Below are positions 1 to 64,000 of a DNA stretch of 64,000 nucleotides, piece by piece. The DNA is from Candidatus Nanoarchaeia archaeon. GTDB lineage: Archaea > Nanobdellota > Nanobdellia > CSSed11-243R1. A program made the position numbers and the translations under genes. The stretch is from assembly GCA_028713895.1 (NCBI GenBank), contig JAQTNH010000001.1, forward strand, positions 181,808 through 245,807, written 5' to 3'. The notes beneath the pieces are model-generated. The model saw only the letters and a list, made by a program, of their open reading frames with translations, searched no databases and was not told where the DNA came from. How positions within the stretch are numbered: the stretch's first letter is position 1; every line of letters starts with the position of its first letter.

Positions 1-1104
1 GCGAAGCTGGTTCCAAAAGTAATTGAAGAGTGCGGGCAGAAAGCCGTCAAGGCCGTGATAATAATTTCATCAGGGTTCTCTGAAGCAGGTAACAAGGCTC
101 TGGAAAAGGAAGTCATTGAAACTGCGCAGAAACACAACATTAGAATTCTAGGGCCGAACTGCCTCGGAGTAATTGTCCCGCGCATAAACATGAACGCGAG
201 CTTTTTCAGCAAGACTCCTGAAAAGGGCGGGATAACATTCATATCGCAGAGCGGAGCATTGGGGGTTGCAATGCTTGACTGGGCAATAAAGCACCAGCTC
301 GGCCTGAGCGCATTCGTGTCAATGGGAAATGCAGGCGATGTTGATTTCGCAGACATGATTAAATACTTTGAGAAAGACGCAGACACAAAAGCAATCTGCC
401 TGTACATGGAAAGCCTGAAAGACGGCAGAAAGTTTTTGGAAGCGACGAAAGACTGCAAAAAGCCGATAATTGTGCTGAAAGCTGGCAGGACTGAAGGCGG
501 GCAAAAAGCAGCAGCAACGCACACAGCAGCCCTGGCAACAGAGGACAGGGTTTATGACGGCGCGTTCAGGCAGTACAGGCTGATTCGCGTGAACACCCTT
601 TACCAGCTGTTTGAGATTGCGCAGTATTTTGTTTACGGGCACGCGCCAAAAGGAAAGCGCGGGCTGATAGTAACAAACGCGGGCGGGCCTGGAGTGCTGG
701 CAAGCGACGGATTTGAGCGCGAAGGGATTGAAATCGTAAAAATAGACGAGGCAAAAGAAGAGCTTAACAAAGTCCTGCCGCAGCAGTGGAGCAAAAGCAA
801 TCCTGTTGACATTGTCGGAGATGCAACACCTGACAGGTACAAGGCTGTGTTTGACGTCTTGAAAAACAAGAAGTTCTTTGACTTTGTGCTGTGCATACTC
901 ACCCCGCAGGCGATGACAGAGCCAAAGGATGTTGCTGAACTTTTCGTGAAATTTTACAGGGAGACTGGCGTCCCCTGCTTTGGGTGCTTCATGGGCGGGG
1001 ACTCAATCAGCACAGCGAAAAGGATATTAAGGGATAATCACATTACCAATTTTGTTGAGCCAGATTATGCGGCCAAAGTCATATCAAAGATGGTGAAAAA
1101 ATGA
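1..1104 (+). CDS. Acyl-CoA synthetase (ADP-forming) alpha subunit, C-terminal part; the reading frame is open from base 1, so the gene starts upstream of the window
   Basis: CoA-binding/succinyl-CoA-synthetase-like flavodoxin domain with the SQSGALG motif. The frame is open to the window edge. Confidence 0.6.
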   Translation, partial: AKLVPKVIEECGQKAVKAVIIISSGFSEAGNKALEKEVIETAQKHNIRILGPNCLGVIVPRINMNASFFSKTPEKGGITFISQSGALGVAMLDWAIKHQLGLSAFVSMGNAGDVDFADMIKYFEKDADTKAICLYMESLKDGRKFLEATKDCKKPIIVLKAGRTEGGQKAAATHTAALATEDRVYDGAFRQYRLIRVNTLYQLFEIAQYFVYGHAPKGKRGLIVTNAGGPGVLASDGFEREGIEIVKIDEAKEELNKVLPQQWSKSNPVDIVGDATPDRYKAVFDVLKNKKFFDFVLCILTPQAMTEPKDVAELFVKFYRETGVPCFGCFMGGDSISTAKRILRDNHITNFVEPDYAAKVISKMVKK

Positions 1105-1739
1105 ATATAAACCTTATCGAATTTTCAACTGCAGTCAAGGAAATAGTCCGCGGGAAAGTCTCGGACAAAACAACAGAGTTCTTGAAGTCGCTGCCAGACG
1201 GCGTAATAATAAAGAAATTTGGATTTATTCTGAATGGCAATACAATACAGGTGGTTTCGCCGTTCAGGAGCCTGCCTGCAATCACCAAAATGGTGCTGCG
1301 CGCAAGCGAGCATGACGATTACAACTACACAATCCGTGTGCAGGGAGACGGGCAGATGACAAACCTGACAAAGAGGTTCGTGTCTGCAGTTGATGTTGAC
1401 TCTGCAAAAAAAGAGCTTCTGCTCGGGAAAAATACAGACAGGGAATTCTACGAGATTGTCGCGACTCCGGACTTTGAAGTAAAATACACAGAGTACGAAG
1501 GCACAACAATCAAGGCAAATGACCCTGAGATGGCGCGGAAATACTTCCAGAGCCTGATGGGGCTGTTCCCGTATGTCGAGCTGGAAAAAACCCACAGGAA
1601 AGTAAAGATGGAGTTCGAGTTCCAGAAAGAGGCATACAAGGAGTTCCGCAAGGAACCTGCGCATAAAGGGCATCTTTCGTGCGCAATTGAGCTGGACGGA
1701 ATACCTGCAGGCACAAAAGGCGGAAGCTTCATTTACTGA
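1101..1739 (+). CDS. Hypothetical protein co-transcribed with the upstream synthetase gene (ATGA start/stop overlap)
   Basis: 212-aa ORF with a 4-nt overlap with the upstream gene. No ATP-grasp motifs are recognisable, so it is not called as the ACD beta subunit. Confidence 0.5.
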   Translation: MNINLIEFSTAVKEIVRGKVSDKTTEFLKSLPDGVIIKKFGFILNGNTIQVVSPFRSLPAITKMVLRASEHDDYNYTIRVQGDGQMTNLTKRFVSAVDVDSAKKELLLGKNTDREFYEIVATPDFEVKYTEYEGTTIKANDPEMARKYFQSLMGLFPYVELEKTHRKVKMEFEFQKEAYKEFRKEPAHKGHLSCAIELDGIPAGTKGGSFIY

Positions 1740-1744
1740 TTTTT

Positions 1745-1954
1745 ATGGCAGAATCTCTTGAAACAATAATCGGAACTGGGATGATACTAACCGCAGGAGC
1801 ATTAACATACAGCGCAGGATACACTCTGGAAAAATTTTCAGAAAACGGATACAAACTTGGAATCGCACTCAGTGCTATAGGATTTTTGCTTGCAGCTCCG
1901 CTTATGTTTATAGGGCCCTATCTTGTAAATCAGGGGATTCCAGAAGAGAAATAA
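1745..1954 (+). CDS. Small membrane protein (2 predicted TM helices)
   Basis: 69-aa hydrophobic ORF directly after the previous gene. Confidence 0.4.
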   Translation: MAESLETIIGTGMILTAGALTYSAGYTLEKFSENGYKLGIALSAIGFLLAAPLMFIGPYLVNQGIPEEK

Positions 1955-2236
1955 TCATTTCTTCTTTTTCAATTCGGGCTTTTTGCCAGTGATATCAAAG
2001 CCTGACTTCACCAATTGCTCGCTTGTCATGATTTTTACGTTCTTCTCGCTGGACTTCTCGCCAAACATCTGGAGAATCTGCTCAACTGACTTGTTTCCCT
2101 GCTCGTTCAGGCAGACATCGCAGACTTTTGCGCACTTGCTGTCTTCGTTATCATAGACAATGCGGATTTCCTTGATAAATTTGCATATAGAACATTTGTC
2201 TTTTTCATAGCCGAGTGATATGCCGTAGCGCGCCAT
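1955..2236 (-). CDS. Small zinc-ribbon protein (CxxC...CxxVCxxC), translationally coupled to the upstream GTPase gene
   Basis: Start MARYG at 2236 overlaps the stop codon of the GTPase gene. It has a Cys cluster and a Lys-rich tail. Confidence 0.5.
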   Translation of the reverse strand: MARYGISLGYEKDKCSICKFIKEIRIVYDNEDSKCAKVCDVCLNEQGNKSVEQILQMFGEKSSEKNVKIMTSEQLVKSGFDITGKKPELKKKK

Positions 2237-3297
2237 TATGCCTTGCCTTCGTGGATTTTTCCTGCACCAACAACCTTGATGCTTTTCCAATGCGCTTCAG
2301 GATTATAAATTATGCAGTGCTGCCCTTTTTCAAATGCGAACGCGACTTTTGTCTCGACTGTGACATGTGCTTTTTGCCCGGTTGTAATGCTCTGGACTTC
2401 TGCGCCGTCTTTTACTATTTTTGTGACTGTGACCGGGAGTGTCTGCATTCCTATGTTAAACAGGACTTCGCTGTCCTGCCTGAGCTCGTCCTTGAAGAAC
2501 TTGCTCACTTCAAAATCAGCAATAATAGTTTTGCCTTTCTCGAGCGAACCTTCTGCTGCAACAACATCGCCCTGCTGGACATCCCATTTGTTCAGCCCTT
2601 TGTAAAGAATATCAACACGCTGGCCTGCAGCCGCCTTCTCGACAACAAGCCCCTCGACTTTGATTTCCTGGACAATGAATTCCTTTGTCCACGGCATCAT
2701 GAAAGTTTTATCGTACTTTTTGACGGTGCCGCGGTCAATCACTCCGACAATTGATGTGAACCCGCTCTTTGCCTCGACAGGAGCCTCGATTCCCATTTTG
2801 AATTTCCCGTTTGCATCGCGCAATTTTGGGCTAAGCTGGGTGAGGGCTGTTTTCAATTCATTGAATCCCTCCTCAGTCAGGGAGGATGTGCCGATGATTT
2901 CAACATTCTTCAAGGAAGTTTCTGCGAGAATCTTCGGGAGCACTGCCTTGAGCCTGTCAACATTTTCAGGGGCTGAGTCTGTTTTTGTGATTGCAATGAC
3001 TCCGCTCTCAAGCTTCATGTAATTTATGAGGAGGATTAGCTCTCCGAGCTTTGGCAAATCAATTGTTGCAGGCACGCAGAACAAACAGGCGTCTGCTTCA
3101 GCCATCAAAGCAAGGGTCGGCTTTATTTTCATTGAGTCGTAGGGCGCGTCTGCAAGATAAACAAGCGCGTCCCCTATCTTGAAAGAATGACAGGTATAAT
3201 CTTCAGTCTCTATTTCCAGCTTCTGCTGCAGCATTTTTACGATAGTTGTTTTTCCGGACTCCTTGGGCCCGATTACGCAAACTTGCAAGCTTTTCAT
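2236..3297 (-). CDS. EF-Tu/SelB/aIF2-gamma-like translational GTPase paralog (G domain plus beta-barrel domains II/III)
   Basis: P-loop GPKESGKTT, G4 TKTD and G5 SSL motifs. The G3 motif is degenerate (DAPY instead of DxxG). The start MKSLQ at 3297 was chosen over the 47-aa upstream extension of the ORF-track call. Confidence 0.6.
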   Translation of the reverse strand: MKSLQVCVIGPKESGKTTIVKMLQQKLEIETEDYTCHSFKIGDALVYLADAPYDSMKIKPTLALMAEADACLFCVPATIDLPKLGELILLINYMKLESGVIAITKTDSAPENVDRLKAVLPKILAETSLKNVEIIGTSSLTEEGFNELKTALTQLSPKLRDANGKFKMGIEAPVEAKSGFTSIVGVIDRGTVKKYDKTFMMPWTKEFIVQEIKVEGLVVEKAAAGQRVDILYKGLNKWDVQQGDVVAAEGSLEKGKTIIADFEVSKFFKDELRQDSEVLFNIGMQTLPVTVTKIVKDGAEVQSITTGQKAHVTVETKVAFAFEKGQHCIIYNPEAHWKSIKVVGAGKIHEGKA

Positions 3298-3376
3298 AGA
3301 AAGGGCAAAATGATTTGATTTTATAAAAGTTATGTTTAGCTTCAGCATACATTTAGAAACTGTTAAATAGAATAAA

Positions 3377-3715
3377 TTGTTTGGTGTGATTATGATTGTT
3401 AAAAAATATGAGTTCTTGGAACCTGATGGAATACTCAATGAATTAAAGAGTTTATTGGAAGATGAAGCAGATATAGGACATGGCGGATGGTTTGGAGATG
3501 CGGATGTTTATCATTTGGGAGACTCAACTCTGGTTATGGAATATGAATTAAATGAGCACCAGCCAGGTGCCAAATTTAGCTATCTTAGATGTTATCTGGC
3601 GTCATCAAATGAGGAAATCAACAAAAAAGATTTTGACCTGCTTGTGGGGTATATACGCAGGATAAAACCAGACTGTGATTTAACCAAAGTTTTGAATGAA
3701 ACCAAACCAGCTTAG
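3377..3715 (+). CDS. Hypothetical protein
   Basis: 112-aa ORF. The start could instead be MIVKK at 3392. Confidence 0.4.
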   Translation: MFGVIMIVKKYEFLEPDGILNELKSLLEDEADIGHGGWFGDADVYHLGDSTLVMEYELNEHQPGAKFSYLRCYLASSNEEINKKDFDLLVGYIRRIKPDCDLTKVLNETKPA

Positions 3716-4254
3716 CTGCGTATATCGGTTTCAAACTTCTCAATAAAGGACCGGATTTGGGTGAACCTGTCGAAGATTGACCTGCTCTTGTGGTATCTGC
3801 CCTGCTTCTTCTCGACGAGCCCGATGGCTTTGAGCTTGTTGAGGATTGAATAATAGCTTGAGACGCAGGAATTCCACTTCAAAGCCTTTTCAAGCACCTG
3901 CTTTTCAGCTTCACTAAGACTCAGCCTGCCTTTGCTGTGCATGCCGAGCAGGTTTTCATACGGCTTGCTTCCGCGCTTTGTGTCAGTGATGTTGTGCTTG
4001 AGGATTATCCCGTCGAGAAGCGCGCTGTCTTCTGCTGAAACCTGCTTTGTATTGAAGATTGTCTCGATGTAGCTCTTCCAGTTCGCAGCTGAAAGCCCGA
4101 GTTCTTTCCTGTCATAAATCAAACGCATGAGTTCGTATGCAGGCGCTGAAAGATTTTCATCCTTATAGAACACGTCTTTCAAAAAATCATTCAGGATTTC
4201 ATAATTGCTTGACCTGAACTTGATTAATGTCTTGTTTTTGTCTTTGATAGGCAT
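3712..4254 (-). CDS. Winged-helix DNA-binding protein (MarR/ArsR-like wHTH near the C-terminus)
   Basis: The segment SYYSILNKLKAIGLVEKKQGRY resembles a wHTH recognition helix plus wing. Confidence 0.5.
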   Translation of the reverse strand: MPIKDKNKTLIKFRSSNYEILNDFLKDVFYKDENLSAPAYELMRLIYDRKELGLSAANWKSYIETIFNTKQVSAEDSALLDGIILKHNITDTKRGSKPYENLLGMHSKGRLSLSEAEKQVLEKALKWNSCVSSYYSILNKLKAIGLVEKKQGRYHKSRSIFDRFTQIRSFIEKFETDIRS

Positions 4255-4324
4255 GAAATTGACTTGATTTTTTGGATTTATAATGATATCGCACCTGAAA
4301 AAAGATTATAAAGACAATAATTTT

Positions 4325-4600
4325 TGTTTAGCTGGTATGGTAATAGTCCGGGAAGGTTATGCAATCATCGCTGCGAGCGAGAGCAAGGCATTGCAGAGAG
4401 ATATGGACTTGTTATAGCTCCTGATGAAGACATTAACTGCCTGAGCGTAGAGTATTTGAAAGAACTCCATGCACAAAACCCAAAGGCGGCAGCCGTACTG
4501 ATTAATACAATTCCTCCGGGCTTGGACGCCTGTAGCGGGCTTGAAAAAGCAGTGCACGCAAGTTTACGCATCAAAAAGCATATAAAGATGTAAATTGATG
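4325..4600 (+). ncRNA. rnpB: Candidate structured ncRNA, possibly a reduced RNase P RNA
   Basis: GC-rich ~275-nt segment covered only by three mutually overlapping short ORFs on both strands. The 5' segment TAGTCCGGGAAGG and the 3' segment ACAATTCCTCCGGGCTTGG, ~165 nt apart, resemble the two strands of the RNase P P4 pseudoknot (AGUCCGGGC / ACAGAAnCCCGGCUUA). There are internal hairpins (TGCAAT...ATTGCA) and a GAAAG motif. Confidence 0.35.
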
Positions 4601-4608
4601 TATATTGC

Positions 4609-4824
4609 ATGAGATTCCAGATGAGCGTGTCAAAAGAAATGGCTTCTGCGCTTAATTGCGAGCAGAAAGAGCGAATGCTTGGAAGCCTGCAGGAAACAAT
4701 GCGCTCGATTATTGCGGATTACTTTATGATTAAAAGGATGCAGAGCCAGGAGTCTGCGCCGAAAAAAATAAAAAAACAAAAAGAAGAAAAACTTGAAATA
4801 ATCCACAACCCCCTGGTTGTGTGA
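4609..4824 (+). CDS. Hypothetical small protein
   Basis: 71-aa ORF with a Lys-rich C-terminal region. Confidence 0.3.
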   Translation: MRFQMSVSKEMASALNCEQKERMLGSLQETMRSIIADYFMIKRMQSQESAPKKIKKQKEEKLEIIHNPLVV

Positions 4825-5031
4825 TTACTTCTTATAGTCTTTTACAACATAGTATACCATCCATAAGCCCGCTATTCCCACAAGCATGTAGACTAATGTT
4901 GCAATTATGTTGATTTTTATCAGCTGCACAAACAAGAAGTTGACTAAATCGAACCCGAAGAGTCCGTAAAGCCCCCAGTTTAATGCACCGATAATCACCA
5001 GAACTAATGCAATAAGGTCCATTTTCTCCAT
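4825..5031 (-). CDS. DUF378-family small membrane protein
   Basis: The motif LNWGLYGLFGFDLV and two TM helices are typical of DUF378. Confidence 0.6.
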   Translation of the reverse strand: MEKMDLIALVLVIIGALNWGLYGLFGFDLVNFLFVQLIKINIIATLVYMLVGIAGLWMVYYVVKDYKK

Positions 5032-5093
5032 TGCACTGTCACCTCCACCATTGATATAAAACAGAAGAAGTTTTTAAGTTATTAACTTTGCTT

Positions 5094-5231
5094 TCAGTCA
5101 GCGAATTCGTCGCGGCCAAACAGCACTTCGCCTGTGTAGCCGCAGTCCTCGCAGAAATGTTTACCTGCATCTGCGCCGCTTTCAATAAAAGTTATATTGA
5201 CCGAAGCGCAGTGCGGGCATTTCTTCACCAT
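5094..5231 (-). CDS. Zinc-ribbon micro-protein (45 aa, CPHC...CEDCGY)
   Basis: Not in the ORF track because it is under 60 aa. Its ATG overlaps the TAA of the upstream micro-gene (TAATG). Four Cys are arranged as two CxxC pairs. Confidence 0.45.
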   Translation of the reverse strand: MVKKCPHCASVNITFIESGADAGKHFCEDCGYTGEVLFGRDEFAD

Positions 5232-5374
5232 TATTTCTTTGCCAATTTGTGTTTTTTGATGTACTGCCAGATTTTCTTTGTCATCTCAGACGGAGTCACT
5301 GCTTTGTTTCCTACAATTGCTGCAAATTTTTCGTCTGGTTTAATCTGATAGCCGCCAAATGGTTTTTTTGCCAT
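5231..5374 (-). CDS. SWIB/MDM2-like half-domain micro-protein (47 aa)
   Basis: MAKKPFGGYQIKPDEKFAAIVGNKAVTPSEMTKKIWQYIKKHKLAKK matches the N-terminal half of the SWIB consensus (LSPELAAFVG...SRTEVVKKLWEYIKENNL). The call rests on recalled family patterns, not a search. Not in the ORF track. Confidence 0.4.
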   Translation of the reverse strand: MAKKPFGGYQIKPDEKFAAIVGNKAVTPSEMTKKIWQYIKKHKLAKK

Positions 5375-5443
5375 GATTGCACCTCACTTTTGATAAAATA
5401 GATAAACCCTAAGGACTTATAAAATATTATGTGAGGTGAGTTT

Positions 5444-5707
5444 ATGGCGAAACCAGAACATAATCCAATGGCTGTGGCAAAAACAGCAGCAGTGATGTTC
5501 GGAGCATGGACAGCTTTGCTGTGGATTATTGGAAGCATAGGGATTTACAGCGGAAACGGAATTTATGGCGGAATGTTTACAATGCTTAAAAGCTGCCATC
5601 TTTTCTTCGACGTAGGAGCGCTTGGCTTAATACTGGGCACTGCTGAATCGCTGGTATACGGCTTTGTTGCAGGATACGCATTTGCGTGGCTGTACAACAA
5701 GATGTAA
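5444..5707 (+). CDS. Small membrane protein
   Basis: 87 aa with 2-3 TM helices. Confidence 0.5.
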   Translation: MAKPEHNPMAVAKTAAVMFGAWTALLWIIGSIGIYSGNGIYGGMFTMLKSCHLFFDVGALGLILGTAESLVYGFVAGYAFAWLYNKM

Positions 5708-5793
5708 AGTTTTTTAAAGAGTTCATTATTTGAATTTTTATGGAACTTCCTTTTTAAGTAGTTCTAATAAGAAAAAGAGATGTAACAGCAGTT

Positions 5794-6843
5794 ATGGCAA
5801 AAAATGATTTGAAAAAATATGTGGGAAAGAAAGTCGCAGTTGCAATGAGCGGAGGCGTTGACTCAAGCGTCGCAGCCTATCTGCTAAAAAAAGCCGGCGC
5901 AGACGTGTTCGGAGTCACGATGCAGATTGTTCCGTGGTCGCGCTGCTGCCTGCCTAAAGACATTGTCATGGCAAAAGTGATTGCGCACCAGCTCGGGATA
6001 AAGCATTATGTCATCAACCTGATAAAGCCGTTCAAAAAGGCGGCAATAGATTATTTTGTTCGGGAAAGCCGCAGGGGAAGAAATCCCAATCCGTGCGTTC
6101 CATGCAACCTGGAAATAAAGTTCGGGGCGCTCATGAAAGCGGCAGCAGCGAAAGGCGCAGAATTCTTTGCAACAGGGCATTATGCGCGGCTGGAAAACGG
6201 GAAGCTCAAACGCCCGAAGGATGTGAAAAAGGACCAGTCGTATGTTCTCGGCATGCTGCCAAAAGAAATTTTCAAAAAGCTGATTTTCCCGATAGGAGAC
6301 TATACAAAAGAGAATGTCCGCAAGATTGCGGCAAAAGCAAAGATACCTGCAGCAGAGAAACCCGGCAACCAGGACTTGTGCTTCCTTAACATGGAAAAGG
6401 GAAACTTCATAGAGGACTGGAGCAAAAAAAAGAACAAACCAGGAAACATTGTGGACAATAAAGGGAAAAGTCTCGGAAAGCACGAGGGAATTGTGCATTA
6501 CACAGTAGGACAACGGAGAGGGTTGGGTTTGAACACGCAGGAAAAGCTTTATGTGACAGAAGTTGATGCTGGAAAAAACAGGATTGTTGTGGGCGCTGCA
6601 GGGGAACTGTTCAGGAAAGACTTTTATGTTGATGATGTGAACTGGCTCACTGATGCGCCGAAGAAATTGATGAATGTTGACGTGCTTGTGCGCAACAAGG
6701 CTGAACCGCAGAAAGCAAAGATTTTAATTGCAGGGAATCAAGTTAAAGTGACGCCTGCAAAGCCAATCTGGGCAGTGAGCCCTGGGCAGATTGCAGTGTT
6801 CTTGAAAGGAGATGTTGTACTTGGCGGCGGATGGATACTGTAG
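5794..6843 (+). CDS. mnmA: tRNA-specific 2-thiouridylase MnmA
   Basis: PP-loop SGGVDSSV, catalytic Cys motifs NPCVPCN, length 349 aa. Confidence 0.85.
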   Translation: MAKNDLKKYVGKKVAVAMSGGVDSSVAAYLLKKAGADVFGVTMQIVPWSRCCLPKDIVMAKVIAHQLGIKHYVINLIKPFKKAAIDYFVRESRRGRNPNPCVPCNLEIKFGALMKAAAAKGAEFFATGHYARLENGKLKRPKDVKKDQSYVLGMLPKEIFKKLIFPIGDYTKENVRKIAAKAKIPAAEKPGNQDLCFLNMEKGNFIEDWSKKKNKPGNIVDNKGKSLGKHEGIVHYTVGQRRGLGLNTQEKLYVTEVDAGKNRIVVGAAGELFRKDFYVDDVNWLTDAPKKLMNVDVLVRNKAEPQKAKILIAGNQVKVTPAKPIWAVSPGQIAVFLKGDVVLGGGWIL

Positions 6844-6856
6844 CGACCTCATTGAG

Positions 6857-7567
6857 ATGAAGAAATACATAAATCACAGAGTTAACTCGCTTACAGAATT
6901 GCATATAATTGATTACTTAAGCCGATATTCTGACATGCTTCTTGAAGAGATTGTAAAAAAACCAAATTATAGATATGTAGTGATTGACAACAAGCTGGCA
7001 TACTCCTGCTGCAAAAAAAAGTTATCGCAAATGCTGACAAACATACACGGGGAATACGAAATGGCGTTCAGCATGAGAATTGATGACATGAACACGTTGG
7101 CTGAACTGGTTGCAAAGCAGGGACTGCATGACCTTGAGACTATGGCGCGGCTGGGCGAAAGCTGCTACAGTGTAAGCCATATTGCATCTGATAACCAGGA
7201 TGATGACGTGTCTGCGGTGGGAAAGATAATGGCGTATTCTGTGCTGCACTCTGCGTTTAACAGGGTGTTTAACTTTAAAATTAGAAACGAAAGAGGCAAA
7301 GAAGTCATATTCAACGCAAACACCCTGTCAAAGTGCTCAAAAGAAATATGTGAAAACAGGCTGTACACGGGCGATGAGACAAAAGAGAGATTGATATCCC
7401 TTCTTCCAAAAGTTTTGCGCGACCCAAAGTCAATTGCTTATTTTGAGACAAGGCTGCGCACATTCAGCTATCAAAGGGTGCAGAAAAGGAAAGGACTGCT
7501 GGAGAAGTTTGAAAGCGGGGAAATATCCCATGCGAGCATATACATCAAACAGGACTACGCTGCATAG
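6857..7567 (+). CDS. Hypothetical protein
   Basis: ORF 6812..7567. The internal start MKKYI at 6857 avoids overlap with mnmA. Confidence 0.45.
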   Translation: MKKYINHRVNSLTELHIIDYLSRYSDMLLEEIVKKPNYRYVVIDNKLAYSCCKKKLSQMLTNIHGEYEMAFSMRIDDMNTLAELVAKQGLHDLETMARLGESCYSVSHIASDNQDDDVSAVGKIMAYSVLHSAFNRVFNFKIRNERGKEVIFNANTLSKCSKEICENRLYTGDETKERLISLLPKVLRDPKSIAYFETRLRTFSYQRVQKRKGLLEKFESGEISHASIYIKQDYAA

Positions 7568-7623
7568 AACACCAGGGCTGCATTGAATACATTTAAAAAG
7601 GGGCATTTCTTTTTTTTGGTTAT

Positions 7624-8901
7624 ATGGATGAACCCAAAACATTTGAAGAACTGAACATAAGCGCTGATTTAAAAAGAGCGCTAAAAGAGCTTAATCTTAC
7701 CTCACTTTTTCCCATCCAGGCGCAGGCAATACCGCTGATGCTTGACGGAAAGGACATAATAGGGCAGGCGCAGACTGGAACAGGCAAGACAGCCGCATTT
7801 GCGATTCCGATAATTGAAAAGATAGATGCAAGCCTTGGAGCGCCGCAGGCAATGGTGCTTGTGCCGACACGCGAGCTTGCTGTGCAGGTCTGCGATGAGA
7901 TAAAAAAGCTCAGCAGATACAAACGCATCAACACGCTGGCAGTATATGGCGGCGCAAGCATTGAGCGCCAGATTGAAGCAATGGAACGCGGAGTTCACGT
8001 AATTGTGGGGACCCCGGGAAGAATAATTGACCACCTGAAGCGAGGAACACTGCGTTTAAGCAGGATAAAAATGTTTATTCTTGACGAAGCAGACAGAATG
8101 CTTGACATGGGATTCATTGACGACATAAAATTTGTGCTTGAACTGATTCCGCAGGACAAACAGACAGCACTGTTCTCAGCAACAATGCCTGAACCAATTG
8201 TTTATCTTGCAAAGGATTACATGAGAGACTACCAAATGATTTCGGTGAGCAAGGACGAAATAACAGTCGAGGAAATCGAGCAGGTGTATGTTGAGGTTGA
8301 CTATTACAACAAGATTGACACTCTCAAAAAAATAATCCAGGTCGAGCAGATTGAGTCTGCAATAATTTTCTGCAACACGAAACTCGGGGTGGACAAGCTC
8401 CAGAGCATCCTGCAAAAGATGAGATACCACGCAGAAGCAATCCATGGAAACCTTTCGCAGGGCAGAAGAAACAAGGTTATGGCTGATTTCAAGGCAGGCA
8501 GAATCCAGTTCATGATTGCAACAGATGTTGCAGCGCGAGGGCTGGACATAAAAGGGGTAAGCCATATCATAAATTACAATGCGCCTAAAGACCCGAAAGA
8601 TTATGTGCACAGGATAGGAAGAACAGGCAGGGCTGGAAAAACAGGCAAGGCAATCACATTCATTTCTGACCAGGATGCTGAAGCGCTCGGAAGCATTGAG
8701 TGGTACATCAACATGAAAATAAAGAAGGTTGATTATGGCGTGCCAAAGAGCAAGCAGCAGGGACCGCGCAGCCACGGCGGACAGCAGGGCGGATATGGCG
8801 GGCAACGCGGCGGATATGGGCAGCGCAGCGGGTATGGAGAACGCGGCGGAAACCAGGAAGCGCGACGCGAGCGCAACAAGTATGCCCTTGGCGAATTTTA
8901 A
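7624..8901 (+). CDS. DEAD-box ATP-dependent RNA helicase with a Gly/Gln-rich C-terminal tail
   Basis: Q-motif, AQTGTGKT, DEAD, SAT and HRIGRTGR motifs. The tail is GGQQGGYGGQRGGYG. Confidence 0.9.
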   Translation: MDEPKTFEELNISADLKRALKELNLTSLFPIQAQAIPLMLDGKDIIGQAQTGTGKTAAFAIPIIEKIDASLGAPQAMVLVPTRELAVQVCDEIKKLSRYKRINTLAVYGGASIERQIEAMERGVHVIVGTPGRIIDHLKRGTLRLSRIKMFILDEADRMLDMGFIDDIKFVLELIPQDKQTALFSATMPEPIVYLAKDYMRDYQMISVSKDEITVEEIEQVYVEVDYYNKIDTLKKIIQVEQIESAIIFCNTKLGVDKLQSILQKMRYHAEAIHGNLSQGRRNKVMADFKAGRIQFMIATDVAARGLDIKGVSHIINYNAPKDPKDYVHRIGRTGRAGKTGKAITFISDQDAEALGSIEWYINMKIKKVDYGVPKSKQQGPRSHGGQQGGYGGQRGGYGQRSGYGERGGNQEARRERNKYALGEF

Positions 8902-8912
8902 AAACCCTAAAG

Positions 8913-9782
8913 GTGATTAAAATCGTAGAACATGAAGAAAAAGTAGAAAAATTCTATACTACAGGCTCAAAAGTCAACCTGGCGGATTTTGATTCAACTG
9001 AGCTAAGAATAGACAATGAGGGATTTCTTTCATTCGGATACTGGGAAAACAAGACTGACAGATATCTTGACGCCACAAAGAGGCTGCTGAAATTTGTGAT
9101 TGAGAACAGCGAGGTAAAAGACGCGGACAGGATTTTGAATGTCGCATGCGGCTTTGGCCCGGAATCCTTTGCTTATTTTGAACATTTCAAGCCGAACGAA
9201 CTGATTGGGATTGACATAGCAAAAGTCCACACTGACTATGCGAACCTGAAAGCCAAGCAGCTTGGCGTGGCTGACAAGGTAAAATTTGTGCACGGAGACG
9301 CGGTTGCGCTGGATTTTCCAGACAGAAGTTTTTCGCACATACTCGGGATAGAAGGGCCTGCGCATTTCAACACGCGCGAAAAATTCTTCAAGTCAGCAGG
9401 GCGGGTGCTCAAGCAGGGCGGAGAACTTCTGCTTACTGACGTCATACTCGGAGAAAAATTCAAAGCATGGAATCCCCTGCACCAGACTGTCCTCAGGGTG
9501 GGGGCAAAGGGATGGGTTGTTCCGATGGCAAACGGGGTCAAGGAAGCCGCTTACAAAAAGCAGCTTGAAGATGCAGGATTTGAAATTGTTTTTTTGAAAA
9601 AAATAGGGGACAAAGTGTTCCCAGGATACAGCAGGAGCTTTGATTCGGAAGTCATACAAAAGCACACAAAGTGCATGGGGTTCATGACTTCAATGGGATT
9701 CACGTTCATAGGAAAGCTGCTCGGATGGCTTTACAAGAAAGGGTTCATAGAATACGTTTACGTGAAGGCGCGGAAGAAATAA
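8913..9782 (+). CDS. Class I SAM-dependent methyltransferase, RebM-like (sugar O-methyltransferase-like)
   Basis: FGYWE motif, SAM-binding loop ILNVACGFG, DAVALDFPDRSF. A GTG start is inferred. It is a paralog of 27671..28522. Confidence 0.75.
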   Translation: MIKIVEHEEKVEKFYTTGSKVNLADFDSTELRIDNEGFLSFGYWENKTDRYLDATKRLLKFVIENSEVKDADRILNVACGFGPESFAYFEHFKPNELIGIDIAKVHTDYANLKAKQLGVADKVKFVHGDAVALDFPDRSFSHILGIEGPAHFNTREKFFKSAGRVLKQGGELLLTDVILGEKFKAWNPLHQTVLRVGAKGWVVPMANGVKEAAYKKQLEDAGFEIVFLKKIGDKVFPGYSRSFDSEVIQKHTKCMGFMTSMGFTFIGKLLGWLYKKGFIEYVYVKARKK

Positions 9783-9787
9783 TTCAT

Positions 9788-10594
9788 TTAGAATTCGTCA
9801 AGCGGGCTTTTGATTTTTTTCAACTCAACATTTGAGACGTGAGTATACCGTTCTGTCGTATTGAGCGATGAGTGCCCAAGCAGGGTTTGTATCTTTCTTA
9901 TGTCAACCCCGTTTTCCAGCAGGTGCGTGGCGTACGAATGCCTAAGTGTGTGCGGGTGGACATTTTTTGTGATGCCTGCGCGCGCTGCAGCGAGAGTCAC
10001 GACTTTTTGTATTGCGCGCTTTGAGAGCTGCTTTCCTTTTGTTGCAAAGATGTATTCAGACGGATACTTTCTGTTCTGCAGATACTCTTTCAGATTTGTG
10101 ATGAATTTGTCAGAAAGAAGAATCATCCTGTCCTTTGCGCCCTTGCCGCTGCGCACCCATCCGGTTTTTTCCTCAAGCTCCAGGTCATTTATCTTCATGT
10201 TGATGCACTCGTTCAGGCGGATGCCTGTTGAGTAAATGAATTCAAGCATGAGCCTGTGCTTTTTGTTTTCAGTTAATTCAATCATGCGCCTGACTTCGTC
10301 TTTTGTGAGAACAACAGGCACCTGCTTTGGAATCTTAGGCGTCTTTATTGCAAAAGCTTTTTTCAGGACTTCGTTGTAAAAGAAAATCAGGGATGATTTT
10401 GCCAGGGCAAGTGTTGCATTTGAAACGCTGCGGCCAATCATGTCAGAAAGATAATTGCGGACATCGTTTTCATCAACAGCAACGGGCTCTTTTTTTATGA
10501 ATTCAAGAAACTTGCGGTTGTAGAACAGATAGGTTTTGATTGTTTCATTGCTCAAGCCGCGCAGGCGTAGTTCGGTTTCAAGCTGTTTTAACAT
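9788..10594 (-). CDS. xerA: Tyrosine site-specific recombinase (XerA/XerC/XerD family)
   Basis: Catalytic R...HxLRH...Y signature: HTLRHSYATHLLENGVDIRKIQTLLGHSSLNTTERYTHV. Confidence 0.85.
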   Translation of the reverse strand: MLKQLETELRLRGLSNETIKTYLFYNRKFLEFIKKEPVAVDENDVRNYLSDMIGRSVSNATLALAKSSLIFFYNEVLKKAFAIKTPKIPKQVPVVLTKDEVRRMIELTENKKHRLMLEFIYSTGIRLNECINMKINDLELEEKTGWVRSGKGAKDRMILLSDKFITNLKEYLQNRKYPSEYIFATKGKQLSKRAIQKVVTLAAARAGITKNVHPHTLRHSYATHLLENGVDIRKIQTLLGHSSLNTTERYTHVSNVELKKIKSPLDEF

Positions 10595-10697
10595 GCCAAA
10601 TTAAACGAACTTTTGGATTATACATGTTTTGGTTTATACAAAATTTTATAAGTGGCGTTTTAGTAGCTTTATTTGGTGGGGTTCTTGAAAGCGTGCA

Positions 10698-11912
10698 ATG
10701 ATGAAAGACATTTATTTTTGCAAAACAGATGAAGAATGGCTCAAACATTCAGAGGAACTGGAATACCCCATACATGTTACGCCATGTTCTATAATAATAG
10801 ACTATGATGATGACAATTGCATTTACAGACAACTTGACAACATACCTGCTGTTGCACGGCTGAACCACATAAAACAGCTTGGCATTGCAAATGAATGCAG
10901 GAATCTGGCAGGCAGCGGCCAGACGCGTTATATTCATTCGCTGATTTGTGCAACAAAAATTGATTATCTGGCGCAGATGAATAACCTTAACAGAGAGCTC
11001 GCAGTCACAGCTGCAATGATGCATGACATGGCAACAACGCCGTATTCTGACTCGGTTTCAAAAAAACTTAAATTGGGCGATGAAGCGAATTTTGAAAGCG
11101 TGCTAAACAGCAGCACTGGGGCGCTTGCATTCCTGGACAAGCATAACATTTCAAAAAAAGAGCTCTGCGACCTTGTGACAGGAAAGGATAAATCCGTGCT
11201 GGGGCAGCTTGTCAGCAGCAAAGGCTCGATTGATGTTGACAGGTGGAGTTATACCATATATGACGCCCAAAGAATTGGAAAACTTTCTTCTGTACTCGGC
11301 AACCCTTATTGCCCAGACCCGTTCAAGTCAATGAAAATTATTGACAACACTGTTGTGTTTGAAGATGTCAACGAAGTACGAAAGTTCCTTGAGACAAGAG
11401 TGTACATGTTTGAATCTGTTTACAGGAACGACGAGCTCATGGCAAAGGAAGCTTTTGTCGGCGAGCTGGCAAAGGAAATGTGGGAAAAAGGGATTATTAA
11501 TAAGTCAAATATTTTCAGACTGGATGACAGCCAATTCGAAAGTTTATGCCACAGATATAATGAAGAACTTTCAGCCCGAATATTCCATGTAGGATATTTT
11601 GACAGTTATGGCAAACTGCCTGCCGGTGAAGAAGAGGTACGGCAATTCATGGCAGGCATCACAGACAGGCCTTTTGTCGTAAAAAAAGGGTTCTCCATGA
11701 ACCCCGCCACAGACACGCCTGTGCTGTTTAAGGGAAAAGTGAAGCCGTACAAAGAGATTGATATGCCGCATTCCAACAGCTTACAGATGAGAGCGGACTC
11801 TTTCAAATATACTGCAGTGTACGGGTTTGAAGAGGACTCAGAACTTGCAAAAGCTGTTCGCAAGGCAGAGGCAAAGTTCGGAAGAGTGAATGCCCCGACA
11901 GAAACTAAATAA
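10698..11912 (+). CDS. HD-domain phosphohydrolase, dNTP triphosphohydrolase (Dgt/SAMHD1)-like
   Basis: H...HD...D architecture: RYIHSL, MMHDMATTPYSDS (compare LLHDIGHxPFSH) and DVDRWSYTIYD (compare DxDRxDYLxRD). Confidence 0.6.
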   Translation: MMKDIYFCKTDEEWLKHSEELEYPIHVTPCSIIIDYDDDNCIYRQLDNIPAVARLNHIKQLGIANECRNLAGSGQTRYIHSLICATKIDYLAQMNNLNRELAVTAAMMHDMATTPYSDSVSKKLKLGDEANFESVLNSSTGALAFLDKHNISKKELCDLVTGKDKSVLGQLVSSKGSIDVDRWSYTIYDAQRIGKLSSVLGNPYCPDPFKSMKIIDNTVVFEDVNEVRKFLETRVYMFESVYRNDELMAKEAFVGELAKEMWEKGIINKSNIFRLDDSQFESLCHRYNEELSARIFHVGYFDSYGKLPAGEEEVRQFMAGITDRPFVVKKGFSMNPATDTPVLFKGKVKPYKEIDMPHSNSLQMRADSFKYTAVYGFEEDSELAKAVRKAEAKFGRVNAPTETK

Positions 11913-11935
11913 GTTCTGACAATCTTGATTTTACC

Positions 11936-12409
11936 ATGATAATCAGAACAGCAAAAATAAAAGATTTGCCAGCTGTGCTTAAACTTGATTTAATGCTGAA
12001 AAAAGACCAGAACAGATACAACAAGAAGTATTTTGCACTTGCAGGTGAAAAGAGCCTGGTAAAAGAAACAAAAAAGTTCCTGAAAGGAAAACTAAACAGC
12101 AAAAAATCGCGCATTTTTATTGCAGAAGCGAATGGAAAAATAATAGGAATCTGCATGGCTGAACTTGAAAAGCGGCCGCCAATATTCAAATACAGGAACA
12201 ATGGTTTTATTGAATCAGTTTATGTCCTGCCTGTGTTCAGAGGAAAAGGAATTGGAACCCTGCTGCTCAAAAGCGCAATTAAATGGCTGAAAAAGAACAA
12301 GATGTCTTTTATCACGCTTGCAGTCCATGAGCAAAATATTCCTGCAATAAATGCCTATAAAAAATCCGGATTTGTTAATTTTTTCAATAAAATGCTGAAG
12401 GTGTTATGA
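11936..12409 (+). CDS. GNAT-family N-acetyltransferase
   Basis: Acetyl-CoA-binding motif VLPVFRGKGIGTLLL and a conserved NIPAINAYKKSGF tail. Confidence 0.8.
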   Translation: MIIRTAKIKDLPAVLKLDLMLKKDQNRYNKKYFALAGEKSLVKETKKFLKGKLNSKKSRIFIAEANGKIIGICMAELEKRPPIFKYRNNGFIESVYVLPVFRGKGIGTLLLKSAIKWLKKNKMSFITLAVHEQNIPAINAYKKSGFVNFFNKMLKVL

Positions 12410-12410
12410 A

Positions 12411-13091
12411 ATGTTGGACTTTGACAAGCTGATTGACGAGCACCTGAAAAAGGAAAATCGTCCGAAAGGGATTGGGAGATATTATCCGAGCGAAGCAGGA
12501 ACCTGCATGCGAAAAATCTGGTACTCGTACAAGTTTCCCTCTGAAGTTGAGCCAGAGCTTCTCAAGATTTTTGAGATGGGAAACATAGTCCATAATTTTG
12601 TTGTTGAAGTTCTGAAGAGCGAAAAAGTCAAGGACATTGAGCTTCTGGAATCCGAATTCCCGTTCAGGGAAGAGGTTGAAGATTTCATGATTTCCGGCAG
12701 GATTGACAATCTCATCAAAATTAAGGCGAGCGGGAAGATTTACCTGGTCGAGGTCAAGTCAACGAAGAGCATTGATTATGTAAAGGAAGCTTCACCGCAC
12801 AATGTGCAGCAGCTCCAGCTTTACATGCACTTCACAGGGGTGCACAACGGCTTTTTGCTTTACATCGACAAGTCAAACCTGAAGACAAAGACTTTTGAAA
12901 TAGAGTACAGCGAGGAAGAGGCAAAGCGGATTCTTGAGCGCTTCAAGTCGCTGCACAAGCACCTTAAAGAAGAAAACCTTCCCGAAGCAGAGGGCAGAAG
13001 CCACAAGGAAATCAAATGGATGTGCGGCTACTGCGAATACAAGGACAGGTGCCACACAGACACGCCAAAGGCAAAACACGAAGAGGAATAA
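12411..13091 (+). CDS. Cas4-like PD-(D/E)xK nuclease with a 4-Cys cluster (DUF83/RecB-like)
   Basis: D...EVK (GRIDNLIKIKASGKIYLVEVKS), QxxxY (QQLQLYMHF), an N-terminal Cys (GTCMRK) and a C-terminal CGYCEYKDRC. No cas genes are nearby. Confidence 0.7.
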   Translation: MLDFDKLIDEHLKKENRPKGIGRYYPSEAGTCMRKIWYSYKFPSEVEPELLKIFEMGNIVHNFVVEVLKSEKVKDIELLESEFPFREEVEDFMISGRIDNLIKIKASGKIYLVEVKSTKSIDYVKEASPHNVQQLQLYMHFTGVHNGFLLYIDKSNLKTKTFEIEYSEEEAKRILERFKSLHKHLKEENLPEAEGRSHKEIKWMCGYCEYKDRCHTDTPKAKHEEE

Positions 13092-13538
13092 TTATTTTTT
13101 CATTTTCTTAATAATGCGCCAGGCAACTATCCCAAAGACAGCAAGGATTATCAGCAGTGTAACGAAAACAGCTATCTTGTCCTGGAAGTTTGTTGCGACG
13201 CCTTCCATCACAAGTATTGCGCCGGTAGCCAGCCCTGTTATGCGTATGAAGTTCTCGCTCAACAGCAGCCCGACAAGCAGTAATATGAATCCTATCGGCG
13301 CAAAGATGTAGAAGCGCATCTGGTTGTACGGCTTCATGGCGTCTTCATATGCCTTGTTGCATGAGTCCCAATATGCCTGGTTTTCAGCATCGGTTTTTGA
13401 CTCGACAGCAATAGGCTTGCAGTAAGTGTCATATCTTGGCTCTTCAATGAAGATGCTTGTCCCTACATTGACAAGCGCTACAAAAATAATTGTCATAACT
13501 ATGCTGGCCAGTATTGTGAGCCCGAGCTTGCTTACCAT
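13092..13538 (-). CDS. Membrane protein (3-4 TM)
   Basis: 148-aa hydrophobic ORF. Confidence 0.5.
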   Translation of the reverse strand: MVSKLGLTILASIVMTIIFVALVNVGTSIFIEEPRYDTYCKPIAVESKTDAENQAYWDSCNKAYEDAMKPYNQMRFYIFAPIGFILLLVGLLLSENFIRITGLATGAILVMEGVATNFQDKIAVFVTLLIILAVFGIVAWRIIKKMKK

Positions 13539-13629
13539 GAGGTATCCAAAAGCCGGGCATATTTATAAAGTTCTGCTAAGAGCCGGCAGAAAACGCACAT
13601 TTAAAAAATATAACCGAGTTCTAAAAAAT

Positions 13630-13995
13630 ATGATTTTATTAAAAGGGCTAAAAAGACGAGCACGCAGGCAGGCAAGGGAGACGCTGGACACTCTCATAGT
13701 GGAATCCGTCTGCAAGGACTGCATCCCAAAAACAAGATATGGCATACAGGATTATTTGCGGGAGCAAGGATTTGAAGTCAGTGACGAGACAATCGGGAGG
13801 CATGCGAAGAAACTGCTGTACTGCTTAACTTACAGGGAGATAAGAAAAGAATCGAATACGCTTGTTTCTACAGAATTCAGAATGCCCGACCGCACCCAAT
13901 TTTACCTTCCAAAAGATGCTAACATGCGTGAAAAAGCACTGCGCAGATTTGCGTATTCCAAATTACAAAAGTTGTATAAATATGAAGTGAGTTAG
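13630..13995 (+). CDS. Hypothetical basic protein
   Basis: The internal start MILLKG was chosen because the longer ORF (from 13426) overlaps the convergent membrane-protein gene. A TATA-like TTTATAAA lies at ~13562. Confidence 0.35.
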   Translation: MILLKGLKRRARRQARETLDTLIVESVCKDCIPKTRYGIQDYLREQGFEVSDETIGRHAKKLLYCLTYREIRKESNTLVSTEFRMPDRTQFYLPKDANMREKALRRFAYSKLQKLYKYEVS

Positions 13996-14016
13996 AAAAC
14001 TATTGAGGTGATAGTC

Positions 14017-14088
14017 ATGGCGACAAAAAAGAAGCATCATGCAAAGAAAAAATCAAAATGCAGCTGCAAGAAATGCAAATGCAAGTAG
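14017..14088 (+). CDS. Possible 23-aa Lys/Cys-rich micro-peptide (MATKKKHHAKKKSKCSCKKCKCK)
   Basis: A GAGGTGA Shine-Dalgarno site lies 6 nt upstream of the ATG. It is too short for the ORF track. Confidence 0.2.
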   Translation: MATKKKHHAKKKSKCSCKKCKCK

Positions 14089-14111
14089 TAATATAACTTA
14101 TTTTTCTTTTT

Positions 14112-14513
14112 TTATTGTATAAGAAAACTCCAGTCGTATCCCTTTTTCTGGCGGTAATGCTCCAGCACTTTCTTGAAAAATTCGCTGACTGACTCAGGAG
14201 TCCGTTCAACTTTGCCTTCGATTATTCTTTGTTTTTGTGAAGGTTCGTCAAAATCCTGGTAATAGGACCGTGCAGTAAGCCCTGACTCATAAGTCTCAAC
14301 CAAAACCAGGCATACCAGAGTTTTGTCAAAATGAGTGATGAGCACATAATTGTTTTTATCGTCTATAACACAAGCAGAATCCCTGATAAGCCCTTTTGCT
14401 TTGCAGTTCTTCCCTACACTGTCCAGAAGGGATTCGAGCTCAGGAGATTTTACCCACTCCCTGAATTGTTTCCTGTACGCTTCAAAGCCCTGGGCCTCGG
14501 GTGCGGTTTCCAT
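14112..14513 (-). CDS. Hypothetical protein
   Basis: 133-aa ORF. Confidence 0.45.
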   Translation of the reverse strand: METAPEAQGFEAYRKQFREWVKSPELESLLDSVGKNCKAKGLIRDSACVIDDKNNYVLITHFDKTLVCLVLVETYESGLTARSYYQDFDEPSQKQRIIEGKVERTPESVSEFFKKVLEHYRQKKGYDWSFLIQ

Positions 14514-14640
14514 AAAAAAACAAAATCTGCTTTGGCTTATAAAGTTTACTACTGAGGGGTGTATACACTTCTTTTTATTGGGGCTGTGTTTTGGGTTTTA
14601 TACAACATTTGTTGGAGGTGAAATATTGGAAAAGAACAAA

Positions 14641-15363
14641 ATGATTTTTACGGGAATGATTATCCTTGGAATCTGCATTCTGGCGGCAATTGGCATTATC
14701 GGCTTCGGGGTTGTTTCATGGACAAGCTCGTTCAGCCAGAAGACAATCAGCGCGACAGGCGAGGCAGAGAAGATAGTTGCGCCTGACCAGGCTGTGATAG
14801 GCATAGGCTACACTGTAACAAAAGCCACTGCCGCAGACGCGCAGAGCGACATGAACACAGTGATGGACAAGGTGATTGCTGGCCTGAAAGCAAGCGGAAT
14901 CGCGGACGCAGACATCAAAACAACTTACTTTGACGTAAGCCCGGCATACAACTGGAGCAGCGGAACCTCGGAGATTTACGGCTACACCGCAACACATAAT
15001 ATAGATGTCAAAACAACAGAGTTCAGCAAGGCGGGGGCAATCATTGACACGGCAACACAAGCTGGCGCGAACCAGATAAACAGCGTGAGATTTGAGCTGA
15101 AAACAGACACTGAGAAAACAATAAAGCAGGAACTGTTCACACTGGCGTCACAGGATGCGCGCACAAAAGCTGACAGCATTGCAACAGGGCTCGGCACATC
15201 AGTCAAGAGCGTGAAATCTGTTTCAATAAGCGACTACTATTACCCGCCAATCATGTATGCATATGACTCAGTTTCAAAAGCAGAGGCTGGAGTTGCACAG
15301 ACAAGCGTGTCGCCAGGCGAGCTGACAGTCTCAGTGAGCGTAAATGTTGAATTCTTAATTTAA
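14641..15363 (+). CDS. SIMPL-domain (DUF541) membrane-anchored protein
   Basis: N-terminal TM helix followed by the SIMPL pattern (IGIGYTVT...TTYFDVSPAYNW...ATHNIDVKT...SVRFEL). A GGAGGTGA Shine-Dalgarno site is upstream. The long ORF-track N-terminus from 14350 is rejected. Confidence 0.7.
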   Translation: MIFTGMIILGICILAAIGIIGFGVVSWTSSFSQKTISATGEAEKIVAPDQAVIGIGYTVTKATAADAQSDMNTVMDKVIAGLKASGIADADIKTTYFDVSPAYNWSSGTSEIYGYTATHNIDVKTTEFSKAGAIIDTATQAGANQINSVRFELKTDTEKTIKQELFTLASQDARTKADSIATGLGTSVKSVKSVSISDYYYPPIMYAYDSVSKAEAGVAQTSVSPGELTVSVSVNVEFLI

Positions 15364-15389
15364 TCCTTTTGTTTTCTTATTTTTGTTTT

Positions 15390-15589
15390 TTTTCACTCTG
15401 AAAAAGTTTAAAAGGCAGTATCCTCTCAATTTAAGACAGGGAAATGTTGATGGTTGAGGTGGAAAAATGAATTCTAAGGGAGAGAGCAGACTAAATTTAA
15501 TTCTAAACAGGTTCGGAGCGTCAAAAGCATCCGCATCACTGAAGATTTTCCTCGCACTCATCATTTTCGGCATAGCGTCAGCTTTCCTC
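15390..15589. repeat. Copy 1 of a ~200-bp duplicated promoter plus signal-peptide module
   Basis: Near-identical to 21856..22054. It carries the TATA box, the Shine-Dalgarno site GAGGTGG, and a first 41 codons identical between the two giant genes. Confidence 0.9.
15406..15412 (+). promoter_or_regulatory. TATA box (TTTAAAA) of giant surface protein gene 1
   Basis: AAAGTTTAAAAGG lies 55 nt upstream of the ATG. GAGGTGG at 15456..15462 is the Shine-Dalgarno site. Confidence 0.5.
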
Positions 15590-18500
15590 CTCGGCGTTGT
15601 CTTCGCAACACACAGCTATTCGCCAGCCCCGGCAACAGTTCCAAACTGGACAAGTTCATGCGGCAACAGTGACGAAGGTCCAGGACCTGGAGATGCAATG
15701 ATAAACCTGACAAAAAATATCACGCTGACAGCAACAGGCAATGACACTTCATATCTCAACTTAACGCTCCTCAACTCAACTTCAAATTATACAATCCAAG
15801 ACTTCCTCACATTCTACCCGGCAAGCACGCTTAGCTGTTTAAAATCATCAGACACTTTAATTGAATGCACCAACACAACTGCAAATGTTCTGGCAGGGAC
15901 TGGAATGACAGTCCAGTTTAATACATCAGTCAACAGGAGCAGGCTTTGCATGGCAAACGGGCTGGACATGTTTTATTGGAATATATCAACCCTGGACAAT
16001 GAAACCAGTTTTAATTCTACGATATTGATAGACAAATTTGATTCACAAAGCCCAATGCCTTCAGGCATGATGATAACATCAACCAAATACACAAACGGTT
16101 CAAATTGGTTTGTAACAAGCCCGTATGATCTAACAGTTCCAACCGGGACAGACGGGAGCGGTTCAGGAATAAACACAAGCTCATGCGTGTATACAACGAA
16201 TATGAGCGGAATGCCTACTGTATGGACTGCAGCTACGTATGCAGACCCCAACTGTACAAAAACAGGAATAACAATTGCAGACGGTGTTTTGCACCAATCA
16301 AGTTTAGCTGTATCTGACATTGCAGGCAACCGTGGCGGATCTGGCTCATTAGACATTTATGGAGACGCATTAGCTCCAACAATCACATGGAATTCCCTTG
16401 CCAGCGCATACAAATTAGGCACAATAGTCACGCTTAATGTAACAGCCGCAGACGCGGGCTCAGGAGTCAATACGTCTGCGTTCACATTTAATGTTTCCTG
16501 CACAGGCAGCTCAAACGGCTCGCTTGGCGCGCTAACATGCACGCCGGGCTTGGTTCCCAAATCAACAGAATGCACACAGGCCTGGACAGCCCCAGATGCA
16601 GTTGCAAACTGCAACATAACTGCAAACGCAACAGATGCCCTCGGGCAGACAAATACAAGCATCGCAAACCTGAACATTGACTTTGGATGCGGAGACAACA
16701 TTTCATATTCAACCGTATTAATCCATAATATAACAGGATGCACCTCAGGCGCTCTTTTCATCAATACAAGCAATTTAGTTCTTGACTGTGACGGATATGC
16801 AATAGATGGATACGATGTCACAGAATCAGGCATTGAAATATCCCCAGGAATCGAAAATGTAACAATCCAAGACTGCATTATTTGGGGTTACACTGACACA
16901 GCCGGCATCGTGGGCAACGGACTTGGCAGCAGCGACGGCAACATAAGCATAGTATCCAACACATTTTATAGCAATGGACAGGCTATCCTCTTGAATGCAA
17001 CTTCAGCAGGAAGCAATGATTATGACATAAACAGCAATATAATCTACAACACAACAGATGCTTCAAAGGATGCAATCTATGTTGGAAGTTCGGGAAACAT
17101 CTACATAGACCACAATGAGATTTATAGTGCTGCCAGCACAGGAATATCTGTGCGTTCATCAAGCGGAACAATCTCAAACAATGTAATAAACAACACTCTT
17201 ACAGGATACGGCATTTCAACAAATGCATTCGCAGGAGTTATAGAACTCAATAATGTTTCGTATGCAGAACGCGGAATCAATTATTTTGCATCAGGCCCCA
17301 TTGCGAACATTACAAACAACACTTTGAATATCAATGACTACGGATTATACATCTCTTCAAGCATGGACATATCAGTATGGCATAATAATGTATATAATAA
17401 TACTATGAATGTTCTTTCAACTAGCCCCATTGAATTGTCCTATAGCAGCGAAGGAAACTACTGGGGACACGATGGATGCCCTGTGTTCAGTGCAGGGATA
17501 GATTCAAACTCAGCAACTGTAATCGACAGCTACGCTTACAATACATCAAGCGGATGGCTGACAACAACACCAGCGTTCTGCGCGCCGCAAATAATTACAT
17601 TTGCAGATGTTTTCAGTGGCTTTGCATATGCGAACATAGGAATCGGAGAATCAATGGCGATGCCATTTGTTCTGGATGTTTATGTTAACATAACAAACAC
17701 AACACCAGCATGGGTGAATCTTACAGGAGCTGGCGGCAGTTTGTGCATGGAGAGCTATGCGCCTAATGTAATGCTCAGCTATGAGGATTTGGGAGACGGC
17801 CCTGTATTCAACGCAGAGTGCACATTAAACAAAACAATACTTGCAACGCTGGGTCCACAGCATAACCTGACTGCGGTGGCATACTATGTGTCGTCACCAG
17901 CTATAACAAACACACAAAATTTCACATTGAATTCTGACTTTGAACGCCCAGTTATGAACTTTGGATGGTGGGACACAACAGGCGGGGACGGAACTCCTGT
18001 AAAATTTGTAAGCCCTGAGAACATGTTTAACAGGCAGGACATATTTTTCTCGCCAACAGACAATGCCGTACGGATAAGAGTTAATGTAACAGACAACAGC
18101 GTAGTGTCGTATGTGGAAGCAAATATGACTTCGCTTGACAGCGCAATGGCACTGACAGGCGGAAACTGCAGCGGAGTTGTAAACCTTACAGGTGTCGGCG
18201 GAAATTTCTGGGAATACAACTGCAGCCTTGGAGGCTTCAACAGAACGTTCATACAGGATGTCCTGAACGGAGGCACATTCAGCCCGGTATTCGAAGGACA
18301 GACAGACGTACAGATAGCAGCACATGATGTATTCGGAAACCCGACTGCAATAGCGTATAATACTTCTGAAATCACACCAGTGGAATGCGTGGGATACGTA
18401 GAGGGGCAATGCATGTCACTTGTTACACCGATAGTCATACATGACATTGAAGTGATGGGGCCGACAAGCATCAGCGCCATACATGACCAGATAGAAGAAT

Positions 18501-21500
18501 TTTCTGGCTGCATATGGGGAGCAAACTGCAGCGCATGCGGACCAGGAGAAACCCCTGAGACAGACGGATGTTATGAAGCTGCACAGCTTTGCTTCCTGTT
18601 TGGTTCGCAGACAACAAACTTCAGCAATGTTGCAAATTTCTCGGATGTAAACTTTTCGGTTGAGATGCAGGTAAACATGTCATGCCTTGAAGAAGCTGGA
18701 GGAATTGTGACTGACATACCCATGCCGACTGGACACACAACAATGATGAAAGTGAATTTCAGCAGCATTGACTTCAACAGCCAGGAGACTGCTGGAAAAC
18801 TTGCACAGCTTCCAGAAAACCTCAACGTGTACATAAGCCCGGCAGGAACTTTCGGGGACTCGTACATTATGCTGAACTCAAGCTACTTTGAGATGCTGAA
18901 TGCTTCCGCAACAATCGTGTTCTATCACTTGCCATTCATATCAGCGCCGTATGTTTACGGAATTGGGGGCGCAGTGACTGCCACACCGACAATAACATGG
19001 GCGCCATTCAATGATGACTTGTGGGACGGACGACCTGCTGGAAACCTTACATTCAATGTAGGTGGGTTCTCAGGATACGAGATAACAGACTCAATAAAGC
19101 CGACAGTGGTGATTGATGCGCCGGCAGCAGGCACAAACCTGACTGTTAACACAACATGGCTTAACATGACTTTGAACGGGACAGGCACACAGATAAGCAA
19201 TGTGCTTGTGTATGATGGAGCAGTACTTAAATACAATTACACAGCAAATGAAAGCATGTGCCTGAATGTAACGCTCGGTTCAGAGCTGTTCTTCTGCAAC
19301 ATTTCGCTTACAGGGCTGGCAGACGGAACGCACACACTGACTGTCCAGGCATTTGACTTTGGCGGAAACGAATCGCCGGGAAACAACAACACCACAACGC
19401 GGGCATTTATAATTGACTCGAGTGCGCCAAACATCACGATAACAGCGCCTGTGTCAAATGCAGTGCTTAACGCAGCAATGCTTCCGTACAATATAACCGG
19501 AACAGCAGCTGACAATTATGTGGGCATATCAAATATAACGTGGTATATAGACAATGCTGAACAGGGCACAGTTGACATGTCGCCACTGCCATTGTGGTGG
19601 ACAAGCTGGAACCCCTCAGACGGAGTGTACAACATTACTGCGCAGTCATGCGACTATTTCAGCAACTGCGCAAATGCGACAGCAGTAACACTGATAACAG
19701 TTGATGCGCTAAAACCAAAAATCTCAATAACCTACCCGACAAACAACCTTAACATCTCGTCATCAACGCTGGTAGTGAACACAACGACAAACGAGACAAA
19801 CCCGAACAGGCTTCTTGTTTATGTCAACGGTGCATTAACAAACAACACAACATACTCAAGCGGGGAACAAAACAACACAATTGTGCTTACCCTTGCAGAC
19901 GGAACATATGTTGTGTATGCAACTGCAACAGATACGGCAGGAAACTCCAATACAACATCCAATTACACTGTAATGATAGACACGACTGCGCCGACACTGA
20001 ACATTATAACACCAACTAATAATTCATATCAAAACCGCAACAATACAATAGTTAACTGGACAGTGAACGATACAAACTACAACTACACTTACATTGAACT
20101 TTACAATTCAACAGACGACCTCGCAGCGAACGGCACAGTCCCGTATACGTTTGGGCCATACACTTATCCGAACTATATAGTAAATTGGACAGATGTGCCA
20201 GACGAGGTTTACAGGCTTGTATTAGTTGCATACGACATAGTGGCAAATAACAGGACAGAAACGGTTTATAATATTACAGTTGACACGACTGCGCCAAAGA
20301 TTGCGGTATCGTACCCGGCAAACAACAGCAACTCAACCAGCTCGACTGTGACAATAAATGTGACAACAAACGAAACAAATGCAAACTCAATGAAACTGTA
20401 TGTTGGTGGCTTGCTTGTCAACACGACAAGTTACACGGCAGGAAACAACAAGGTAAAAACATTCACTGTCAGCATGGCAGACGGCAACAGAACATTCTAT
20501 GCGAATGCAACAGATTTGGCTGGGAACTACAATGCAACAGGAACGTATTACATAATAGTTGACACGACTGCGCCGGCAATGAGCAGCATATTTGCTGATA
20601 CAATCACAAATGAAAGCGCAGACATACACGTGACAACAAACGAGATAGCAAATTGCTCTGTTGATTTCGGAACTGATACGTCATACGGCTCGGTTGCAAG
20701 CTCAGTAAGCGGAAGCGGAGCGCTAAGCCTCGCAATTCCAAGCGCAGCCCAGGGAACATTGTATTATTACAGATGGAACTGCACTGATGTCTACGGAACC
20801 AGCGGAGTAAGCGCAGGATACACGTTCACAACAGCGAACTACCAGACAGATACGATTGTCAACACAACAACCACAAACATGACATTCAACTTTACAGAGG
20901 ACGGAACCAATACGACAAATGCAGGCGTTGAGATTTCGCTCAATGAAACAATTGATGCGACTGTCAAAATTGCAAAGGGAATAGCCCCGACTGCAAATTT
21001 CAGCGCGTCCGGCATAACAGGACTTGGAACGTACTACACAATTGAGTCAGATGAAATCAACAGCACAAATGCCGAGTGGCTGATGATAAAGCTGTATTAT
21101 GAGGACTCGCAGGTGCCAATCGGGATAAATGAATCCACACTCAGGCTGTACTGGTACAACACAACAAGTTCAGCATGGGAAATCATAACACCTGGCGGAG
21201 TTGATACAGTAAACAACTATGTCTGGGGTAACACAACGCACTTCAGCGAGTACACAATCGCGGGAGCAGCAGACACAGAGGTAACAGCACCAACATCACC
21301 AGGCGGCTCAAGCGGAGGAATACCTTCTGCGGGACTGACTCATGAAGTCAATCTTGACGTGCAGGTGACATACACGCAGGCAGGAATGGCTGTGAAGGAC
21401 AAGATAAACTTCACTCTTAACGGAGAGAAGCACGTGCTAACCCTTTCGTCAATGATGATTGACCAGATTGTTGTTGACATAAGCTCGCTTTCGCAGAGAA

Positions 21501-21826
21501 TAACAGTGGACATGAACACGCCAAAAGCAGTTGACCTTGACGGAGACGGGATAAACGACCTTGAACTGAAACTGACAAAGATAATAGCTGGACGGGCGGA
21601 TTTGACGCTTACAAAGATTACAGCGACAGGAGCTGCAGCAGAGCCTGAAGAGGTTACAGTTGAAACGCCGGCAGAAGTTCCGACAGAAGAACCGCAGCCA
21701 ACAGTGACTGTAATCAGCGAAGAAATCAAGGCAGTTTCAGGCAACTACGGGATATACATTGTAGCTGCAATAGCCTTGCTGGGAATCATAGCAGTAACGT
21801 ATTACGTGTTCTTCAGAAAGAGGTAA
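15467..21826 (+). CDS. Giant cell-surface protein (2119 aa): signal/anchor N-terminus, parallel beta-helix (NosD/pectin-lyase-like) repeats, Ig-like repeats, fibronectin-III-like domain, Ca-binding DxDGDGxxD loop, C-terminal TM anchor
   Basis: Hydrophobic N-terminus. Beta-helix repeats are visible as NVINNT / NNTLNIN. About 5 tandem ~95-aa repeats end in DTTAP. The C-terminus is YIVAAIALLGIIAVTYYVFFRKR. The protein is full of N-x-S/T sequons. Confidence 0.9.
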   Translation: MNSKGESRLNLILNRFGASKASASLKIFLALIIFGIASAFLLGVVFATHSYSPAPATVPNWTSSCGNSDEGPGPGDAMINLTKNITLTATGNDTSYLNLTLLNSTSNYTIQDFLTFYPASTLSCLKSSDTLIECTNTTANVLAGTGMTVQFNTSVNRSRLCMANGLDMFYWNISTLDNETSFNSTILIDKFDSQSPMPSGMMITSTKYTNGSNWFVTSPYDLTVPTGTDGSGSGINTSSCVYTTNMSGMPTVWTAATYADPNCTKTGITIADGVLHQSSLAVSDIAGNRGGSGSLDIYGDALAPTITWNSLASAYKLGTIVTLNVTAADAGSGVNTSAFTFNVSCTGSSNGSLGALTCTPGLVPKSTECTQAWTAPDAVANCNITANATDALGQTNTSIANLNIDFGCGDNISYSTVLIHNITGCTSGALFINTSNLVLDCDGYAIDGYDVTESGIEISPGIENVTIQDCIIWGYTDTAGIVGNGLGSSDGNISIVSNTFYSNGQAILLNATSAGSNDYDINSNIIYNTTDASKDAIYVGSSGNIYIDHNEIYSAASTGISVRSSSGTISNNVINNTLTGYGISTNAFAGVIELNNVSYAERGINYFASGPIANITNNTLNINDYGLYISSSMDISVWHNNVYNNTMNVLSTSPIELSYSSEGNYWGHDGCPVFSAGIDSNSATVIDSYAYNTSSGWLTTTPAFCAPQIITFADVFSGFAYANIGIGESMAMPFVLDVYVNITNTTPAWVNLTGAGGSLCMESYAPNVMLSYEDLGDGPVFNAECTLNKTILATLGPQHNLTAVAYYVSSPAITNTQNFTLNSDFERPVMNFGWWDTTGGDGTPVKFVSPENMFNRQDIFFSPTDNAVRIRVNVTDNSVVSYVEANMTSLDSAMALTGGNCSGVVNLTGVGGNFWEYNCSLGGFNRTFIQDVLNGGTFSPVFEGQTDVQIAAHDVFGNPTAIAYNTSEITPVECVGYVEGQCMSLVTPIVIHDIEVMGPTSISAIHDQIEEFSGCIWGANCSACGPGETPETDGCYEAAQLCFLFGSQTTNFSNVANFSDVNFSVEMQVNMSCLEEAGGIVTDIPMPTGHTTMMKVNFSSIDFNSQETAGKLAQLPENLNVYISPAGTFGDSYIMLNSSYFEMLNASATIVFYHLPFISAPYVYGIGGAVTATPTITWAPFNDDLWDGRPAGNLTFNVGGFSGYEITDSIKPTVVIDAPAAGTNLTVNTTWLNMTLNGTGTQISNVLVYDGAVLKYNYTANESMCLNVTLGSELFFCNISLTGLADGTHTLTVQAFDFGGNESPGNNNTTTRAFIIDSSAPNITITAPVSNAVLNAAMLPYNITGTAADNYVGISNITWYIDNAEQGTVDMSPLPLWWTSWNPSDGVYNITAQSCDYFSNCANATAVTLITVDALKPKISITYPTNNLNISSSTLVVNTTTNETNPNRLLVYVNGALTNNTTYSSGEQNNTIVLTLADGTYVVYATATDTAGNSNTTSNYTVMIDTTAPTLNIITPTNNSYQNRNNTIVNWTVNDTNYNYTYIELYNSTDDLAANGTVPYTFGPYTYPNYIVNWTDVPDEVYRLVLVAYDIVANNRTETVYNITVDTTAPKIAVSYPANNSNSTSSTVTINVTTNETNANSMKLYVGGLLVNTTSYTAGNNKVKTFTVSMADGNRTFYANATDLAGNYNATGTYYIIVDTTAPAMSSIFADTITNESADIHVTTNEIANCSVDFGTDTSYGSVASSVSGSGALSLAIPSAAQGTLYYYRWNCTDVYGTSGVSAGYTFTTANYQTDTIVNTTTTNMTFNFTEDGTNTTNAGVEISLNETIDATVKIAKGIAPTANFSASGITGLGTYYTIESDEINSTNAEWLMIKLYYEDSQVPIGINESTLRLYWYNTTSSAWEIITPGGVDTVNNYVWGNTTHFSEYTIAGAADTEVTAPTSPGGSSGGIPSAGLTHEVNLDVQVTYTQAGMAVKDKINFTLNGEKHVLTLSSMMIDQIVVDISSLSQRITVDMNTPKAVDLDGDGINDLELKLTKIIAGRADLTLTKITATGAAAEPEEVTVETPAEVPTEEPQPTVTVISEEIKAVSGNYGIYIVAAIALLGIIAVTYYVFFRKR
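19090..20570 (+). repeat. About 5 tandem ~285-nt (95-aa) Ig-like domain repeats inside giant gene 1
   Basis: Repeating (D)TTAP linker followed by V/I-rich beta strands, e.g. PKISITYP..., PTLNIITP..., PKIAVSYP... Confidence 0.6.
20840..21640. repeat. Copy 1 of an ~800-bp duplicated C-terminal module
   Basis: About 90-95% identical to 26628..27420. It encodes TANYQTDTIVNTTTTNMTFNF...LRLYWYN...VDLDGDGINDLELKLTKI. Confidence 0.85.
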
Positions 21827-21862
21827 GCCTCCTTTCTTTTTTATTTTTTTATTATTTTCACT
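21827..21862 (+). terminator. Oligo-T tract (archaeal-type terminator) after giant gene 1
   Basis: TCCTTTCTTTTTTATTTTTTTATTATTTTCAC directly follows the stop codon. Confidence 0.4.
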
Positions 21863-22054
21863 CTAATAAAGTTTAAAAGGGAGCATGCTCTATTCTAAAG
21901 ACAGGGAAATGTTGATGGTTGAGGTGGAAAAATGAATTCTAAGGGAGAGAGCAGACTAAATTTGATTCTAAACAGGTTCGGAGCGTCAAAAGCATCCGCA
22001 TCACTGAAGATTTTCCTCGCACTCATCATTTTCGGCATAGCGTCAGCTTTCCTC
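21856..22054. repeat. Copy 2 of the duplicated promoter plus signal-peptide module
   Basis: See 15390..15589. The TATA box is at 21872..21878. Confidence 0.9.
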
Positions 22055-25000
22055 ATCTATGGAGTTTATGCCATAGACTTAAGGCACATCAGCGATGGCA
22101 ATGCAATCGCAGCAGATAACGAGACAATCGAAATTCCTGCGGAAGAAATTGCAGCCGAAGTTTCAGAAGCCACAGCACTTCCTGAAAAGCCCCAGGCAGT
22201 ATTTGCTGACAGGCCGGGTTTAACGCCGAAAGAAAAAGATATCAATGCAAAAAACACATTTGAAAGAAAATTTCCGTCTTTAGCTAACGAGTATATCCTG
22301 TTCCTTAAAAGCCCGATGAAGGTTGAAGGGCCATCCATTGCGTCTGTAACAAATTCAGAACAGCTGCAGAAAACAATGTCTGACAGGGGAATCAAGACGT
22401 ATAATACAATACCTGAACTCAATGCAATCATTGCCTATGTGCCTGATTCGCAAATTGACTCAGTAAATAGGATTCCTGGAGTGGAAAATGCTGAGCCCAT
22501 CAAATATTTTCATTCCCTGCTTAATGTAAGCATACCCACAATAAATGCGGATGATGTATGGGATTTGGGATACAATGGCACAGGCGTTGATGTCTGCATA
22601 ATTGACACGGGCGTTGACAAGTGGCATCCAAGCATCAAGCAGGCAACCGCGTCTGCAGATTTCACAACACACGACTGGTGCATTGACCTGGGCTTACAGA
22701 ATCATGGCTATGACGAGGGAGTATTCCAGTCAGTTGTCGGCTCAAACAGACAGTTTAACATGTCGCTGAATGTAACAAACTCAACAATGAACTGGCTTGA
22801 AGTCGGAGTGACATCTTATTACAACGGCAACTGGAGCGGTGATGAGCAAAGGTATGACATGACAATCTTTTGGCCAAATAACACAAAAATAAATGACACA
22901 AATTCCATTCCAAATGCAAATATGCGCATTGACGATGACTTAAATTATTGGGCGGTTCTGAACCTTTCAATCGGCAGTGTAACCGGGCTTTATACAATCC
23001 AAATAGATGAGACAAACATCGGAACCAGCATGGATTACCCGCTTGTTATTTGGGGCTCAAATGTAACATGGCTGTACACTAACTTTTACGAATACAGCGG
23101 TTACATCTGCGATACATTTAACACAACATACTCAAATTTTAATCCATACGAATCAACTGACAGCGTCTTTAAGGACAGGCGCGCATTCAACAACATTGTT
23201 GCAAATGATGACGCTGGACACGGGACTCATGTAGCAGGAACAGTAGCAAGCAACAACACAACTTATGAAGGAGTTGCGCCCGGCGCAAACTTGTATATTG
23301 CAAAAGCTCTTGACATGTACGGGATGGGTACAACACCAGGAGTTATAGACGCAATACTCTGGTGCCAGAGCAAAGATGTTGATTTAATAAGCATGAGCCT
23401 TGGAGGAGCTGCAGGACAGGGATGCAATGATTCTGAAGTTGTAATTTTGGACTCTGTGGTTGCAGACAATATGCTCCCAATTATTGCCGCGGGCAATGAA
23501 GGAGAACATGGCGCAGTTACAATAGGCTCGCCCGGCTGTGCAAGAAATGTTTTGACAATCGGCGCAGTTAATGACAGCGATGTTATAGCATGGTTCTCAA
23601 GCCAGGGGCCGACAAACGACACAATGCCACGAATAAAACCTGAAGTTGTTGCGCCTGGTGTAGCAATCTATTCAACAATACCAACAGGCAGATGGGACAA
23701 TATGCAGGGGACATCAATGGCAACACCGCATGTTGCGGGTTTGGCTGCCCTGATCAGGCAGGCGCATCCAACATGGACGCCTGGACAGATTAAAGCGGCA
23801 ATCATAAATTCCGCCAACCAGACAAAAGTTGGGTTTGGAGCGCATAATACTACATATGGATATGGAAGAGTTGATGCACTTGAAGCAGTCAATGACACGT
23901 GGGTGGCATCAATAAATATGACAAACGACACAATAGACAGCACTTTAAAAATGAATCTTACAGCTGCAAAAAACCTGAAGGTAACAATATACTGGGAGGA
24001 AAACGCATCAGACAGCCACAGCAGGATATATCTTAACCTGACAAACAGCAGCGGTGATATTGAGGACGAATCAAGTGACAGAAATGAAACAATACAGCTG
24101 GCTGCAGTAGCTTCAGCAGCAGCTGGCGAATACCACATAAGAGTAATCGGGGACCATGTACACGGTACAAAGATTGTCTGGATTGCAACAAATGTACCTT
24201 TATCCGAATCTATACCTCCTGTGCTGACGATTGTTTCGCCGCAGAACGCAACTTACGGAGCGTCTGTTGAGTTCAATGTTTCCACAAACGAGGCAGCAAG
24301 CTTATGCGTTTCCAGCCTGGACGGGGCAGCAAATGTCTCGATGGGCAACACTTCGTTAACTGCATGGAACTACACAAGCTCAGGCATGACAAGCGGCCTG
24401 CACAATGTAACGTTCTACTGCAATGACACTTCAGGAAACTGGAACCTTACACCTGTACGCTATTTCACATCTGACATCAGTGCGCCGGTTGTAACAATAA
24501 TATCACCGCAGGACACAACTTACGGAAAGACAGTTGCATTCAATGTTTCCACAAGTGAAGCGGCAGCGTGGTGCAACATCACAATGGATGGAATTGTAAA
24601 CATTTCGATGAGCAACACTTCAGCAACGTCATGGGCATACACAAATTCCAGCATGATAGACGGAGGGCACAATGTGACTTTCAGGTGCAATGATTTGTAC
24701 AACAACACAGGCACAAATCTGACCAATTTCACAGTTGATGCGGTTGAACCTTTGATAACAATTGTTGTGCCACAAAACACAACTTATGGAATCAACGTCA
24801 CATTTAACATAACCACAAATGAAGCAGCGTCAGCCTGTAATTTCAGCCTGGACGGGGCTGCAAATGTCTCAATGACAAATATTTCAACAACTGCGTGGGG
24901 ATACTTTAAGACAAACATGGCTGAGGTGCTGCATAACCTAAAGTTTTACTGCACTGACCTGTACGGCAACACAAATATAAGCGCCACTGTGTACTTTTCA

Positions 25001-27601
25001 GTCAACACGAGCTTCTTAGCAACAATAACATATCCTGCAAACCAGCCGTATAATACTGTAAACATGACTGCCAATGTCTCCACAACTGCAAATGCAGATG
25101 TGTGCCTGATAAGCATTGACGGCGGAGCAAATGCTTCGATGGGCAATTCAACTCCAACAGCATGGAACTACAGCATGATAGACTTGTCAGAAGACGTACA
25201 CAATCTCAGCGTGTGGTGCAATAACAGCGGCGGAACCCTTGCAACAACAGCAACAGGCTCATTCACAATTGATTTGACAGAACCGATGATAACGATGGTT
25301 GCGCCCGGAAACACAACGTACGGCACAACTGTGGTATTCAATGCAACAACAAATGAAGCAGCGTCATGGTGCAACTTCAGCCTGGACGAAACGACAAATG
25401 TGAGCATGACCGGAGCTGCAGCTTCATGGGCATACACAAATTCAAGCATGACAAATGGAGGGCACAATGTGACTTTCTACTGCAGCGACTTGGCAGGGAA
25501 CGCCAACAACAGCGCAATAAGAATTTTCACAGTTGATGCGATTTTACCTGTGATAACAATAAATTCCCCTGCAAATACGACATACAATACAACCACGACT
25601 TTGTTTAATGTTACAGCAAACGAAAATGCTTCATGGTGCAGGTATAGCCTGGACGGGGCTGCAAATGTCTCAATGACCAACAGCTCGATGACATCATGGT
25701 TTAACTCCACCACTGTAGCAGAGAACAACCATAATGTTGTGTTCTACTGCAGCGATGTTTACAGCAACATCAATTCTACAACTGCGCTGTACTTCATCAC
25801 AGACACAACAAAGCCGGTGATAGCAATAGTCTCGCCAGGCAACACAACGTACGCCAACACAACAATCTGGTTCAACATAACAGTAACAGAAACGCGCCCG
25901 GACAACTGCGTCTACAGCCTGGACGAAGCAGCAAATGCGACAATGACAAGGAGCGGAAGCGCATGGAATGCTTCAAAGAATGACTTTAGCGGAGAAACAC
26001 AGCACAACATAACATATTACTGCAATGATACAGCCGGAAATGTGAATGGCAGCGCAATGAGATACTTTGTAGTTGATACTGTCGCGCCGCGCGTTACGAT
26101 ACTCTTGCCGCTGAATAACACAAAATTCAATAACCAATATGTCAATTTCAGCGTAAATGCGTCTGACGCCAACATTTTACAGCTCAAGATGATAGAAGAC
26201 AATTATGTAGCGCAGACAGTGAATCTTTCCAGCTCAGGAATAACTAATGTAACACTGGACATCGGCCCTGGAACGCATGTAATAAAAGCGAATGTCACGG
26301 ACAGCGCAGGAAATTACAATTTAACTGACAGCACCATAGTTTTGATGGATACCATAGCGCCGGTAATGTCAGGCATCAGCGAAGAAGACATAAATGACAC
26401 CTGGGTAACGTGGCTGGTAACAACAGATGAAAATGCAACCTGTTTTGTAGAGTATGGCACCGACACAGGATATGGAAGCACAACAGGGAGTTCAACTGGA
26501 GAAGGTTCGCATGAACATACTTTAGCTGGGATTGATGCAGCAACGCTTTACCACTACAGATGGAACTGCACTGATACATACAACAACAGCGCAGTAAGCA
26601 GCGATTACACATTCATAACAGCAAACCACCAGACAGATACGATTGTCAACACAACAACAACAAACATGACATTCAATTTCACAGAGGACGGAACAAATGT
26701 AACAAGTGCAAAGATTGAGATTTCGCTCAATGAAACAATTGATGCGACTGTCAAAGTTACAAAAGAAATCACTCCGACTGCAAATTTCAGCGTGTCCGGC
26801 ATAACCTTGATTGGAACGTACTACACAATTGAGTCAGATGAGATTAACTCGACAAATGCCGAGTGGCTGATGATAAAGCTGTACTATGAAGACTCGCAGG
26901 TGCCAATCGGGATAAATGAATCCACATTAAGACTGTACTGGTACAACGCAACAAGTTCAGCATGGGAATTGGTTACTCCTGGCGGGGTTGACACAGGGAA
27001 CAACTATGTATGGGGCAACACAACGCACTTCAGCGAATATGCAATCGGTGGAGCAGCAGACACAGAGGAAGTAACACCAACATCACCAGGCGGCTCAAGC
27101 GGAGGAATACCTTCTGCGGGACTGACTCATGAAGTCAATCTTGACGTGCAGGTGACATACACGCAGGCAGGAATGGCTGTACGGGATATGATAAACTTCA
27201 CTTTGAACAGAGAGAAGCACGTGCTAACCCTCACTTCAATGATGCTGGATCAGGTTGTAGTTGACATAAGTTCGCTTTCGCAGAGAATAACAGTGGACAT
27301 GAACACGCCAAAAGCAGTTGACCTTGATGGAGACGGGATAAACGACCTTGAACTGAAACTGACAAAGATAATATCTGGACGGGCTGATTTGACGCTTACA
27401 AAGATTACAGCGACAGGAGAAACAGCAACACCTGAAACAGCTGCAACTCAAGCGCCTGCAGAGGCACCAGCAGAGGTTTCTACAGAGCAGCCAACAGGAA
27501 TCCAGGCGGTTTCAAGCAACTACGGAGTATACATTGTAGCTGCAATCGCACTGGCAGGGCTTGGAGTATTGATATATTACGTGTTCTTCAGAAAGAGGTA
27601 A
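21932..27601 (+). CDS. Giant surface-anchored S8 (subtilisin-like) serine peptidase (1889 aa) with about 8 Ig-like repeats and a shared C-terminal module plus TM anchor
   Basis: S8 catalytic triad: Asp in VCIIDTGVD, His in HGTHVAGTVAS, Ser in GTSMATPHVAGLAALI. The N-terminus is identical to gene 1. Eight ~95-aa repeats each carry a conserved Cys pair. The protein is dense in sequons. The C-terminal anchor is IVAAIALAGLGVLIYYVFFRKR. Confidence 0.9.
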   Translation: MNSKGESRLNLILNRFGASKASASLKIFLALIIFGIASAFLIYGVYAIDLRHISDGNAIAADNETIEIPAEEIAAEVSEATALPEKPQAVFADRPGLTPKEKDINAKNTFERKFPSLANEYILFLKSPMKVEGPSIASVTNSEQLQKTMSDRGIKTYNTIPELNAIIAYVPDSQIDSVNRIPGVENAEPIKYFHSLLNVSIPTINADDVWDLGYNGTGVDVCIIDTGVDKWHPSIKQATASADFTTHDWCIDLGLQNHGYDEGVFQSVVGSNRQFNMSLNVTNSTMNWLEVGVTSYYNGNWSGDEQRYDMTIFWPNNTKINDTNSIPNANMRIDDDLNYWAVLNLSIGSVTGLYTIQIDETNIGTSMDYPLVIWGSNVTWLYTNFYEYSGYICDTFNTTYSNFNPYESTDSVFKDRRAFNNIVANDDAGHGTHVAGTVASNNTTYEGVAPGANLYIAKALDMYGMGTTPGVIDAILWCQSKDVDLISMSLGGAAGQGCNDSEVVILDSVVADNMLPIIAAGNEGEHGAVTIGSPGCARNVLTIGAVNDSDVIAWFSSQGPTNDTMPRIKPEVVAPGVAIYSTIPTGRWDNMQGTSMATPHVAGLAALIRQAHPTWTPGQIKAAIINSANQTKVGFGAHNTTYGYGRVDALEAVNDTWVASINMTNDTIDSTLKMNLTAAKNLKVTIYWEENASDSHSRIYLNLTNSSGDIEDESSDRNETIQLAAVASAAAGEYHIRVIGDHVHGTKIVWIATNVPLSESIPPVLTIVSPQNATYGASVEFNVSTNEAASLCVSSLDGAANVSMGNTSLTAWNYTSSGMTSGLHNVTFYCNDTSGNWNLTPVRYFTSDISAPVVTIISPQDTTYGKTVAFNVSTSEAAAWCNITMDGIVNISMSNTSATSWAYTNSSMIDGGHNVTFRCNDLYNNTGTNLTNFTVDAVEPLITIVVPQNTTYGINVTFNITTNEAASACNFSLDGAANVSMTNISTTAWGYFKTNMAEVLHNLKFYCTDLYGNTNISATVYFSVNTSFLATITYPANQPYNTVNMTANVSTTANADVCLISIDGGANASMGNSTPTAWNYSMIDLSEDVHNLSVWCNNSGGTLATTATGSFTIDLTEPMITMVAPGNTTYGTTVVFNATTNEAASWCNFSLDETTNVSMTGAAASWAYTNSSMTNGGHNVTFYCSDLAGNANNSAIRIFTVDAILPVITINSPANTTYNTTTTLFNVTANENASWCRYSLDGAANVSMTNSSMTSWFNSTTVAENNHNVVFYCSDVYSNINSTTALYFITDTTKPVIAIVSPGNTTYANTTIWFNITVTETRPDNCVYSLDEAANATMTRSGSAWNASKNDFSGETQHNITYYCNDTAGNVNGSAMRYFVVDTVAPRVTILLPLNNTKFNNQYVNFSVNASDANILQLKMIEDNYVAQTVNLSSSGITNVTLDIGPGTHVIKANVTDSAGNYNLTDSTIVLMDTIAPVMSGISEEDINDTWVTWLVTTDENATCFVEYGTDTGYGSTTGSSTGEGSHEHTLAGIDAATLYHYRWNCTDTYNNSAVSSDYTFITANHQTDTIVNTTTTNMTFNFTEDGTNVTSAKIEISLNETIDATVKVTKEITPTANFSVSGITLIGTYYTIESDEINSTNAEWLMIKLYYEDSQVPIGINESTLRLYWYNATSSAWELVTPGGVDTGNNYVWGNTTHFSEYAIGGAADTEEVTPTSPGGSSGGIPSAGLTHEVNLDVQVTYTQAGMAVRDMINFTLNREKHVLTLTSMMLDQVVVDISSLSQRITVDMNTPKAVDLDGDGINDLELKLTKIISGRADLTLTKITATGETATPETAATQAPAEAPAEVSTEQPTGIQAVSSNYGVYIVAAIALAGLGVLIYYVFFRKR
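24210..26350 (+). repeat. About 8 tandem ~270-290-nt Ig-like repeats, each with 2 conserved Cys, inside giant gene 2
   Basis: Repeating pattern P(V/L)(I/V)T(I/M)VSPxNTTYG...NV(S/T)TNEAA(S/A)xC...SLDGAANVSM...HNVTFYC(N/S)D... Confidence 0.7.
26628..27420. repeat. Copy 2 of the duplicated C-terminal module
   Basis: See 20840..21640. Confidence 0.85.
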
Positions 27602-27640
27602 AACCTCCTTTCTTTTTTATTTTATTTTTATTGCAAAATA
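27602..27640 (+). terminator. Oligo-T tract after giant gene 2
   Basis: AACCTCCTTTCTTTTTTATTTTATTTTTATTG. The same sequence follows gene 1. Confidence 0.4.
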
Positions 27641-27670
27641 TTTATAATGCCACCTAAATTAGTTCTTGGC

Positions 27671-28522
27671 ATGAACCAGCATGAAAAAGACGTGGAAAAT
27701 TTCTATTCAAAAGGCGCGCGCAGGGTTGTGAAGGAAGGCGAGAATTTCAAGCATTTCTCTGAGGGGTTTATCTCATTCGGATACTGGGAGCCTGGGGACA
27801 CTTATGTTGACGCTGCAAAGCGCCTGCTCAGGTTCTTCATTGACAACAGCGGAATAAAAAAGGCAGGCAGGATTTTGAATGTCGCATGCGGATACGGGGC
27901 TGAGTCATTCGCGTACTTCAAGAAGTTCAGGCCAGGCGAGCTGATTGGGATAGACATAACCCAGGCGCATGTTGATTACGCAAACTGGAAAGCAAAAGAG
28001 CTTGGTGTTGCGAAAAAAGTAAAGTTCGTTCATGGCGATGCGGTTGCGCTGGATTTCCCTGACGCAAGCTTCTCGCACATACTCGGGATAGAAGGGCCTG
28101 CGCATTTCAACACGCGCGAAAAATTCTTCAAGTCAGCAGGGCGGGTGCTTAAAAAGAAGGGGGAACTTCTGCTCACTGACATAATTTTGGGAGAAAAATT
28201 CAGAAAATGGAACCCAGTCCACCAGATTGTTCTAAGGGCAGGAGCAAAAGGATGGGTTGTTCCAATCATAAACGGCATCAAGGAAAAGGAATACGTGAAG
28301 CAGCTTGAAGGCGCGGGATTTGAAATTGTTTTTTTGAAGCGCATCGGCGACAAAGTGTTCCCTGGCTATGCAGGGCATTTTACAGAAGAAAAAAGAAAAG
28401 AGAACAGGAAGCGAATGAGCTTCTTTGCAGAACTGGGGCTTACAAAAATAGGAAGGATGCTCGGATACCTTTACAGGAAAGGGTTCATCGAGTACATCTA
28501 TGTAAAGGCGCGGAAGAAATAA
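27671..28522 (+). CDS. Class I SAM-dependent methyltransferase, RebM-like, paralog 2
   Basis: About 80% amino-acid identity to 8913..9782. An ~80-nt DNA stretch is near-identical (28049..28130 versus 9310..9390). The start MNQHEK aligns with paralog 1. The alternative start is 27647. Confidence 0.75.
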   Translation: MNQHEKDVENFYSKGARRVVKEGENFKHFSEGFISFGYWEPGDTYVDAAKRLLRFFIDNSGIKKAGRILNVACGYGAESFAYFKKFRPGELIGIDITQAHVDYANWKAKELGVAKKVKFVHGDAVALDFPDASFSHILGIEGPAHFNTREKFFKSAGRVLKKKGELLLTDIILGEKFRKWNPVHQIVLRAGAKGWVVPIINGIKEKEYVKQLEGAGFEIVFLKRIGDKVFPGYAGHFTEEKRKENRKRMSFFAELGLTKIGRMLGYLYRKGFIEYIYVKARKK

Positions 28523-28579
28523 GTTTTTAAACAGACAAATATTGTAATTTTTCGGTGGGGTTCTTAGAAAGGTGAAATC

Positions 28580-28975
28580 ATGCATGACAACATATTTTTA
28601 GACTTGATGGCAGGAGACAGCGAACTGCTGCTTGTTATAAACAGCCAGGACGAGAAGCTAAAGAAGAAGGATGATTTTCTTGGAGAGATATTCGAACGAA
28701 AGGACGGCATGTGCTCGTACATGCAGGTGGCAAGCCTTGCCTCTGTGCTGTATCCTGACGGAACAAGACTGGACAGCACTTTCAAAGAAAACAGCAAAAA
28801 CTATATTTTTAAGATAATTGACAAAAAAAGAATTGAGGGCAGGAACCCTGTCATCAGCGGAAAAGCCTATGCGTATGAGCTAAAGTCTAATTCATTTTCT
28901 GAAATAGGGGAAGACGTAATAGTGCGGATAAAAAATGTGCTTGGCTACAAGGTGCCTGCGACACTCAAGTCCTGA
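28580..28975 (+). CDS. Hypothetical protein (131 aa)
   Basis: Preceded by the GGTGGGGTTCT leader motif and an AGGTGA Shine-Dalgarno site. Confidence 0.5.
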   Translation: MHDNIFLDLMAGDSELLLVINSQDEKLKKKDDFLGEIFERKDGMCSYMQVASLASVLYPDGTRLDSTFKENSKNYIFKIIDKKRIEGRNPVISGKAYAYELKSNSFSEIGEDVIVRIKNVLGYKVPATLKS

Positions 28976-28977
28976 AA

Positions 28978-31518
28978 TTATACCATATCTTTCTGTAAGT
29001 ACTTATAATATAGGTGCTTTGCCAACTCAGTTACTGCAAAATATGCCAGCAGGATTGCTGCAATTGCTGCGAGAAGCCCCAGCGGAAGCGGCACGAACTT
29101 GAACAGCTGCCCTATCCGGGAGAACTGGACAATGAAAAGCGTGACTGCTATTGTTGCAAGCGAAACCAAAATCAGGGGCTTGCTTGGCAGCTTGCTTGCG
29201 AAGAAAGGCTTTCTGCTGCGCACTGCAAACACAATGATTATCTCTGAGAGCCCGCTCTCGAGGAACCATGCTGTGCGGAACATGTCAGCGCCTGCATTAA
29301 CCACAAACAGCAGGACAAAAATTGTCACGAAATCAAACACCGAGCTGATTGCGCCGAGAAATGCGCTGAGCTTTACAATGTGCGAAAGATTCCAGCGGCG
29401 AGGCTTCTTCAGCTCAGAATCGTCAACAGTGTCGGTTGCAACAGCCATCATCGGGGTGTCTGACAAAGCATTGTTCAGAAGAATCTGTGTGGGAAGGAGC
29501 GGAAAAAATGAAAGGAACGGCGAAATTATCCCGAGAGTGCCCATGTTCCCGAAGTTCGCGCTGATTGTGTTGACAATGTATTTCACAATGTTGCTGAAAA
29601 TAATCCTGCCCTCGCGGACTCCTGTGAGAACAACATCCAGGCCTTTGCGAAGCAGGACAATGTCAGCAGCGTCCTTTGCAACATCAACCCCGCTGTCAAC
29701 TGAGATGCCGACATCAGCCTCCTTGAGTGCAGGCGCGTCATTTGCGCCGTCGCCAAGATATGCAACAATGTGCCCGCTCTCGCGGAGCGCCTTTATTATC
29801 CTGTATTTGTGCTCGGGGTTTATCCGCGCAAAAATAACAGTCTCGTCAGCAATGTTTTTCAGCTCCTGCTCGCTCATTTTTTCAATCTGCTCGCCAGCCA
29901 GAACGCGGGTCGCATCAACCTCCAGACCAACCTGCCTTGCAATCGCGATTGTTGTGTGGGGCTCGTCTCCGGTGAGAATCTTGATTTTCATCCCAAGATG
30001 TTTTGCGTGCTCAAGGTATTCTTTTGCTGATTTTTTCGGGGGGTCCATAAAAACAAGGAACCCGACAAAAGCCATTGCATTCTCGTCGCTCTTGCTTATC
30101 CGCGCCTTTGCTGTTTCTTTTACTGCAACTCCAATCACGCGATAGCCCTGATTTCCGAGCACCTGGTTTTTTTCAAGTATTGCAGACGCGAACTTTTTAA
30201 TCGGGACAGTGAATTTTCCAACTTTTATGTGCGTGCATGCTTTCAGCACGCTCTCCACTGCGCCTTTTGTTATAATTAGACGCTTATTGTCTGACTGGAC
30301 AAGCACGGACATCATGCGCCTGCGGTAGTCAAAAGGCGCATCAGCAAGCTTTACAAAACCCTTTGCGGAAAAGTTGTTTGTCTTTGCATACTGCCGGATT
30401 GCAACATCAATGGGATTGCCTTTCAGCTCAACAGCTGAATTGCAGACAAGCCCGTACTCAACAAGCCCAGGCACAGTTTTCCCGTTGATATCAATGAAGC
30501 TCTCAAGAGTAATCCTGTTCTCGGTGAGCGTGCCTGTCTTGTCAGTGCAGAGAATGTCAACGTTTCCCAAATCCTCGATTGAAACAAGCTTCTTTACAAC
30601 AACATTTTTCTTTGCAAGAACAGCTGCGCCGAATGAAAGAGAGATTGTGATTATAATAGGCAGGGACTCTGGGATTATCCCCACTGCCAGGGCAACAGCG
30701 AAAAGGAAGGAATCCATCCACTGCTTGCCAAGAAAAGCATTGACAAAGAAAATCAGGATTACGACAGTAACAATTATGTTTGTGAGGGTTTTTCCGAATT
30801 TGCGGATGTTTTTCTGGAAATCGCTTTCTGACTCAACCTCGCGCATGAGAGCCGCTGTTTTTCCTAACTCAGTTGAATTGCCAGTGCCAACCACCACCCC
30901 GGTTGCCTCACCTTCTGAAACAATAGTCCCCATGAATGCAAGGTTTGAAAGCTCCTGCACCAGAGGTTTTTCTTTTTCCAGAAGTTTTGCGTTCTTTATT
31001 GCAGGATAAGGCTCTCCGGTAAGAAGGGATTCGTCCACAGAAAGATTGTTTGCAGCCAAAAGGCGGATATCAGCCGGAATCTTGTCCCCGTTTTCAATAA
31101 AGACAATATCCCCCGGAACCAGCTCGTTTGCATTAACCTCAATCTCCCTGCTGTCGCGGAGAACTTTTGCGTGATAGGAGATGTACTGCTTGAGCTTCTC
31201 GACTGTTTGCGCAGACTTGTATTCCTGGTAAAACCCCATCAGGCCGTTTATCAGGACAATTATAAGGATAATCAGGGAATCCATGGCTGATGCGACAAAC
31301 AATGAGAGAAGCGCTGCAACAATAAGCACCAGAATCAGGGGGCTGGTGAACTGGGAAATAAGGATATTCAGCCAGGTACGCGCTGCTTTGGAAATCTCAT
31401 TTTTCCCGTATTTGGACAGCCTGTTCTTGGCTTCTGCCGTGCTCAACCCTGACATGGATGTGTCCAGCCTGCTGAGAAGCGTCTCACCAGGAAGCTGCCA
31501 GTAAATGTTGTTTTCCAC
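28978..31518 (-). CDS. P2-type cation-transporting P-type ATPase (Ca2+/Mg2+-like)
   Basis: DKTGTLT phosphorylation site, TGDEP... and GDGANDAPALKEADVGISV hinge, PESLP in TM4, about 10 TM helices, 846 aa. Confidence 0.9.
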   Translation of the reverse strand: MENNIYWQLPGETLLSRLDTSMSGLSTAEAKNRLSKYGKNEISKAARTWLNILISQFTSPLILVLIVAALLSLFVASAMDSLIILIIVLINGLMGFYQEYKSAQTVEKLKQYISYHAKVLRDSREIEVNANELVPGDIVFIENGDKIPADIRLLAANNLSVDESLLTGEPYPAIKNAKLLEKEKPLVQELSNLAFMGTIVSEGEATGVVVGTGNSTELGKTAALMREVESESDFQKNIRKFGKTLTNIIVTVVILIFFVNAFLGKQWMDSFLFAVALAVGIIPESLPIIITISLSFGAAVLAKKNVVVKKLVSIEDLGNVDILCTDKTGTLTENRITLESFIDINGKTVPGLVEYGLVCNSAVELKGNPIDVAIRQYAKTNNFSAKGFVKLADAPFDYRRRMMSVLVQSDNKRLIITKGAVESVLKACTHIKVGKFTVPIKKFASAILEKNQVLGNQGYRVIGVAVKETAKARISKSDENAMAFVGFLVFMDPPKKSAKEYLEHAKHLGMKIKILTGDEPHTTIAIARQVGLEVDATRVLAGEQIEKMSEQELKNIADETVIFARINPEHKYRIIKALRESGHIVAYLGDGANDAPALKEADVGISVDSGVDVAKDAADIVLLRKGLDVVLTGVREGRIIFSNIVKYIVNTISANFGNMGTLGIISPFLSFFPLLPTQILLNNALSDTPMMAVATDTVDDSELKKPRRWNLSHIVKLSAFLGAISSVFDFVTIFVLLFVVNAGADMFRTAWFLESGLSEIIIVFAVRSRKPFFASKLPSKPLILVSLATIAVTLFIVQFSRIGQLFKFVPLPLGLLAAIAAILLAYFAVTELAKHLYYKYLQKDMV

Positions 31519-31598
31519 GAGGAATATGACGCAACAATAAGTTTTATAAATTGCCTTTTAGGGGATTATTATTGGTGGGGTTCTGATGGTGGTTAAAA

Positions 31599-31736
31599 AT
31601 GGATGGCAAATTAAGGCTATTGCTTGTCGCAGCGCTGGTTGCGGCGGGGATAACAGCGGCAATCGCGCTTCCAGGCTGGTGGAAAGCGCTCGGAATCGCA
31701 CCCATAGTTGCAGGGCTTGTCTTTGCAAAGATGTGA
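31599..31736 (+). CDS. 45-aa hydrophobic micro-protein (MDGKLRLLLVAALVAAGITAAIALPGWWKALGIAPIVAGLVFAKM)
   Basis: Downstream of a GGTGGGGTTCT motif (31574..31584). Below the ORF-track size cut-off. Confidence 0.35.
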   Translation: MDGKLRLLLVAALVAAGITAAIALPGWWKALGIAPIVAGLVFAKM

Positions 31737-31821
31737 ACCTATAGCTTTAAAAAGGGAAGTATTCTCGATATTTTATACAGGAAATCAAAATTCCTGGAAT
31801 AAAATAAACGGAGAATGAAAA

Positions 31822-31986
31822 ATGGGATACGGAGACAATAGGAACTTCGGCGAACCACGCGAAATGCACAAAGCAGTTTGCGCGGATTGCAAAAAAGAAT
31901 GCGAAGTACCTTTTAAACCAGCAGCAGACAAACCAGTCTATTGCAGGGAATGCTACGCAAAACACAGACCACCACGAAGATTCTAG
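31822..31986 (+). CDS. 54-aa zinc-ribbon protein (CADC...CRECY)
   Basis: MGYGDNRNFGEPREMHKAVCADCKKECEVPFKPAADKPVYCRECYAKHRPPRRF. Shine-Dalgarno-like GGAGAATGAAAAATG is upstream. Not in the ORF track. Confidence 0.45.
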   Translation: MGYGDNRNFGEPREMHKAVCADCKKECEVPFKPAADKPVYCRECYAKHRPPRRF

Positions 31987-32122
31987 TTTTAGAGAATTCG
32001 TAAGGACTAATAGCGTAAAACTGTTTTTTTGTGGCTGCGGCTGTGATGGTCGCGGTTGTTTTTTATTTTTAAATGGAGCTTAGGGAGAAAACTAAATAAG
32101 CACGGACTTTTTCTGAAAAATC

Positions 32123-32410
32123 ATGGAAGACAAGGTAAACCAGAAGGAATTCAGGTGGGTACGCCCAAACGTTGTGACGTACAAAATACTTACAGGGCCT
32201 GACAGGCACTTTATAGCATTCAGGGTGGACGGCAAACAGGAAGTCGCGCTCTCAAAAGAGAAGACAATCGAAGCGCTGGCTTTGAAGCTCTTTACGCCGG
32301 GACAGACAACTGAAGTCATAACAGGCGAGAAACGCGGCTTTGAGAAAGTCAGCCAGAACGACTTGCTTGCCCTGAAACTTAAGCTGAAGAACCTGCTTGT
32401 CAATGCCTGA
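32123..32410 (+). CDS. Hypothetical protein (95 aa)
   Basis: ORF with a balanced composition. Confidence 0.4.
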   Translation: MEDKVNQKEFRWVRPNVVTYKILTGPDRHFIAFRVDGKQEVALSKEKTIEALALKLFTPGQTTEVITGEKRGFEKVSQNDLLALKLKLKNLLVNA

Positions 32411-32451
32411 TTTCTCAGATTCGTGAACAAACTGATTTAGTCTTAGAACTA

Positions 32452-33213
32452 TCAGTCCTCGCCTTCGGCTTCTGCTTTTGATGCGCGGCGGCGAAGCCTG
32501 AGTTTTTTGAAAAGCCAGAATCCTGCAAACATTGTGAAAGCGCCGATTACGGTTATTACTGCAAGAATTACAAATGCTGTAAAGCTGCCGTTGACAAGGA
32601 AGTGCCCGATATTTGTGTAAATGAGAACCTTTGGAATTGTCGCGATCAGGGTGACAACAAGATATTTCCAGAACGACATTTTTGTGAGCCCTGCGCTGTA
32701 GCTGATTACGTCAAAGGTTGCAATGGGCAGAATCCTTATGATTGCGAAGACAAGGATTCCCTTGTGCTCGCTGAAGAACCTGTCTGCTTTTTCCAGCTGC
32801 TTCGGGCTGACAAGCTTCTCGACAATCGGCCTTCCGAAGAAACGCGAAATGTAAAAAGGGAATACTGAGCCAAGCACTGTGCCAAAAATTGCGAGCAGAG
32901 AGCCCCAGAGCGGGCCATAAAGCGAGCCCGCTGCTATTGTGACAATCTGCCCTGGAATCGGAGCAAGTATTGACTCAAGTATGAAAATTATCACGATGAT
33001 GACCGGAGCCAGCATCCCGAAGCTCTTTACAAACTCAGTGATAAGTTCAGGATTGATGTCCGCAAGAAAGGACGCTATTTTCTGGTAATTGTTATTGTAG
33101 CCAACCCACAATGCTGCGAAGTTGAGCAGAACCAGAAAAGCGATTACAAGCAGCCAGGCGTTCTGCGCAAACCAGCTGCGCGATGTTTTTTCCATACCAA
33201 AAATAAACTGCAC
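32452..33213 (-). CDS. DedA/TVP38/SNARE-associated family membrane protein
   Basis: The motifs LAPIPGQIVTIAAGSLYG and the VISYSAGLT pattern are typical of DedA. Confidence 0.75.
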   Translation of the reverse strand: MQFIFGMEKTSRSWFAQNAWLLVIAFLVLLNFAALWVGYNNNYQKIASFLADINPELITEFVKSFGMLAPVIIVIIFILESILAPIPGQIVTIAAGSLYGPLWGSLLAIFGTVLGSVFPFYISRFFGRPIVEKLVSPKQLEKADRFFSEHKGILVFAIIRILPIATFDVISYSAGLTKMSFWKYLVVTLIATIPKVLIYTNIGHFLVNGSFTAFVILAVITVIGAFTMFAGFWLFKKLRLRRRASKAEAEGED

Positions 33214-33273
33214 ATTCTTAAATAGGTTTACTGGGGGATTAATTTAAATAGTTTAAGCTGCTTACAGGATATC

Positions 33274-33927
33274 ATGGCTAAAAAAGTTCGCGTAGAACTT
33301 AAATGGGTTGTAATGACAGCAACGCTGTCCCTGATAGCCCTTATTGCATTGCTAAAATACAACACAGGATACTTCAAGGACCTTATTTTTACAGGAGCCA
33401 TTGTTACGATACTGTTCCTGCTGTATGAAAGATTAAGAATGACTCCGGAGACTTACGCAGCAGTATGCCTGGCAATAATAGTCCACAATCTCGGAGCGTT
33501 TGGTTTTTACGGCAACAACCCGATACTGCCGAGCATACCTTACGATGTAATAACCCATGTCATGGGCATTTTTGCGGCAACACTTATTGCCGCGAATTTT
33601 TTGTCGCATTATCTGAAAGTACGCAAAGATTTTGTCGCCAAAGATATTATCCTGCTGTGCGTGATTTTTCTTGTGGGACTTGGCATAGGCTCGGTGGTTG
33701 AAACCATGGAGTTCACAGGATACCTGATGTGGGGCGCAGGCGAAGGGTTTTTCCAGTTCGGAACAGGAGATTATAACGGGATAAGCGACTGCGGAAAATT
33801 AACTGACATTGTCGGCGGAGGATATTTTGACACCATGGAAGACCTGATTGCCAACATGTTTGGCGCTGCCGCAGCTGTTATCCTGATGGGAATAAACTTT
33901 TTTGTCTTAAAAAGAGAGCTCGTCTGA
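33274..33927 (+). CDS. Polytopic membrane protein (about 6 TM)
   Basis: 217-aa hydrophobic ORF. Confidence 0.5.
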   Translation: MAKKVRVELKWVVMTATLSLIALIALLKYNTGYFKDLIFTGAIVTILFLLYERLRMTPETYAAVCLAIIVHNLGAFGFYGNNPILPSIPYDVITHVMGIFAATLIAANFLSHYLKVRKDFVAKDIILLCVIFLVGLGIGSVVETMEFTGYLMWGAGEGFFQFGTGDYNGISDCGKLTDIVGGGYFDTMEDLIANMFGAAAAVILMGINFFVLKRELV

Positions 33928-34149
33928 TGGCTGTTGTGCGGTTTTAGCAGCCTGCCTTTGTTCCCTGATTTTTTTCATGAATTCCCTGCGCTTGTTTTTC
34001 ATCTTTGCTTTTGCTATCTGCATCCTTTCCCTGACTTCAGGACGGTTGAGATAAATTTTCCGCTGGGCTTTCATGCGCGCGTAAATCGCTTTCCTGCGCT
34101 CTTTCATTATCGCTTTCCAGTCTTTTTTTGGCTCGGTTTCGTTTTCCAT
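33907..34149 (-). CDS. Small, highly basic Lys/Arg-rich protein (80 aa)
   Basis: Start MENETEPKK chosen. The longer ORF-track N-terminus has odd composition and overlaps the convergent gene. Confidence 0.35.
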   Translation of the reverse strand: MENETEPKKDWKAIMKERRKAIYARMKAQRKIYLNRPEVRERMQIAKAKMKNKRREFMKKIREQRQAAKTAQQPSDELSF

Positions 34150-34210
34150 TGCACAAGTTAGGAGATTCTGCGGAAGTATATGCTTTTTGGAAGCCTGCAG
34201 GGGAAAACAT

Positions 34211-34217
34211 TTAAAAA
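34211..34217 (+). promoter_or_regulatory. TATA box of the ORFan operon
   Basis: TTTAAAAA lies 29 nt upstream of the GGTGGGGTTCT leader. Confidence 0.45.
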
Positions 34218-34223
34218 CACATG

Positions 34224-34237
34224 TATACTGCAGGATA
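34224..34237 (+). promoter_or_regulatory. Palindromic operator-like box TATACTGCAGGATA (copy 1 of 4)
   Basis: Imperfect palindrome centred on CTGCAG, sitting between the TATA box and the leader motif. The same box occurs at 38383, 42921 and 43788. Confidence 0.5.
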
Positions 34238-34239
34238 CA

Positions 34240-34250
34240 GGTGGGGTTCT
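34240..34250 (+). promoter_or_regulatory. GGTGGGGTTCT leader motif
   Basis: Invariant 11-mer, 10-23 nt upstream of start codons at 8 loci. Confidence 0.55.
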
Positions 34251-34260
34251 GGGGCAAGTT

Positions 34261-34524
34261 ATGGCTAGTGAAGTGTATAAAAAAGTTATTGATATAATGA
34301 CACAAAGTGGGGTAAATCCTCTCAAAGCAATTTATGAGTTGCAGACTTATTGTGAAGAATCGAAAATATCTACGGAGGATTTTGATTATGGACACATCAA
34401 AGAATATAGGTTACACTTTTCAGAACCCGAACACGTAAAGAATTTGGAAAATAAAGTGGGTGCTCTTGCTGTCAAAAAAATTATGAGACGCCTTGAAAAG
34501 GTTGTTGAGGCAATAGAAAAATAA
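34261..34524 (+). CDS. ORFan operon gene 1 (87 aa)
   Basis: Start MASEVYKK, 10 nt after the leader motif. Confidence 0.5.
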   Translation: MASEVYKKVIDIMTQSGVNPLKAIYELQTYCEESKISTEDFDYGHIKEYRLHFSEPEHVKNLENKVGALAVKKIMRRLEKVVEAIEK

Positions 34525-34533
34525 AGGCATATT

Positions 34534-35103
34534 TTGGGTTTTAAGAGAGTAATGAGGCTAAGGATGGATGAACTGATAAAAATTCTGGACAAGGTGGGGA
34601 TTTGCCAGTGCGATAATTTGGACAAAGAACAGAAGGCTGTAGCAAAGGCAGTCAGTTTATACCTGAACAATAAACCCTGTTTGTACAGTGATGTTCTTGC
34701 CTGTGCATTGAGATTTATAGAACACAGGGGGCAGAAGGTTGCAACATGTGAAAGATATGCATTTCATCTGGAAGACGTTTCAAGTCAGCCATCAAATCCG
34801 TGTTTTGAACAAGAAGGAGTTTATTCGTCCAGCCTGCAGGATATGTTAGACAAAATAGTAAACGAAAGGGATGCGCCAGAATGTGCTGATTTTGACTACA
34901 CTATCAGGAGCAAAGAACCTGTAAAAAAGCCTGGTGCAGATGGATACCTGGACAAAATAAAGCCAATCACAGCCGCAAGCATGTTTTTTTACAAAGACAG
35001 AATACAGTTTTATAAATATCTCAAAAAATGCCTGAAAAATCCTGCCAAGATAACATATCAGGTTGATTTAGAAATGGCAGGGCCGTTGGTGCAGAACAGA
35101 TGA
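34534..35103 (+). CDS. ORFan operon gene 2 (189 aa, several Cys)
   Basis: Same strand, 9-nt gap. Confidence 0.5.
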   Translation: MGFKRVMRLRMDELIKILDKVGICQCDNLDKEQKAVAKAVSLYLNNKPCLYSDVLACALRFIEHRGQKVATCERYAFHLEDVSSQPSNPCFEQEGVYSSSLQDMLDKIVNERDAPECADFDYTIRSKEPVKKPGADGYLDKIKPITAASMFFYKDRIQFYKYLKKCLKNPAKITYQVDLEMAGPLVQNR

Positions 35104-35807
35104 ACCCAAATAAACTGTCAAACAATGACCTGAGATGGATTCATCAAAACCTGGGCAGAGTCCTTGAGGGATACGAAGCGTATATCGGCAATGGCATCGA
35201 GCTCAGGGCAGAAGGCCCTTTTGTACTGACTCCTGAAAAGCCGAACACTGCCAGAACCATTGTTACTGTATGGCAGGACGATGAAAAATTAGCAAAAATG
35301 TTTGCCATCCTGTTTAAGCACGGAGACGGAACAGGAGACGCAAACACCTACAAGCCAGGGCAGCTGATTGTGCCGTACTACTTACAATTTGAGAACAAGC
35401 CTGAAAGGATTTTTCCACGAAAAAAAGACTGTGAGGAAGAAATATTCCTGCCATTCTTCTCTGTAATCGGGGGAAAGACTTATGACAATATTGTTTCGCT
35501 GGAAGAGCTGACTGTTGACAGTGTTGAAAATCCAAAAACAATTGTCAGAGCCAAGACTCTGGGCAGTTCGGTAAAAGAATACGAAAATATGATATGCGGG
35601 GCGGATATTAAAAAACAACAGCCTTACCACCTGCGCACCACAGGATACAAGAACGGAGCAAGGTTCGGGGACCCGCACGCCATATATCAAAGGGACGACC
35701 TGGAATCAATACAGGTAGCAGGATTCATTTCGCTTGAAAAAGAAAATCCGCTCATCAGAATTTTCAGGGAGATACCTGCGCAGCCGTACAAAAAATGCTA
35801 TGTTTAA
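35100..35807 (+). CDS. ORFan operon gene 3 (235 aa)
   Basis: ATGA overlap with gene 2. Confidence 0.5.
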   Translation: MNPNKLSNNDLRWIHQNLGRVLEGYEAYIGNGIELRAEGPFVLTPEKPNTARTIVTVWQDDEKLAKMFAILFKHGDGTGDANTYKPGQLIVPYYLQFENKPERIFPRKKDCEEEIFLPFFSVIGGKTYDNIVSLEELTVDSVENPKTIVRAKTLGSSVKEYENMICGADIKKQQPYHLRTTGYKNGARFGDPHAIYQRDDLESIQVAGFISLEKENPLIRIFREIPAQPYKKCYV

Positions 35808-35819
35808 CGCTTTCGGACA

Positions 35820-36473
35820 ATGAAGAATATGACAAACAAATACCTTTTTTTTGCTGAAAAACTGGACGAGCTTTCAGAATTGTGTAATGACAAAGCCCTG
35901 GAAATGGGGGCGCGCAGCAAAAATCTTGCGCATATACTGTTAAGGGAACAGACGCCAGAATTTTACAGAATCTTTGTTGACATGGCACGTCTGGGATACA
36001 AGTACTCAATACCAAGCAGCACAGGTATTCTACTGAATTTTGTGGGCACAAAAGCCAAGGACAAAATTGTGACTCACATAAACCCCCAAAAAGCAATTCC
36101 CTGCGCTTTATTTTGCAAGAGCTTAGAATGGAGACACATGGACTATTTTCTTAAAAAATTAAAATGCACCCCATACGGACATGAAACAGAAATTTACTAT
36201 GTCGGGGGCCCAGAGATTATGGAAGCAATTGGTATTGCTGTTGAGAAAGGAGGGCCTTCATGCGAAGAGCGTTTTAATGACGGCCACAGGCTCTGCTTTG
36301 ATGCGAATAATATTTACAAGCTTAACAAACAAGACTTTGTGGGTTACCTTATGGATATGGTTACAGAAAAGGGGAAACACAATTATTTTGAATTAAGAAA
36401 CGCGGCTTTCCAGGCAGCAGGCACGAAAGAGCTCGGGATAGAGGCTGCGATAGAACTGATGATGGAAGGATAG
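35820..36473 (+). CDS. ORFan operon gene 4 (217 aa)
   Basis: 12-nt gap. Confidence 0.5.
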   Translation: MKNMTNKYLFFAEKLDELSELCNDKALEMGARSKNLAHILLREQTPEFYRIFVDMARLGYKYSIPSSTGILLNFVGTKAKDKIVTHINPQKAIPCALFCKSLEWRHMDYFLKKLKCTPYGHETEIYYVGGPEIMEAIGIAVEKGGPSCEERFNDGHRLCFDANNIYKLNKQDFVGYLMDMVTEKGKHNYFELRNAAFQAAGTKELGIEAAIELMMEG

Positions 36474-36476
36474 GAT

Positions 36477-36791
36477 GTGATTTTAGATATGGGCAAAAAG
36501 ACTGCGCCAGAATGCGTAGAAATTGACATGGCAAAAGGGAACCAAAAAGAGATAGCTGCGCGCATTGGCAAACATTCTGAAAACGGAACGCTTGAGGTAA
36601 GGCTGCTGTTCCCGGATGTCTGGAACGCAGACACATACTGCCTGAGCGGAAGGCTTCCAATTCTAGAGAAACCGCCTGTGCATCTGCTGCTGTACAGCCT
36701 GGCCAGCAATTACAACCAATTGTACTCATGTTCATACAAAAGTGGGGACAGCCATGCTGTGCTTGAGCCCCTTATGAAAAAAGAGCGTTGA
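36477..36791 (+). CDS. ORFan operon gene 5 (104 aa)
   Basis: 3-nt gap. Confidence 0.45.
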   Translation: MILDMGKKTAPECVEIDMAKGNQKEIAARIGKHSENGTLEVRLLFPDVWNADTYCLSGRLPILEKPPVHLLLYSLASNYNQLYSCSYKSGDSHAVLEPLMKKER

Positions 36792-36800
36792 ATTGCTGTT

Positions 36801-37346
36801 TTAATCTTCTGTCGTATCCCCGATACAGCTTATAATCTCTATGCTGCCCTCTGCAATGGAGTTCATGCCCAGTAAAGGGATAACTTTTATTGTTTTTTTA
36901 TTGATAACCTGAAGTGAATAATCCGCATAAGGAAATTCCAGATAACCGGCTTGTTCAGACAGTTCCAATGCTTTAGCAAAATTTGGAAGCTGTATTTTAT
37001 ACTCCTTTTCAGAATCTGTTAATTCTTCAAGGAAGGGGCGATAAAAAAGAGTAAAACCATAGCTTATTTTTGATTTATATCCATGTTCAACAATTTCAGC
37101 AGAATATACTTGTACATAATGGTCATGTACTTGGCTCTCTATCTCCTCACGAGAACCCTTAACACTAAGGATATGCAGTTTTGGCGTTTCTTCCATAAAA
37201 GGAGCAAAAAATTCCTTATTGGCTTTTAGGTATTCACTAAAATCTGGCTTGTAGCCTGGATATCTCTCTTTTATTTTTTCCCTTATTGCTTCAATCCTCT
37301 TTTTTATGAAGTCTTTTACAAAAGTAGTATTTGTCATATCTAACAT
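36801..37346 (-). CDS. Conserved hypothetical protein, paralog A of 39976..40509 (C-terminal ISCIGDTTED)
   Basis: About 70% identity to the paralog on the opposite strand 2.6 kb away. Confidence 0.55.
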   Translation of the reverse strand: MLDMTNTTFVKDFIKKRIEAIREKIKERYPGYKPDFSEYLKANKEFFAPFMEETPKLHILSVKGSREEIESQVHDHYVQVYSAEIVEHGYKSKISYGFTLFYRPFLEELTDSEKEYKIQLPNFAKALELSEQAGYLEFPYADYSLQVINKKTIKVIPLLGMNSIAEGSIEIISCIGDTTED

Positions 37347-37420
37347 ATTGGAATAACCATTAATAAACTTATTTCACTGAAGAGGGGTTAACAAGTCAGT
37401 TAAACTTCGCTGAATTGCTG

Positions 37421-38209
37421 TTAATCGAAGTTTGAGAATACGAGTATGCTGCTCTCAGGATGTGAGTAACGAAGGTTCTTTTCTTTTAAAAAGTGCCCCC
37501 TGAGATAAGAATCCACAAACTGTTCAAGGGAATACCATGTTGCATCTTCTCCCTCGAAATGCTTGACTTTTTTGCCGAACTTAAACCGCAGGTCATAGGT
37601 GGTGATTGTGCCAGCCTCTTCAGTTTCAACAGACTCTTTCTTAGCCAGTGTTATTTCGCCTTTCAGGACATCATCAACATAGACCAAAATCTTATTTTTT
37701 TCGCTGATAGGTTCGACCTTTTTATTGGCGTAAAACTCTGAAAATGCATTTTTGCCCTTATGTTTTACAGCATCCAAAAAGTAATTCTCGGCTTCACTAG
37801 AAGAAGGCGCATTTTTGTGAGCCATCACTTTCTTCAGGCTGGGCATAAAATTTTCAGATGTCTTTACAATAGCATTCAAATCCCGTCCTCCAGTGACATG
37901 AGTCAATCTTAACTTTCCTGCTTTGGCTTTTTCTGCAAGCTTTATCAGCTTTTCCTCGTTTTTGGGACTAATTTTTTTATTGTAAGGCAGCCCTGGCTTT
38001 GGGCTGTCTTTCAACAAAGAAAAATACTGGTCAGAAGTCAACAGAAAGTCCAATGCATTATAATCAATGTCTGTCAGGGAGTCTTTGTATACATTGAGAC
38101 TGCGATACTCCTTGTTGAGATGGTACTCTTTCTGGATATCCCTAAATTTATCTGACTTTGGCTTTTTATCCAAAGGTACTCCAGTTACGTATTTTATTAT
38201 GTGTTCCAT
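37421..38209 (-). CDS. Hypothetical protein (262 aa from MEHIIKY)
   Basis: ORF 37421..38257 with a probable internal start. Confidence 0.45.
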   Translation of the reverse strand: MEHIIKYVTGVPLDKKPKSDKFRDIQKEYHLNKEYRSLNVYKDSLTDIDYNALDFLLTSDQYFSLLKDSPKPGLPYNKKISPKNEEKLIKLAEKAKAGKLRLTHVTGGRDLNAIVKTSENFMPSLKKVMAHKNAPSSSEAENYFLDAVKHKGKNAFSEFYANKKVEPISEKNKILVYVDDVLKGEITLAKKESVETEEAGTITTYDLRFKFGKKVKHFEGEDATWYSLEQFVDSYLRGHFLKEKNLRYSHPESSILVFSNFD

Positions 38210-38382
38210 GATATGTAGCCTAGCATATCGTGATTTATAAATCCAACTCGCCAGCAAAACTACGCTTATTTCTGTTAGAAGAAGTTCTTAGAAAAAAGCC
38301 TTAATCCTTAAACTTCAGAAGACTTTTAGGAATCGTGCCATAGCTCTTTGATTTACAGCTTCGTTAAATTTAAAAGCAAGTA

Positions 38383-38396
38383 TATACTGCAGGATA
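38383..38396 (+). promoter_or_regulatory. Palindromic box TATACTGCAGGATA (copy 2)
   Basis: Preceded by CGTTAAATTTAAAAGC (BRE/TATA). Here the GGTGGGGTTCT leader is replaced by GGTGCTATAAAG. Confidence 0.5.
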
Positions 38397-38410
38397 TAGG
38401 TGCTATAAAG

Positions 38411-38737
38411 ATGGGATACCTGAGGGTCATAACTGAATTGCATGCCAGGAGAGCAGGGCTTGTGCTGGAAGAAAGAGAACTGTTTGAAAACTTAGGCAGC
38501 TCTGTTGATATTGGACAAGCAGCAAAACGAGGAGCTTATTCTTTACAGATAACAGAAACCGTGCACAAAAGCGAATCAGGAAAAATAAGCATAGACGAGT
38601 TTGTGGACATCATAGACACCCAAAAATCTGCAATAGTGTTCAGCATGGAAGGCAGTAGAATCTTTGACAGGGCAGAAGCAGAAAGAACGATAGAGCAAGA
38701 GATTAAAAAGTATTTTGTGGATCCTTTAGTTCTTTGA
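38411..38737 (+). CDS. Hypothetical protein (109 aa)
   Basis: Start MGYLRV, 15 nt after the palindromic box. Confidence 0.45.
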   Translation: MGYLRVITELHARRAGLVLEERELFENLGSSVDIGQAAKRGAYSLQITETVHKSESGKISIDEFVDIIDTQKSAIVFSMEGSRIFDRAEAERTIEQEIKKYFVDPLVL

Positions 38738-38786
38738 GCGCTCTCGGGGCGAAAGATTTTTATCTGTATACAGTTTAGAAACCTGC

Positions 38787-39134
38787 ATGGAAACAACAAT
38801 GTGGATGATTTTGGGCGCAATAATTGTGATTGCCCTGATATACGCAGTTGTTTTGGTTCACAAAAACAAAAAACTGCTAAAGCCATGGACTGACGAAACA
38901 TGGATTGAATCAGGCGGAATGTTTCTTTTGATCGGGTATGTCCTTTCTTTGCTGGGCATTGAAATGAGCGTATTAATGGCTATTGGTTCAATTTACTTTG
39001 TAATCGGGTTTGTTAAAAAACATATTATAAAAGAGAAGAAACTGAATGAAAGGCAGAGAATGTATGCAACAATAGGAATAGCTGTATTGGTTGCGCTGTG
39101 TGTTATTATTTTCTTAATCTTTGTTGTCAAATAG
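38787..39134 (+). CDS. Membrane protein (3 TM)
   Basis: 115-aa hydrophobic ORF. Confidence 0.5.
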   Translation: METTMWMILGAIIVIALIYAVVLVHKNKKLLKPWTDETWIESGGMFLLIGYVLSLLGIEMSVLMAIGSIYFVIGFVKKHIIKEKKLNERQRMYATIGIAVLVALCVIIFLIFVVK

Positions 39135-39260
39135 AGTCATGAAACGCTTTCTGGCAAGTTCTTTTGAGTTCCAGCTCTCTCAGGGTAATTTATTGTCAAT
39201 ATTGAAGAAAAATAAAAGAAAAATAAGAAAAAAGTTGGGGAATGACTAAATTTGTTAAAA

Positions 39261-39356
39261 TTACTCTGTTTCTTCTTGTGTTTCTTCAGCTGCGTTCTCT
39301 GCTGGTGCTGCTTTTTCTTCTTCGTGCTTGTGTGCGCTCTTTTTTGGTCTTGCCAT
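39261..39356 (-). CDS. 31-aa micro-protein MARPKKSAHKHEEEKAAPAENAAEETQEETE
   Basis: Strong Shine-Dalgarno site AAGGAGGT 7 nt upstream of the ATG. The longer ORF-track version is rejected. Confidence 0.3.
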   Translation of the reverse strand: MARPKKSAHKHEEEKAAPAENAAEETQEETE

Positions 39357-39547
39357 GGTAGAACCTCCTTTGATTTGGGTTCGTGATTTCAGAAAAAGGG
39401 TATTAATACGCCTTTCGAAAGGTATATAGGGAGTTTTGGGGGCTAGGGGTGTGGTCGGGGTATTTGTTTTCAATATGGAAATTAAAGCAGAGAAAGGTTT
39501 ATAAGTGACTACTTGTTAGTAATGATTTAGTAGCGGGTGGACAAAAA

Positions 39548-39934
39548 ATGGGAAAACTGTCTGGAATACAAAAGATATTGGCGGAATCCTCTGATAAAGA
39601 GTTAAAAACAAGTTTAGCAAAAGGAAGGATAAAGATTCCAGGAGTAGAATTATCGGTAGATTTTGATGCAATGCTGGCGATAAAGGATATTAAATCCTTT
39701 TTAAAAAAGCCTCCAGAGGAATACTTGATATATATTTCTTGTCCGTCTTGTCCAAACCATGACATAGATTCATTCACATTAAGTTATAATTCAACATCAG
39801 ATACTTTAGAATACTTTTCGGAAGCAGATAAAGATTGTATTGATCTTGGTGAAAATGGATGCAAAAATTATAAGTCCTGCAAGATGGTTAAGCTGTACAA
39901 TGAGCTTAAGAAACAAGAAAGTTCTGAAAACTAA
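39548..39934 (+). CDS. Hypothetical protein (128 aa, Cys cluster CPSCPNH...C...C)
   Basis: ORF. Confidence 0.45.
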   Translation: MGKLSGIQKILAESSDKELKTSLAKGRIKIPGVELSVDFDAMLAIKDIKSFLKKPPEEYLIYISCPSCPNHDIDSFTLSYNSTSDTLEYFSEADKDCIDLGENGCKNYKSCKMVKLYNELKKQESSEN

Positions 39935-39975
39935 TTTTTTCTTAAAATGTTCGCTGAATATGGAGTGATGATAAA

Positions 39976-40509
39976 ATGAAAAAATCTGATACTACGTTTA
40001 TAAGAGAATTCATAAAAAAGAGAATCATAAGGATAAGAAAAGAAGTGAATGAAAGATATCCAAACTTTAAAACAGATTTTAGCGAATATTTGGCAGCCAA
40101 CAAGGAATTTTTTGCACCTTTCATGGAAGAGAAACCTGAGCTGCATACCCTCACTGTCAAAGGTTCTCGTGAGGAAATAGAAGACAAAGTTCGTGACCAC
40201 TACATACAAATGTATTCTGCTGAGATTGTGGAAGAAGGGCGCAAATCAAAAGTAAGCTATGGTTTCAGTCTGGTATATCGTCCTTTTATTGAAAGATTAA
40301 CAGACCCTGAAAAGGAGTATACAATTCAACTTCCAAACTTTACTAAAGCCATGGGGCTGTTGGATCATTTAAAATTTCCTTATGAGGATTATTCAGTTCA
40401 AGTCATCAAGAAAAAAACTATAAAGATTATTCCATTATTAGGCATAGAATCTCTTGCACAAGGAGGAATAGAAATTATAAGTTGTATCGGGGATACGACT
40501 GAAGATTAA
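39976..40509 (+). CDS. Conserved hypothetical protein, paralog B of 36801..37346
   Basis: Preceded by the repeat TTCTTAAAATGTTCGCTGAATAT. Confidence 0.55.
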   Translation: MKKSDTTFIREFIKKRIIRIRKEVNERYPNFKTDFSEYLAANKEFFAPFMEEKPELHTLTVKGSREEIEDKVRDHYIQMYSAEIVEEGRKSKVSYGFSLVYRPFIERLTDPEKEYTIQLPNFTKAMGLLDHLKFPYEDYSVQVIKKKTIKIIPLLGIESLAQGGIEIISCIGDTTED

Positions 40510-40706
40510 AAATGACTGTTAATTGCCTTAACCGATTTTTTATTTCAGTAATTCTTTTGGGTCCCAGCTCTCTTAGGGGCAGGTTTAAAGGGAATTCAGC
40601 GCAGGGTTTTTGAGTCGATTACTGGAAATAGTGGACAACACCCTAAATTTGATAAAGATAAACCCTCATTAGATTTTACTATTGCAAAAATTCGTGAGGT
40701 GATATT

Positions 40707-40940
40707 ATGGATCTTGCTATAAAATTCTGGAAAAACTGGCTTGAAGAAAAGAATCCAATGAAAAGATGGAGAATGATTGAAAAATTGCCTGTGGTTATAG
40801 AGATTACTGATTATATTGCACTCAACAAGATTTCTAAAAAAGAAAGATTAAGAACGTTTTCACCAACACTTGATTCGCTATTCGAAGATTTAAAAGATAC
40901 AATTTATAGCCTGGAGCTAAAGAAGAAGACAAGAAAATGA
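40707..40940 (+). CDS. Hypothetical protein (77 aa)
   Basis: ORF. Confidence 0.35.
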   Translation: MDLAIKFWKNWLEEKNPMKRWRMIEKLPVVIEITDYIALNKISKKERLRTFSPTLDSLFEDLKDTIYSLELKKKTRK

Positions 40941-41050
40941 AACGTAGCGCTGCAATAAAGAAGTCAATAAAAGGAGTTTTAATATGAATTGCATGATTGG
41001 TACAATTAAATGGACAAAAGGTATAAATAGATGTACTTATTAGTAAAATA

Positions 41051-41602
41051 GTGAACGGTATGGTACAACAGTTTAGATTATCCAAAGTTTCGGGAAAATT
41101 TATTGAGATACTTCTGTGGCTTATCGGGCTAAATCGCGAAGAAATCTATGTTTCAGAGCTAAGCAAGGAACTAAAAATGTCAAAGTCAACAGTCATAAAA
41201 TGGCTTGAGGAATTAACCAAATGGGAGCTTGTAACCGAACGAAAGCGCGGAAACATGCATTATTACAGGATAAATGGAGAAAACCCAATTATAAAGCAAT
41301 TCAAAATCCTGCAAAGCGTTTCTGAATTGACTCCGCTCATGAAAAGCTTGAAAGGTATGGCTGAAGTTTATTTGTTTGGCTCTTCAGCGCGAGGCGAGGA
41401 CAGGCCAGACAGTGATTATGACATTCTTGTTGTAACCAAACTTAATTCAAATGAAGTCTTTAAGAAACTTAAGAATGAGGACAGACTCAAAAACAGGAAA
41501 ATAAGCCTGCTTATAGTAAAACCCTTTGAATATGCAGACATGGCAAAACATGATCCTGCACTTTACCAAAGGATAGAAATAGACAAAATCAGGCTGGTAT
41601 AA
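41051..41602 (+). CDS. Minimal nucleotidyltransferase (MNT) with N-terminal wHTH
   Basis: NTase motif LFGSSARGEDRPDSDYDILVV. Confidence 0.75.
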   Translation: MNGMVQQFRLSKVSGKFIEILLWLIGLNREEIYVSELSKELKMSKSTVIKWLEELTKWELVTERKRGNMHYYRINGENPIIKQFKILQSVSELTPLMKSLKGMAEVYLFGSSARGEDRPDSDYDILVVTKLNSNEVFKKLKNEDRLKNRKISLLIVKPFEYADMAKHDPALYQRIEIDKIRLV

Positions 41603-42075
41603 TGGACATAAACGAAGCAAAAGATGAAGGACTAATAAGTGATTTGCCTAAAGAAGAAAATGTTACAGACATTGTTGAAAAAGAAATAAAGTCTGCAGAG
41701 TATGACTTAAGCGAAGCAAAAGAAGGGTTCAGCAAGGGCAAGACAAAATGGCCTGTAGTACAGGCCTATTATGTTATATTTCATGCTGCAAGAGCGCTGA
41801 TGTATAAGTTCAAGCTGAAGGAAATAAAGCATGAGGGAATAGTTGTTTTCCTGGAAGAGAGGGTAAAAGTCGGAAAACTGAGAAACGAGTTTGTGACAAT
41901 ATTCAAATCGCTTAAATCAACTAGGGAAGACTCAAACTATGACAGCGATTTCAGCGAAGAACGCGCAAGAAAATCAATAGAAAGCGCAGAAGAGTTTTTG
42001 AAAGAAATGAAGGCGCAGCTGAGCGAAAAAAAGGCCGGAAAAACCGGCAAACAGTTTGTTTTCTTGTTGTTGTAA
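41602..42075 (+). CDS. HEPN-domain protein, partner of the MNT (MNT-HEPN module)
   Basis: Start overlaps the MNT stop. The HEPN-like motif is TREDSNYD. Confidence 0.65.
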   Translation: MDINEAKDEGLISDLPKEENVTDIVEKEIKSAEYDLSEAKEGFSKGKTKWPVVQAYYVIFHAARALMYKFKLKEIKHEGIVVFLEERVKVGKLRNEFVTIFKSLKSTREDSNYDSDFSEERARKSIESAEEFLKEMKAQLSEKKAGKTGKQFVFLLL

Positions 42076-42159
42076 AAGTCCAATAATTCTTTGAGTTTAG
42101 GGCTCTTTGGGCAGGGTTTTTGGGCTAAAAAGGGCACGCACTTATAACGAACGCAAGAA

Positions 42160-42513
42160 TTATCTGTCCTTATACCCAAATTTTTTATTATATTTTGGAT
42201 GATCAATGATGTCTAAAACAAAAGCAATGATTTCTATTTCGCTTTCATTGTTTGTAAGAGTATAAAGCATGCGCCAAAAATTCGGGAGCTCTATCCTGAA
42301 AAGGTTTGTGATGCCATATTTTTGTTTGTACTCTTCAGGTATGAGCTTCTTGGCTATCGGGTCACCATAGTGAGGATTAGATTTCAGAAATTCTACTTTG
42401 TTGTTCAGAGCATTAAGAATTATCTTTTCTGTTTTTGAGCCAGGCGCCTGTTCATTGAGGTATTTGTAAACTTCCTCTGCTTCAGGCGAAAGTATGACCC
42501 TTATTATCTTCAT
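42160..42513 (-). CDS. RelE/YoeB-like toxin candidate
   Basis: 117-aa basic protein. The C-terminal IEIIAFVLDIIDH pattern resembles YoeB/Txe. It overlaps the upstream small gene by 4 nt. Confidence 0.4.
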   Translation of the reverse strand: MKIIRVILSPEAEEVYKYLNEQAPGSKTEKIILNALNNKVEFLKSNPHYGDPIAKKLIPEEYKQKYGITNLFRIELPNFWRMLYTLTNNESEIEIIAFVLDIIDHPKYNKKFGYKDR

Positions 42514-42788
42514 AGTTCCACACCTGCTGCAATTGCCCTCTTAAGGTTCTGATTTGTATTGTGTATCCATGTTATGCCTTTCATTGTAATCAATATTTTA
42601 TTGCTTTTTTCAAGATATTCAAGAATTATTTTAAGGGTGTTGTGATTAATCTGTTTGGGAAGCCTTCGCTTAAGTTCAGCTATTGTAATTGCGCTTTCAT
42701 CCATGTTTGTCAGGACATTTTCCACCATGAAGACAGTATTAAGAGTAGGTGAATGTTCCAATTTTTCCATTTGAACCTGTTTTGCCAT
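42510..42788 (-). CDS. Putative antitoxin / small DNA-binding protein
   Basis: Start MAKQVQM. It is coupled to the toxin-like gene. Confidence 0.35.
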   Translation of the reverse strand: MAKQVQMEKLEHSPTLNTVFMVENVLTNMDESAITIAELKRRLPKQINHNTLKIILEYLEKSNKILITMKGITWIHNTNQNLKRAIAAGVEL

Positions 42789-42920
42789 ATTTATCACTCC
42801 GTATCATTTAGTTATTAATAAATAAGTAATAGTTACTATTTTATATAGTTACTCTTCGTTTGAGGTTCCAGTAATTTCTTGAGTCCTGGGGGCACGCTTC
42901 GTTAACTTTAAAAACCAATA

Positions 42921-42934
42921 TATACTGCAGGATA
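42921..42934 (+). promoter_or_regulatory. Palindromic box TATACTGCAGGATA (copy 3)
   Basis: Flanked by the TATA box TTTAAAAA (42907) and the leader motif (42940). Confidence 0.5.
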
Positions 42935-42939
42935 TAAGT

Positions 42940-42950
42940 GGTGGGGTTCT
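42940..42950 (+). promoter_or_regulatory. GGTGGGGTTCT leader motif
   Basis: See the motif family. Confidence 0.55.
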
Positions 42951-42973
42951 AGAATTAAATAAGCTGATGTTAA

Positions 42974-43717
42974 ATGAAAATCAAATTTCATGGCGTATCA
43001 AACGGCTATGCTTACGAAAACCAAAATTTGGGGTGTATTTGTTTAGATGATAAAATCCTTTTAGACTGTGGCATAACAAGTTTTCCACGACCTTATTTTG
43101 ATAGCTTAGATGCATTATTTTTGTCTCATGGACATAAGGATCACATAGTTGGTATAAGCTCGCTTACATTGGGCTTAGCTGTTGAAACAGACAGAAAAAC
43201 AAGAAGGGATAGGGATTTTTGCATCTATGTTCCTGCAGGCATAAAAGACAAAATAGAAGACCGTATTGATAAAACATACAAAGACAAAGTAAAGATATTT
43301 GAAAAGAATCCAGGGGATAAATTCAGATTTTTGGATGAATATGACATAAAAACTGTCAAAGTAGAGCACAAGGGAGATTGTTTAGCATACAGATTTGAGA
43401 AGGATGGAAAAAGTTTTGTTTATACTGGCGATGCTGTACCTTCTCAAGAAGTAATTGACCTTTCAAAAAATGTTGATGTGCTGATACATGAAGCCAGCTT
43501 TGTAAATAAGTTTAGAGAAGTGGCAAATAGCTGGAAACACTCGACTTCTGAACAAGCAGCAGAGGTTGCACAAAAGTCTGGTGCAAAAACACTGATTTTA
43601 ACATTAATCTCACCTCATGTAAGGCTGAATAATATGGAAGAATACCTGACTGAAGCACAAAATGTCTTTCTTGGCAAAATTATTATTGCATACGAAGGCC
43701 TGGTTTATGAGTTATAG
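42974..43717 (+). CDS. Metallo-beta-lactamase-fold hydrolase
   Basis: HxHxDH motif (HGHKDHIVG) and downstream His/Asp residues. Confidence 0.8.
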   Translation: MKIKFHGVSNGYAYENQNLGCICLDDKILLDCGITSFPRPYFDSLDALFLSHGHKDHIVGISSLTLGLAVETDRKTRRDRDFCIYVPAGIKDKIEDRIDKTYKDKVKIFEKNPGDKFRFLDEYDIKTVKVEHKGDCLAYRFEKDGKSFVYTGDAVPSQEVIDLSKNVDVLIHEASFVNKFREVANSWKHSTSEQAAEVAQKSGAKTLILTLISPHVRLNNMEEYLTEAQNVFLGKIIIAYEGLVYEL

Positions 43718-43787
43718 TGATGCTGTTTGATAATCCAGTAATTCTTTGAGTCCTGGGGGCACGGTTCGTTAACTTTAAAAACGACTG

Positions 43788-43801
43788 TATACTGCAGAAT
43801 A
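43788..43801 (+). promoter_or_regulatory. Palindromic box TATACTGCAGAATA (copy 4)
   Basis: TATA box at 43774 and leader motif at 43808. Confidence 0.5.
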
Positions 43802-43807
43802 TAGGTT

Positions 43808-43818
43808 GGTGGGGTTCT
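43808..43818 (+). promoter_or_regulatory. GGTGGGGTTCT leader motif
   Basis: See the motif family. Confidence 0.55.
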
Positions 43819-43832
43819 AAGAGGGAAAATAA

Positions 43833-44258
43833 ATGAATGGTGATAAGATGGATTACAGGCTGCCTAACAGGTATGTTAAAGCTACAGACCACAACAAAGA
43901 ACTGGAAGTGAATATGGACGCGGAAAGAATTCTTAAAATATGGTGTTCTGGCTGCAGCAAAAATAAGAAATGCGATTACATGCCAACATTGGTTTCAATG
44001 ATTGGCGTCACTGAAGTTGATAAAGCAGACGAGGAAAATTTGATGGAAACTATAACATTCATATACAGGCCTGATATGGACAGCAGCAGAGCTCCCTTTT
44101 GCAAGAATGCAGACGAGAAATCGATTGTACGTTTTGAGGAAGCTTCTGAAAGATTACGCAAGGAAATCGAGCTTAAAGAAAATTACAAGCGATCCCAAAA
44201 AGATAAATATCTTGGCTTAGAGATTAAAATAATTGGAGACACAGTAAACGATGAGTAG
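43833..44258 (+). CDS. WCSGC-motif protein, paralog 1 (141 aa)
   Basis: Shares the YRLP..YV...WCSGC...C...C pattern with the next gene. Confidence 0.55.
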   Translation: MNGDKMDYRLPNRYVKATDHNKELEVNMDAERILKIWCSGCSKNKKCDYMPTLVSMIGVTEVDKADEENLMETITFIYRPDMDSSRAPFCKNADEKSIVRFEEASERLRKEIELKENYKRSQKDKYLGLEIKIIGDTVNDE

Positions 44259-44268
44259 GTGGGGTTCT
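44258..44268 (+). promoter_or_regulatory. GGTGGGGTTCT leader motif (starts at the stop codon of the previous gene)
   Basis: 13 nt upstream of the ATG at 44282. Confidence 0.5.
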
Positions 44269-44281
44269 TGGAGTGGGATAA

Positions 44282-44704
44282 ATGAGCAATGACAAAAAAA
44301 ATTACAGACTGCCTGAAGGGTATGTTGAAACTGACGGAGATTGGGGAGTAGACTATAAAACAGCAGTTAATGTGCTCAGGAACTGGTGTTCTGGCTGCAA
44401 GAAAAAGGAAGATGGAAATTGTGAAACTGTGATAGACCTTGTAGGTTTATTGAGTATGGAAGAAATCCCTGGCGTAGCTTATGAGTTCATGACACGAATC
44501 AAGCCTAAGAAGGGTGGAAGAAGCATTCTTTACTGCACAAAGGCTGACAGCCTATCAATTGCATATTTTGAGGAAAGGCAGAGGGACTTAGAAAGAGAAA
44601 AAAGAAAATTAAAGGCTGCTATCGATGAAGGCTTTGCCGAAGCAGAAAAAGAATTAGCAAAAGGAAGAGAGGCAAGACTAAGAAAGTTGGGATTAAAGAA
44701 ATAG
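44282..44704 (+). CDS. WCSGC-motif protein, paralog 2 (140 aa)
   Basis: Paralog of 43833..44258. Confidence 0.55.
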   Translation: MSNDKKNYRLPEGYVETDGDWGVDYKTAVNVLRNWCSGCKKKEDGNCETVIDLVGLLSMEEIPGVAYEFMTRIKPKKGGRSILYCTKADSLSIAYFEERQRDLEREKRKLKAAIDEGFAEAEKELAKGREARLRKLGLKK

Positions 44705-44721
44705 ATGGAGAGTGATGAAAG

Positions 44722-44976
44722 ATGGAAAAACCATATCAAATAAAACCATATCAAGTTTTACAAGAATATCAAAGTTTACACGAAGGAATCAAACCTTTAA
44801 AACATGCTTCGAAGTATGCCCCAATAGTAGTAGAACTGGGAGAAACTGTAACTTTAAGCAGTTTAGGCATAGACACTTCCAGTAGACTGGCGTTTCTATG
44901 CAGCTTGCCTTCAGATACGGTAATGCATACAGACAGAGATGGACATGTTACATGCACATTCTCTATAGAGAAATAA
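44722..44976 (+). CDS. Hypothetical protein (84 aa)
   Basis: ORF. Confidence 0.4.
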   Translation: MEKPYQIKPYQVLQEYQSLHEGIKPLKHASKYAPIVVELGETVTLSSLGIDTSSRLAFLCSLPSDTVMHTDRDGHVTCTFSIEK

Positions 44977-44998
44977 ACAAATCTTGAGAGGGATATAA

Positions 44999-45481
44999 AT
45001 GAACAAAACGCTAACTGAAATTTTAAAAAAGGACCCGAAGGATGTAACTATCCAAGAAAAAGAGTGTCTGGATTTAGAAGAAATCAGTAAGTTAGCTGAT
45101 AGATTTAATAAGCAGTACGAAAGTCTCATACAGCAAGCCAATGAGCCATACAAAGACAAGGAAAATGTAAGTTTGGTGTTCTGCGATGGAAAACTTGTTA
45201 AGGCTTACACTATGCAACGTTATGATATCCCTTTTGATGAGATTTCTAAAATTGAACAAGAACAGGGCAAAGCATGTTATGTAGTTGAGATGATAAACAA
45301 ACCGTCTGAAGACGACATCCGTATTTTTGAACCCCAAACAGGCATAAGAGACTCCTACAAAAACCTTAATGATGCATATAAAAAAATGGGTGACGATATG
45401 CATACTTTTGAGCAGGAATTGCGTGAAGGAATCAAAGAAGTGCGTAAGGAAGTTAAATCGCTTGAAAAGAAGCAAAAATAA
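44999..45481 (+). CDS. Hypothetical protein (160 aa)
   Basis: ORF. Confidence 0.5.
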   Translation: MNKTLTEILKKDPKDVTIQEKECLDLEEISKLADRFNKQYESLIQQANEPYKDKENVSLVFCDGKLVKAYTMQRYDIPFDEISKIEQEQGKACYVVEMINKPSEDDIRIFEPQTGIRDSYKNLNDAYKKMGDDMHTFEQELREGIKEVRKEVKSLEKKQK

Positions 45482-45525
45482 AATTTTCTTAAAATGTTCG
45501 CTGAATATACATTAAACGAAGTTTT

Positions 45526-45828
45526 TTAATGCGATTTTTGATGTTTTTTATGGTTTTTTTGAACCTTTATTATTACTTTGCTTGCTTTTCCTGCTTCCAA
45601 GGCTGGCAAAAGGTGCGACAGGAACTGTTCTGCAGTCATCTTTCGGACTGTGCCATTGGTGGTCTGAGTCCATTGGCCTTTGACTTTCTTGTATTTCTGT
45701 TTCCAGCCGCTTTTCTTGATAATGAGATAGATCGTGCATTCGTCGTTCTTCATGATTTTAGCTCGTGTTAGACACACACGTTTACTTGTTTTGACTCTGC
45801 TTGCAGGGACAATGTTTTTGCCTGGCAA
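45526..45828 (-). CDS. Hypothetical basic protein
   Basis: ORF. The real start may be the internal MKNDEC. Confidence 0.3.
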   Translation of the reverse strand: MPGKNIVPASRVKTSKRVCLTRAKIMKNDECTIYLIIKKSGWKQKYKKVKGQWTQTTNGTVRKMTAEQFLSHLLPALEAGKASKVIIKVQKNHKKHQKSH

Positions 45829-46127
45829 GTCCTGTTTGTGCAGTCTGAGTCATCATTGCAGTAATCAGTGCAAATTCCTATGCTTTCATTTGCTTTTTGA
45901 GTGCAAATGCCTTCAGCGAAATTCAGGCATTCAACATAGCATATCTGGCCTGAGCTGCATTCATCATTTATGTGGCATTCTCCTGGATTATGCACATAGA
46001 CATGGTGCTCAACAGCTGTGAAATTTGGCTTAACAATCATAACGAGAGCGACAAATGCAAGAACAATAACAGCAAAAAGAATGTTTCTAGAACAAAAGAT
46101 GCATTTGAAATCTAATTTTTTAGCCAT
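45768..46127 (-). CDS. Secreted Cys-rich small protein (signal anchor plus about 12 Cys)
   Basis: Start MAKKLDF preceded by GGAGGG. The mature part is NPGECHINDECSSGQICYVECLNFAEGICTQ...CTDYCNDDSDCTNRTC. Confidence 0.5.
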   Translation of the reverse strand: MAKKLDFKCIFCSRNILFAVIVLAFVALVMIVKPNFTAVEHHVYVHNPGECHINDECSSGQICYVECLNFAEGICTQKANESIGICTDYCNDDSDCTNRTCQAKTLSLQAESKQVNVCV

Positions 46128-46150
46128 AGTTATCCCTCCAAAACATCCTG

Positions 46151-46303
46151 TCAAAGCTTGAATCTTTTTGGCTTCTTTTCTGTTTCCTCTTCTAATACAA
46201 GAGCGCCTACATAGCCGCATTTATTACATTGGTATTGGCCAAAATTGCCGCCCATGTAGAGGTCTATCTCTTTTGAGCGGCATTTTGGGCACATCTTTGC
46301 CAT
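46151..46303 (-). CDS. 50-aa zinc-ribbon micro-protein (CPKC...CNKCGY)
   Basis: Not in the ORF track. The arrangement TAATATG couples it to the upstream gene. Confidence 0.45.
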   Translation of the reverse strand: MAKMCPKCRSKEIDLYMGGNFGQYQCNKCGYVGALVLEEETEKKPKRFKL

Positions 46304-46304
46304 A

Positions 46305-46544
46305 TTATTTGCAGCAATTGTTGTTGCAGCTGCAGTGGCCTTTCTTCATCAGTGCAAATGCTATCACTAGCAATGCAAGAATCCACCATGCGATGCCATC
46401 AAAGATGATTCCTTTTGTGTTAAGTATCCACACAAGCAAGCCTGCGAAGACAAGTCGCGCTAAAAAGCCGCCGTGGCAGCCGCAGCACATTCCTTGCCAG
46501 GACCACACCATCATTTTTGGTTCAATTTTTGATTTTTTTGCCAT
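46305..46544 (-). CDS. Small membrane protein with CCGCHGG and CSCNNNCC motifs
   Basis: Start MAKKSK preceded by GAGGTG. Two TM helices. Confidence 0.5.
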   Translation of the reverse strand: MAKKSKIEPKMMVWSWQGMCCGCHGGFLARLVFAGLLVWILNTKGIIFDGIAWWILALLVIAFALMKKGHCSCNNNCCK

Positions 46545-46587
46545 ATTTTTACACCTCAAAGTTTTAAGATTTGCTCGAATCTTTTAA

Positions 46588-46854
46588 TCATGATTCGCGT
46601 TCAATTTCGCGGGCTTTTGTTTTTACGTCTACTACAACTTCGCGCTCTTTGTTAAGCACGCCAGTAAATTCTTCCAAATGTTTTATGCCTATGTCTGCCT
46701 GGTTTTTTGCATCCTCAAGAAGCTTTAAATTGTTCTTTTCAATAGCGCGATCTATTATAGTTTTGATGGTTTTGAGATTATTTGCTGCTTTTTTAATCTC
46801 TTCAAAGCCTATTCCCTCAAGCGCCTGAAGGTTCTTTGGCAGTTCTTTTGGCAT
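46588..46854 (-). CDS. Hypothetical protein (88 aa, start MPKELPK)
   Basis: ORF-track call trimmed to the Shine-Dalgarno-supported start. Confidence 0.4.
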   Translation of the reverse strand: MPKELPKNLQALEGIGFEEIKKAANNLKTIKTIIDRAIEKNNLKLLEDAKNQADIGIKHLEEFTGVLNKEREVVVDVKTKAREIERES

Positions 46855-46858
46855 GTAA

Positions 46859-47575
46859 TCACCCTTTTTTAATTTTGTAGTATATTTTCTTTCCAATGGC
46901 TTCTTTTTCCAGGGCGCCCAGCTCTGCGAGCCTGTTCAGCCTGAATGAAGCTGTTGAACGGGATAAATTGATATAGTCAGCGAGCTGGTTTGCTGTGACG
47001 CGCTCCTGGCGGCCGACCCAGTCAATAACTTCCTTGTCCTTGATTGTGAGCTGGCTTATGTGAGTTATTGCGCTGTCCAGAGTCTGTGAGGAAACTCCTT
47101 TTTCAGCTATTTCGTCCTTTGTTCGCTGCAATAGGTCAAGTATAAAGTCTAATTTCTCTAAATCATTGAGTTTTTCAAGGCGATGGTCCATTGACTTAAG
47201 AACATGATTTAATTCCTCTAAAATCTGGGAATTTATGATTTTAACCTGTGATAAAGGATGCTGCTGCGCTGCCTTTATAGTGTCTTCCCACTGCTTTATT
47301 GCTATGTGCGAAGCTTCTTCCTGCAGCTTTAGCTTTGTTGGCTCGTGTTGAACAGTTGATTGGCGCTCCTGCCTTATTTTGGCTAAATCTGCCTCAAAAT
47401 CATGTTTTAAGTGTTCGTCAACAGGTTCGTCAGTTGTTGATTGCTGTTCAACAGAATTTTTTTGCTCGTCTAGAAGGTAGGGCCTAACTATTTTTTCAGA
47501 ATCCATCTTTTCTACCGGAAGGCTGTCTTCAGGCTTGCTGCTGAAAAGACGTTTTAAAGCGTCTAATATCCCCAT
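46859..47575 (-). CDS. Transcriptional regulator with C-terminal wHTH and N-terminal coiled coil
   Basis: The wHTH segment is LADYINLSRSTASFRLNRLAELGALEK. Confidence 0.6.
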   Translation of the reverse strand: MGILDALKRLFSSKPEDSLPVEKMDSEKIVRPYLLDEQKNSVEQQSTTDEPVDEHLKHDFEADLAKIRQERQSTVQHEPTKLKLQEEASHIAIKQWEDTIKAAQQHPLSQVKIINSQILEELNHVLKSMDHRLEKLNDLEKLDFILDLLQRTKDEIAEKGVSSQTLDSAITHISQLTIKDKEVIDWVGRQERVTANQLADYINLSRSTASFRLNRLAELGALEKEAIGKKIYYKIKKG

Positions 47576-47639
47576 TTCACCTGCTTTTTAAAGGCAAGGG
47601 ATGTTTATTAAGCTTTCTATGGCGCATTTTAGGGGTTCG

Positions 47640-47940
47640 CGCGCGAGCGCACCTGTTGGCGCAGTTCCAACACATCCAACACTTTAGTCAACAACTTCGA
47701 CACATTCGACACATCATCCAACACATTCGACAGTCAACACATCCAACACTTCCAACATATGTTGAACACATGCTTAATTTGCCTATTTTTTCCTTCAAAT
47801 TACGTGGTTTTAGTGTTCAACAGATTCGTCAAAAACCCAACAGATTCAACAGTCAACACATTCGACAGTCAACAAGTTCGACAACAAGTTCGACACATTC
47901 GTCAACAAGTTCGACAGATGGTCCAACACATAGATTAGAG
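47640..47940. repeat. Iteron-like degenerate direct-repeat array with a 9-bp inverted repeat
   Basis: More than 20 copies of short units (TTCGACAC/G, ATCCAACAC, GTCAACAC/AAG). The inverted pair is GTTGAACAC (47762) and GTGTTCAAC (47815). Confidence 0.6.
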
Positions 47941-48108
47941 CTGAAGTATAGTATTACATTATTATTCAATATTGAAATCAAATAAAGTGAGATGGGTTTT
48001 TAGGAGTAAAAAGAGAGGGTGGGCCTAAGTTGGTAAGAGGTGAGAATAAGGGGTCAAAAAGTGAGGGTTCTAAGAGAGATGTTTGAAAAGAAGGCAAAAA
48101 TGGCGAGA

Positions 48109-48456
48109 TTAACTGTTGTTTCGTTTAATTAAGTCTTCTACAATTAGTTTTGGGTCAATATCTTTGTTTTTCAGGCGAAACATGCGCATCCTGATTCCTG
48201 TTGACTCGTAAACGGCTTCTGGTTCGAGCATTTCCACAAAATTCTGGAGGTATTTGTCAATCAAGTAGCTTACTGCATAGGGTTTCAGGCTTGTATTCTT
48301 TGCTATTTTGCGTATCCAGACCCAAGCTTCCTGTGTTTTAAGGTATGCAAGCACCTTGAAAACCTTATGCATTGGGTCGCGTTCAGATGGCTGACGCTGC
48401 TTTCGAACTGACTTTAACTCGAATTCTTTGGCGCAGTGTGGACAAACGACCTTCAT
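48109..48456 (-). CDS. Zinc-ribbon (CPHC) plus wHTH-like small regulator (115 aa)
   Basis: Start MKVVCPHCAKEF with the Shine-Dalgarno site AGGTG. The ORF-track N-terminal extension is rejected. Confidence 0.5.
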   Translation of the reverse strand: MKVVCPHCAKEFELKSVRKQRQPSERDPMHKVFKVLAYLKTQEAWVWIRKIAKNTSLKPYAVSYLIDKYLQNFVEMLEPEAVYESTGIRMRMFRLKNKDIDPKLIVEDLIKRNNS

Positions 48457-48548
48457 ATTTACACCTGTAAAAAGATAAGAATATGGTAGAATATAAAGCT
48501 TATTATTAGTCAAATTGCCTAATAGCTGTGTTTTAATGCATTTTAGCG

Positions 48549-48851
48549 TTATCCAGTTGTTTTCATTACAGCTGTACAAACATGACTTACGCACTTGCAG
48601 GAACCTGCGCCGCAATCCATTGTTCCATTACTGCATTCCATTGTGCAAAAAGTATCCATACAATTTGGCGTTTGGTCAACTGGAACACAGGAAGTTGAAT
48701 GACAGCACTGGGCTTCAACGCAATCTAAATCTTCAGTGCATTCAGGCTGCTGGGCTTCGATTTGATTTAAAACAGGTTCGTACTTATTAAACAAAAGTAA
48801 GGCTGCAACCAAAGCAACCACGATTACAAAAAAAGCTAACCAAATTTTCAT
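48549..48851 (-). CDS. Secreted Cys-rich small protein, paralog of 45768..46127
   Basis: Signal anchor, then QQPECTEDLDCVEAQCCHSTSCVP...CKCVSHVC with about 16 Cys. Confidence 0.55.
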   Translation of the reverse strand: MKIWLAFFVIVVALVAALLLFNKYEPVLNQIEAQQPECTEDLDCVEAQCCHSTSCVPVDQTPNCMDTFCTMECSNGTMDCGAGSCKCVSHVCTAVMKTTG

Positions 48852-48883
48852 AATAAAAAAGAAACATTCAAAGAATAAAAAGA

Positions 48884-49336
48884 TTATGACGCAGAGGATT
48901 TACCCTGTTTTTCAGGCTTAAGCGATGGAAGCGGTATTGGCGAAGGAAGCCCTACTTTTGCTGCCTGTTCAATCGCTTCTATCTGGCTTTTATTCATTGC
49001 CGCGTTAAGTATCCCAACCATCAGTTTGGGCTCAAGTTTTTTATTCTTTTTCCATTCATCAACCACTTTGCTAATCTCGTCTTTAGTGTTCACATAAACT
49101 ATTTCGCCTTTAACCAAAATCTCTCCGAGGTTCTGGTCTTTTGGCTCTTTCAGTTCATATTTGACAGCATAAACAAAGTCTATTATGACGCCATTATTTT
49201 CCCTGCCAAAAGATTTAAGCTCGCGAACATCATCAATTTTAATGTCGTTTGAGCGTGCACTTGGCTTTATAATATCCGCTTTGATAATATTTCTAACCGC
49301 TTTGGTTTCTCTTAATGTAATATTAACAATTGGCAT
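48884..49336 (-). CDS. Hypothetical protein (150 aa)
   Basis: ORF. Confidence 0.45.
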   Translation of the reverse strand: MPIVNITLRETKAVRNIIKADIIKPSARSNDIKIDDVRELKSFGRENNGVIIDFVYAVKYELKEPKDQNLGEILVKGEIVYVNTKDEISKVVDEWKKNKKLEPKLMVGILNAAMNKSQIEAIEQAAKVGLPSPIPLPSLKPEKQGKSSAS

Positions 49337-49424
49337 TTTGTATCACCAGCTTGAGCAAGCTTTTGAGAATTTATAAAATTAACTAAATCAGCAGATTTTT
49401 AAATGAGCCATTTCTTGCATTTCT

Positions 49425-49435
49425 GGTGGGGTTCT
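49425..49435 (+). promoter_or_regulatory. GGTGGGGTTCT leader motif
   Basis: TATA box TTTTAAAT lies 26 nt upstream. The ATG is at 49449. Confidence 0.55.
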
Positions 49436-49448
49436 AGATGGTGAAATA

Positions 49449-49715
49449 ATGGCTTACAAACAGAAAAAAATACTCAAAAATGAAACAGCTGAAGTTTTTT
49501 GCAATGATTTCAGGAATATTCTGAAGGTGTCAACCAGCATTGATGATGCTTTTGACAAGGTTGATGTTTACCAGCATAACAGGGATGTGGCGTATACAGA
49601 AGCAATGGAACTCGAAGAGCGCGAGAATTTCAAGGCTAAACTTGCGCTTGGAGGGATAATGCTCGGAATCGTTGCTGCAAGTTTAATCGGCTACTATGTA
49701 TACATAAATCTATAA
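49449..49715 (+). CDS. Small C-terminally TM-anchored protein (88 aa)
   Basis: ORF with a C-terminal hydrophobic helix. Confidence 0.5.
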   Translation: MAYKQKKILKNETAEVFCNDFRNILKVSTSIDDAFDKVDVYQHNRDVAYTEAMELEERENFKAKLALGGIMLGIVAASLIGYYVYINL

Positions 49716-49933
49716 ACACCAGAACCCAAAAGATAAAAAACTTGGACATGCTTAGTAAATGGGGCTGATAAAATGGTGTACAGGATACAAAATGCAGTGA
49801 ACAGAGTTGAGGACATACTTGAAAATTTTGATACATATACTAGTTTAGCTGCGGTAATCCAGAACGTGCCTACCACTAAAAGGTATCAAACCAAACACAT
49901 GTCAGACTATTTTTTTGAAAAAATTGCGAATGT

Positions 49934-50515
49934 TTAGGACGAAATCGAAGGAATCCTATTTTTAAGTTTCTGCACAGCGAAAGCCATTGTTCCGCCCACA
50001 AGTGCTGTGACAAGCTGAAGCATGCCCATATTCATGAATGCCTTTGGAATTATTGCGAGCGAGACGAGAACAAATGCTGCGCCAAGGATAACTGCTGTCT
50101 TTGCCGCAGATGCTATCCATAGAACAGGGAAAAAGCGCAGATTATGCTGCAGCTGAAGCCATTTGAATGCCAGAACAATTAGCGCGTTTCCAAGCCAAAT
50201 GAATGGAAGGGCATAAACCAGGTACATTGTAAATCCGCCGAACACATATCCGCCTGCGATAATGCCCAAACTTGGGAAAAGAATTACCGGAAGAAGCTTT
50301 ATTCCGCGCAGGTTAAACGCCGCCAAAACAAGAGCCATGTTCACGAGAGAGCCGACCAAGAACTGCGGCTGCTTCAGGAACATTGGAATAAAAAACGCAA
50401 GCGCAGAATAAACTGAAAGCTCAATCAGCTCCTGAATATTACTTATCTGGAACTCCTGTTTATTGAAGATGCTGTGAACATAATCGCAGAATCCTGAAGT
50501 TTTATCATTTTTCAT
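49934..50515 (-). CDS. Polytopic membrane protein, possibly an ECF-transporter S-component-like protein
   Basis: 193 aa, 5-6 TM helices. The family assignment is uncertain. Confidence 0.5.
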   Translation of the reverse strand: MKNDKTSGFCDYVHSIFNKQEFQISNIQELIELSVYSALAFFIPMFLKQPQFLVGSLVNMALVLAAFNLRGIKLLPVILFPSLGIIAGGYVFGGFTMYLVYALPFIWLGNALIVLAFKWLQLQHNLRFFPVLWIASAAKTAVILGAAFVLVSLAIIPKAFMNMGMLQLVTALVGGTMAFAVQKLKNRIPSISS

Positions 50516-50569
50516 GCAATATCGAAGCTGACAGCAATATTTTAATGTTGCGGACGCATTGGATTCTGC

Positions 50570-51481
50570 ATGGAGACAAGCGCGGATGTCAAAAAAGTAA
50601 TCGGGCTGCTCAAGGGCAAAAAGAAGCTCATTGCAATGCTTGCGCCTTCCTTTGTTGTGGATTTCAAGTATCCTGACACAATTATCCTACTCAAACAAAT
50701 GGGGTTTGACAAGGTAAGCGAGCTGACATTTGGCGCGCGCATAATAAACAAATATTATCATGAAATAATCAAGAAAAATCCGGACACGATGTTCATAAGC
50801 ACTGCATGCCCGGTTGTCGCGATGATGGTGAAGTCGCAGTATCCGCAGTATGCGGGCAATCTCATGCCTGTTGTGTCTCCGATGGCTGCAACCGCGAGGA
50901 TTCTCGACAAAAATTATCCAAACCATGATATTGTGTTCATTGCGCCGTGCCCAGCAAAAAAAGAAGAGGCAAAAATCTACGGAAAGCTGATTGACGCGGT
51001 GATTACATACAAAGAACTGAAGCAGCTGATTGAATATGCCCAAGAAAACAAGATGATTAAGCCCAAAAAAGTCAAAAGCCATCTTTTTGACAGGTTCTAT
51101 GCAGACTACACGAAAATTTACCCGATATCAGGAGGTTTGTCAAAGACGCTTCATAAAAGAGACATACTGAAAGAAAATGAAGTAATCGTGCTGGAAGGGC
51201 CTGCTGAAATGCAGAAGCTGTTCAGCTCAAAGATTCCAAAACACATACGCTTCCTTGATGTGCTGTTCTGCAAGGGCGGATGCATCGGAGGGCCTGGAGT
51301 GAATTCCCAAGAGCCGATTGAAGCGCGGCGCGCGAAAGTGCTCAGCTATCTTGAGCTGGCAAAACATGAGAAGATGGGCAAGAGGCGCGGGATGATTAAG
51401 GACACTGAAGGCGTTGAGTTCAACACGCCAAAAAAATACATAGGCAACAAGTGCTTTACAGAATGCGAAAGGGATTTTTAA
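50570..51481 (+). CDS. [FeFe]-hydrogenase-like H-domain protein (Fe_hyd_lg_C, Nar1/HydA-like)
   Basis: Motifs ISTACPVVA (L1-like, only one Cys), IAPCPAKKEE (L2, MPCxxKxxE) and FCKGGCIGGPG (L3). There are no N-terminal ferredoxin domains. Confidence 0.55.
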   Translation: METSADVKKVIGLLKGKKKLIAMLAPSFVVDFKYPDTIILLKQMGFDKVSELTFGARIINKYYHEIIKKNPDTMFISTACPVVAMMVKSQYPQYAGNLMPVVSPMAATARILDKNYPNHDIVFIAPCPAKKEEAKIYGKLIDAVITYKELKQLIEYAQENKMIKPKKVKSHLFDRFYADYTKIYPISGGLSKTLHKRDILKENEVIVLEGPAEMQKLFSSKIPKHIRFLDVLFCKGGCIGGPGVNSQEPIEARRAKVLSYLELAKHEKMGKRRGMIKDTEGVEFNTPKKYIGNKCFTECERDF

Positions 51482-51690
51482 CCCATTTTCAGAACGGATT
51501 CTTCGACAACAAATTCTTTTCCCTGGATGTCAACCTTGTCTCCGACGTGGAGCTTTTTGCGGTTTTGAGTCTCAATCGCGCCGTTTACTTTAACGTGCTT
51601 GCTTCGGATAATCAGCTTTGCCTGTCCGCCTGTCGAGGCGAATCCCTTCAGCTTCACGAATGCATTCAGCTCGATGTATTTGTCTGCCAT
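51478..51690 (-). CDS. S4-domain RNA-binding protein (YbcJ-like)
   Basis: 70 aa. The motif KLHVGDKVDIQGKEFVV is typical of S4-like proteins. Confidence 0.65.
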   Translation of the reverse strand: MADKYIELNAFVKLKGFASTGGQAKLIIRSKHVKVNGAIETQNRKKLHVGDKVDIQGKEFVVEESVLKMG

Positions 51691-51697
51691 ACCAGAA

Positions 51698-52582
51698 TCA
51701 GATTTGTTTTGTCTTTAATATGTTTGTCCTTCCGAGCGGCTTCTTCTCGATGAGCCCGCTTTCCTCAAGATTGCGGATTAGCCTGCTCAAGCGCGGCTTT
51801 GAGAACTCAAGTGCGTTCTGCACGTCTTTCTGGTTCACCTCGCCTTTTTCGCGCACAAACTCATAAATTTTTTTCTCATCGCTGCTCAGCCCGACAGTAA
51901 CTATCTTTTTTTCGCGCTTCTTGAACTGCAGAACAATAATTATAACCGCTGCTATTGCGGACAATATGATAAGCGCTGGGATTAAAATGGTTAATATTGA
52001 AACTCCCCTGGACGCTTGTTCGTAAGTAACAAAAGCCTCAAAATCTTCGCTTGGAGATGTCTTTTCCCAGTTCAGGATTATACGCTTGCCATCGCTCAGC
52101 ATGCTGTCCGGCTCAGGAACTGCGAGAGACTCCTTGTCAAGCTCAGAGACAAAATAACCCTGGGGCAGCATGATTGTGAAACCAAACAATTGGGTGTTTT
52201 CGGGAATCGGCTGCTGGATGCGCACAAGCTGTTTACCACCTGATTGCGAGACTATGTTGGAAAAATAGACATCTGCAACAACAATTTTGCTTGAGCCCGA
52301 ACCAACAGAAATGTAAAAAGACAGTGCGCTGTCTGAGATTGTGAAATTGATATTCTCAAAAGAGCTTCTGTCGTAAACAACAGCTCCCTCTGCTTCGAAG
52401 GGCAGGGAAATTTCTACGTTTCCTTCAAAAGGACCTGCTGTCACAAAAGAGTATTGAGCAGAGGATACTGCAGTTTCGGACAAATCCAGGACAACACCCA
52501 TCTCCTCGATGCCCTGTGCATAAGAACTATTGAATGCTACCAAAATCAAAACTACTGATGCGAATAATGAAAATCTTTTCAT
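51698..52582 (-). CDS. Membrane-anchored wHTH transcriptional regulator with an N-terminal extracytoplasmic domain
   Basis: Signal peptide, about 190-aa outside domain, one TM helix (ILTILIPALIILSAIAAVIIIVL) and a C-terminal wHTH (FVREKGEVNQKDVQNALEFSKPRLSRLIRNLEESGLIEKK). Confidence 0.55.
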   Translation of the reverse strand: MKRFSLFASVVLILVAFNSSYAQGIEEMGVVLDLSETAVSSAQYSFVTAGPFEGNVEISLPFEAEGAVVYDRSSFENINFTISDSALSFYISVGSGSSKIVVADVYFSNIVSQSGGKQLVRIQQPIPENTQLFGFTIMLPQGYFVSELDKESLAVPEPDSMLSDGKRIILNWEKTSPSEDFEAFVTYEQASRGVSILTILIPALIILSAIAAVIIIVLQFKKREKKIVTVGLSSDEKKIYEFVREKGEVNQKDVQNALEFSKPRLSRLIRNLEESGLIEKKPLGRTNILKTKQI

Positions 52583-52646
52583 GCGCTCACTTAAAATAAA
52601 TAAAAAAGGGAAAGAATTAAATCTTTCCTATTTTTCCATGTTTGGC

Positions 52647-53450
52647 TTATTCAGACGCGACTTCAGTTTCATTCTCTATTTCAACTTCAGTCTCTTCCAC
52701 AGGTTCGGTTTCTTCTACCTCAACCGCTTCCTCAGGCTCAACCCCAGTTTCTTCCACTTCAGTTTCAGATTTAACATTATTTCCATGATTAGTCTTCTCT
52801 GTTTCTTCTGTCTCTGTTTCGACTTCTTCCGCGCTCTTTTCAGTCTGAAGCTTTACCTTAACGCTGGTTTCCTCTTTTTTGTTCTGTATCTCTATCTTGA
52901 GCTTTGCAGTTGAGTTGCCCATTCCAGCCACCATTTCGTCAACAGTTGCCTGCTGCTCTGCTGTAAGGGTGCCTTTGGTCTTAATCATTATATTGTCAAG
53001 CTTCTCAACGTACATCCTGTGCTCGTTGATTCCTGCTTCGATTTCAGCAACCGCTTCTGCCTCGTCTGTTGCATTGCTTTCGCTCAAATCCGCCACCTCT
53101 ACCTCAACTTCAGCAAGAGATTCGTCATGAGCTTTCTGCGCTTTTGCAGCCTGGTCCAGCTTCTTTTCCTGCACCATTTGCTGCACTTCTGCAAGCCTCT
53201 CGTTTGCATGTTCAAGTCCAAGCTTTGCCTTGTCTGCCTTGTCGAAAGTCAGGGCAAGCTGGATTCGCTCCATTGCGCGCTCAAGTCCGTAGAACGGGCT
53301 GTCTGGAGTCACGCCTGCATCAGGTAGTCCTTCAACAATTGTTTCCTCTGCCGGAACTTCGATTGTCTCGTTTGTACTCTCTGCCAATGCGACAGGCAGG
53401 AAGAACAATACTGCAATCAAAATACCGAACAACATCTTATTTGCGTTCAT
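52647..53450 (-). CDS. Secreted acidic protein, DUF5667-like
   Basis: Signal peptide, SPFYGLERAMERIQLA...GLEHANERLAEV, then an E/T-rich tail. Confidence 0.5.
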   Translation of the reverse strand: MNANKMLFGILIAVLFFLPVALAESTNETIEVPAEETIVEGLPDAGVTPDSPFYGLERAMERIQLALTFDKADKAKLGLEHANERLAEVQQMVQEKKLDQAAKAQKAHDESLAEVEVEVADLSESNATDEAEAVAEIEAGINEHRMYVEKLDNIMIKTKGTLTAEQQATVDEMVAGMGNSTAKLKIEIQNKKEETSVKVKLQTEKSAEEVETETEETEKTNHGNNVKSETEVEETGVEPEEAVEVEETEPVEETEVEIENETEVASE

Positions 53451-53470
53451 CTTCACATCCTCCATTTATC

Positions 53471-53794
53471 TTATTTAATAGTAAGACCATTATTATATCT
53501 TCTTTTATTTGGCTGATAAGGCGGTTGTTGTGCTTCAATGCGTTTTGAAGTCCATACTTCAACAGTCTCCTGAGAGTTTGTTTGAGTTTTTGCGTTCATC
53601 TCAGCCATTTTCATTTGTATGTCCCTGTCCAATTCCTCTTCTAACCGGCTCGGGTTTGACATCTGACCAGCTTCAAGGCCAGGGGACTCATTAACAGGGT
53701 ATGCTTCGGGAATGCGCGGTTTTCTACATTTTTTCCGTACACTATTCAAACTGCCTTCATCATCCAAACTTGTTTTGTAGTCTGATGTCTCCAT
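53471..53794 (-). CDS. Hypothetical protein
   Basis: The internal start METSDY was chosen to avoid a 70-nt overlap with the upstream gene. Confidence 0.3.
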   Translation of the reverse strand: METSDYKTSLDDEGSLNSVRKKCRKPRIPEAYPVNESPGLEAGQMSNPSRLEEELDRDIQMKMAEMNAKTQTNSQETVEVWTSKRIEAQQPPYQPNKRRYNNGLTIK

Positions 53795-53807
53795 GCTGTA
53801 TCGCTCC

Positions 53808-54692
53808 CTAAAAAAATCCTGCAACCGCGTGTTTTGCCTTTTTAAAATATGCACCAAATTTTTTAAAGCCTGAAACAAAATAATTTTTAATCTTCGTTCC
53901 TATCGAAATCTTTTCTTGCGCAGGCTTGTGCATTGACTCTATTGTTCTTTCAAGATTGATGTAATGGACGTCATCCTCTGTCTGGACTCCCTGCGCTTGG
54001 TAAATTCTGTCAAGCATCCTTTTAGCCAGACTATTATCAGGGTCAATTGACAAGGCATTTTGAACGTTTTTCCTTGCACGATCGTAGTTACCGATTTCGT
54101 AACATCTTCTGCCCTTTTTGAGATAGTCCACAATCTCAAGCCTCTGCTCAAGCATGCTGTATGGCCCAAGTGAAGAATGCCCTGATTTCACTTTCATGAG
54201 TTTCCGCACTATTTTTGGTTTTTTGACACTAATCCCAACGGCTTGTTTTTCTTCAGCAGCAACAGGCAATGTTTTTGTCTGTTCTACTTCTTCTTCAAGA
54301 AGCCCGGTAATCTGTATTCTTCGCGGTTTACGCAAATATGCTTCTTCAAACTGCTGTGCAGCTGTCTTTTCATAGACTTCTACAATTTCTATCTCGTCTT
54401 TAGAATAGATATACAGCTCTTCGGTTTCAGGCCCCTTTTGTTCGTATGTCGGATACTTATCTGCTGATTTTTCATAGATGTGCGCTACAAATTTATGCGC
54501 TTTTGTTTCCAATTCTTTTTTAGATTTATCCAAATTGTTAACGTCTGTTCTCAGAGCCAAAGTTACAAAAACTTCCGCTTCAGCAGCCTGTTTATCCTCT
54601 TTTGTAAAAGTATTGGTTACGCTATCAGACTCATGGTTAATCCCTTCATGTCCGTCTACAACAAGAGATGCAAGCGACATTTTAACCATCAC
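53808..54692 (-). CDS. Hypothetical protein with C-terminal TPR-like helices
   Basis: 294-aa ORF. Confidence 0.5.
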   Translation of the reverse strand: MMVKMSLASLVVDGHEGINHESDSVTNTFTKEDKQAAEAEVFVTLALRTDVNNLDKSKKELETKAHKFVAHIYEKSADKYPTYEQKGPETEELYIYSKDEIEIVEVYEKTAAQQFEEAYLRKPRRIQITGLLEEEVEQTKTLPVAAEEKQAVGISVKKPKIVRKLMKVKSGHSSLGPYSMLEQRLEIVDYLKKGRRCYEIGNYDRARKNVQNALSIDPDNSLAKRMLDRIYQAQGVQTEDDVHYINLERTIESMHKPAQEKISIGTKIKNYFVSGFKKFGAYFKKAKHAVAGFF

Positions 54693-54900
54693 CTGTCAGA
54701 TATGGAGATTCGCTGAAATCAAAATCCTGGTAAATCCGTGCTCTCATCTGTTTGAGTTCGTCGTGTGTTATTTCTCCGTGTATATGTTGTTTGTATAAAC
54801 CTACCAATGATTTCAAAAACAGTTCCATATCGTTAGACACTCTTTGGTATGGACCCACATTTTCCTCGTTTGCAATCCGGTTCAAATTCATTTTAATCAC
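54682..54900 (-). CDS. Hypothetical small protein
   Basis: 72 aa. Its end overlaps the downstream gene. Confidence 0.4.
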   Translation of the reverse strand: MIKMNLNRIANEENVGPYQRVSNDMELFLKSLVGLYKQHIHGEITHDELKQMRARIYQDFDFSESPYLTGDG

Positions 54901-55054
54901 TCTATATGTATAGACAGCCAGGGTACATTATTTCTTACAGAGAACTGTTTCAAGAGGCCTTAAGAATAACCCTAAAACAATGATGTTTAAAGGAAAAAAG
55001 CCCGAAACAGGTATTTAACTGTTCTAAGAGGTTTTTTTGCAGAGAAAAAATCAA

Positions 55055-55158
55055 TAGCCCCGCGCGGATTCGAACCGCGGTCACAAGGTCCAGAGCCTCG
55101 TATCCATAGTCTCTATCCTCGTCGCCTAGAATAGATTTGACCACTAGACTACGGGGCT
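55055..55158 (-). tRNA. tRNA-Gln(CUG) with a putative 32-nt non-canonical intron in the D-loop region
   Basis: Perfect 7-bp acceptor stem AGCCCCG/CGGGGCT plus discriminator A. T-arm CGCGG-TTCGAAT-CCGCG. Anticodon arm CGAGG-CTCTGGA-CCTTG gives CUG with U33. Variable loop TGAC. The gene is 104 nt. Removing 55106..55137 gives a 72-nt canonical tRNA. The 3' end of the intron (AGACTA) pairs with the exon D-stem strand (TAGTCT), as expected for a BHB-type substrate. Confidence 0.6.
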
Positions 55159-55192
55159 ATCTAAAAGATAAACAGAAATCTGGTTTATAAAG

Positions 55193-56242
55193 TTATTCGA
55201 AAAACTCAGGGTCTGCACTACCGAACAATCGCTTGTTCTCTTCCTCGTGTTTTTTGTTTAATTCATCGCGCAATTTCCTGTGCTGTTCGTAACGCTGGCG
55301 CGGAGTCGGATAATCAGGCATATCCATCTCCTTGCAAGGCTTGTTGACTTTCTCGACAGTCTTTGCCAATCGTTCAACATCGCCAGAACCTTTCTTGTCT
55401 TTAGAACCTTCAGGCGAGGCCTGTTGTGGCTCCTGTGCATTTTCAAGCTGCTCTTTCTTGCTTCGCTTGTAATCGCTGTACAGACTCCTGCTGTCCTCGT
55501 ATATGTTCTGCTCAAAGAAACTGAGATCGTTCCTTTCTGATTCGCGCAAATCTCGTATGGACTTGTTAAGCCCCCTTATTTTTACGCGCTCATAGGTCTT
55601 GCCCTTTTTTGAGTACGCTGCAAAATAATACATCTCTTTTAAAATAAAAACTCCAGCAGCTATGCCTAGTCCGATAGGCGCTGAGTATTCCAGCGGCAAG
55701 CCCAACGCTGTTGTCACAGAAGTTGCAACGGTTCCGCTTGCAAGAGGTATTGTTGCTTTTTGTATTCCCTTACCTATCTTTGATTTTATGCTTTTAACGT
55801 GCATCTTGAAATCAAATTTTTCATCCTGGCAGTCCTTTATCTCATCTGCAAAATCCTCGTAGTGCGGCCTTCGAAGACGGACATAGTACATTATCCTATC
55901 GTATATTTTTTTGTTGTAAATATGCTCAGGTGTTTTTTCGTCAAAACAATTGACTATTTTTTCCAAATCATCCTTAACCAGTTTAAGACTGTCAAGCCCC
56001 TCATTTGCACGGTCTATCTCAGTCTTGAACTCCTCGCGCTCCAAATAGGAAGTTGACTTGTTAAGAAGACCCTGAAGCCTGTATACCCTGCGCTTTTCAG
56101 CCTGGTACTGCGCGATTGACTCAACATATCCATAAACTTCGAATGGGCGAATCAATCTGTTATCATAAACTGTCTTGTCAAGAACCCGCTCTAAGTTAGC
56201 TGCAACCTTCTTCCCAGATTTAGAGCCAATTGTCTTTTCCAT
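55193..56242 (-). CDS. Hypothetical protein with one TM segment (349 aa)
   Basis: ORF. Confidence 0.5.
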   Translation of the reverse strand: MEKTIGSKSGKKVAANLERVLDKTVYDNRLIRPFEVYGYVESIAQYQAEKRRVYRLQGLLNKSTSYLEREEFKTEIDRANEGLDSLKLVKDDLEKIVNCFDEKTPEHIYNKKIYDRIMYYVRLRRPHYEDFADEIKDCQDEKFDFKMHVKSIKSKIGKGIQKATIPLASGTVATSVTTALGLPLEYSAPIGLGIAAGVFILKEMYYFAAYSKKGKTYERVKIRGLNKSIRDLRESERNDLSFFEQNIYEDSRSLYSDYKRSKKEQLENAQEPQQASPEGSKDKKGSGDVERLAKTVEKVNKPCKEMDMPDYPTPRQRYEQHRKLRDELNKKHEEENKRLFGSADPEFFE

Positions 56243-56345
56243 AATCGCACCCGTAATATACTATATACAGTCTTTACCTATAAATTTATCGTCACTGAAA
56301 GGTGAATATATTACTTATTTAATCCGTGAAATTGTGGGTTTAAAT

Positions 56346-57074
56346 ATGGTCGCATTGATAGCGTCAAAAAAAGACAAAGCAGCGCTCAACATATCGAAAC
56401 ACCTCTCTAATGTATATAATATAGGTGAGGAAAGCATCAAGACTGGGAAACTTCCTGAGACCAGCGATTTGTACATCTTTCTTTCAAAGCACAAGTCAGA
56501 GAGCGGGAAAGCAACACTGACTGCGCATTTTCCAGGGAACTTCGGGGAAGACAACAGCTATGGCGGAGAAGCAAAAACGCTGGCATGTAGCGCTCCGAGC
56601 TGGCATAAGGAGTTCATGAAACAGCTGTGGAAGCTCAGAGAAAGAGTTCTGGAATTCCAGATTGTGACAGAGCCGACGCATCACGGCCCAACAAAATTTG
56701 ACAAGCCTGTTTTGTTTGTTGAAATCGGCTCGAGCGAAAAAGAGTGGACAAATGAAATCGCCGGAAAAGTTGTCGCAGAAGCTGTGGAACAGACAATCAA
56801 AGCGCATCCGCACTATGAAAAAATCGCGATTGCATTCGGCGGAGGGCATTATTCGGAGAAGTTTACAGATTTGATTATAAATGACAAATATGCAATCGGG
56901 CATATTGCTGCAAAGCACTCAATAGATGACCTGACAGGGGATGTAATGGACCAAATGGTTGAAAAAAGCGCAGAGCCTGTGGAATACTGCCTGATAGACT
57001 GGAATGGCTGCAACCAAAAGCAAAAGATTATTGAGTGGGCAAAGAATAGGAGATTAGAGGTGATAAAAGTATGA
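56346..57074 (+). CDS. dtdA: D-aminoacyl-tRNA deacylase, archaeal DTD2 type
   Basis: N-terminus MVALIASKKDKAALNISKHL matches the DtdA family start, about 240 aa. The ORF-track upstream extension is rejected. Confidence 0.65.
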   Translation: MVALIASKKDKAALNISKHLSNVYNIGEESIKTGKLPETSDLYIFLSKHKSESGKATLTAHFPGNFGEDNSYGGEAKTLACSAPSWHKEFMKQLWKLRERVLEFQIVTEPTHHGPTKFDKPVLFVEIGSSEKEWTNEIAGKVVAEAVEQTIKAHPHYEKIAIAFGGGHYSEKFTDLIINDKYAIGHIAAKHSIDDLTGDVMDQMVEKSAEPVEYCLIDWNGCNQKQKIIEWAKNRRLEVIKV

Positions 57075-57337
57075 AACTGTTGAGAAGAATACCAAAAGAG
57101 GAGCTGATTGCAGACATTATATTTTTCATAATTCCTGCAGTGATTTCACTTCTCGTAGTAATCCTGTTTGACATGCACTGGAGCTTTTATCCTGGACGAG
57201 AAATACAGTTCATTTTCACGAACAAACTTCCATACCTGATTGCATTCTTTGCCGGAGGAACAGCAGGATTTTTCCTCATAAAACTGCTCATGTTCGGGTT
57301 CATTGAAGAAGAAAAAGCAATCAAAAAGAGGAAATAA
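57071..57337 (+). CDS. Small membrane protein
   Basis: 88 aa, 2 TM helices. ATGA overlap with dtdA. Confidence 0.45.
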   Translation: MKLLRRIPKEELIADIIFFIIPAVISLLVVILFDMHWSFYPGREIQFIFTNKLPYLIAFFAGGTAGFFLIKLLMFGFIEEEKAIKKRK

Positions 57338-57338
57338 T

Positions 57339-57842
57339 ATGGTTGATGTGCTTGTACAGATACTGTCCACGTTCGCGCTTGTGCTGGGTGTGGCTGGCGG
57401 AGAAGCGCTTGCATCACGGGCATTCGGGATGTTCAAGAAGCCGTGGATGTACTTGTTTGAAATAGTGGCTTTTGTTGTCGGCATTGTGATAATCTTCAAC
57501 TTTTTCTCGTTCACAGACTTCAGCGCAGTGCTTTTCATACTGACTTATTTTGCAATCGGTTTTTTGGTGATTCTGGTTGTGCGCGGAATAATGACTGCGG
57601 CAGGAGTTTTTGCAGAACACATCAAGGAAAAGGTGCTGAAAGTGCGGGATGAAAAAGATTATGTGCTTGGGCTGAACAAGGCGCTTGAGAGAAGGGGTTT
57701 TGCAAAGGCAGAAATCGTGCGGATTGCAAAAGAAGTGGGGTACAAGCCGGATTTGGTGGATGATGTCCTTATTTTCTTCGGCTACAAAAAAGCTGATAAA
57801 CCCAAAAAGACAGTTAAAAAGCAGAGAAGAAAGAAAAGGTAA
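57339..57842 (+). CDS. Membrane protein with a basic C-terminal tail
   Basis: Start MVDVLVQ after AGGAAATAAT. 3 TM helices. Tail KKQRRKKR. Confidence 0.5.
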   Translation: MVDVLVQILSTFALVLGVAGGEALASRAFGMFKKPWMYLFEIVAFVVGIVIIFNFFSFTDFSAVLFILTYFAIGFLVILVVRGIMTAAGVFAEHIKEKVLKVRDEKDYVLGLNKALERRGFAKAEIVRIAKEVGYKPDLVDDVLIFFGYKKADKPKKTVKKQRRKKR

Positions 57843-57885
57843 GGCTTATTAATTGTAAAGTAGTAACATAATAAAGGGGCAGCTT

Positions 57886-59958
57886 ATGGTTTGTGAACAA
57901 GAAATACGAAAGATAGGTAATAAGAACTTTCTTATGATAAACTGTCTTCACTGTGCAAACAACTCCTCATTGGGCAACATAACCTGCTTCAGACGCATTC
58001 TTGACAAAATCAGGGAGAATAAGGATGTAGACAGCATAATTTTCCAGCGCGGATACAAAAAAATCCTTAATCCAAGCTCATTCAAAACGCTAAGGGAATA
58101 TGTGGATGTGATTGACAGCATCGAGGACGAAGAAGAAATGTGCGACGCTGACTTTGAAGCGTTCTCAATCCTGAAATTCAAGATGCAGGAAGACCCTGTG
58201 GGCGCAATACTGCACCTTATGAACATAGAACCGTGCAAGGATGACAAAAAAGTTTTTGACAGCATCAAAAAGAAATTTGAAAAGACAGAAATCTGGAAGC
58301 TCGTGAATGAAAACAAATCAAAATACAAGGAAAACGAACTTTTTCACATAATTTTCAGGGACAGGATACTGCCCGGATTTGTCAGCTTTTATACAGAGGC
58401 AATACCGCGCGATGCAAAAATAATTGAAAAATATGAAATCGCAGGCTCAAGCGTGCAAATCTATGAGATGAATGAAAAACCGCATCCTGTTTACCACATC
58501 ACGCCAAAAGAACTGAACCTCGGACGAAACGAACTTATACTCCTCAACAAGGCATTCATGAGGCTCAGCAAGGAAGAGTTTGACCAGAAGCGCGGACAGG
58601 CAATATGCGAGAAAGTGATAACCGAGCTCAGCCCTGAGATTTCAGAAGAAAAGAAAAAGGAGCTTGCAGCTGCGCTGCGAAGATATTCATTCGGATACGG
58701 AATAATCGAAGTGCTTTTCCAGGACCCGCGGATACAGGATGTATTTGTAGATTCTCCGGGAGACAAGCAGATTTACATCAACCATGCTGACTATGCTGAG
58801 TGCGCAACAAACATTATACTGTCTGCAGAAGAGCTTGAGAAGCTCTCAACACGATTCAGGCTGATTTCAGGACGCCCGTTTGACGAGAGCTACCCGATAC
58901 TTCACGCCGAGCTCAAGGATATGGGAATACGTATCGCAGGAGTCACAGAGCCGATGACATTCAACGGAATAGGATTCGCTTTCAGAAAGCACTCTGTGCA
59001 GCCGTGGACAATGCAGCAGTTCATAAAAAACGGAACAGTCAGCGCAGAAGCTGCAGGACTGATTTCGTTCCTTGTTGACGGGCAGCAGAGCATACTTGTA
59101 ACAGGCTCGCGAGGAAGCGGAAAGACATCAATACTCAGCAGCCTGTTTGCAGAGATTCCGCAGAATTTCAGGATAATCACAATCGAAGACACGCCTGAAC
59201 TCCCAATTGAGGAGCTCAGGGATTTGGGATACAATATCCAGCACCTCAGGGTAAAGTCAAGCCTGCAGAGAGAAGCTTATGAAGTAACTGCTGAAGAAGC
59301 GCTCAGAAGCGCGCTCAGACTTGGAGAATCTGTACTTGTAATAGGAGAAGTACGTGGGGAAGAAGCAAAATCGCTTTTTGAAGCCATGAGAATCGGGGCG
59401 GCAGGAAATGTTGTCATGGGAACAATCCATGGCAGCTCAGCGTATGATGTATGGGATAGAATTGTAAATGATTTGAAAGTCCCTTCAACAAGCTTCAAGG
59501 CAGCAGACATTGTCATAAACTGCGCGCCTGTCAGGAAAGGGGAAAAAATAAAAAGGGAACGAAGAATTATCGGGATAACAGAGATAGGAAAGTTCTGGAA
59601 CGCAGACCCGCAGAAAGAGAAAGGATTTGTTGACTTGATGGTATACAACCGCTCACGGGACAGGCTTGAGGTTTCAAAAGATTTGCGAAAAAGCTATGCG
59701 CTAAAAACAATCGCTATGAAAAAAGGGATGTCAATGGCAGATGTGATGAAGAGCATAAAGACGCGCGCAAAGATAAAAGAAGCAATTGTCAAGGCGTCAA
59801 ACAAGAACAACAACCTGCTTGATGTAAAGTTCGCGCTTATGTCAACAAACAAGTTCATTGAAATCATGAAAGGCTTCAGGACAAAGCCAAGCTATCCAAA
59901 AGTCCTCAGGGATTTCAGGAAATGGCTTGCTGTGCAGCAGAAAACATTTAAGGGATAA
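57886..59958 (+). CDS. Type IV pilus/archaellum-type secretion ATPase (FlaI/ArlI/GspE family) with a long N-terminal extension
   Basis: Walker A GSRGSGKTS, Asp box ITIEDTPEL, Walker B/His box GEVRGEEA...TIHGSS. 690 aa. Confidence 0.8.
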   Translation: MVCEQEIRKIGNKNFLMINCLHCANNSSLGNITCFRRILDKIRENKDVDSIIFQRGYKKILNPSSFKTLREYVDVIDSIEDEEEMCDADFEAFSILKFKMQEDPVGAILHLMNIEPCKDDKKVFDSIKKKFEKTEIWKLVNENKSKYKENELFHIIFRDRILPGFVSFYTEAIPRDAKIIEKYEIAGSSVQIYEMNEKPHPVYHITPKELNLGRNELILLNKAFMRLSKEEFDQKRGQAICEKVITELSPEISEEKKKELAAALRRYSFGYGIIEVLFQDPRIQDVFVDSPGDKQIYINHADYAECATNIILSAEELEKLSTRFRLISGRPFDESYPILHAELKDMGIRIAGVTEPMTFNGIGFAFRKHSVQPWTMQQFIKNGTVSAEAAGLISFLVDGQQSILVTGSRGSGKTSILSSLFAEIPQNFRIITIEDTPELPIEELRDLGYNIQHLRVKSSLQREAYEVTAEEALRSALRLGESVLVIGEVRGEEAKSLFEAMRIGAAGNVVMGTIHGSSAYDVWDRIVNDLKVPSTSFKAADIVINCAPVRKGEKIKRERRIIGITEIGKFWNADPQKEKGFVDLMVYNRSRDRLEVSKDLRKSYALKTIAMKKGMSMADVMKSIKTRAKIKEAIVKASNKNNNLLDVKFALMSTNKFIEIMKGFRTKPSYPKVLRDFRKWLAVQQKTFKG

Positions 59959-59992
59959 TTTTAAATAGGCATATTCTTTTTAGGATTTTATT

Positions 59993-60064
59993 GGGTTTGT
60001 AGCTCAGCGGGAGAGCACACGGCTGAAGACCGTGGGGTCGGGAGTTCAATCCTCCCCAAACCCA
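59993..60064 (+). tRNA. tRNA-Phe(GAA)
   Basis: Acceptor GGGTTTG/CAAACCC, D-arm GCTC/GAGC, anticodon arm CACGG-CTGAAGA-CCGTG, T-arm GGGAG-TTCAATC-CTCCC, discriminator A. No intron. Confidence 0.85.
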
Positions 60065-60272
60065 CTAATCTTTTCTCTTGTAAGCCGAAAGACTTCGTCT
60101 TTGGCTGCAGAGACAAAATCTCCGCAGAGAAAACATTAATGAAAAGAGAACATATCACTTTCTTGGCAACCTACCTTCGTTATCAAAGAAGGCGGAAACA
60201 TTAACGAAAGAAAGGGGAACTACTCCGAATCTTTATAAACATGGACGCTTCTAATGTAGTATTGGTGGTGTA

Positions 60273-61040
60273 ATGACAAGATTCATTGTTTTCGCAAGCG
60301 GAAAGGGTGGGGTAGGAAAAACAACACTTACAACGAACCTTGGTGCAGCTATCCACAAGTTCGGCAAAGACGTCATTGTTGTAGACGGCAACATGAGCAC
60401 TCCGAATGTTTCTGTTCTATTAGGCATGCCAAAGCTTCCGGTAACGCTTCATGATGTGCTCGCTGGAAAGGCAAAAGCGCGGGAAGCAGTATACCTTCAC
60501 CCTTCAGGCCTGAAGATAATGCCTGCAGGATTGGGGATAAGCCAGATGAAAATGAGCCAGAAAAAGCAGCTGGCTCATGTGCTGAATGAGTTCGCGAACC
60601 AGACAGAATACATGCTCATTGACTGCGCAGCAGGATTAGGGCAGGAAGCAATGCAGGCAATGCATGCAGGCGACGAACTGATACTTGTAACAAACCCAGA
60701 AATCCATGCAATGACTGACGCGCTTAAAGCGTATGAATATGCAAAAGAAATAGGCATCCGCCCGATTGGAGTCGTGGTAAACAAAGTGCGCAACAAGGAA
60801 TGGGAAATGACAAAGAAAAATGTCGAGGAATTCATTGAACTGCCTGTCATCGGAATGATTCCAGAAGATGACAATGTAAAGAGGTCAATCGCATACAAAA
60901 AGCCGCTGGTTTATGCTTATCCGAAATCGCCTGCAGCACGGGCAATCAAAAGGCTGGCAGCATCCATCATTGGCGAGGATTACAGGATGCTTGAGCCGGA
61001 AACCTTTGGCGAGACAATTCTTAGACTAATAGGATTTTGA
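60273..61040 (+). CDS. MinD/ParA-family P-loop ATPase
   Basis: Deviant Walker A SGKGGVGKTT. Confidence 0.85.
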   Translation: MTRFIVFASGKGGVGKTTLTTNLGAAIHKFGKDVIVVDGNMSTPNVSVLLGMPKLPVTLHDVLAGKAKAREAVYLHPSGLKIMPAGLGISQMKMSQKKQLAHVLNEFANQTEYMLIDCAAGLGQEAMQAMHAGDELILVTNPEIHAMTDALKAYEYAKEIGIRPIGVVVNKVRNKEWEMTKKNVEEFIELPVIGMIPEDDNVKRSIAYKKPLVYAYPKSPAARAIKRLAASIIGEDYRMLEPETFGETILRLIGF

Positions 61041-61042
61041 AT

Positions 61043-61828
61043 ATGGCACGAAAGAAAAAAGTCGCGGTACTCCTGAGCGCCGGTGCTGCAAAGGGATTTG
61101 CGCACCTTGGTGTCCTTAAGGCACTTGAGGAACATAATATACCTATTGACTTAATTATCGGGACAAGCATGGGCTCATTGGTCGGGGCATGCTATTCAAT
61201 TGTCCCAAAAGCGGATTACTGGATTAAAAAACTAGCAGAGGTAACACCGCTCCATCTTTTCGATTTAAACGATTTCAAGATAAATCCGCGCGGACTGATG
61301 ACTGGGAATTCTCTGCAGCATTACATTGAAAAGCACCTGGGCATATCAACTTTCAGGGACACAATCATACCGCTGATAATCAATTCCGCAGATCTTGTCT
61401 CAAACAAAAGCGTGAAGTTTACCAGGGGAAAGATATCTGATGCTGTGCGCGCCAGCGGAGGGATACCTTTAATTTTTGATGTTGTACGGCAGAAAAACAA
61501 GCTTCTCGTGGACGGCTTTGTGATTGACCCTATCGGCATAAAATGGCTGAAAGGAAAATATGATTTGGTTATTGTGGTAAACGTAAATACTGCGAATGAC
61601 AACCTGATTACAGAAAAATCAAATGCTTTTGACATATTGCTGCGTTCAGTAGAGCTGATGCAGAGAGAGCTTGTGCACGAGAAAATAAAATGTTTGAATA
61701 ATGCCGTGCTGATTGAGCCCAATATGAATGGACTGCGATACACTGATTTCCACAGGGCGAAGGAATTTGTGGAGCGCGGATACGCTGCGGGCAAAAAAGT
61801 AATCAAACAAATCAAAAAGTATTTATAA
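61043..61828 (+). CDS. Patatin-like phospholipase family protein
   Basis: GxSxG (GTSMGSLVGA), a Gly-rich oxyanion hole (LSAGAAKG) and a DG motif (VDGF). Confidence 0.7.
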   Translation: MARKKKVAVLLSAGAAKGFAHLGVLKALEEHNIPIDLIIGTSMGSLVGACYSIVPKADYWIKKLAEVTPLHLFDLNDFKINPRGLMTGNSLQHYIEKHLGISTFRDTIIPLIINSADLVSNKSVKFTRGKISDAVRASGGIPLIFDVVRQKNKLLVDGFVIDPIGIKWLKGKYDLVIVVNVNTANDNLITEKSNAFDILLRSVELMQRELVHEKIKCLNNAVLIEPNMNGLRYTDFHRAKEFVERGYAAGKKVIKQIKKYL

Positions 61829-61940
61829 CACTACATTCTTTGAAGTATTATGGCAACCAAATTGATTCATTGCTAAAGAGAATTCTGAGATTTTGATAGT
61901 TGCGAGAAGTTTTAAAAGTACAGATTCCTCAAATAAGAGT

Positions 61941-63242
61941 ATGGAATACGAGACGCCGAAAGGCATGCGGGACTTTCTGCCAGAGGAGAAAATACTGCGC
62001 GATGAAGTAGTTGCAAAACTCAAGAAAACATTTGAGCTGTACGGGTTCAACCCAATTGAAACTCCTGCGCTGGAAGACTACAAAACCTGCACTGCAAAGT
62101 TCGGAGCAGGAGAAGAAGCTGATGTCCTGCAGGAGCTTTTTGCGCTGGAAGACAGGGCAGGAAGAAAGCTTGGACTGCGATTTGAGATGACATTTCCGCT
62201 GGCGAGAGTGATAGCCAACAATCCCCAGCTTGCAAAGCCATTCAAGAGATACGCAATGGGGCCTGTGTGGAGAAACGGGCCTATAAAGCTGGGAAGATAC
62301 CGCGAATTCTGGCAGGCTGACGTGGACATAGTGGGCACAAGCGAACTGAGTTCAGACGCGGAAATGCTAAGCCTTGCTGAAACAGCATTCAAGAAACTCG
62401 GGCTGGATATTGTAATCAAGGTGAACAACCGCAAGCTGCTGAAAGGCATGATGAACAGCTGCAATATCCCTGAGAAAGAACAGGATTCTGTAATAATCAC
62501 AATTGACAAGCTGAACAAAATAGGGCTTGAAGGGGTAAAGGCTGAGCTGAAAGAAAAGGGAATCAGCACAGACAGCATCTCAAAACTTCTGAAGCTTATC
62601 CAGCTCAAAGGAAATGCAAAACAAATCACAGCAATGCTAAAGAGCGAGCTGCGAAATGAAATCGCCGGCGAAGGAATCGCTGAAATCAATGCGCTGTTTG
62701 AGTACCTGAAAGAGTTCGGAGTGAAGAGTGCGGAGCTTGACGTGAGCCTTGCACGCGGCTTGAGCTATTACACAGGAACAATCTTTGAAGTTTTCATGAA
62801 AGAGGGAGAAATAAAGTCCTCGATTGCTGCAGGCGGACGCTGGGATGATATGATTCAGAAATTCGCAAACAGCAAGCTGCCAATGCCTGCAGTCGGAATA
62901 TCTTTCGGGCTTGACGTAATATGCGATGTGCTGAAACTGCAGGAGAAGACAAGCGCAAGGAAAAGCATTGTAAGCGCATACCTTGTCCCGCTGGGCACTG
63001 TAAAAGAATCCATAAAGATTGCGCAGAAACTCCGCGAAGGGGGAATCAATACAGACCTGGACCTTACGGGAAAGAGCATAAGCAAGAACCTTGAATATGC
63101 AAACAGGCAAGGCATCCCTTACGTTGCAATTATAGGCCCAAAAGAGCTGAAGGAAGATTCAGTCATGCTCAAAGACATGAAAAAAGGCGAAGAGAAAAAA
63201 ATCAAAACAGCTGAGTTGGTTAAAGCTTTAAAGAACAAATGA
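61941..63242 (+). CDS. hisS: Histidyl-tRNA synthetase
   Basis: Class II aaRS motifs, HisRS GGRWDD and an anticodon-binding C-terminal domain. Start MEYETPKGMRDF. Confidence 0.9.
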   Translation: MEYETPKGMRDFLPEEKILRDEVVAKLKKTFELYGFNPIETPALEDYKTCTAKFGAGEEADVLQELFALEDRAGRKLGLRFEMTFPLARVIANNPQLAKPFKRYAMGPVWRNGPIKLGRYREFWQADVDIVGTSELSSDAEMLSLAETAFKKLGLDIVIKVNNRKLLKGMMNSCNIPEKEQDSVIITIDKLNKIGLEGVKAELKEKGISTDSISKLLKLIQLKGNAKQITAMLKSELRNEIAGEGIAEINALFEYLKEFGVKSAELDVSLARGLSYYTGTIFEVFMKEGEIKSSIAAGGRWDDMIQKFANSKLPMPAVGISFGLDVICDVLKLQEKTSARKSIVSAYLVPLGTVKESIKIAQKLREGGINTDLDLTGKSISKNLEYANRQGIPYVAIIGPKELKEDSVMLKDMKKGEEKKIKTAELVKALKNK

Positions 63243-63263
63243 TTCAGGTAAAACGGTGAGAGG

Positions 63264-64000
63264 ATGAGTAATCTAACACAGTTCTCCGGATACGGGGGCT
63301 ATTACAGCCAGCAGCAACAGGGCGCTGCACAGTATGCCTATCCCAAGAAGAAATTCCCGTGGCTTTATGCTGTTCTTGGCGCGGCTGCAGTTCTCACAAT
63401 CGGACTAATAGTCTATTTCCTGTTCTTCATGCAGACATCTCCTGCGCTGGAATTGTCCTCGCCAAGCATAGACATCCAGACATCCCCAGGAGACAGCGCA
63501 ACAAGCACAGTAACAGTTACAAATCCGCGAAAAAGCACAATACAGACAAACCTGCAGACAAATCTTCCTGCATGGATAACAATTGACAAAACTTCGCTTA
63601 CGTTAAGGGCGGGCGAGACGGCAACAGTAACAATAACTGCAAGCCCTGTTGCAGACTCGCAGACAACCTCAGGAAGCATAAATTTCGAGGGCACAGACGT
63701 GTTCGTACAGATAAACGCGCAGGTTTTGCCAGTGCCGCAGATATCCCTGAATGTGCCAACCACCTCGTTCACAATTTATGAAGGCGAAAAACGAAGCATA
63801 CTTGCGACAGTTTCAAATACAGGATTGTCAAACGCGGTAAACGCAAACCTGAGCATAACAGGAATCCCAGCTGAATGGCTGCAGATGGACACAGCGCCGT
63901 TTACACTGGAAGCAGGCAAGGAAGTTTCAAAAACAATAGTAATCGATATCCCAGAAATAGCTGAGACAGGAAACTACCAGGGGCTGCTTAACCTGAAAGG
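63264..64000 (+). CDS. N-terminally membrane-anchored surface protein with Ig/CARDB-like repeats; the frame is still open at the window end, so the gene continues downstream
   Basis: ATG at 63264 after GGTGAGAGG. A TM helix, then repeats of the type TVTVTNP...TNLQTNLPAWITIDKTSLTL. The ORF track misses it because there is no stop inside the window. Confidence 0.6.
   Translation, partial: MSNLTQFSGYGGYYSQQQQGAAQYAYPKKKFPWLYAVLGAAAVLTIGLIVYFLFFMQTSPALELSSPSIDIQTSPGDSATSTVTVTNPRKSTIQTNLQTNLPAWITIDKTSLTLRAGETATVTITASPVADSQTTSGSINFEGTDVFVQINAQVLPVPQISLNVPTTSFTIYEGEKRSILATVSNTGLSNAVNANLSITGIPAEWLQMDTAPFTLEAGKEVSKTIVIDIPEIAETGNYQGLLNLK

Follow-up and report, generated by a model that had tools for sequence, protein, structure and literature searches.

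Large subtilases tethered to the cell envelope are a classic type, represented by lactocepin, the cell-wall-associated pyrolysins, the membrane-anchored SAM-P45 and the S-layer-bound STABLE (PMC9549277). The bacterial cell-envelope proteinases supply peptides or act on host proteins, and the archaeal surface-held subtilases STABLE (Staphylothermus marinus) and pyrolysin are thought to make peptides for the cell (PMC9549277). Within the DPANN archaea, Nanohaloarchaeota have SPEARE proteins, in which a serine protease region is joined to adhesion domains and a C-terminal transmembrane (TM) helix; they reach lengths of up to 8553 aa (5998 aa in Ca. Nha. antarcticus) and have been suggested to break down the S-layer of the host (PMC6642349). 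DPANN are more generally thought to obtain amino acids via proteases and to contact their hosts via large surface proteins (PMC6792436, PMC8561730, PMC6642349), and extracellular S08A peptidases have been reported from DPANN MAGs (PMC8561730).

The gene compared here with these systems lies in a 64,000-nucleotide stretch of DNA (the window) whose source in NCBI is 'Candidatus Nanoarchaeia archaeon', lineage Nanobdellota; the organism is thus a DPANN archaeon, and the episymbiont lifestyle suggested in the original prediction therefore fits its lineage. ORF calling on the window returned an intact, uninterrupted gene with exact ends (Table 1). The sequence of its 1889-aa product is that of NCBI MDD5181911.1/MDD5239045.1, entered as 'S8 family serine peptidase [Candidatus Nanoarchaeia archaeon]'; the S8 annotation is already public and the protein itself is not new to databases. 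Its mode of presentation had been called unusual, an overstatement given the familiar examples of lactocepin, C5a peptidase, SAM-P45, STABLE and SPEARE.

Table 1. Features of the protease gene, its 5' region and its upstream paralog, in window coordinates.
Feature	Coordinates	Strand	Residues (aa)	Basis or remark
Tandem paralog upstream, 2119 aa	15467-21826	+		β-helix + Ig-like head
5' control region common to both paralogs	21833-21931	+		promoter, terminator and RBS roles predicted from sequence
Oligo-T tract, possible terminator of upstream gene	21833-21858	+		sequence
TATA-like TTTAAAA	21872-21878	+		sequence
SD-like GAGGTGG	21921-21927	+		sequence
Whole ORF, 1889 aa	21932-27601	+		pre-pro-subtilase with stalk and anchor
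N-terminal leader: basic n-region, 22-aa hydrophobic core ending VYA	21932-22072	+	1-47	hydropathy scan
I9-like propeptide, predicted β-α-β fold	22283-22507	+	~118-192	AF2 secondary structure
S8 catalytic domain, N-terminal part	22532-22645	+	201-238	Pfam, split alignments
Catalytic Asp225 codon	22604-22606	+	225	sequence, BPN' alignment
Inserted domain, predicted β-jelly-roll	22646-23206	+	239-425	split alignments to Tk-SP, BPN'; AF2; Foldseek
S8 catalytic domain, C-terminal part	23207-23866	+	426-645	Pfam, split alignments
His430 codon	23219-23221	+	430	sequence, BPN' alignment
Oxyanion Asn522 codon	23495-23497	+	522	sequence, BPN' alignment
Ser595 codon	23714-23716	+	595	sequence, BPN' alignment
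Post-catalytic domain, predicted PPC-like / Tk-SP-like β-jelly-roll	23900-24190	+	~657-753	Pfam, phmmer, AF2
Eight tandem Ig-like domains, 62 N-X-S/T sequons	24209-26347	+	760-1472	
Fn3-like domain	26348-26629	+	1473-1566	weak Pur_ac_phosph_N, E 0.0015; aligns with paralog
Stalk-base domain, probably β-rich, end ...NYVWGNTTHFSEYAI	26630-27046	+	1567-1705	conserved
Membrane-proximal anchor module, DLDGDGxxD loop	27134-27415	+	1735-1828	alignment
Thr/Pro/Ala/Glu-rich linker	27416-27517	+	1829-1862	read from sequence
C-terminal TM helix + 4-residue basic tail FRKR	27518-27598	+	1863-1889	hydropathy, sequence

Pfam PF00082 matched aa 216-645 over the whole profile (1-288 of 288; E 1.9e-54, 185.4 bits against a cut-off of 21.8). 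Each triad motif occurs once (IIDTGVD at aa 223, D225; HGTHVAG at aa 430, H430; GTSMATPHVAG at aa 593, S595), and the Asp-His-Ser order within DTG, HGTH and GTSMA motifs is that of S8A. BLASTP against subtilisin BPN' (44% identity over 212 aa) placed D225/H430/S595 on D32/H64/S221, and the oxyanion-hole N522 lies within an AAGNEG motif aligned to the AAGNEG of BPN' (N155). The AF2 model of the C-terminal catalytic part has pLDDT values mostly of 80-98. The original prediction, which had read the triad as intact and named S8 profile comparison and structure prediction as checks, is thereby upheld: no catalytic residue is substituted across the full-length PF00082 match, the head model is of high confidence in the catalytic core, and the protease looks catalytically competent as predicted from these alignments.

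The S8 match is split, however, by a segment of ~187 aa between Asp and His that had gone unnoticed in the first reading and that stands in place of the 14-residue BPN' segment 46-59, adding ~173 residues. Asp and His are consequently 205 aa apart, a distance that is only 28-45 aa in 107 of the 112 nearest S8 homologues. Modelled alone, the insertion yielded eight β-strands (pLDDT 74.5, pTM 0.76); inside the whole-head model its pLDDT was 40-77. Its best Foldseek matches are modest (E no better than 6.5e-5, TM about 0.3); among them are SubHal, Tk-SP and KP-43, all subtilases that bear a jelly roll, with furin and CspB lower down. The program hhalign gave 73.6% probability for its relation to the post-catalytic domain. 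With moderate model confidence, these comparisons point to a β-jelly-roll.

A jelly-roll interrupting a subtilase domain has been described for CspB, making that enzyme more rigid and helping it to autoprocess (PMC3567191). CspB (PDB 4i0w) is among the fold matches of the window protein's insertion, but it is an intracellular or spore protein with a retained prodomain and has its insertion elsewhere in the domain. There the jelly roll lies between His and Ser; TPPII, a cytosolic exopeptidase complex, has an insert of ~200 residues between Asp and His. Neither has a stalk or anchor, unlike the window protein.

A profile of the insertion, which scores 237 bits (E 7.8e-66) on the window protein, matched 17 of 1.84 billion cluster representatives, and its position was the same in all 15 strong matches among them. 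The insertion marks a very small archaeal subtilase clade, defined here by an Asp-His spacing of 140-210 aa together with the motifs DF..DWC / NRYD / YPNGT / WGSNVT, a definition that includes the window protein. All full-length members have an N-terminal leader and a C-terminal TM with a basic tail. Of the 17 clade sequences examined, 15 have intact Asp, His, Asn and Ser with their flanking motifs; the other two are the pseudo-protease P0134 and a fragment ending before His. Both P0134 and its counterpart at locus L004 (a 1521-aa gene) have lost the triad (D->S, H->E, N->D) while keeping the whole architecture, so a role other than catalysis is open to the scaffold. These pseudo-proteases, together with the precedent of the Csp pseudoproteases (PMC12880746), would suit a protein that is mainly an adhesin or structural fibre, its subtilase head a binding module and its proteolysis irrelevant or lost; we regard this as highly improbable for the window protein, in which the catalytic and oxyanion residues and motifs are intact, as in most of the clade, and the predicted propeptide is retained.

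Among the known systems the closest is Tk-SP of Thermococcus kodakarensis (PDB 3afg, 9ues), the best match by sequence (E about 1e-47) and by fold (Foldseek E 6e-37); the top Foldseek match for the head is the pro-form, ProN-Tk-SP (3afg). Tk-SP has an I9-type N-propeptide, an S8A domain and a C-terminal β-jelly-roll; the window protein shares the S8A domain and is predicted to have counterparts of the other two. In contrast, the Asp-His loop of Tk-SP has 14 residues where the window protein has 187, and its solved chains match the head only, from propeptide to jelly roll, with no counterpart there for the Ig stalk and TM anchor. The putative propeptide, missed in the first reading, scored below the Pfam Inhibitor_I9 cut-off (E 0.13, 13.3 bits against 21.2); being I9-like in its predicted fold, it implies probable zymogen activation. 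Downstream of the catalytic domain, a high-confidence, all-β AF2 model corresponds to a region scoring 25.7 bits against Pfam PPC (PF04151; E 2.2e-5, cut-off 25.9), and the Tk-SP phmmer alignment runs to aa 700, into the Tk-SP jelly roll. This predicted Tk-SP-like jelly roll was absent from the first reading. Roles of jelly rolls in other subtilases have been described (PMC3567191), and by analogy with Tk-SP, furin and CspB both jelly rolls most likely brace and stabilise the enzyme in its exposed position, and the one inserted before His may influence cleft access as well.

A Kyte-Doolittle scan found only two TM-like segments, one per end (aa 21-50 and aa 1863-1887), the second followed by FRKR. 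The C-terminal tether of the original prediction is thus retained, and the protein is almost certainly extracytoplasmic and C-terminally anchored, as judged by hydropathy and by sequon enrichment. The leader would be either a signal peptide or a signal anchor, signal-peptidase cleavage being uncertain because its hydrophobic core is long (22 aa). Between anchor and head there are seven Ig-like repeats of ~89 aa, each with two conserved Cys and with 39-55% identity to the first repeat, and a divergent eighth (24%); Pfam matches here are weak (Big_13 27.2 bits, Big_7 24.6 bits, both about cut-off). The 'eight Ig-like repeats' originally proposed are accordingly real, counted as seven close repeats and one divergent. 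The stalk-base domain, which matched no family in the Pfam scan, is nearly identical in the upstream paralog and occurs also in P0121 and P0125. The anchor module, for which neither Pfam nor NCBIfam gave a family, aligns with the C-terminal modules of P0001, P0003, P0004, P0121, P0125, P0130 and P0132.

N-X-S/T sequons number 104 against 36.5 ± 5.2 expected (2000 shuffles, z about 13), most of them in the stalk, at a density of 5.5 per 100 aa compared with 0-0.9 in the other (non-surface) window proteins. Glycosylation of the long stalk, as first proposed, was not itself observed, but the sequon enrichment is strong and the stalk is most likely sugar-coated. If extended, at ~3.5-4 nm per domain, the stalk would hold the head at a distance of ~35-45 nm, probably past the envelope of the cell itself.

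The T/P-rich linker, TM helix and short basic tail have a layout resembling archaeosortase-type C-terminal signals (PGF-CTERM, ArtA), as would be expected if the helix were a sorting signal cut by an archaeosortase-like enzyme, or removed by autolysis, leaving the protease lipid-linked or free. The extracytoplasmic portion of SPEARE was separated from its TM portion in gels (PMC6642349). Release is nevertheless extremely improbable here, given that no PGF, PEF or other known motif precedes the helix, where the protein reads ...AVSSNYGVYIVAA..., that no NCBIfam sorting-signal model matched at E <= 0.01 and that the window ORFs that were scanned yielded no archaeosortase. Membership of the archaeosortase-substrate class is ruled out by the lack of a signature tripeptide directly before the helix (...GIQAVSSNYGVYIVAA...) and of any match to an NCBIfam sorting-signal model at that threshold.

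Lactocepin PrtP, the cell-wall-associated pyrolysins, the streptococcal C5a peptidase and SAM-P45 are likewise very large surface subtilases (PMC9549277). A Pfam scan of the window protein found no PA domain (PF02225), its C-terminus has no LPXTG motif, and NF040553 (LPXTG-anchored serine peptidase) scored 61.7 bits against a cut-off of 1400. Like the window protein, the bacterial cell-envelope proteinases have spacers and C-terminal anchors, but they are held by LPXTG and sortase or by other anchors; the insertion that characterises them is a PA domain lying between His and Ser, whereas the insertion here is a predicted jelly roll between Asp and His. The lactocepin/C5a-peptidase type is ruled out by the missing PA domain and LPXTG signal. 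STABLE sits on a tetrabrachion stalk, and sequence searches revealed no close relation of the window protein to STABLE or pyrolysin. STABLE is bound to the S-layer (PMC9549277) without a stalk and TM of its own, in contrast to the window protein. The SPEARE proteins resemble it in being giant surface proteins of DPANN that carry a serine-protease region and adhesion domains, with a TM near the C-terminus, but they are defined by a conserved cytoplasmic region, resembling a type III restriction enzyme, that follows the TM, and by external laminin-G domains (PMC6642349). SPEARE membership is ruled out, as only FRKR follows the TM and Pfam and NCBIfam gave no laminin-G or restriction-enzyme match.

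The protease gene also shares its two ends with the paralog upstream. Its 5' control region is 92.5% identical to that of the paralog (15368-15466), as is the longer block of 5' region plus leader (21833-22057), and the leaders are 91% identical over their 47 aa; at the 3' end, a stalk-base/anchor cassette of ~1.1 kb (26555-27632) matches 20768-21856 with 85% nucleotide identity. Between these blocks there is no DNA-level similarity, and the Ig regions are only ~26% identical in amino acids. This sharing of leader and anchor was absent from the first reading. At locus L006, in a Woesearchaeota MAG, a 460-nt 3' cassette is common to the S8 gene and the one next to it, with 94.8% identity, and in the tandem array at L004 the anchor module is of the same kind. 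Tandem placement with surface-protein genes having the same anchor cassette, seen at three independent loci, would also accord with a maturase or sheddase that trims or releases the cell's own chassis-sharing proteins (such as the 2119-aa paralog) or processes S-layer or pilin precursors rather than supplying the cell with food, and dedicated processing subtilases exist (kexins, lantibiotic peptidases, CspB; PMC9549277, PMC3567191). However, a stalk of 35-45 nm would put the head far from membrane-proximal cleavage sites, the nearest relatives are degradative subtilisins and the paralog yielded no conserved cleavage motif, making such a role improbable.

Collectively, these results suggest that the gene probably encodes a pre-pro-subtilase (S8A) of a DPANN archaeon acting as a cell-envelope proteinase that digests external or host proteins. 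The leader would carry the protein across the membrane, and the I9-like propeptide would assist folding of the catalytic domain before its autocatalytic removal, a cleavage that would also separate the head from the N-terminal hydrophobic segment. The mature enzyme would be kept on the cell by the single C-terminal TM helix with its 4-residue cytoplasmic tail, below 11 predicted β-rich domains (eight Ig-like, one Fn3-like, two uncharacterised) and a head consisting of the D-H-S subtilase with one jelly roll after the catalytic domain, as in Tk-SP, and another in the 46-59 loop before His. Environmental or host-surface proteins within reach would be cut to peptides, feeding a cell with reduced biosynthesis; neither a peptide transporter nor a glycosylation gene was seen adjoining the protease gene. 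The gene would have been built on a leader and stalk-base/anchor chassis common to the neighbouring β-helix protein, with the likeness maintained by recombination.

A host-attack or contact enzyme, cutting the host S-layer at the attachment site and opening the envelope for attachment or uptake, overlaps this explanation and differs only in target and purpose. The DPANN lineage fits it, the long stalk and the neighbouring adhesin-like β-helix/Ig paralog, built on the same chassis, suggest a set of tools for contact, and both S-layer degradation by a tethered serine protease, in SPEARE (PMC6642349), and host interaction via large surface proteins (PMC6792436) have been proposed. We consider it possible but rather unlikely, since the MAG has no known host, Pfam and NCBIfam scans of the protein found no toxin, pore or laminin-G domains, the closest subtilases (Tk-SP, subtilisins) are of broad specificity and the sequence carries no specificity signal.

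These findings leave the basic picture unchanged: holding a subtilase on a tether is a familiar device, and the S8 annotation of the gene already existed. DPANN, whose biosynthesis is reduced, are nevertheless thought to live off other cells, and their surface molecules are almost uncharacterised; the protein is a concrete, experimentally tractable and, as predicted, probably active candidate for peptide supply or for work on the host envelope. The jelly-roll insertion by the catalytic His cleanly marks a small clade of archaeal subtilases and offers a natural experiment in how accessory β-barrels stabilise or gate subtilases. Near-identical leader and anchor cassettes on adjacent genes whose heads are unrelated suggest that DPANN surface proteins evolve in modules, driven by recombination. 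A broader and doubtful proposal is that the Asp-His jelly-roll subtilases form an undescribed S8A subfamily, so far only on DPANN or DPANN-like archaeal contigs, whose insert near the catalytic His would be a substrate- or glycan-recognition or gating module against host envelopes, and which would be one head of a modular surface display in which interchangeable heads (active protease, pseudo-protease, β-helix adhesin) are recombined onto a genome-specific leader and stalk-base/anchor chassis. If true, modular head swapping would let episymbionts diversify their contact surface.

The S8 gene is a single uninterrupted ORF spanning exactly 21932..27601 on the plus strand and encoding 1889 aa (ORF listing). 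Each of the three motifs from which an intact catalytic triad had been predicted occurs once in the product, giving D225, H430 and S595, and the oxyanion-hole Asn is N522, within AAGNEG. A profile search likewise placed the protein in the S8 family, with Pfam Peptidase_S8 matching aa 216-645 over the entire profile (1-288/288, E 1.9e-54). BLASTP against subtilisin BPN' returned 44% identity over 212 aa and mapped the triad onto D32/H64/S221. The original prediction was therefore genuine, and correct in outline. The identical protein is already public as 'S8 family serine peptidase [Candidatus Nanoarchaeia archaeon]' (MDD5181911.1/MDD5239045.1; one copy is on contig JAQTPB010000006.1 of GCA_028713185.1, while a second, 956-kb contig carries MDD5239045.1), so the basic S8 peptidase annotation pre-exists. 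The NCBI lineage (Archaea; Nanobdellati; Nanobdellota) is that of DPANN archaea, with which the suggested episymbiotic lifestyle is compatible. The nearest named S8 matches pointed to Methanosarcinales/ANME; an origin in that group was dropped, the exact protein being filed under Nanoarchaeia. A search of genome contigs with the S8 protein as single query returned no relative.

Domain architecture of the S8 protein (aa) and selected genes of the window (nt)
Feature	Coordinates	Strand	Remarks
Leader	aa 1-47		Basic n-region and 22-aa hydrophobic core, VYA at end
Propeptide			Pfam I9 sub-threshold (E 0.13); beta-alpha-beta fold in AF2; best structural match the Tk-SP pro-form
Catalytic domain, two parts	aa ~200-238 and ~424-645		phmmer against PDB and BLASTP against BPN'
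Post-catalytic jelly roll	aa ~657-753		Just below the Pfam PPC cut-off (25.7 vs 25.9 bits); alignable to the jelly roll of Tk-SP; AF2 confident
Ig-like domains, eight	aa 760-1472
Fn3-like domain			After the Ig-like domains; weak Pur_ac_phosph_N match
Stalk-base domain			Conserved; C-terminal end NYVWGNTTHFSEYAI
Anchor module, ~94 aa			Preceded by a G/S/P linker; DLDGDGxxD loop
C-terminal end			T/P/A/E linker, TM helix, FRKR
Tyrosine recombinase	9788-10594	-	Phage_integrase and SAM-like domain
PD-(D/E)XK / Cas4-like nuclease	12411-13091	+
T2SSE-family ATPase	57886-59958	+	690 aa; type IV pilus / archaellum type

In a hydropathy scan, membrane-like character was confined to two segments, residues 21-50 and 1863-1887, the latter, followed by FRKR, being the C-terminal TM helix that had been proposed as the tether. 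Between them, motif scanning and MAFFT alignment delimited the Ig-like region, where the predicted eight repeats resolved into seven ~89-aa units (39-55% identical to the first, with two conserved Cys each) and an eighth, divergent Ig-like domain; in Pfam these repeats score around threshold as Big_13 and Big_7. The stalk-base domain and anchor module returned no Pfam or NCBIfam match. N-X-S/T sequons are strongly enriched, with 104 in the protein against 36.5 ± 5.2 in shuffles, a density of 5.5 per 100 aa compared with 0-0.9 in the other, non-surface proteins of the window.

The distinguishing feature of the catalytic domain is an insertion between Asp and His. Residues 239-425 were unmatched both in phmmer searches of the PDB and in BLASTP against BPN', and stand where BPN' has 14 residues (46-59), one of the loops that vary most among subtilisins (PMC9549277). 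The resulting Asp-His spacing is 205 aa, against 28-45 aa in 107 of the 112 nearest S8 homologues. P0088, a homologue outside the insertion-bearing clade, has a spacing of 383 aa by regex, reflecting either a second case of a large insertion at this position or a motif-search artefact. The Asp-His site is presumably also that of the large TPPII insert. A profile built from the window protein and four relatives, searched against 1.84 billion cluster representatives, gave 17 matches at E <= 1e-3, including 15 at E <= 1e-10 (the window protein among them), and in every strong match the insertion lies at the same position. Across this clade the Asp-His gap ranges from 142 to 211 aa in the 16 sequences with both motifs located, the 17th being a fragment that ends before His, and all full-length members begin with a leader and end in a TM segment with a basic tail. 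Subtilases with this insertion form a rare archaeal clade.

When the insertion was modelled by itself, from an alignment of 16 sequences, it was predicted as an eight-stranded beta domain (pLDDT 74.5, pTM 0.76). Among its top PDB fold matches are subtilases that bear a jelly roll (SubHal, Tk-SP and KP-43), with furin, CspB, and GOLD and collagen-binding domains at lower rank; E-values in this list are 6.5e-5 and weaker, at TM ~0.3. Comparing its profile with that of the post-catalytic domain of the same clade gave 73.6% probability (E 2.9e-5). The single Pfam match to the insertion alone, sub-threshold to an SLFN helicase, is surely spurious. With moderate confidence, these models and comparisons suggest a second jelly-roll domain inside the catalytic domain. 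Roles have been described for jelly rolls in other subtilases: in Csp proteases one interrupts the subtilase domain, rigidifies the enzyme and helps autoprocessing, that of Tk-SP makes the enzyme thermostable, and furin requires its P-domain for folding (PMC3567191).

The second main result concerns the protein's ends. Directly adjoining the S8 gene on its 5' side is a paralog (15467-21826, 2119 aa) with Beta_helix and Ig-like domains, including Big_7 and Big_13, 5.4 sequons per 100 aa and the NCBI name 'Ig-like domain-containing protein'. The two proteins are 91% identical over their first 47 residues and 82% over their last ~334. At the DNA level, 21833-22057 is 92.5% identical to 15368-15592, a stretch that takes in 99 nt before the ATG, including a TATA-like motif (TTTAAAA) and an SD-like one (GAGGTGG), and 26555-27632 is 85% identical to 20768-21856. 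Between these shared ends the genes have no DNA-level similarity, and their Ig regions are ~26% identical in protein.

Relatives in other contigs share this arrangement. Search patterns from the 16-sequence insertion alignment were precluded by its divergence; a 5-sequence alignment led to one locus, L006, in a Candidatus Woesearchaeota MAG (CAYGZP010000001.1). Here an insertion-bearing S8 gene (1142 aa, 7491-10919) is followed by a gene for a 592-aa surface protein (10991-12769), and the final 460 nt of the pair, covering anchor module, linker and TM segment, are 94.8% identical, so that a shared cassette like that of the window occurs independently here as well. A further locus, L004 (5474-21328 of JGI 3300005573 contig Ga0078972_1000277, which carries PolD and PolB and is therefore archaeal), consists of four surface-protein genes in tandem, among which an active S8 protein, P0125, lies between a 1498-aa anchor-module protein and a 1521-aa pseudo-S8 that keeps the insertion and has D->S and H->E substitutions. 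For the window protein, with all three catalytic residues in place, a purely adhesive role is less likely. Searches of a large protein set with the 324-aa C-terminal region and with a 94-column anchor-module profile gave one match each, P0121 and P0141, respectively. Anchor modules of different genomes are only 21-44% identical, and are therefore homogenised within a genome. Together, these comparisons are evidence for a modular leader/anchor chassis common to neighbouring surface-protein genes, and we infer that gene conversion or recombination may maintain it beneath different heads.

The C-terminus itself varies within the clade. P0123, P0124, P0134 and the 1521-aa protein of L004 have longer, cytoplasmic tails whose extreme ends share a similar motif (...ELFRLK, ...GIFKLK, ...PPVFKLE) that could be a conserved signal; it is absent from the window protein, whose last residues are FRKR. 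Release of the latter after C-terminal processing is a less likely outcome than retention by its helix. Anchoring by archaeosortase through PGF-CTERM was ruled out, the protein having neither the signature motif nor a model match.

The S8 gene has ordinary neighbours, which encode an MnmA-like protein, a DEAD helicase, methyltransferases, a tyrosine recombinase, a SIMPL protein and a Mg-type P-ATPase. None of the genes next to it is for glycosylation, a sortase or peptide transport. Elsewhere in the window, 38000-50000 has a GC content of 36-38%, compared with 42-47% outside it, consists mainly of short ORFs without Pfam families and may be an island; within it, 41051-42075 holds a toxin-antitoxin-like pair of an HTH-nucleotidyltransferase and a HEPN protein. 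A 303-aa ORF at 50570-51481 (+) matches the C-terminal domain of the [FeFe] hydrogenase large subunit (PF02906, E 1.2e-39), which is notable in a small-genome DPANN archaeon.

Among known systems, Tk-SP is closest in sequence and fold. The original prediction had headlined the display of this protease as unusual, which was misplaced, since cell-envelope proteinases of bacteria and subtilases bound to the archaeal envelope, which the S8 protein resembles in operation, do likewise (PMC9549277). Lactocepin-type membership was ruled out, the protein having neither a PA domain nor LPXTG, as was membership of the SPEARE group, whose cytoplasmic nuclease region it lacks. What sets it apart from these systems is the putative jelly-roll insertion between Asp and His together with the cassette sharing, neither of which was found described in the open-access literature.

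We propose that the protein would first be exported and then fold with the assistance of its propeptide, after which autocleavage would also separate the head from the hydrophobic segment at the N-terminus, and the C-terminal helix would retain the mature enzyme. A doubly braced subtilase head would so be displayed on a rod, heavily glycosylated and built of 11 domains predicted to be beta-rich, with an estimated length of 35-45 nm if extended. A self-processing or sheddase role is also among the less likely readings. Many biosynthetic pathways are missing from DPANN cells, which are thought to rely on proteases for amino acids and on large surface proteins for contact with hosts (PMC6792436). 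DPANN MAGs are reported to encode S08A peptidases of extracellular type (PMC8561730), and the host S-layer has been proposed as the substrate of SPEARE proteins (PMC6642349). For the window protein, the substrates may be proteins free in the environment or such an S-layer; a specifically host-directed proteinase seems rather unlikely. In the more general reading, it is probably a cell-envelope proteinase.

Follow-up and report, generated by a model that had tools for sequence, protein, structure and literature searches.

Four promoters in one low-GC island of a 'Candidatus Nanoarchaeia' (DPANN) MAG carry the same palindrome just downstream of the TATA box, which raises the question of whether it is an operator shared by a set of accessory genes, part of a copied core promoter, or an element of another kind. 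We addressed this question in the 64-kb stretch of DNA that contains the island (64,000 nt, hereafter the window) and in related contigs, and the pattern of conservation points to the operator of a dimeric transcription factor as the probable answer.

An 18-nt palindrome in four island promoters

The first-pass annotation had described a 14–16-nt imperfect palindrome centred on CTGCAG at 34224, 38383, 42921 and 43788. We found it at all four positions and confirmed that it is palindromic; its length had been underestimated, as the symmetry extends to 18 nt with the consensus T-R-TAT-N-CTG-CAG-N-ATA-Y-A. The four copies and the promoter elements around them are as follows.

34222..34239, + strand: box 1, 18-nt TGTATACTGCAGGATACA, inner TATACTGCAGGATACA at 34224, PWM score 26.0 bits
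38381..38398, + strand: box 2, 18-nt TATATACTGCAGGATATA, inner TATACTGCAGGATATA at 38383, 27.9–28.2 bits
42919..42936, + strand: box 3, 18-nt TATATACTGCAGGATATA, inner TATACTGCAGGATATA at 42921
43786..43803, + strand: box 4, 18-nt TGTATACTGCAGAATATA, inner TATACTGCAGAATATA at 43788, 28.6 bits
34210..34216, + strand: TATA box TTTAAAA of promoter 1
38369..38375, + strand: TATA box of promoter 2
42907..42913, + strand: TATA box of promoter 3, preceded by BRE-like TTCGTTAAC
43774..43780, + strand: TATA box of promoter 4
34240..34250, + strand: leader GGTGGGGTTCT of promoter 1, 0 nt after box 1
42940..42950, + strand: leader GGTGGGGTTCT of promoter 3, 3 nt after box 3
43808..43818, + strand: leader GGTGGGGTTCT of promoter 4, 4 nt after box 4
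42868..42884, + strand: upstream repeat CCAGTAATTTCTTGAGT, with further copies at 42080-42096 and 43735-43751

Scored with a symmetrised 18-nt PWM, the four boxes reach 26.0–28.6 bits, and the runner-up in the window, at 11806 within ORF 10698-11912, reaches 10.7 bits (mean shuffle maximum, 9.8). A search allowing up to 3 mismatches returned 9 strand-matches in the window, made up of the four palindromes on both strands and one weak match, compared with an average of 0.33 matches in 100 shuffles, none of which reached 9. All four boxes fall inside a 9.6-kb stretch of the island, and box 4 shares a 20-nt identity with a site in the Nanoarchaeia MAG locus L008. A PstI-type restriction-modification site was considered and rejected, as CTGCAG is not avoided in the window (54 occurrences vs 52 expected).

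At all four sites the TTTAAAA TATA box lies exactly 7 nt before the 16-nt core, that is, 5 nt before the 18-nt palindrome, which replaces the range of 5–10 nt given previously. The box had also been placed immediately upstream of the leader; this is accurate for site 1, approximate for sites 3 and 4, and incorrect for site 2, which lacks the GGTGGGGTTCT leader and has GGTGCTATAAAGATG there instead. Conservation over about 50 nt at three sites was reproduced as ~45 aligned nt with 82–89% identity among sites 2–4, and a direct repeat of 89 nt (84% identity, 42858-42946 vs 43725-43813) is common to sites 3 and 4 only. The CCAGTAATTTCTTGAGT copies at 42080 and 42868 bracket a toxin-antitoxin pair (42160-42797, − strand). 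Window promoters at 10675, 28554, 31574 and 49425 have the same TATA box and leader with unrelated sequence at the box position, indicating that the box is an add-on to a subset of promoters; it is also absent from the other promoters of the island.

The island has a GC content of 0.37–0.40, vs 0.44–0.46 in its flanks, and consists of ORFans and toxin-antitoxin modules. Behind the boxes lie four units.

34261..36791, + strand: ORFan operon behind box 1, proteins of 87, 179, 235, 214 and 100 aa
38411..39134, + strand: genes behind box 2, a 108-aa ORFan and a 115-aa membrane ORF, ATG 12 nt past the box
42974..43717, + strand: metallo-beta-lactamase-fold hydrolase behind box 3, RNase Z-like, 247 aa
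43833..45481, + strand: operon behind box 4, a 141-aa WCSGC protein, its 140-aa paralog, and ORFans of 84 and 160 aa

No Pfam, PHROGs or PADLOC family matched the proteins of the first operon, but its first gene has a 59% homolog in contig L026 and its last gene a 52% homolog in contig L030, each within a box-headed operon. The product of the gene at 38411 had been given as 109 aa and is 108 aa long. The hydrolase matches Pfam Lactamase_B_2 (E = 2e-22) and RNase Z in the PDB (E = 8e-19), whereas a precomputed match to PF23023 (Anti-Pycsar_Apyc1) was not reproduced in our own Pfam search. The 141-aa WCSGC protein has zero homologs among 5.8 billion proteins, and its 140-aa paralog has its own copy of the leader at 44258 and no box. 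Separately, we observed MAG contig breaks at both ends of the interval 39044-46659.

Symmetry, position and copies in related contigs

Scans of public collections, which were anchored on TTTAAA-N8-core and thus cover promoter-type copies, together with scans inside the fetched contigs yielded ~25 further non-redundant copies, for a total of ~30 boxes across the window and some 15 distinct contigs. About 12 of the ~29 distinct scan matches fit the extended 18-nt pattern, compared with an estimated ~0.65 by chance. When 360 kb of related DNA and the window (424 kb in all) were scanned with the PWM at a cut-off of at least 22 bits, all ~30 sites showed the same register to a TATA box and none lay in coding DNA. 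The 7-nt spacing is also present at sites found without the TATA constraint, namely the four in the window, L021:1593, three in L036, one in L047 and three in L030. By our own reading of the alignment, the TATA box of the L027 copy more plausibly serves a gene on the opposite strand, which would put that box upstream of the BRE, and the L014 copy is an orphan promoter with no gene behind it, facing the 3′ end of a convergent gene. Where several boxes occur together they are co-oriented (four on the + strand in the window; four in L036, four in L030 and two in L021 on the − strand).

In related contigs, the genes downstream of the boxes are unrelated, and so are the upstream flanks of the boxes. 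Among 18 aligned non-redundant sites, at least 8 unrelated classes of sequence precede the TATA box and the spacer differs at its 5 free bases, whereas the box is constant; modules of the form TTCGTTAAC-TTTAAAA-...-box-AGTGGTGGGGTTCT nonetheless recur in L021, L026 and the window. The first-pass annotation had raised the possibility that the box belongs to a longer dispersed repeat with copies outside promoters, and we rejected a dispersed repeat or MITE, as conservation is confined to the promoter and every site scoring 22 bits or more in the 424 kb keeps the TATA register. It had also raised the possibility that orthologous promoters lack the box. Instead, the box has been retained, in differing neighbourhoods, both by a MarR-like gene in L049 and by its ortholog (88%) in L047, where it forms a perfect palindrome, TATTCTGCAGAATA. 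Two gene families (those of window 34261-34524 and 36489-36791) are also box-headed in two genomes, with homologs in box-headed operons of L026 and L030.

When 18 non-redundant sites, taken from the window and from 12 other contigs, were aligned, their conservation proved to be mirror-symmetric. Positions ±1, 2, 5, 6, 7 and 9 are complementary in all 18 sites and ±3 in 16, and the degenerate positions are degenerate on both arms, with any base at ±4 and, at ±8, R in the left arm and Y in the right arm. Columns −1, 0, 15 and 16, which the search pattern had left unfixed, are T, R, Y and A in 18/18 sites, and conservation peaks in the CTGCAG centre, with 2.1 bits per column. Mirror symmetry of this kind, with ±4 and ±8 varying on both arms, would be expected for the site of a dimeric protein and not for a hairpin. 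At L030:1411, L030:8275, L025 and L043 a leaderless ATG lies 1–5 nt past the box, so the box would be untranscribed promoter DNA that ends at about −1 to −5. With the start placed in this way, the box would span approximately −1 to −22 in these examples, in agreement with the earlier suggestion that its position is typical of an archaeal repressor operator.

A candidate operator and the competing readings

An 18-nt palindrome shared by four promoters, and found at the same position in related contigs, would most likely be the site of a dimeric repressor. We therefore favor, as probable, a reading of the box as the operator of a transcription factor that recognizes a specific sequence as a homodimer and is most likely a repressor of the winged-helix or HTH type, with binding and repression predicted from the sequence pattern. 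Each monomer would read a 9-bp half-site, 5′-TRTATNCTG-3′, within an 18-bp site that starts 5 nt past the TATA box and would end 0–5 nt before the transcription start. Since the site lies between the TATA box and the start, a bound dimer may leave TBP and TFB free to bind while occupying the DNA that RNA polymerase has to enter and melt, and the promoter would stay off until the factor is released. The four units at 34261-36791, 38411-39134, 42974-43717 and 43833-45481 would thereby come under common control within one low-GC accessory island, and the same TATA-7 nt-box module heads other, mostly unrelated, accessory genes in related Nanoarchaeia.

The only regulator gene directly behind a box is the MarR-like P0002, a 120-aa MarR_2-like protein encoded in L049 and L047. 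This ORFan has a single ortholog among 1.84 billion representatives and is absent from the window, and we rejected it as a general box binder on these grounds. The wHTH genes near the island of the window, which the first-pass annotation had proposed for binding assays, lack the box in their own promoters, and the other box-bearing islands share none of them; the conserved promoter of a 95-aa wHTH antitoxin contains repeats of another sequence (TAGTTA). We expect the box-binding factor to be encoded outside the window.

That the register never departs from 7 nt and that the spacers are partly similar could also mean that the sites descend from one copied promoter module and do not represent an independent operator. 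Taken further, this leads to an alternative that we consider unlikely, in which a portable core-promoter cassette without a dedicated regulator spread by duplication and homologous recombination, and the box is, for example, an easily melted AT-rich part whose palindrome is incidental. Such a history would fit the 89-nt repeat that joins sites 3 and 4, the TTCGTTAAC-TTTAAAA-...-box-AGTGGTGGGGTTCT blocks, the fixed register, the clustering and co-orientation of box promoters in the window, L036, L030 and L021, and the coincidence of module edges with homology breakpoints, and it has a counterpart in the PeSLs of T4-type phages, promoter/terminator cassettes that mediate modular shuffling (PMC2839356, PMC4122927). 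However, neither contacts of RNA polymerase or TFB nor melting propensity predicts mirror symmetry that includes ±4 and ±8, and the most conserved part of the box is its GC-containing centre. Moreover, promoters that share the TATA box and leader but lack the box carry unrelated T-rich sequence at this position, and the upstream flanks are unrelated in most copies, so that recent copying does not explain the constancy of the box.

A variant of the operator reading, to which we give distinctly little credence, takes the islands to be integrated viruses or plasmids and the box to be their immunity-repressor site rather than a site of a host regulon. The low GC content, the ORFans and toxin-antitoxin modules, the contig breaks at the ends of 39044-46659 and the mosaic gene content between relatives are all consistent with mobile DNA, as is the position of the L049 MarR-like gene, behind a box and adjoining a recombinase gene. 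That recombinase, however, has as its ortholog in the window a XerA-like gene that lies among core genes, and in other lineages the box precedes housekeeping-type genes, such as PP-loop ATPases in L025 and L043. The island has no capsid, replication or integrase genes, its PHROGs matches are limited to the hydrolase, a search for flanking att-like repeats found none, and two scans of 2.9 million viral contigs returned no copy of the box.

It is highly improbable that the palindrome is instead a tyrosine recombinase-type core site (dif, attC, lox) used for cassette exchange, even though it has dyad symmetry about a 6-bp centre and lies in mosaic islands. Homology between L014 and the window ends precisely where the box does on its 3′ side, nucleotide homology between L026 and the window begins exactly at the box/leader junction (34240), and the L049 box adjoins the XerA-like recombinase gene, an ortholog of window 9788-10594. 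Yet the box has 18 conserved bp where such core sites usually have 28–34 bp, the breakpoints fall at its edge and not in a central spacer, and there are four copies in 10 kb. A recombination site also gives no reason for all copies to keep a fixed 7-nt distance from a TATA box and to lie just ahead of the start; no box lies beside the window's own recombinase gene, and no recombinase is encoded in its island. Finally, a transcribed 5′-UTR hairpin controlling translation or stability, suggested by a palindrome near the 5′ end of transcription units, is effectively refuted, since a box flanked by a TATA box 7 nt upstream and a leaderless ATG 1–5 nt downstream cannot be transcribed, ±4 is non-complementary in 15/18 sites with no compensatory change, box-to-ATG folds are no more stable than shuffles (z +0.1 to +2.1), and Rfam matches in the window comprise one tRNA and nothing else.

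Comparison with known systems

In archaea, several repressors block recruitment of RNA polymerase from a dyad site that lies between TATA box and start; examples are MDR1 of Archaeoglobus, LrpA and Phr of Pyrococcus, TrmB/TrmBL1 and NrpR. The putative operator described here is likewise a dyad just past the TATA box that would end at the start and is common to several promoters, as in a regulon, and by analogy it would act by blocking RNA polymerase recruitment after TBP/TFB binding. It differs in that its register to the TATA box is invariant and in that its predicted target genes are nearly all lineage-specific ORFans in variable DPANN islands. To our knowledge, the box, TRTATNCTGCAGNATAYA, matches no established operator such as the TGM (TATCAC-N5-GTGATA), NrpR (GGAA-N6-TTCC), SurR (GTTN3AAC) or Lrp-type AT-rich boxes, and we know of no described regulon in DPANN archaea. 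An 18-bp palindrome of abutting half-sites, with the 120-aa MarR_2-like gene behind it in L049 and L047, also recalls the autoregulated operators of the MarR family, unlike which the associated protein has a single ortholog and no representative in the window.

The dyad with its 6-bp centre, the copy beside a XerA-like gene and the cassette-like array are features shared with the core sites of tyrosine recombinases (dif/XerA, integron attC), from which the box differs in being too short, present in many copies and TATA-locked, with breakpoints at its edge.

In the genomes of T4-type phages, PeSLs consist of a bacterial sigma-70 promoter and a terminator stem-loop (PMC2839356, PMC4122927), whereas in the box module a protein-type palindrome accompanies an archaeal TATA promoter on a cellular chromosome. 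Both are short, repeated, co-oriented promoter modules in hyperplastic, ORFan-rich regions, and the box modules may, like the PeSLs, mark points at which homology between relatives breaks: two to four co-oriented box modules occur in each of four islands, and L026 and L014 each have a breakpoint where box and leader meet, although such cases are few. From these two breakpoints and the one bracketed toxin-antitoxin insertion, we infer that copies of the box module may have recombined with one another, and the promoter module would also mark homology breakpoints in mosaic islands.

The palindromic box and its promoters in the window

The first-pass annotation had proposed a repressor operator shared by four promoters, and all four sites are present as described, with small corrections (18-nt boxes 1–4 at 34222, 38381, 42919 and 43786, the 16-nt core beginning 2 nt later in each). 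An exact or near-exact search with TATACTGCAGGATATA matched the four on both strands, because they are palindromic, together with one weak three-mismatch match at 11806; the same search of shuffled sequence gave 0.33 matches on average. Scored with a symmetrised 18-nt matrix, the four sites reach 26–28.6 bits vs 10.7 bits for the next best site in the window, which is inside the shuffle range. We rejected 11806 as a fifth site, as its score is at chance level, it has no TATA box and it lies within a coding HD-domain ORF (10698–11912). CTGCAG is not avoided in the window (54 observed vs 52 expected), so a link to restriction-modification is unsupported.

The TTTAAAA TATA box lies upstream of each box, and its distance to the core, previously given as 5–10 nt, is exactly 7 nt in all four cases. 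The 11-mer leader said to follow directly does so at sites 1, 3 and 4 (GGTGGGGTTCT after 0, 3 and 4 nt) but not at site 2, where GGTGCTATAAAG takes its place and the ATG lies 12 nt past the box. The extended conservation noted at three sites amounts to about 45 nt common to sites 2–4, and sites 3 and 4 also share an 89-nt direct repeat of 84% identity.

Window features referred to in the text
9788–10594, minus strand: XerA-like tyrosine recombinase, window protein of 268 aa
34261–36791: ORFan operon behind a box
108-aa gene and following membrane ORF, behind a box
41060–42075: wHTH-nucleotidyltransferase/HEPN pair in the box-bearing stretch
42160–42797, minus strand: RelE-like/wHTH pair (toxin-antitoxin) in the box-bearing stretch
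42974–43717: RNase Z-like MBL-fold hydrolase behind box 3
43833–45481: WCSGC operon behind a box

The MBL-fold hydrolase matched only Lactamase_B_2/B/B_3 in our own Pfam scan, and its best PDB relatives are RNase Z. A precomputed Pfam list also names PF23023 (Anti-Pycsar Apyc1), a match that our scan did not reproduce, leaving cyclic-nucleotide degradation possible but unsupported.

The box in related genomes

We scanned 185,579 species genomes, a set from which the source genome is absent, with a pattern anchored on the TATA box (TTTAAA-N8-TATACTGCAG-N-ATA). Among the seven loci returned, the only convincing copy belongs to a Nanoarchaeia MAG (L008), whose site and site 4 agree at every base over 20 nt, TATA box included; L007 and L011 were rejected because they do not match the extended 18-nt pattern, and neither do the bacterial matches. 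The same scan of JGI metagenomes gave 35 loci, and the related contigs stem from a small number of projects on sediment and groundwater. Many of the loci clearly belong to relatives of the window organism, as seen in their GC content (0.36–0.44), the leader GGTGGGGTTCT or a one-base variant of it, and some orthologous genes, specifically orthologs of window 12411–13091 (88%, L017), of the XerA-like gene (66%, L018 and L049) and of the window wHTH antitoxin (88%, L036), and homologs of the 87-aa gene behind box 1 (59%, L026) and of the nucleotidyltransferase/HEPN pair (L014). By our estimate, the extended pattern occurs in about 12 of about 29 distinct scan matches, vs about 0.65 expected. When the fetched DNA was searched for the box alone, freed of the TATA constraint, further sites appeared in L036 and L030 (four boxes on one strand in each), L021 (two boxes) and L047 (one box), bringing the total to about 30 non-redundant sites of at least 22 bits. 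Sites reaching this score in the 360 kb of fetched DNA all share the same register with a TATA box on one side, and none is coding, which speaks against the box being a dispersed repeat.

An alignment of 18 non-redundant sites defines an 18-nt element, T-R-T-A-T-N-C-T-G / C-A-G-N-A-T-A-Y-A. Positions ±1, 2, 5, 6, 7 and 9 are complementary in 18/18 sites and ±3 in 16/18, whereas ±4 accepts any base in both arms (complementary in only 3/18) and ±8 carries a purine in the left arm and a pyrimidine in the right arm. In the columns left free by the database pattern (−1, 0, 15 and 16), all 18 sites have T, R, Y and A. Conservation and non-conservation are thus both symmetric, as two identical protein subunits reading two half-sites would produce. 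An RNA hairpin would need complementarity at ±4, and the segment from box to ATG folds no better than shuffled sequence, so we rejected this explanation; Rfam returned no family matches. Upstream of the TATA box we found at least eight unrelated sequence classes, and variation at the five free spacer bases contrasts with a constant box, which argues that its constancy does not merely reflect recent copying.

In relatives the genes behind boxes include a MarR-like gene, a SET-domain gene, a nucleotidyltransferase and many ORFans. The MarR-like gene keeps its box in two different neighbourhoods, next to a XerA-like gene in L049 and to a PIN/RHH pair in L047, where the box is a perfect palindrome; the orthologous promoter therefore retains the element. 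Operons headed by a box contain the 87-aa family in the window and in L026, and the family of window 36489–36791 in the window and in L030, further signs that the regulon is conserved. Homolog searches with the 141-aa and 87-aa proteins returned only the queries themselves or one relative.

Two segments behind boxes may be non-coding. In L008 (7500–7640, minus strand; MAG STB_88), about 140 nt after the box promoter contain no ORF of at least 30 aa and head toward two convergent tRNA genes, one with an insertion; this stretch may be a non-coding RNA, and gave no Rfam match at gathering score. In L019 and L041, about 70 conserved nt (GAGTTGGSAACTCGCAACGCAKGGCATAAGCTCRCGAGCTTAA...) separate the box from different downstream genes, lying in L041 between two leader copies, and could represent a small inserted element or non-coding RNA.

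Position, function and candidate regulators

Box-less window promoters (10675, 28554, 31574 and 49425) share this kind of TATA box, followed by 21–24 nt of unrelated T-rich sequence and the same leader, and this TATA-to-leader distance compares with 23–27 nt in box promoters. In four box promoters (L030:1411, L030:8275, L025 and L043) the ATG lies 0–5 nt past the box, which, with the TATA box 7 nt before it, indicates leaderless transcripts starting right after the box and places the box at roughly −1/−5 to −18/−22. There it would cover DNA needed by RNA polymerase once TBP and TFB are bound. Characterised archaeal repressors that act from such a position include MDR1, LrpA, Phr, the TrmB family and NrpR. 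In L027 (380–460), a leaderless gene on the opposite strand has its ATG 23 nt from the palindromic TATA box (TTTAAAT), alongside a good BRE (CAAAAGT), and is more plausibly what this TATA box serves; the box would then lie upstream of the BRE, a position from which archaeal factors can activate rather than repress.

The leader GGTGGGGTTCT has eight exact copies in the window, all on the plus strand (10675, 28554, 31574, 34240, 42940, 43808, 44258 and 49425). It stands 10–23 nt ahead of the ATG, followed by a separate SD-like GGAG/GGTG, and usually about 21–27 nt past a TATA box, close to where transcription is expected to start. Because it also occurs inside operons, directly behind a stop codon (44258; L026 1134), and a single 5′ UTR in L041 contains two copies, it tracks the start codon and not the start site. 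It is also found in L017, L018, L021, L026, L036, L041 and L047, with variants GGTGGGGTCCT, GGTGAGGTTCT and GGTAGGGTTCT in related contigs, and could act as a translation enhancer, mark a processing site or form a cassette boundary.

A cognate DNA-binding factor and its repressive effect are both predictions. The MarR-like protein encoded behind the L049 box was considered as the regulator on the premise of autoregulation and rejected, since it has only one ortholog, is almost an ORFan and lacks relatives in the window. A second rejected candidate for the binder is the wHTH antitoxin of 95 aa, whose gene diverges from promoter 3: its own conserved promoter has TAGTTA repeats, and in L036 its ortholog has no box beside it. 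None of the other wHTH genes in the window has a box or a counterpart in other box-bearing islands. An Lrp/AsnC gene inside the L030 island (6132–6599) is a lead only, as is the wHTH-nucleotidyltransferase (41060–41602 in the window), which in the window and L014 alike directly precedes a box promoter.

The HEPN/MNT toxin-antitoxin pair occurs at 41060–42075 and in L014 (1–989), and its nucleotidyltransferase has an N-terminal winged helix that matches Csa3/CasR-type wHTH models. The divergent neighbour of the L049 XerA-like gene (9056–9973) is the box promoter driving the MarR-like ORFan; the annotated 305-aa start of this XerA-like gene reaches into the box and probably overextends the protein. 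In the same position beside the window XerA-like gene, a box-less promoter with the same leader drives an HD-domain protein.

The explanation of the box with the best support, which we hold to be fairly probable, is a repressor operator that defines a sub-regulon. This reading survived both refutation tests raised with the original proposal, which asked about copies outside promoters and about orthologous promoters. DPANN archaea are uncultivated, with tiny genomes and few recognisable regulators; to our knowledge, almost nothing is known of their gene regulation and no operator motif has been described in this phylum. Our literature search on the motif and on DPANN promoter operators turned up nothing relevant and no paper on the motif, and we predict a new archaeal operator, a sharply defined 18-bp candidate common to about 30 promoters in several related populations. 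The predicted regulon comprises lineage-specific accessory genes, possibly for host interaction or defence, and the box could serve as bait for regulator capture by DNA affinity or DAP-seq and as a marker for variable islands in new MAGs.

The island and its mosaic structure

Window proteins are recorded under 'Candidatus Nanoarchaeia archaeon' (DPANN; MAG GCA_028713185.1, contigs JAQTPB01), and the MAG assembly is broken at both ends of 39044–46659. Ordinary genes, including the XerA-like recombinase gene and those for a tRNA thiolase, a DEAD helicase, a P-type ATPase, a T2SSE-family ATPase and tRNA-Phe, fill the first 34 kb and last 14 kb of the window. The box-bearing stretch has a GC content of 0.37–0.40 vs 0.44–0.46 outside, and nearly all of its proteins have no Pfam, PHROGs or PADLOC family. 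We found no att-like repeats flanking this island, just a 14-nt direct repeat (32333 and 51792) that is probably due to chance. A viral origin was rejected, as two IMG/VR scans (strict and relaxed TATA-plus-box pattern) gave 0 matches, PHROGs gave one generic hydrolase match and PADLOC matched only the wHTH-nucleotidyltransferase of the HEPN/MNT pair.

The island also contains two clearly paralogous ORFan genes (36801–37346, minus strand, 181 aa; 39976–40509, plus strand, 177 aa), inverted, about 2.6 kb apart and of no assigned family. Two giant paralogous genes (15467–21826, 2119 aa; 21932–27601, 1889 aa, with a Peptidase_S8 match) have upstream regions that are 92% identical (15368–15592 vs 21833–22057), and internal repeats of about 267 nt lie at 24.2–26.0 kb in this region. 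ORF 47656–47985 (109 aa), which adjoins a MarR_2-type wHTH gene (46859–47575), is filled by degenerate short repeats of ACACATTCGACA-like units.

Nucleotide homology between L026 and the window begins exactly at the first leader base (34240); in L026 that leader is operon-internal, behind a SET gene, whereas in the window it is fused to a TATA box and box. Further along, the homology skips from 34544 to 39109 and again from 39497 to 40543, which implies two insertions in the window relative to L026, one containing box 2. Homology to L014 covers the nucleotidyltransferase/HEPN genes and then the upstream repeat, TATA box and box, and breaks off precisely at the box's 3′ edge; next in L014 comes the end of a convergent permease gene, making this an orphan promoter. 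The upstream repeat, the 17-nt CCARTAATTYYTTGAGT, occurs at 42080–42096, 42868–42884 and 43735–43751, and in L021 at 1653, just past gene ends and ahead of BRE/TATA. Its copies at 42080 and 42868 bracket the RelE-like/wHTH pair, which stands in another context in L036 (1077–1714; about 80% nucleotide and 88% protein identity), and this arrangement looks like an insertion or recombination footprint.

Box promoters within each island are co-oriented. It is conceivable, though we think it improbable, that the TATA–box–leader block is a portable regulatory cassette driving modular shuffling of ORFan cassettes in hypervariable DPANN islands. Genes would be inserted, deleted and given new promoters by recombination, either between the dispersed copies that share an orientation or at the box/leader junction, so that each newly acquired cassette would automatically come under one repressor. 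Drawn from few cases, this possibility is less likely but more interesting than a repressor operator, with which it is compatible and to which it may add. That the box is itself a true site-specific recombination site is unlikely, given its short length, its many copies, its tie to the TATA box, and breakpoints that fall at its edge and not at its centre. If the module does shuffle cassettes as well as carry an operator, this would explain how the islands gain ORFans that are regulated from arrival. The proposed block would be an archaeal, chromosomal counterpart of the PeSL promoter/stem-loop cassettes of T4-type phages (PMC2839356, PMC4122927).

Follow-up and report, generated by a model that had tools for sequence, protein, structure and literature searches.

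Flexible genomic islands combine deviant composition and codon use with small lineage-restricted genes, toxin-antitoxin (TA) pairs, duplicated genes, and presence/absence differences between close relatives, all of which recur at the locus described here. It departs from them in that searches for an integrase, a tRNA border, or flanking repeats came back empty and in the native-like composition of three of its genes, g3 to g5. Integron cassette arrays provide a second comparison. Short genes are likewise separated here by a recurring intergenic module, and one indel relative to a related locus, L015 (positions 39498-40542), is exactly one promoter-plus-two-gene unit; however, the shared module is a 5′ promoter/leader rather than an attC site, and there is no integrase. 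DPANN archaea, Woese- and Pacearchaeota especially, carry many conserved hypothetical families, and DPANN families of unknown function rarely occur in CPR bacteria (PMC8204110). The g3 family resembles the hypothetical families of the Woese-/Pacearchaeota module of that study in being widespread in Woesearchaeota and their allies, unannotated, and without a Pfam model, but it differs from them in occurring also in CPR bacteria. Within the window, i.e., the whole 64,000-nt stretch of DNA that was analyzed, we consider it reasonably probable that the locus forms the left edge of a flexible, AT-rich island (∼34.0 to 50.0 kb) of lineage-restricted accessory genes, which are evolutionarily loose though probably cotranscribed.

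The stretch 34261-40509 holds twelve genes, which are given here together with the noncoding elements around them (coordinates are those of the window).

34199-34260, plus strand: promoter/leader module of g1, with a TATA-like TTTAAAA (34210-34216), the palindrome TATACTGCAGGATA (34224-34237), and the leader GGTGGGGTTCT (34240-34250)
34261-34524, plus strand: g1, small soluble protein of 87 aa, starting at an internal ATG of a 114-aa ORF
34534-35103, plus strand: g2, Cys-rich soluble protein of 189 aa with a TTG start, or 179 aa (ATG at 34564)
35100-35807, plus strand: g3, 235 aa
35820-36473, plus strand: g4, 217 aa, or 214 aa (ATG at 35829)
36477-36791, plus strand: g5, 104 aa with a GTG start, or 100 aa (ATG at 36489)
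36801-37346, minus strand: g6 (paralog A), 181 aa, or 178 aa (ATG at 37337), with its own TATA-like box
37421-38209, minus strand: g7, soluble protein of 262 aa, probably leaderless
38358-38402, plus strand: promoter module again, in front of g8 (second copy)
38411-38737, plus strand: g8, 108 aa
38787-39134, plus strand: g9, 115-aa membrane protein with three transmembrane (TM) segments
39109-39497, minus strand: most strongly conserved DNA in this part of the window (81% to L015), comprising the 31-aa gene, the sequence upstream of it, and a T-rich tail
39261-39356, minus strand: 31-aa gene (micro-gene) with a GGAGGT ribosome-binding site
39548-39934, plus strand: g10, 128 aa
39976-40509, plus strand: g11 (paralog B), 177 aa
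40536-40660, plus strand: intergenic repeat (…CAGTAATTCTTT…)

The initial annotation had described five tightly packed genes of 87, 189, 235, 217, and 104 aa, and the ORF list contains these same ORFs on the plus strand (34261-36791), with consecutive gaps of 9, −4, 12, and 3 nt. In public gene calls, g2, g4, and g5 start at later ATGs (179, 214, and 100 aa), and g1 starts at an earlier ATG (114 aa). We prefer the 87-aa version of g1, since the 114-aa ORF encloses the promoter module and 87 aa is also the length of the homologue P0057. The annotated genes all carry a coding signal: the annotated frame ranked top of the six for each of them, with GC1 exceeding GC2. Where a relative or a paralog permits the calculation (g1, g2, g3, g5, the micro-gene, and the paralog pair), dN/dS ranges from 0.15 to 0.48, with values of 0.48 for g1 and 0.20 for g5. 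All cluster proteins but one are predicted to be soluble and cytoplasmic. The lack of recognizable domains reported earlier holds across Pfam, PHROGs, NCBIfam, and PADLOC, and no PDB link was found. Such close packing, with one overlap of 4 nt, is common where genes are functionally coupled. Judging from this spacing (−4 to 12 nt) and the one promoter module, g1 to g5 are probably read as a single transcript from the upstream promoter.

The TATA-like box, palindrome, and leader credited in the initial annotation with driving g1 are present, and the two motifs occur in the window far above chance (11 matches versus 0.28 expected and 8 versus 0.42). The module does not single out g1, however. 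Further copies occur at 38358, 42896, and 43763, and the same module precedes unrelated genes in the relatives' loci L010 and L015 to L019. This promoter is thus not peculiar to g1 to g5, and the lineage deploys it for many unrelated genes. The 14-bp palindrome is predicted to sit where transcription should start. The intergenic repeat at 40536-40660 also recurs behind genes, both within the window and in L012, L014, and L015.

Relatives of g1 to g5 and g7 were sought in a protein search that returned 251 matches at E ≤ 1e-3, of which 150 are listed. Among these listed matches, g3 has relatives in at least 135 clusters from DPANN archaea and CPR bacteria, and g1, g2, g4, g5, and g7 have one to five metagenomic relatives each. 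The earlier label of ORFans is therefore wrong for g3, which belongs to a large DPANN/CPR family, and fits the other five only loosely. The g1 homologue P0057 (61% identity) follows a SET-domain gene in L015 to L017, without g2 to g5. P0108 (43%), the only g2 relative among the matches listed, lies on a contig of 907 bp and has a different gene on its upstream side. The relatives of g4 are P0033 (40%) and P0128 (31%), and g4 stands without g3 or g5 in L010 and L011. As to g5, P0011 (74%) lies directly 3′ of a g3 homologue in L012/L013, with no g4 in between, and P0095 (47 to 52%) lies amid unrelated neighbors in L018; g5 is possibly a small partner of g3, being adjacent to it in one close relative. 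The four g7 relatives among the matches listed share 26 to 33% identity (29 to 36% over the matched stretches), and the one in L020 stands alone between CysRS and an RHH/PIN pair. The AF2 model of g7 (pLDDT 73.7) had no PDB fold match. Neither g8 nor g10 has a relative in the fetched loci or in the Pfam, PHROG, NCBIfam, and PADLOC profile libraries.

These contexts bear on the main alternative, in line with the initial annotation's proposal of a multicomponent system: g1 to g5 would be a five-component system, ancestrally linked in the genus-level clade, whose parts were lost piecemeal where unneeded. We regard this as unlikely. The spacing of −4 to 12 nt and the single promoter speak for it, as does the adjacency of g3 and g5 in L012/L013, and traces of older arrangements can be read in two relatives. 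L015 lacks the window segments 34545-39108 and 39498-40542, so that g10 and paralog B are gone, and a different TA pair is found there. The micro-gene region lies at most 41 nt past g1 in this locus, and a 25-aa ORF fuses the start of g2 to the end of g9, of which the last 26 nt survive. The larger indel fits a plain deletion because its ends lie inside ORFs, and the junctions suggest that an ancestral g1-g2…g9 block, with g2…g9 once placed after g1, was deleted later. In L012, g5 is preceded by 'AAGGATAGG', perhaps the tail of a g4 that once lay between g3 and g5 and was lost. If L015 did once have a g1-g2…g9 block and L012 a g4 between g3 and g5, we may be looking at an old unit that is decaying in relatives; the direction of these rearrangements, deletion or insertion, is one that we infer.

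On the other side, relatives maintain, under purifying selection, g1 by itself, g3 with just g5, g4 by itself, and g5 by itself, which argues that the parts work without each other. The genes lie apart in every related locus recovered, the contexts of g1 to g5 and g7 all differ, and HMM searches of all fetched loci found only g3 and g5 together, in one lineage; the related contigs are only a handful and mostly short (0.9 to 16 kb), and some partners may look absent in part because a contig breaks off, as happens at the g2 relative in L014 and right after g3 in L048. Profile search beside ∼30 g3 homologues detected no other cluster gene, save g5 in one close relative. Furthermore, the GC3 of g1 (0.29) is far from that of g3 to g5 (0.44 to 0.53). 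The proposal of a multicomponent system is thus not supported.

The reading as part of a flexible island rests on composition and gene content. Between ∼34 and 50 kb, GC is 0.33 to 0.42 versus ∼0.45 outside, and the codon log-likelihood is below that of core genes. Within the island, g3 to g5 are native-like, and g6, g10, and g11 are AT-rich like g1, with the same GC3 of 0.29. The island also carries TA pairs, namely, MNT/HEPN and a RelE-like pair. Two marks of a genomic island, compositional deviation and variable content among close relatives, are both found here. The host is a DPANN archaeon (a public Candidatus Nanoarchaeia MAG, GCA_028713185.1) with a genome of roughly 1 Mb, in which gains, losses, and rearrangements would have affected small, soluble accessory genes under purifying selection singly or in pairs. 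Under this scenario, g1 to g5 would be cotranscribed from a stereotyped promoter yet would not form a coinherited functional unit.

The low GC and atypical codon use over 34 to 50 kb would also befit the remnant of an integrated DPANN plasmid or virus, with small, fast-evolving mobile-element proteins. The many small genes without relatives, the TA pairs, and an iteron-like repeat array (47660-47930) that adjoins a winged-helix gene point the same way. Nonetheless, this origin is improbable. Integrase, Rep, capsid, and terminase/packaging genes were not found (Pfam and PHROG on the cluster; Pfam on most larger ORFs of the island and flanks), no long direct repeats bracket 34 to 50 kb, and the sole tRNA gene (Phe), at 59993, is 10 kb past the island. 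Searches of IMG/VR (g3, the g3 family, g7, and g11), of GenBank phages by tblastn (g3 and g11), and of PLSDB by blastn (DNA of the whole stretch) gave no match, and the g3 family is chromosomal, amid core genes. More improbable still is a new antivirus defense cluster in a defense island beside the MNT/HEPN and RelE-like modules: TA modules lie nearby and content differs between relatives, but no PADLOC match was significant (best E of 0.009 and 0.014), the marginal one of g2 to type IV Cas11 (E 0.009) is at chance level for 10 queries against 5,027 models, none of the 12 proteins has a nuclease, ATPase, helicase, methylase, TIR, SIR2, or similar domain, and the components do not co-occur. The roles in defense, host interaction, or a mobile element floated in the initial annotation consequently found no backing in PADLOC, in integrase, capsid, or Rep genes, or in the viral, phage, and plasmid collections.

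Downstream of the five genes, the divergent paralogs, first estimated as about 70% identical, share 71% identity over 177 aa (E 1e-82) and have the same C-terminal end, IEIISCIGDTTED. Their DNA forms an inverted repeat of ∼520 nt with 76 to 82% identity. The two genes matched only themselves in a search of 5.8 billion proteins. With a dN/dS of 0.145 and a dS of 1.1, they are an old inverted duplication of which both copies have been kept by selection. Between them lie g7, g8, g9, the 31-aa gene, and g10; the membrane protein and micro-gene placed there by the initial annotation correspond to the 3-TM g9 and to the minus-strand gene at 39261-39356. The conserved DNA at 39109-39497 has no Rfam match and no supported structure.

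In the island, g3 stands out by its wide distribution, which spans Woesearchaeota, Aenigmatarchaeota, Nanoarchaeia, Saccharibacteria, Peribacteria, and Gracilibacteria. Its invariant residues (F72, D76, G77, T78, G79, P106, K109, E114, L134, T180, D191, P192, H193, Q205, G208, and F209) include the motifs DGTG, P..K....E, DPH, and Q..GF. The AF2 model (pLDDT 94.8) is a predicted beta-sandwich, and its best Foldseek matches are cupin domains of the double-stranded beta-helix superfamily (CapF, canavalin, auxin-binding protein, and cysteine dioxygenase; probabilities of 0.9 to 1.0), with viral cupins also among the weak structural matches. The likeness to cupins is limited, however, by TM scores of 0.2 to 0.35, E values of ≥3e-3, and the absence of the classical HxH…E…H metal motifs: the invariant residues of the family hold a single His and no HxH. 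There was no PDB sequence match for g3 and no Pfam match, cupin models included, across 38 family members. Elsewhere, g3 homologues are lone genes amid diverse unrelated core/housekeeping genes, with no recurrent partner; a PIN gene follows in one locus, and a divergent DUF7670 gene precedes in another. We infer that g3, a predicted beta-sandwich protein of DPANN and CPR, is probably enzymatic, and it is undescribed in the sense of being absent from Pfam and NCBIfam. A bolder and doubtful proposal is that g3 founds an undescribed enzyme family, a beta-sandwich with an invariant D-G-T-G(-D) … P-R-x-K … E … G-D-P-H and with recovered genomic matches almost wholly in ultra-small DPANN/CPR episymbionts, and that it gained g5, and then g4, under a palindrome-controlled promoter shared by accessory genes.

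As a system, the cluster carries little weight: it would be one more unremarkable flexible island, built of lineage-specific genes such as DPANN genomes are full of. Its stereotyped promoter, with the TATA-like box, the 14-bp palindrome, and the conserved leader, offers a concrete way to study how an uncultured archaeal lineage controls transcription. The g3 family is large, strongly conserved, and found in both DPANN and CPR; neither Pfam nor NCBIfam includes it, and its confident model has no close solved relative. It is therefore a tractable subject for structural and biochemical work on the common ground of ultra-small symbionts. If g3 did represent an enzyme family of the episymbionts of both domains, this would imply interdomain transfer and a role tied to the episymbiont lifestyle.

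Every coordinate of the initial annotation was recovered in the ORF list, which confirmed the tight packing of five plus-strand genes (g1 to g5; gaps of 9, -4, 12, and 3 nt), the paralog pair behind them, with 2.6 kb between its copies, and the genes in between.

Genes of the cluster
34261-36791, plus strand, g1 to g5 (87, 189, 235, 217, and 104 aa)
36801-37346, minus strand, g6, paralog A (181 aa)
37421-38209, minus strand, g7 (262 aa)
38411-38737, g8 (108 aa)
38787-39134, g9, membrane protein with three hydrophobic segments
39261-39356, minus strand, micro-gene (31 aa)
39548-39934, g10 (128 aa)
39976-40509, plus strand, g11, paralog B (177 aa)

The paralogs are 71% identical (E 1e-82), with the shared C-terminal end ...IEIISCIGDTTED, and their duplication is old, since dS is about 1.1 (dN/dS 0.145). 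For every gene, codon log-likelihood was highest in the annotated one of the six frames, and GC1 exceeded GC2 as usual. Comparison with the nearest relatives yielded dN/dS values of 0.22 (g3), 0.20 (g5), 0.48 (g1), 0.35 (g2), and 0.33 (micro-gene); dS was saturated for g4, which gave no score, and g7 to g10 had no relative close enough. Together with the coding signal, these values indicate that the tested ORFs are genuine genes that evolve under selection. For g1, the 87-aa start is better than the 114-aa start of automatic gene callers, because the longer ORF contains the promoter and the homologue has 87 aa. The organism, named "Candidatus Nanoarchaeia archaeon" in NCBI, belongs to the DPANN archaea (kingdom Nanobdellati). 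All cluster genes are already deposited as hypothetical proteins in the MAG GCA_028713185.1, whose contig JAQTPB010000006.1 encodes a g3 product letter-for-letter identical over its 235 aa, as does a Logan contig of run SRR22315509.

The proteins indeed lack recognizable domains: none of the 12 matched Pfam, PHROGs, NCBIfam, or PADLOC significantly (nothing below E 0.009). When profiles or single sequences of g1, g2, g3, g4, g5, g7, and g11 were searched against PDB sequences, nothing below E 0.06 was returned, and a fold search of g7 against the PDB gave no match. The large protein searches covered g1 to g5, g7, and the paralogs. Among 5.8 billion clustered proteins, the paralogs matched only each other. 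With g1 to g5 and g7 joined end to end as the query, HMMER run exhaustively against 1.84 billion cluster representatives produced 251 matches at E <= 1e-3; at least 135 of the 150 listed fell on g3, a large family to which the label "ORFan" does not apply. The matches listed also contained one relative of g1 (P0057, 61%), one of g2 (P0108, 43%), two of g4 (40% and 31%), two of g5 (74% and 47%), and, for g7, four full-length relatives (29 to 36% over the matched stretches, 26 to 33% in full-length alignment) plus a repeat protein. With so few relatives each, these other genes are narrowly distributed but not unique.

The observation was upheld; its interpretation was borne out only in part. The cluster is not a conserved unit, and its genes sit apart in relatives. 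Distant genomes have g3 by itself, surrounded by core genes unrelated to it, among them those for an acyltransferase together with acetyl-CoA synthetase, NFACT, exosome subunits, ribosomal proteins, EF-Tu, TFIIB, and PolB. Neighbor enrichment around g3 homologues revealed no recurrent partner family, and profiles of g1, g2, g4, g5, g7, and the paralogs matched nothing beside about 30 independent g3 loci. The cluster genes are also apart in closer relatives (60 to 80% nucleotide identity).

Contexts in relatives
Loci L012 and L013: g3, then directly g5, without g4; unrelated genes on both sides
g3 relative, 66% identical: followed by a PIN gene
Third g3 relative: preceded by a divergent DUF7670 gene
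g4 relative: between unrelated genes, adjoining deoxyhypusine synthase
g5 relative: behind two unrelated ORFs
g7 relative: flanked by CysRS and an RHH/PIN pair
g1 relative: behind a SET-domain gene

The reading that we favor, with some confidence, is that a flexible island of this DPANN genome contains an evolutionarily loose, probably cotranscribed set of accessory genes specific to the lineage; g1 to g5 would be read as one transcript within the island without being tied together by descent.

The most informative DNA comparison was that with L015, a related contig, which matches the window in the following order.

Matches of L015
L015 1134-1443: window 34240-34544 (g1)
L015 1485-1871, 41 nt past the g1 match: window 39109-39497, minus strand, micro-gene region, the best-conserved DNA of the region (81%)
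Next: an element like window 40543-40609
Next: a DUF4258/MazE toxin-antitoxin (TA) pair, missing from the window
Next: the 77-aa gene of window 40707

Window segments 34545-39108 (g2 to g9) and 39498-40542 (g10 and paralog B) are therefore missing from L015. A deletion in the L015 lineage is more parsimonious than an insertion in the window, because a 25-aa ORF at the first junction joins a g2-like start (TTG, -SFKD- versus -GFKR-) to a g9-like end (-FFMLVVK-stop versus -IFLIFVVK-stop); in L012, 9 nt left over ahead of g5 are a weak hint that g4 was likewise deleted there. Parts of the arrangement may hence be ancestral to this small clade, and we considered a five-gene system, ancestral but by now decaying in the relatives. 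This seems unlikely, as the free loss of pieces while the remaining genes persist under selection argues against mutual dependence. The base composition of the cluster is mixed, GC3 being 0.29 in g1, g6, g10, and g11 and 0.44 to 0.53, near that of core genes, in g3 to g5.

The 31-aa micro-gene product (MARPKKSAHKHEEEK...) has an acidic tail; its gene has a perfect GGAGGT ribosome-binding site and is followed by about 150 nearly invariant, T-rich nucleotides. A noncoding RNA at 39109-39497 was not supported (no Rfam match, weak consensus fold, no covariation with two sequences), and when metagenomes were scanned for 22 nt of this region, only the contig already known matched.

The promoter described upstream of g1 is present (TTTAAAA, 7 nt, TATACTGCAGGATA, GGTGGGGTTCT, 10 nt, ATG), and both its 14-bp palindrome, TATWCTGCAGWATA, and its leader are strongly overrepresented within the window. 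Four copies of the module TTTAAAARC-N5-TATWCTGCAGRATA-(T)AAGTGGTGGGGTTCT are present there, and it is also found in L010 and L015 to L019.

Promoter module copies
34199-34250, upstream of g1
38358-38402, upstream of g8
42896-42950, upstream of the MBL gene
43763-43818, upstream of the 141-aa gene

The leader GGTGGGGTTCT alone occurs eight times in the window, always on the plus strand and 10 to 23 nt ahead of a start codon. In relatives, the module precedes unrelated genes (among them SET, deoxyhypusine synthase, and an 805-aa gene), which rules out the palindrome promoter as a specific mark of a g1-g5 operon; it is a lineage-wide promoter type. As transcription from archaeal promoters begins about 25 nt past the TATA box, the palindrome would lie at the expected start, the usual location of a repressor operator, and is a putative operator of this kind. 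A bacterial promoter/terminator scan was uninformative, the organism being an archaeon. Another intergenic element (...CCAGTAATTCTTTGAGTCC...) recurs in the window and in relatives (L012, L014, L015), just past gene ends and ahead of the promoter module; it could serve as a terminator or represent a small family of repeats.

Recurring intergenic element
40536-40660
39157-39185
42079-42098
42867-42886
43734-43753

A direct repeat, TGAATTGCTGTT(TT)AATC (16 of 18 nt), lies at both ends of paralog A (36789-36806 and 37411-37426), where it overlaps the g6 and g7 stop codons. So short a repeat cannot be interpreted as the scar of an insertion.

The cluster stands at the start of a low-GC region of about 16 kb (34.0 to 50.0 kb; GC 0.33 to 0.42 versus about 0.45 outside) that also contains MNT/HEPN and RelE-like pairs, a second pair of paralogs, an MBL-fold protein, winged-helix proteins, and secreted proteins rich in Cys. 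That this island is a mobile-element remnant is improbable: domain scans of the cluster and most larger ORFs, with several small island ORFs outside them, found no integrase, Rep, capsid, or terminase; no direct repeats bracketing the island were found; the only tRNA of the window is 10 kb away; no plasmid DNA matched; and IMG/VR, phage, and plasmid collections held no relatives for the queries tried. A novel defense cluster beside the MNT/HEPN and RelE-like pairs, its own proteins having no significant PADLOC match, is the least probable reading.

Other features of the window
41051-42075 and 42160-42797, right of the cluster: two TA-type pairs, one a nucleotidyltransferase with N-terminal HTH plus HEPN, the other (117/95 aa, minus strand) RelE-like by eye, with homologues adjoining a g3 relative in L037
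43833-44258 and 44282-44704: second pair of paralogs, in tandem (141 and 140 aa), with 29% identity and a common NWCSGC motif; both copies have a GGTGGGGTTCT leader of their own
46859-47575, minus strand: 238-aa gene with a C-terminal winged-helix domain
47660-47930, upstream of the 238-aa gene: closely packed direct repeats with the short units TTCGACA and YCAACA (periods of 9 to 21 nt) in two blocks around an AT-rich spacer, looking like iterons/origin or a multi-site operator
15467-27601: a very large gene (2119 aa) and, adjacent to it, another (1889 aa) with a subtilase (Peptidase_S8) domain; the products of both may be surface proteins

The g3 family is the one lead of wider reach in the cluster. 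A further search, together with a scan in which each GTDB species was represented by one genome, placed it in Woesearchaeota, Aenigmatarchaeota, and Nanoarchaeia, and also in the CPR bacteria Saccharibacteria, Peribacteria, and Gracilibacteria/Altimarinota (L036, L041, L043 to L046); it was not found in IMG/VR or GenBank phages. Its two copies in one Aenigmatarchaeota genome, STD1_92 (L021 and L038), and its presence in the three bacterial groups suggest that it moved between ultra-small archaea and bacteria. When 38 members were aligned, 16 positions proved invariant; they group in the motifs KPNTAR, F-x-P-G-DGTGD, PR-x-K-x4-E, SLEELTVD, TTGY, RFGDPHAI, and QVAGF, a pattern typical of an active or ligand-binding site, with none of the classical cupin metal motifs. 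The AlphaFold2 model built from this alignment is mostly beta and very confident (pLDDT 94.8, pTM 0.92); Foldseek against the PDB and viral models (BFVD) gave weak matches only (E >= 3e-3, TM <= 0.35), mainly to cupin domains, plus other jelly-rolls. No member had a Pfam, NCBIfam, or PDB sequence match. Given the motifs, the weak cupin-like folds, and the lack of sequence matches, g3 is taken to represent an undescribed, probably enzymatic, and possibly cupin-like family. DPANN genomes, in particular those of Woese- and Pacearchaeota, are set apart by many conserved hypothetical families, few of which are common to bacteria too (PMC8204110). The g3 family would be one of these few.
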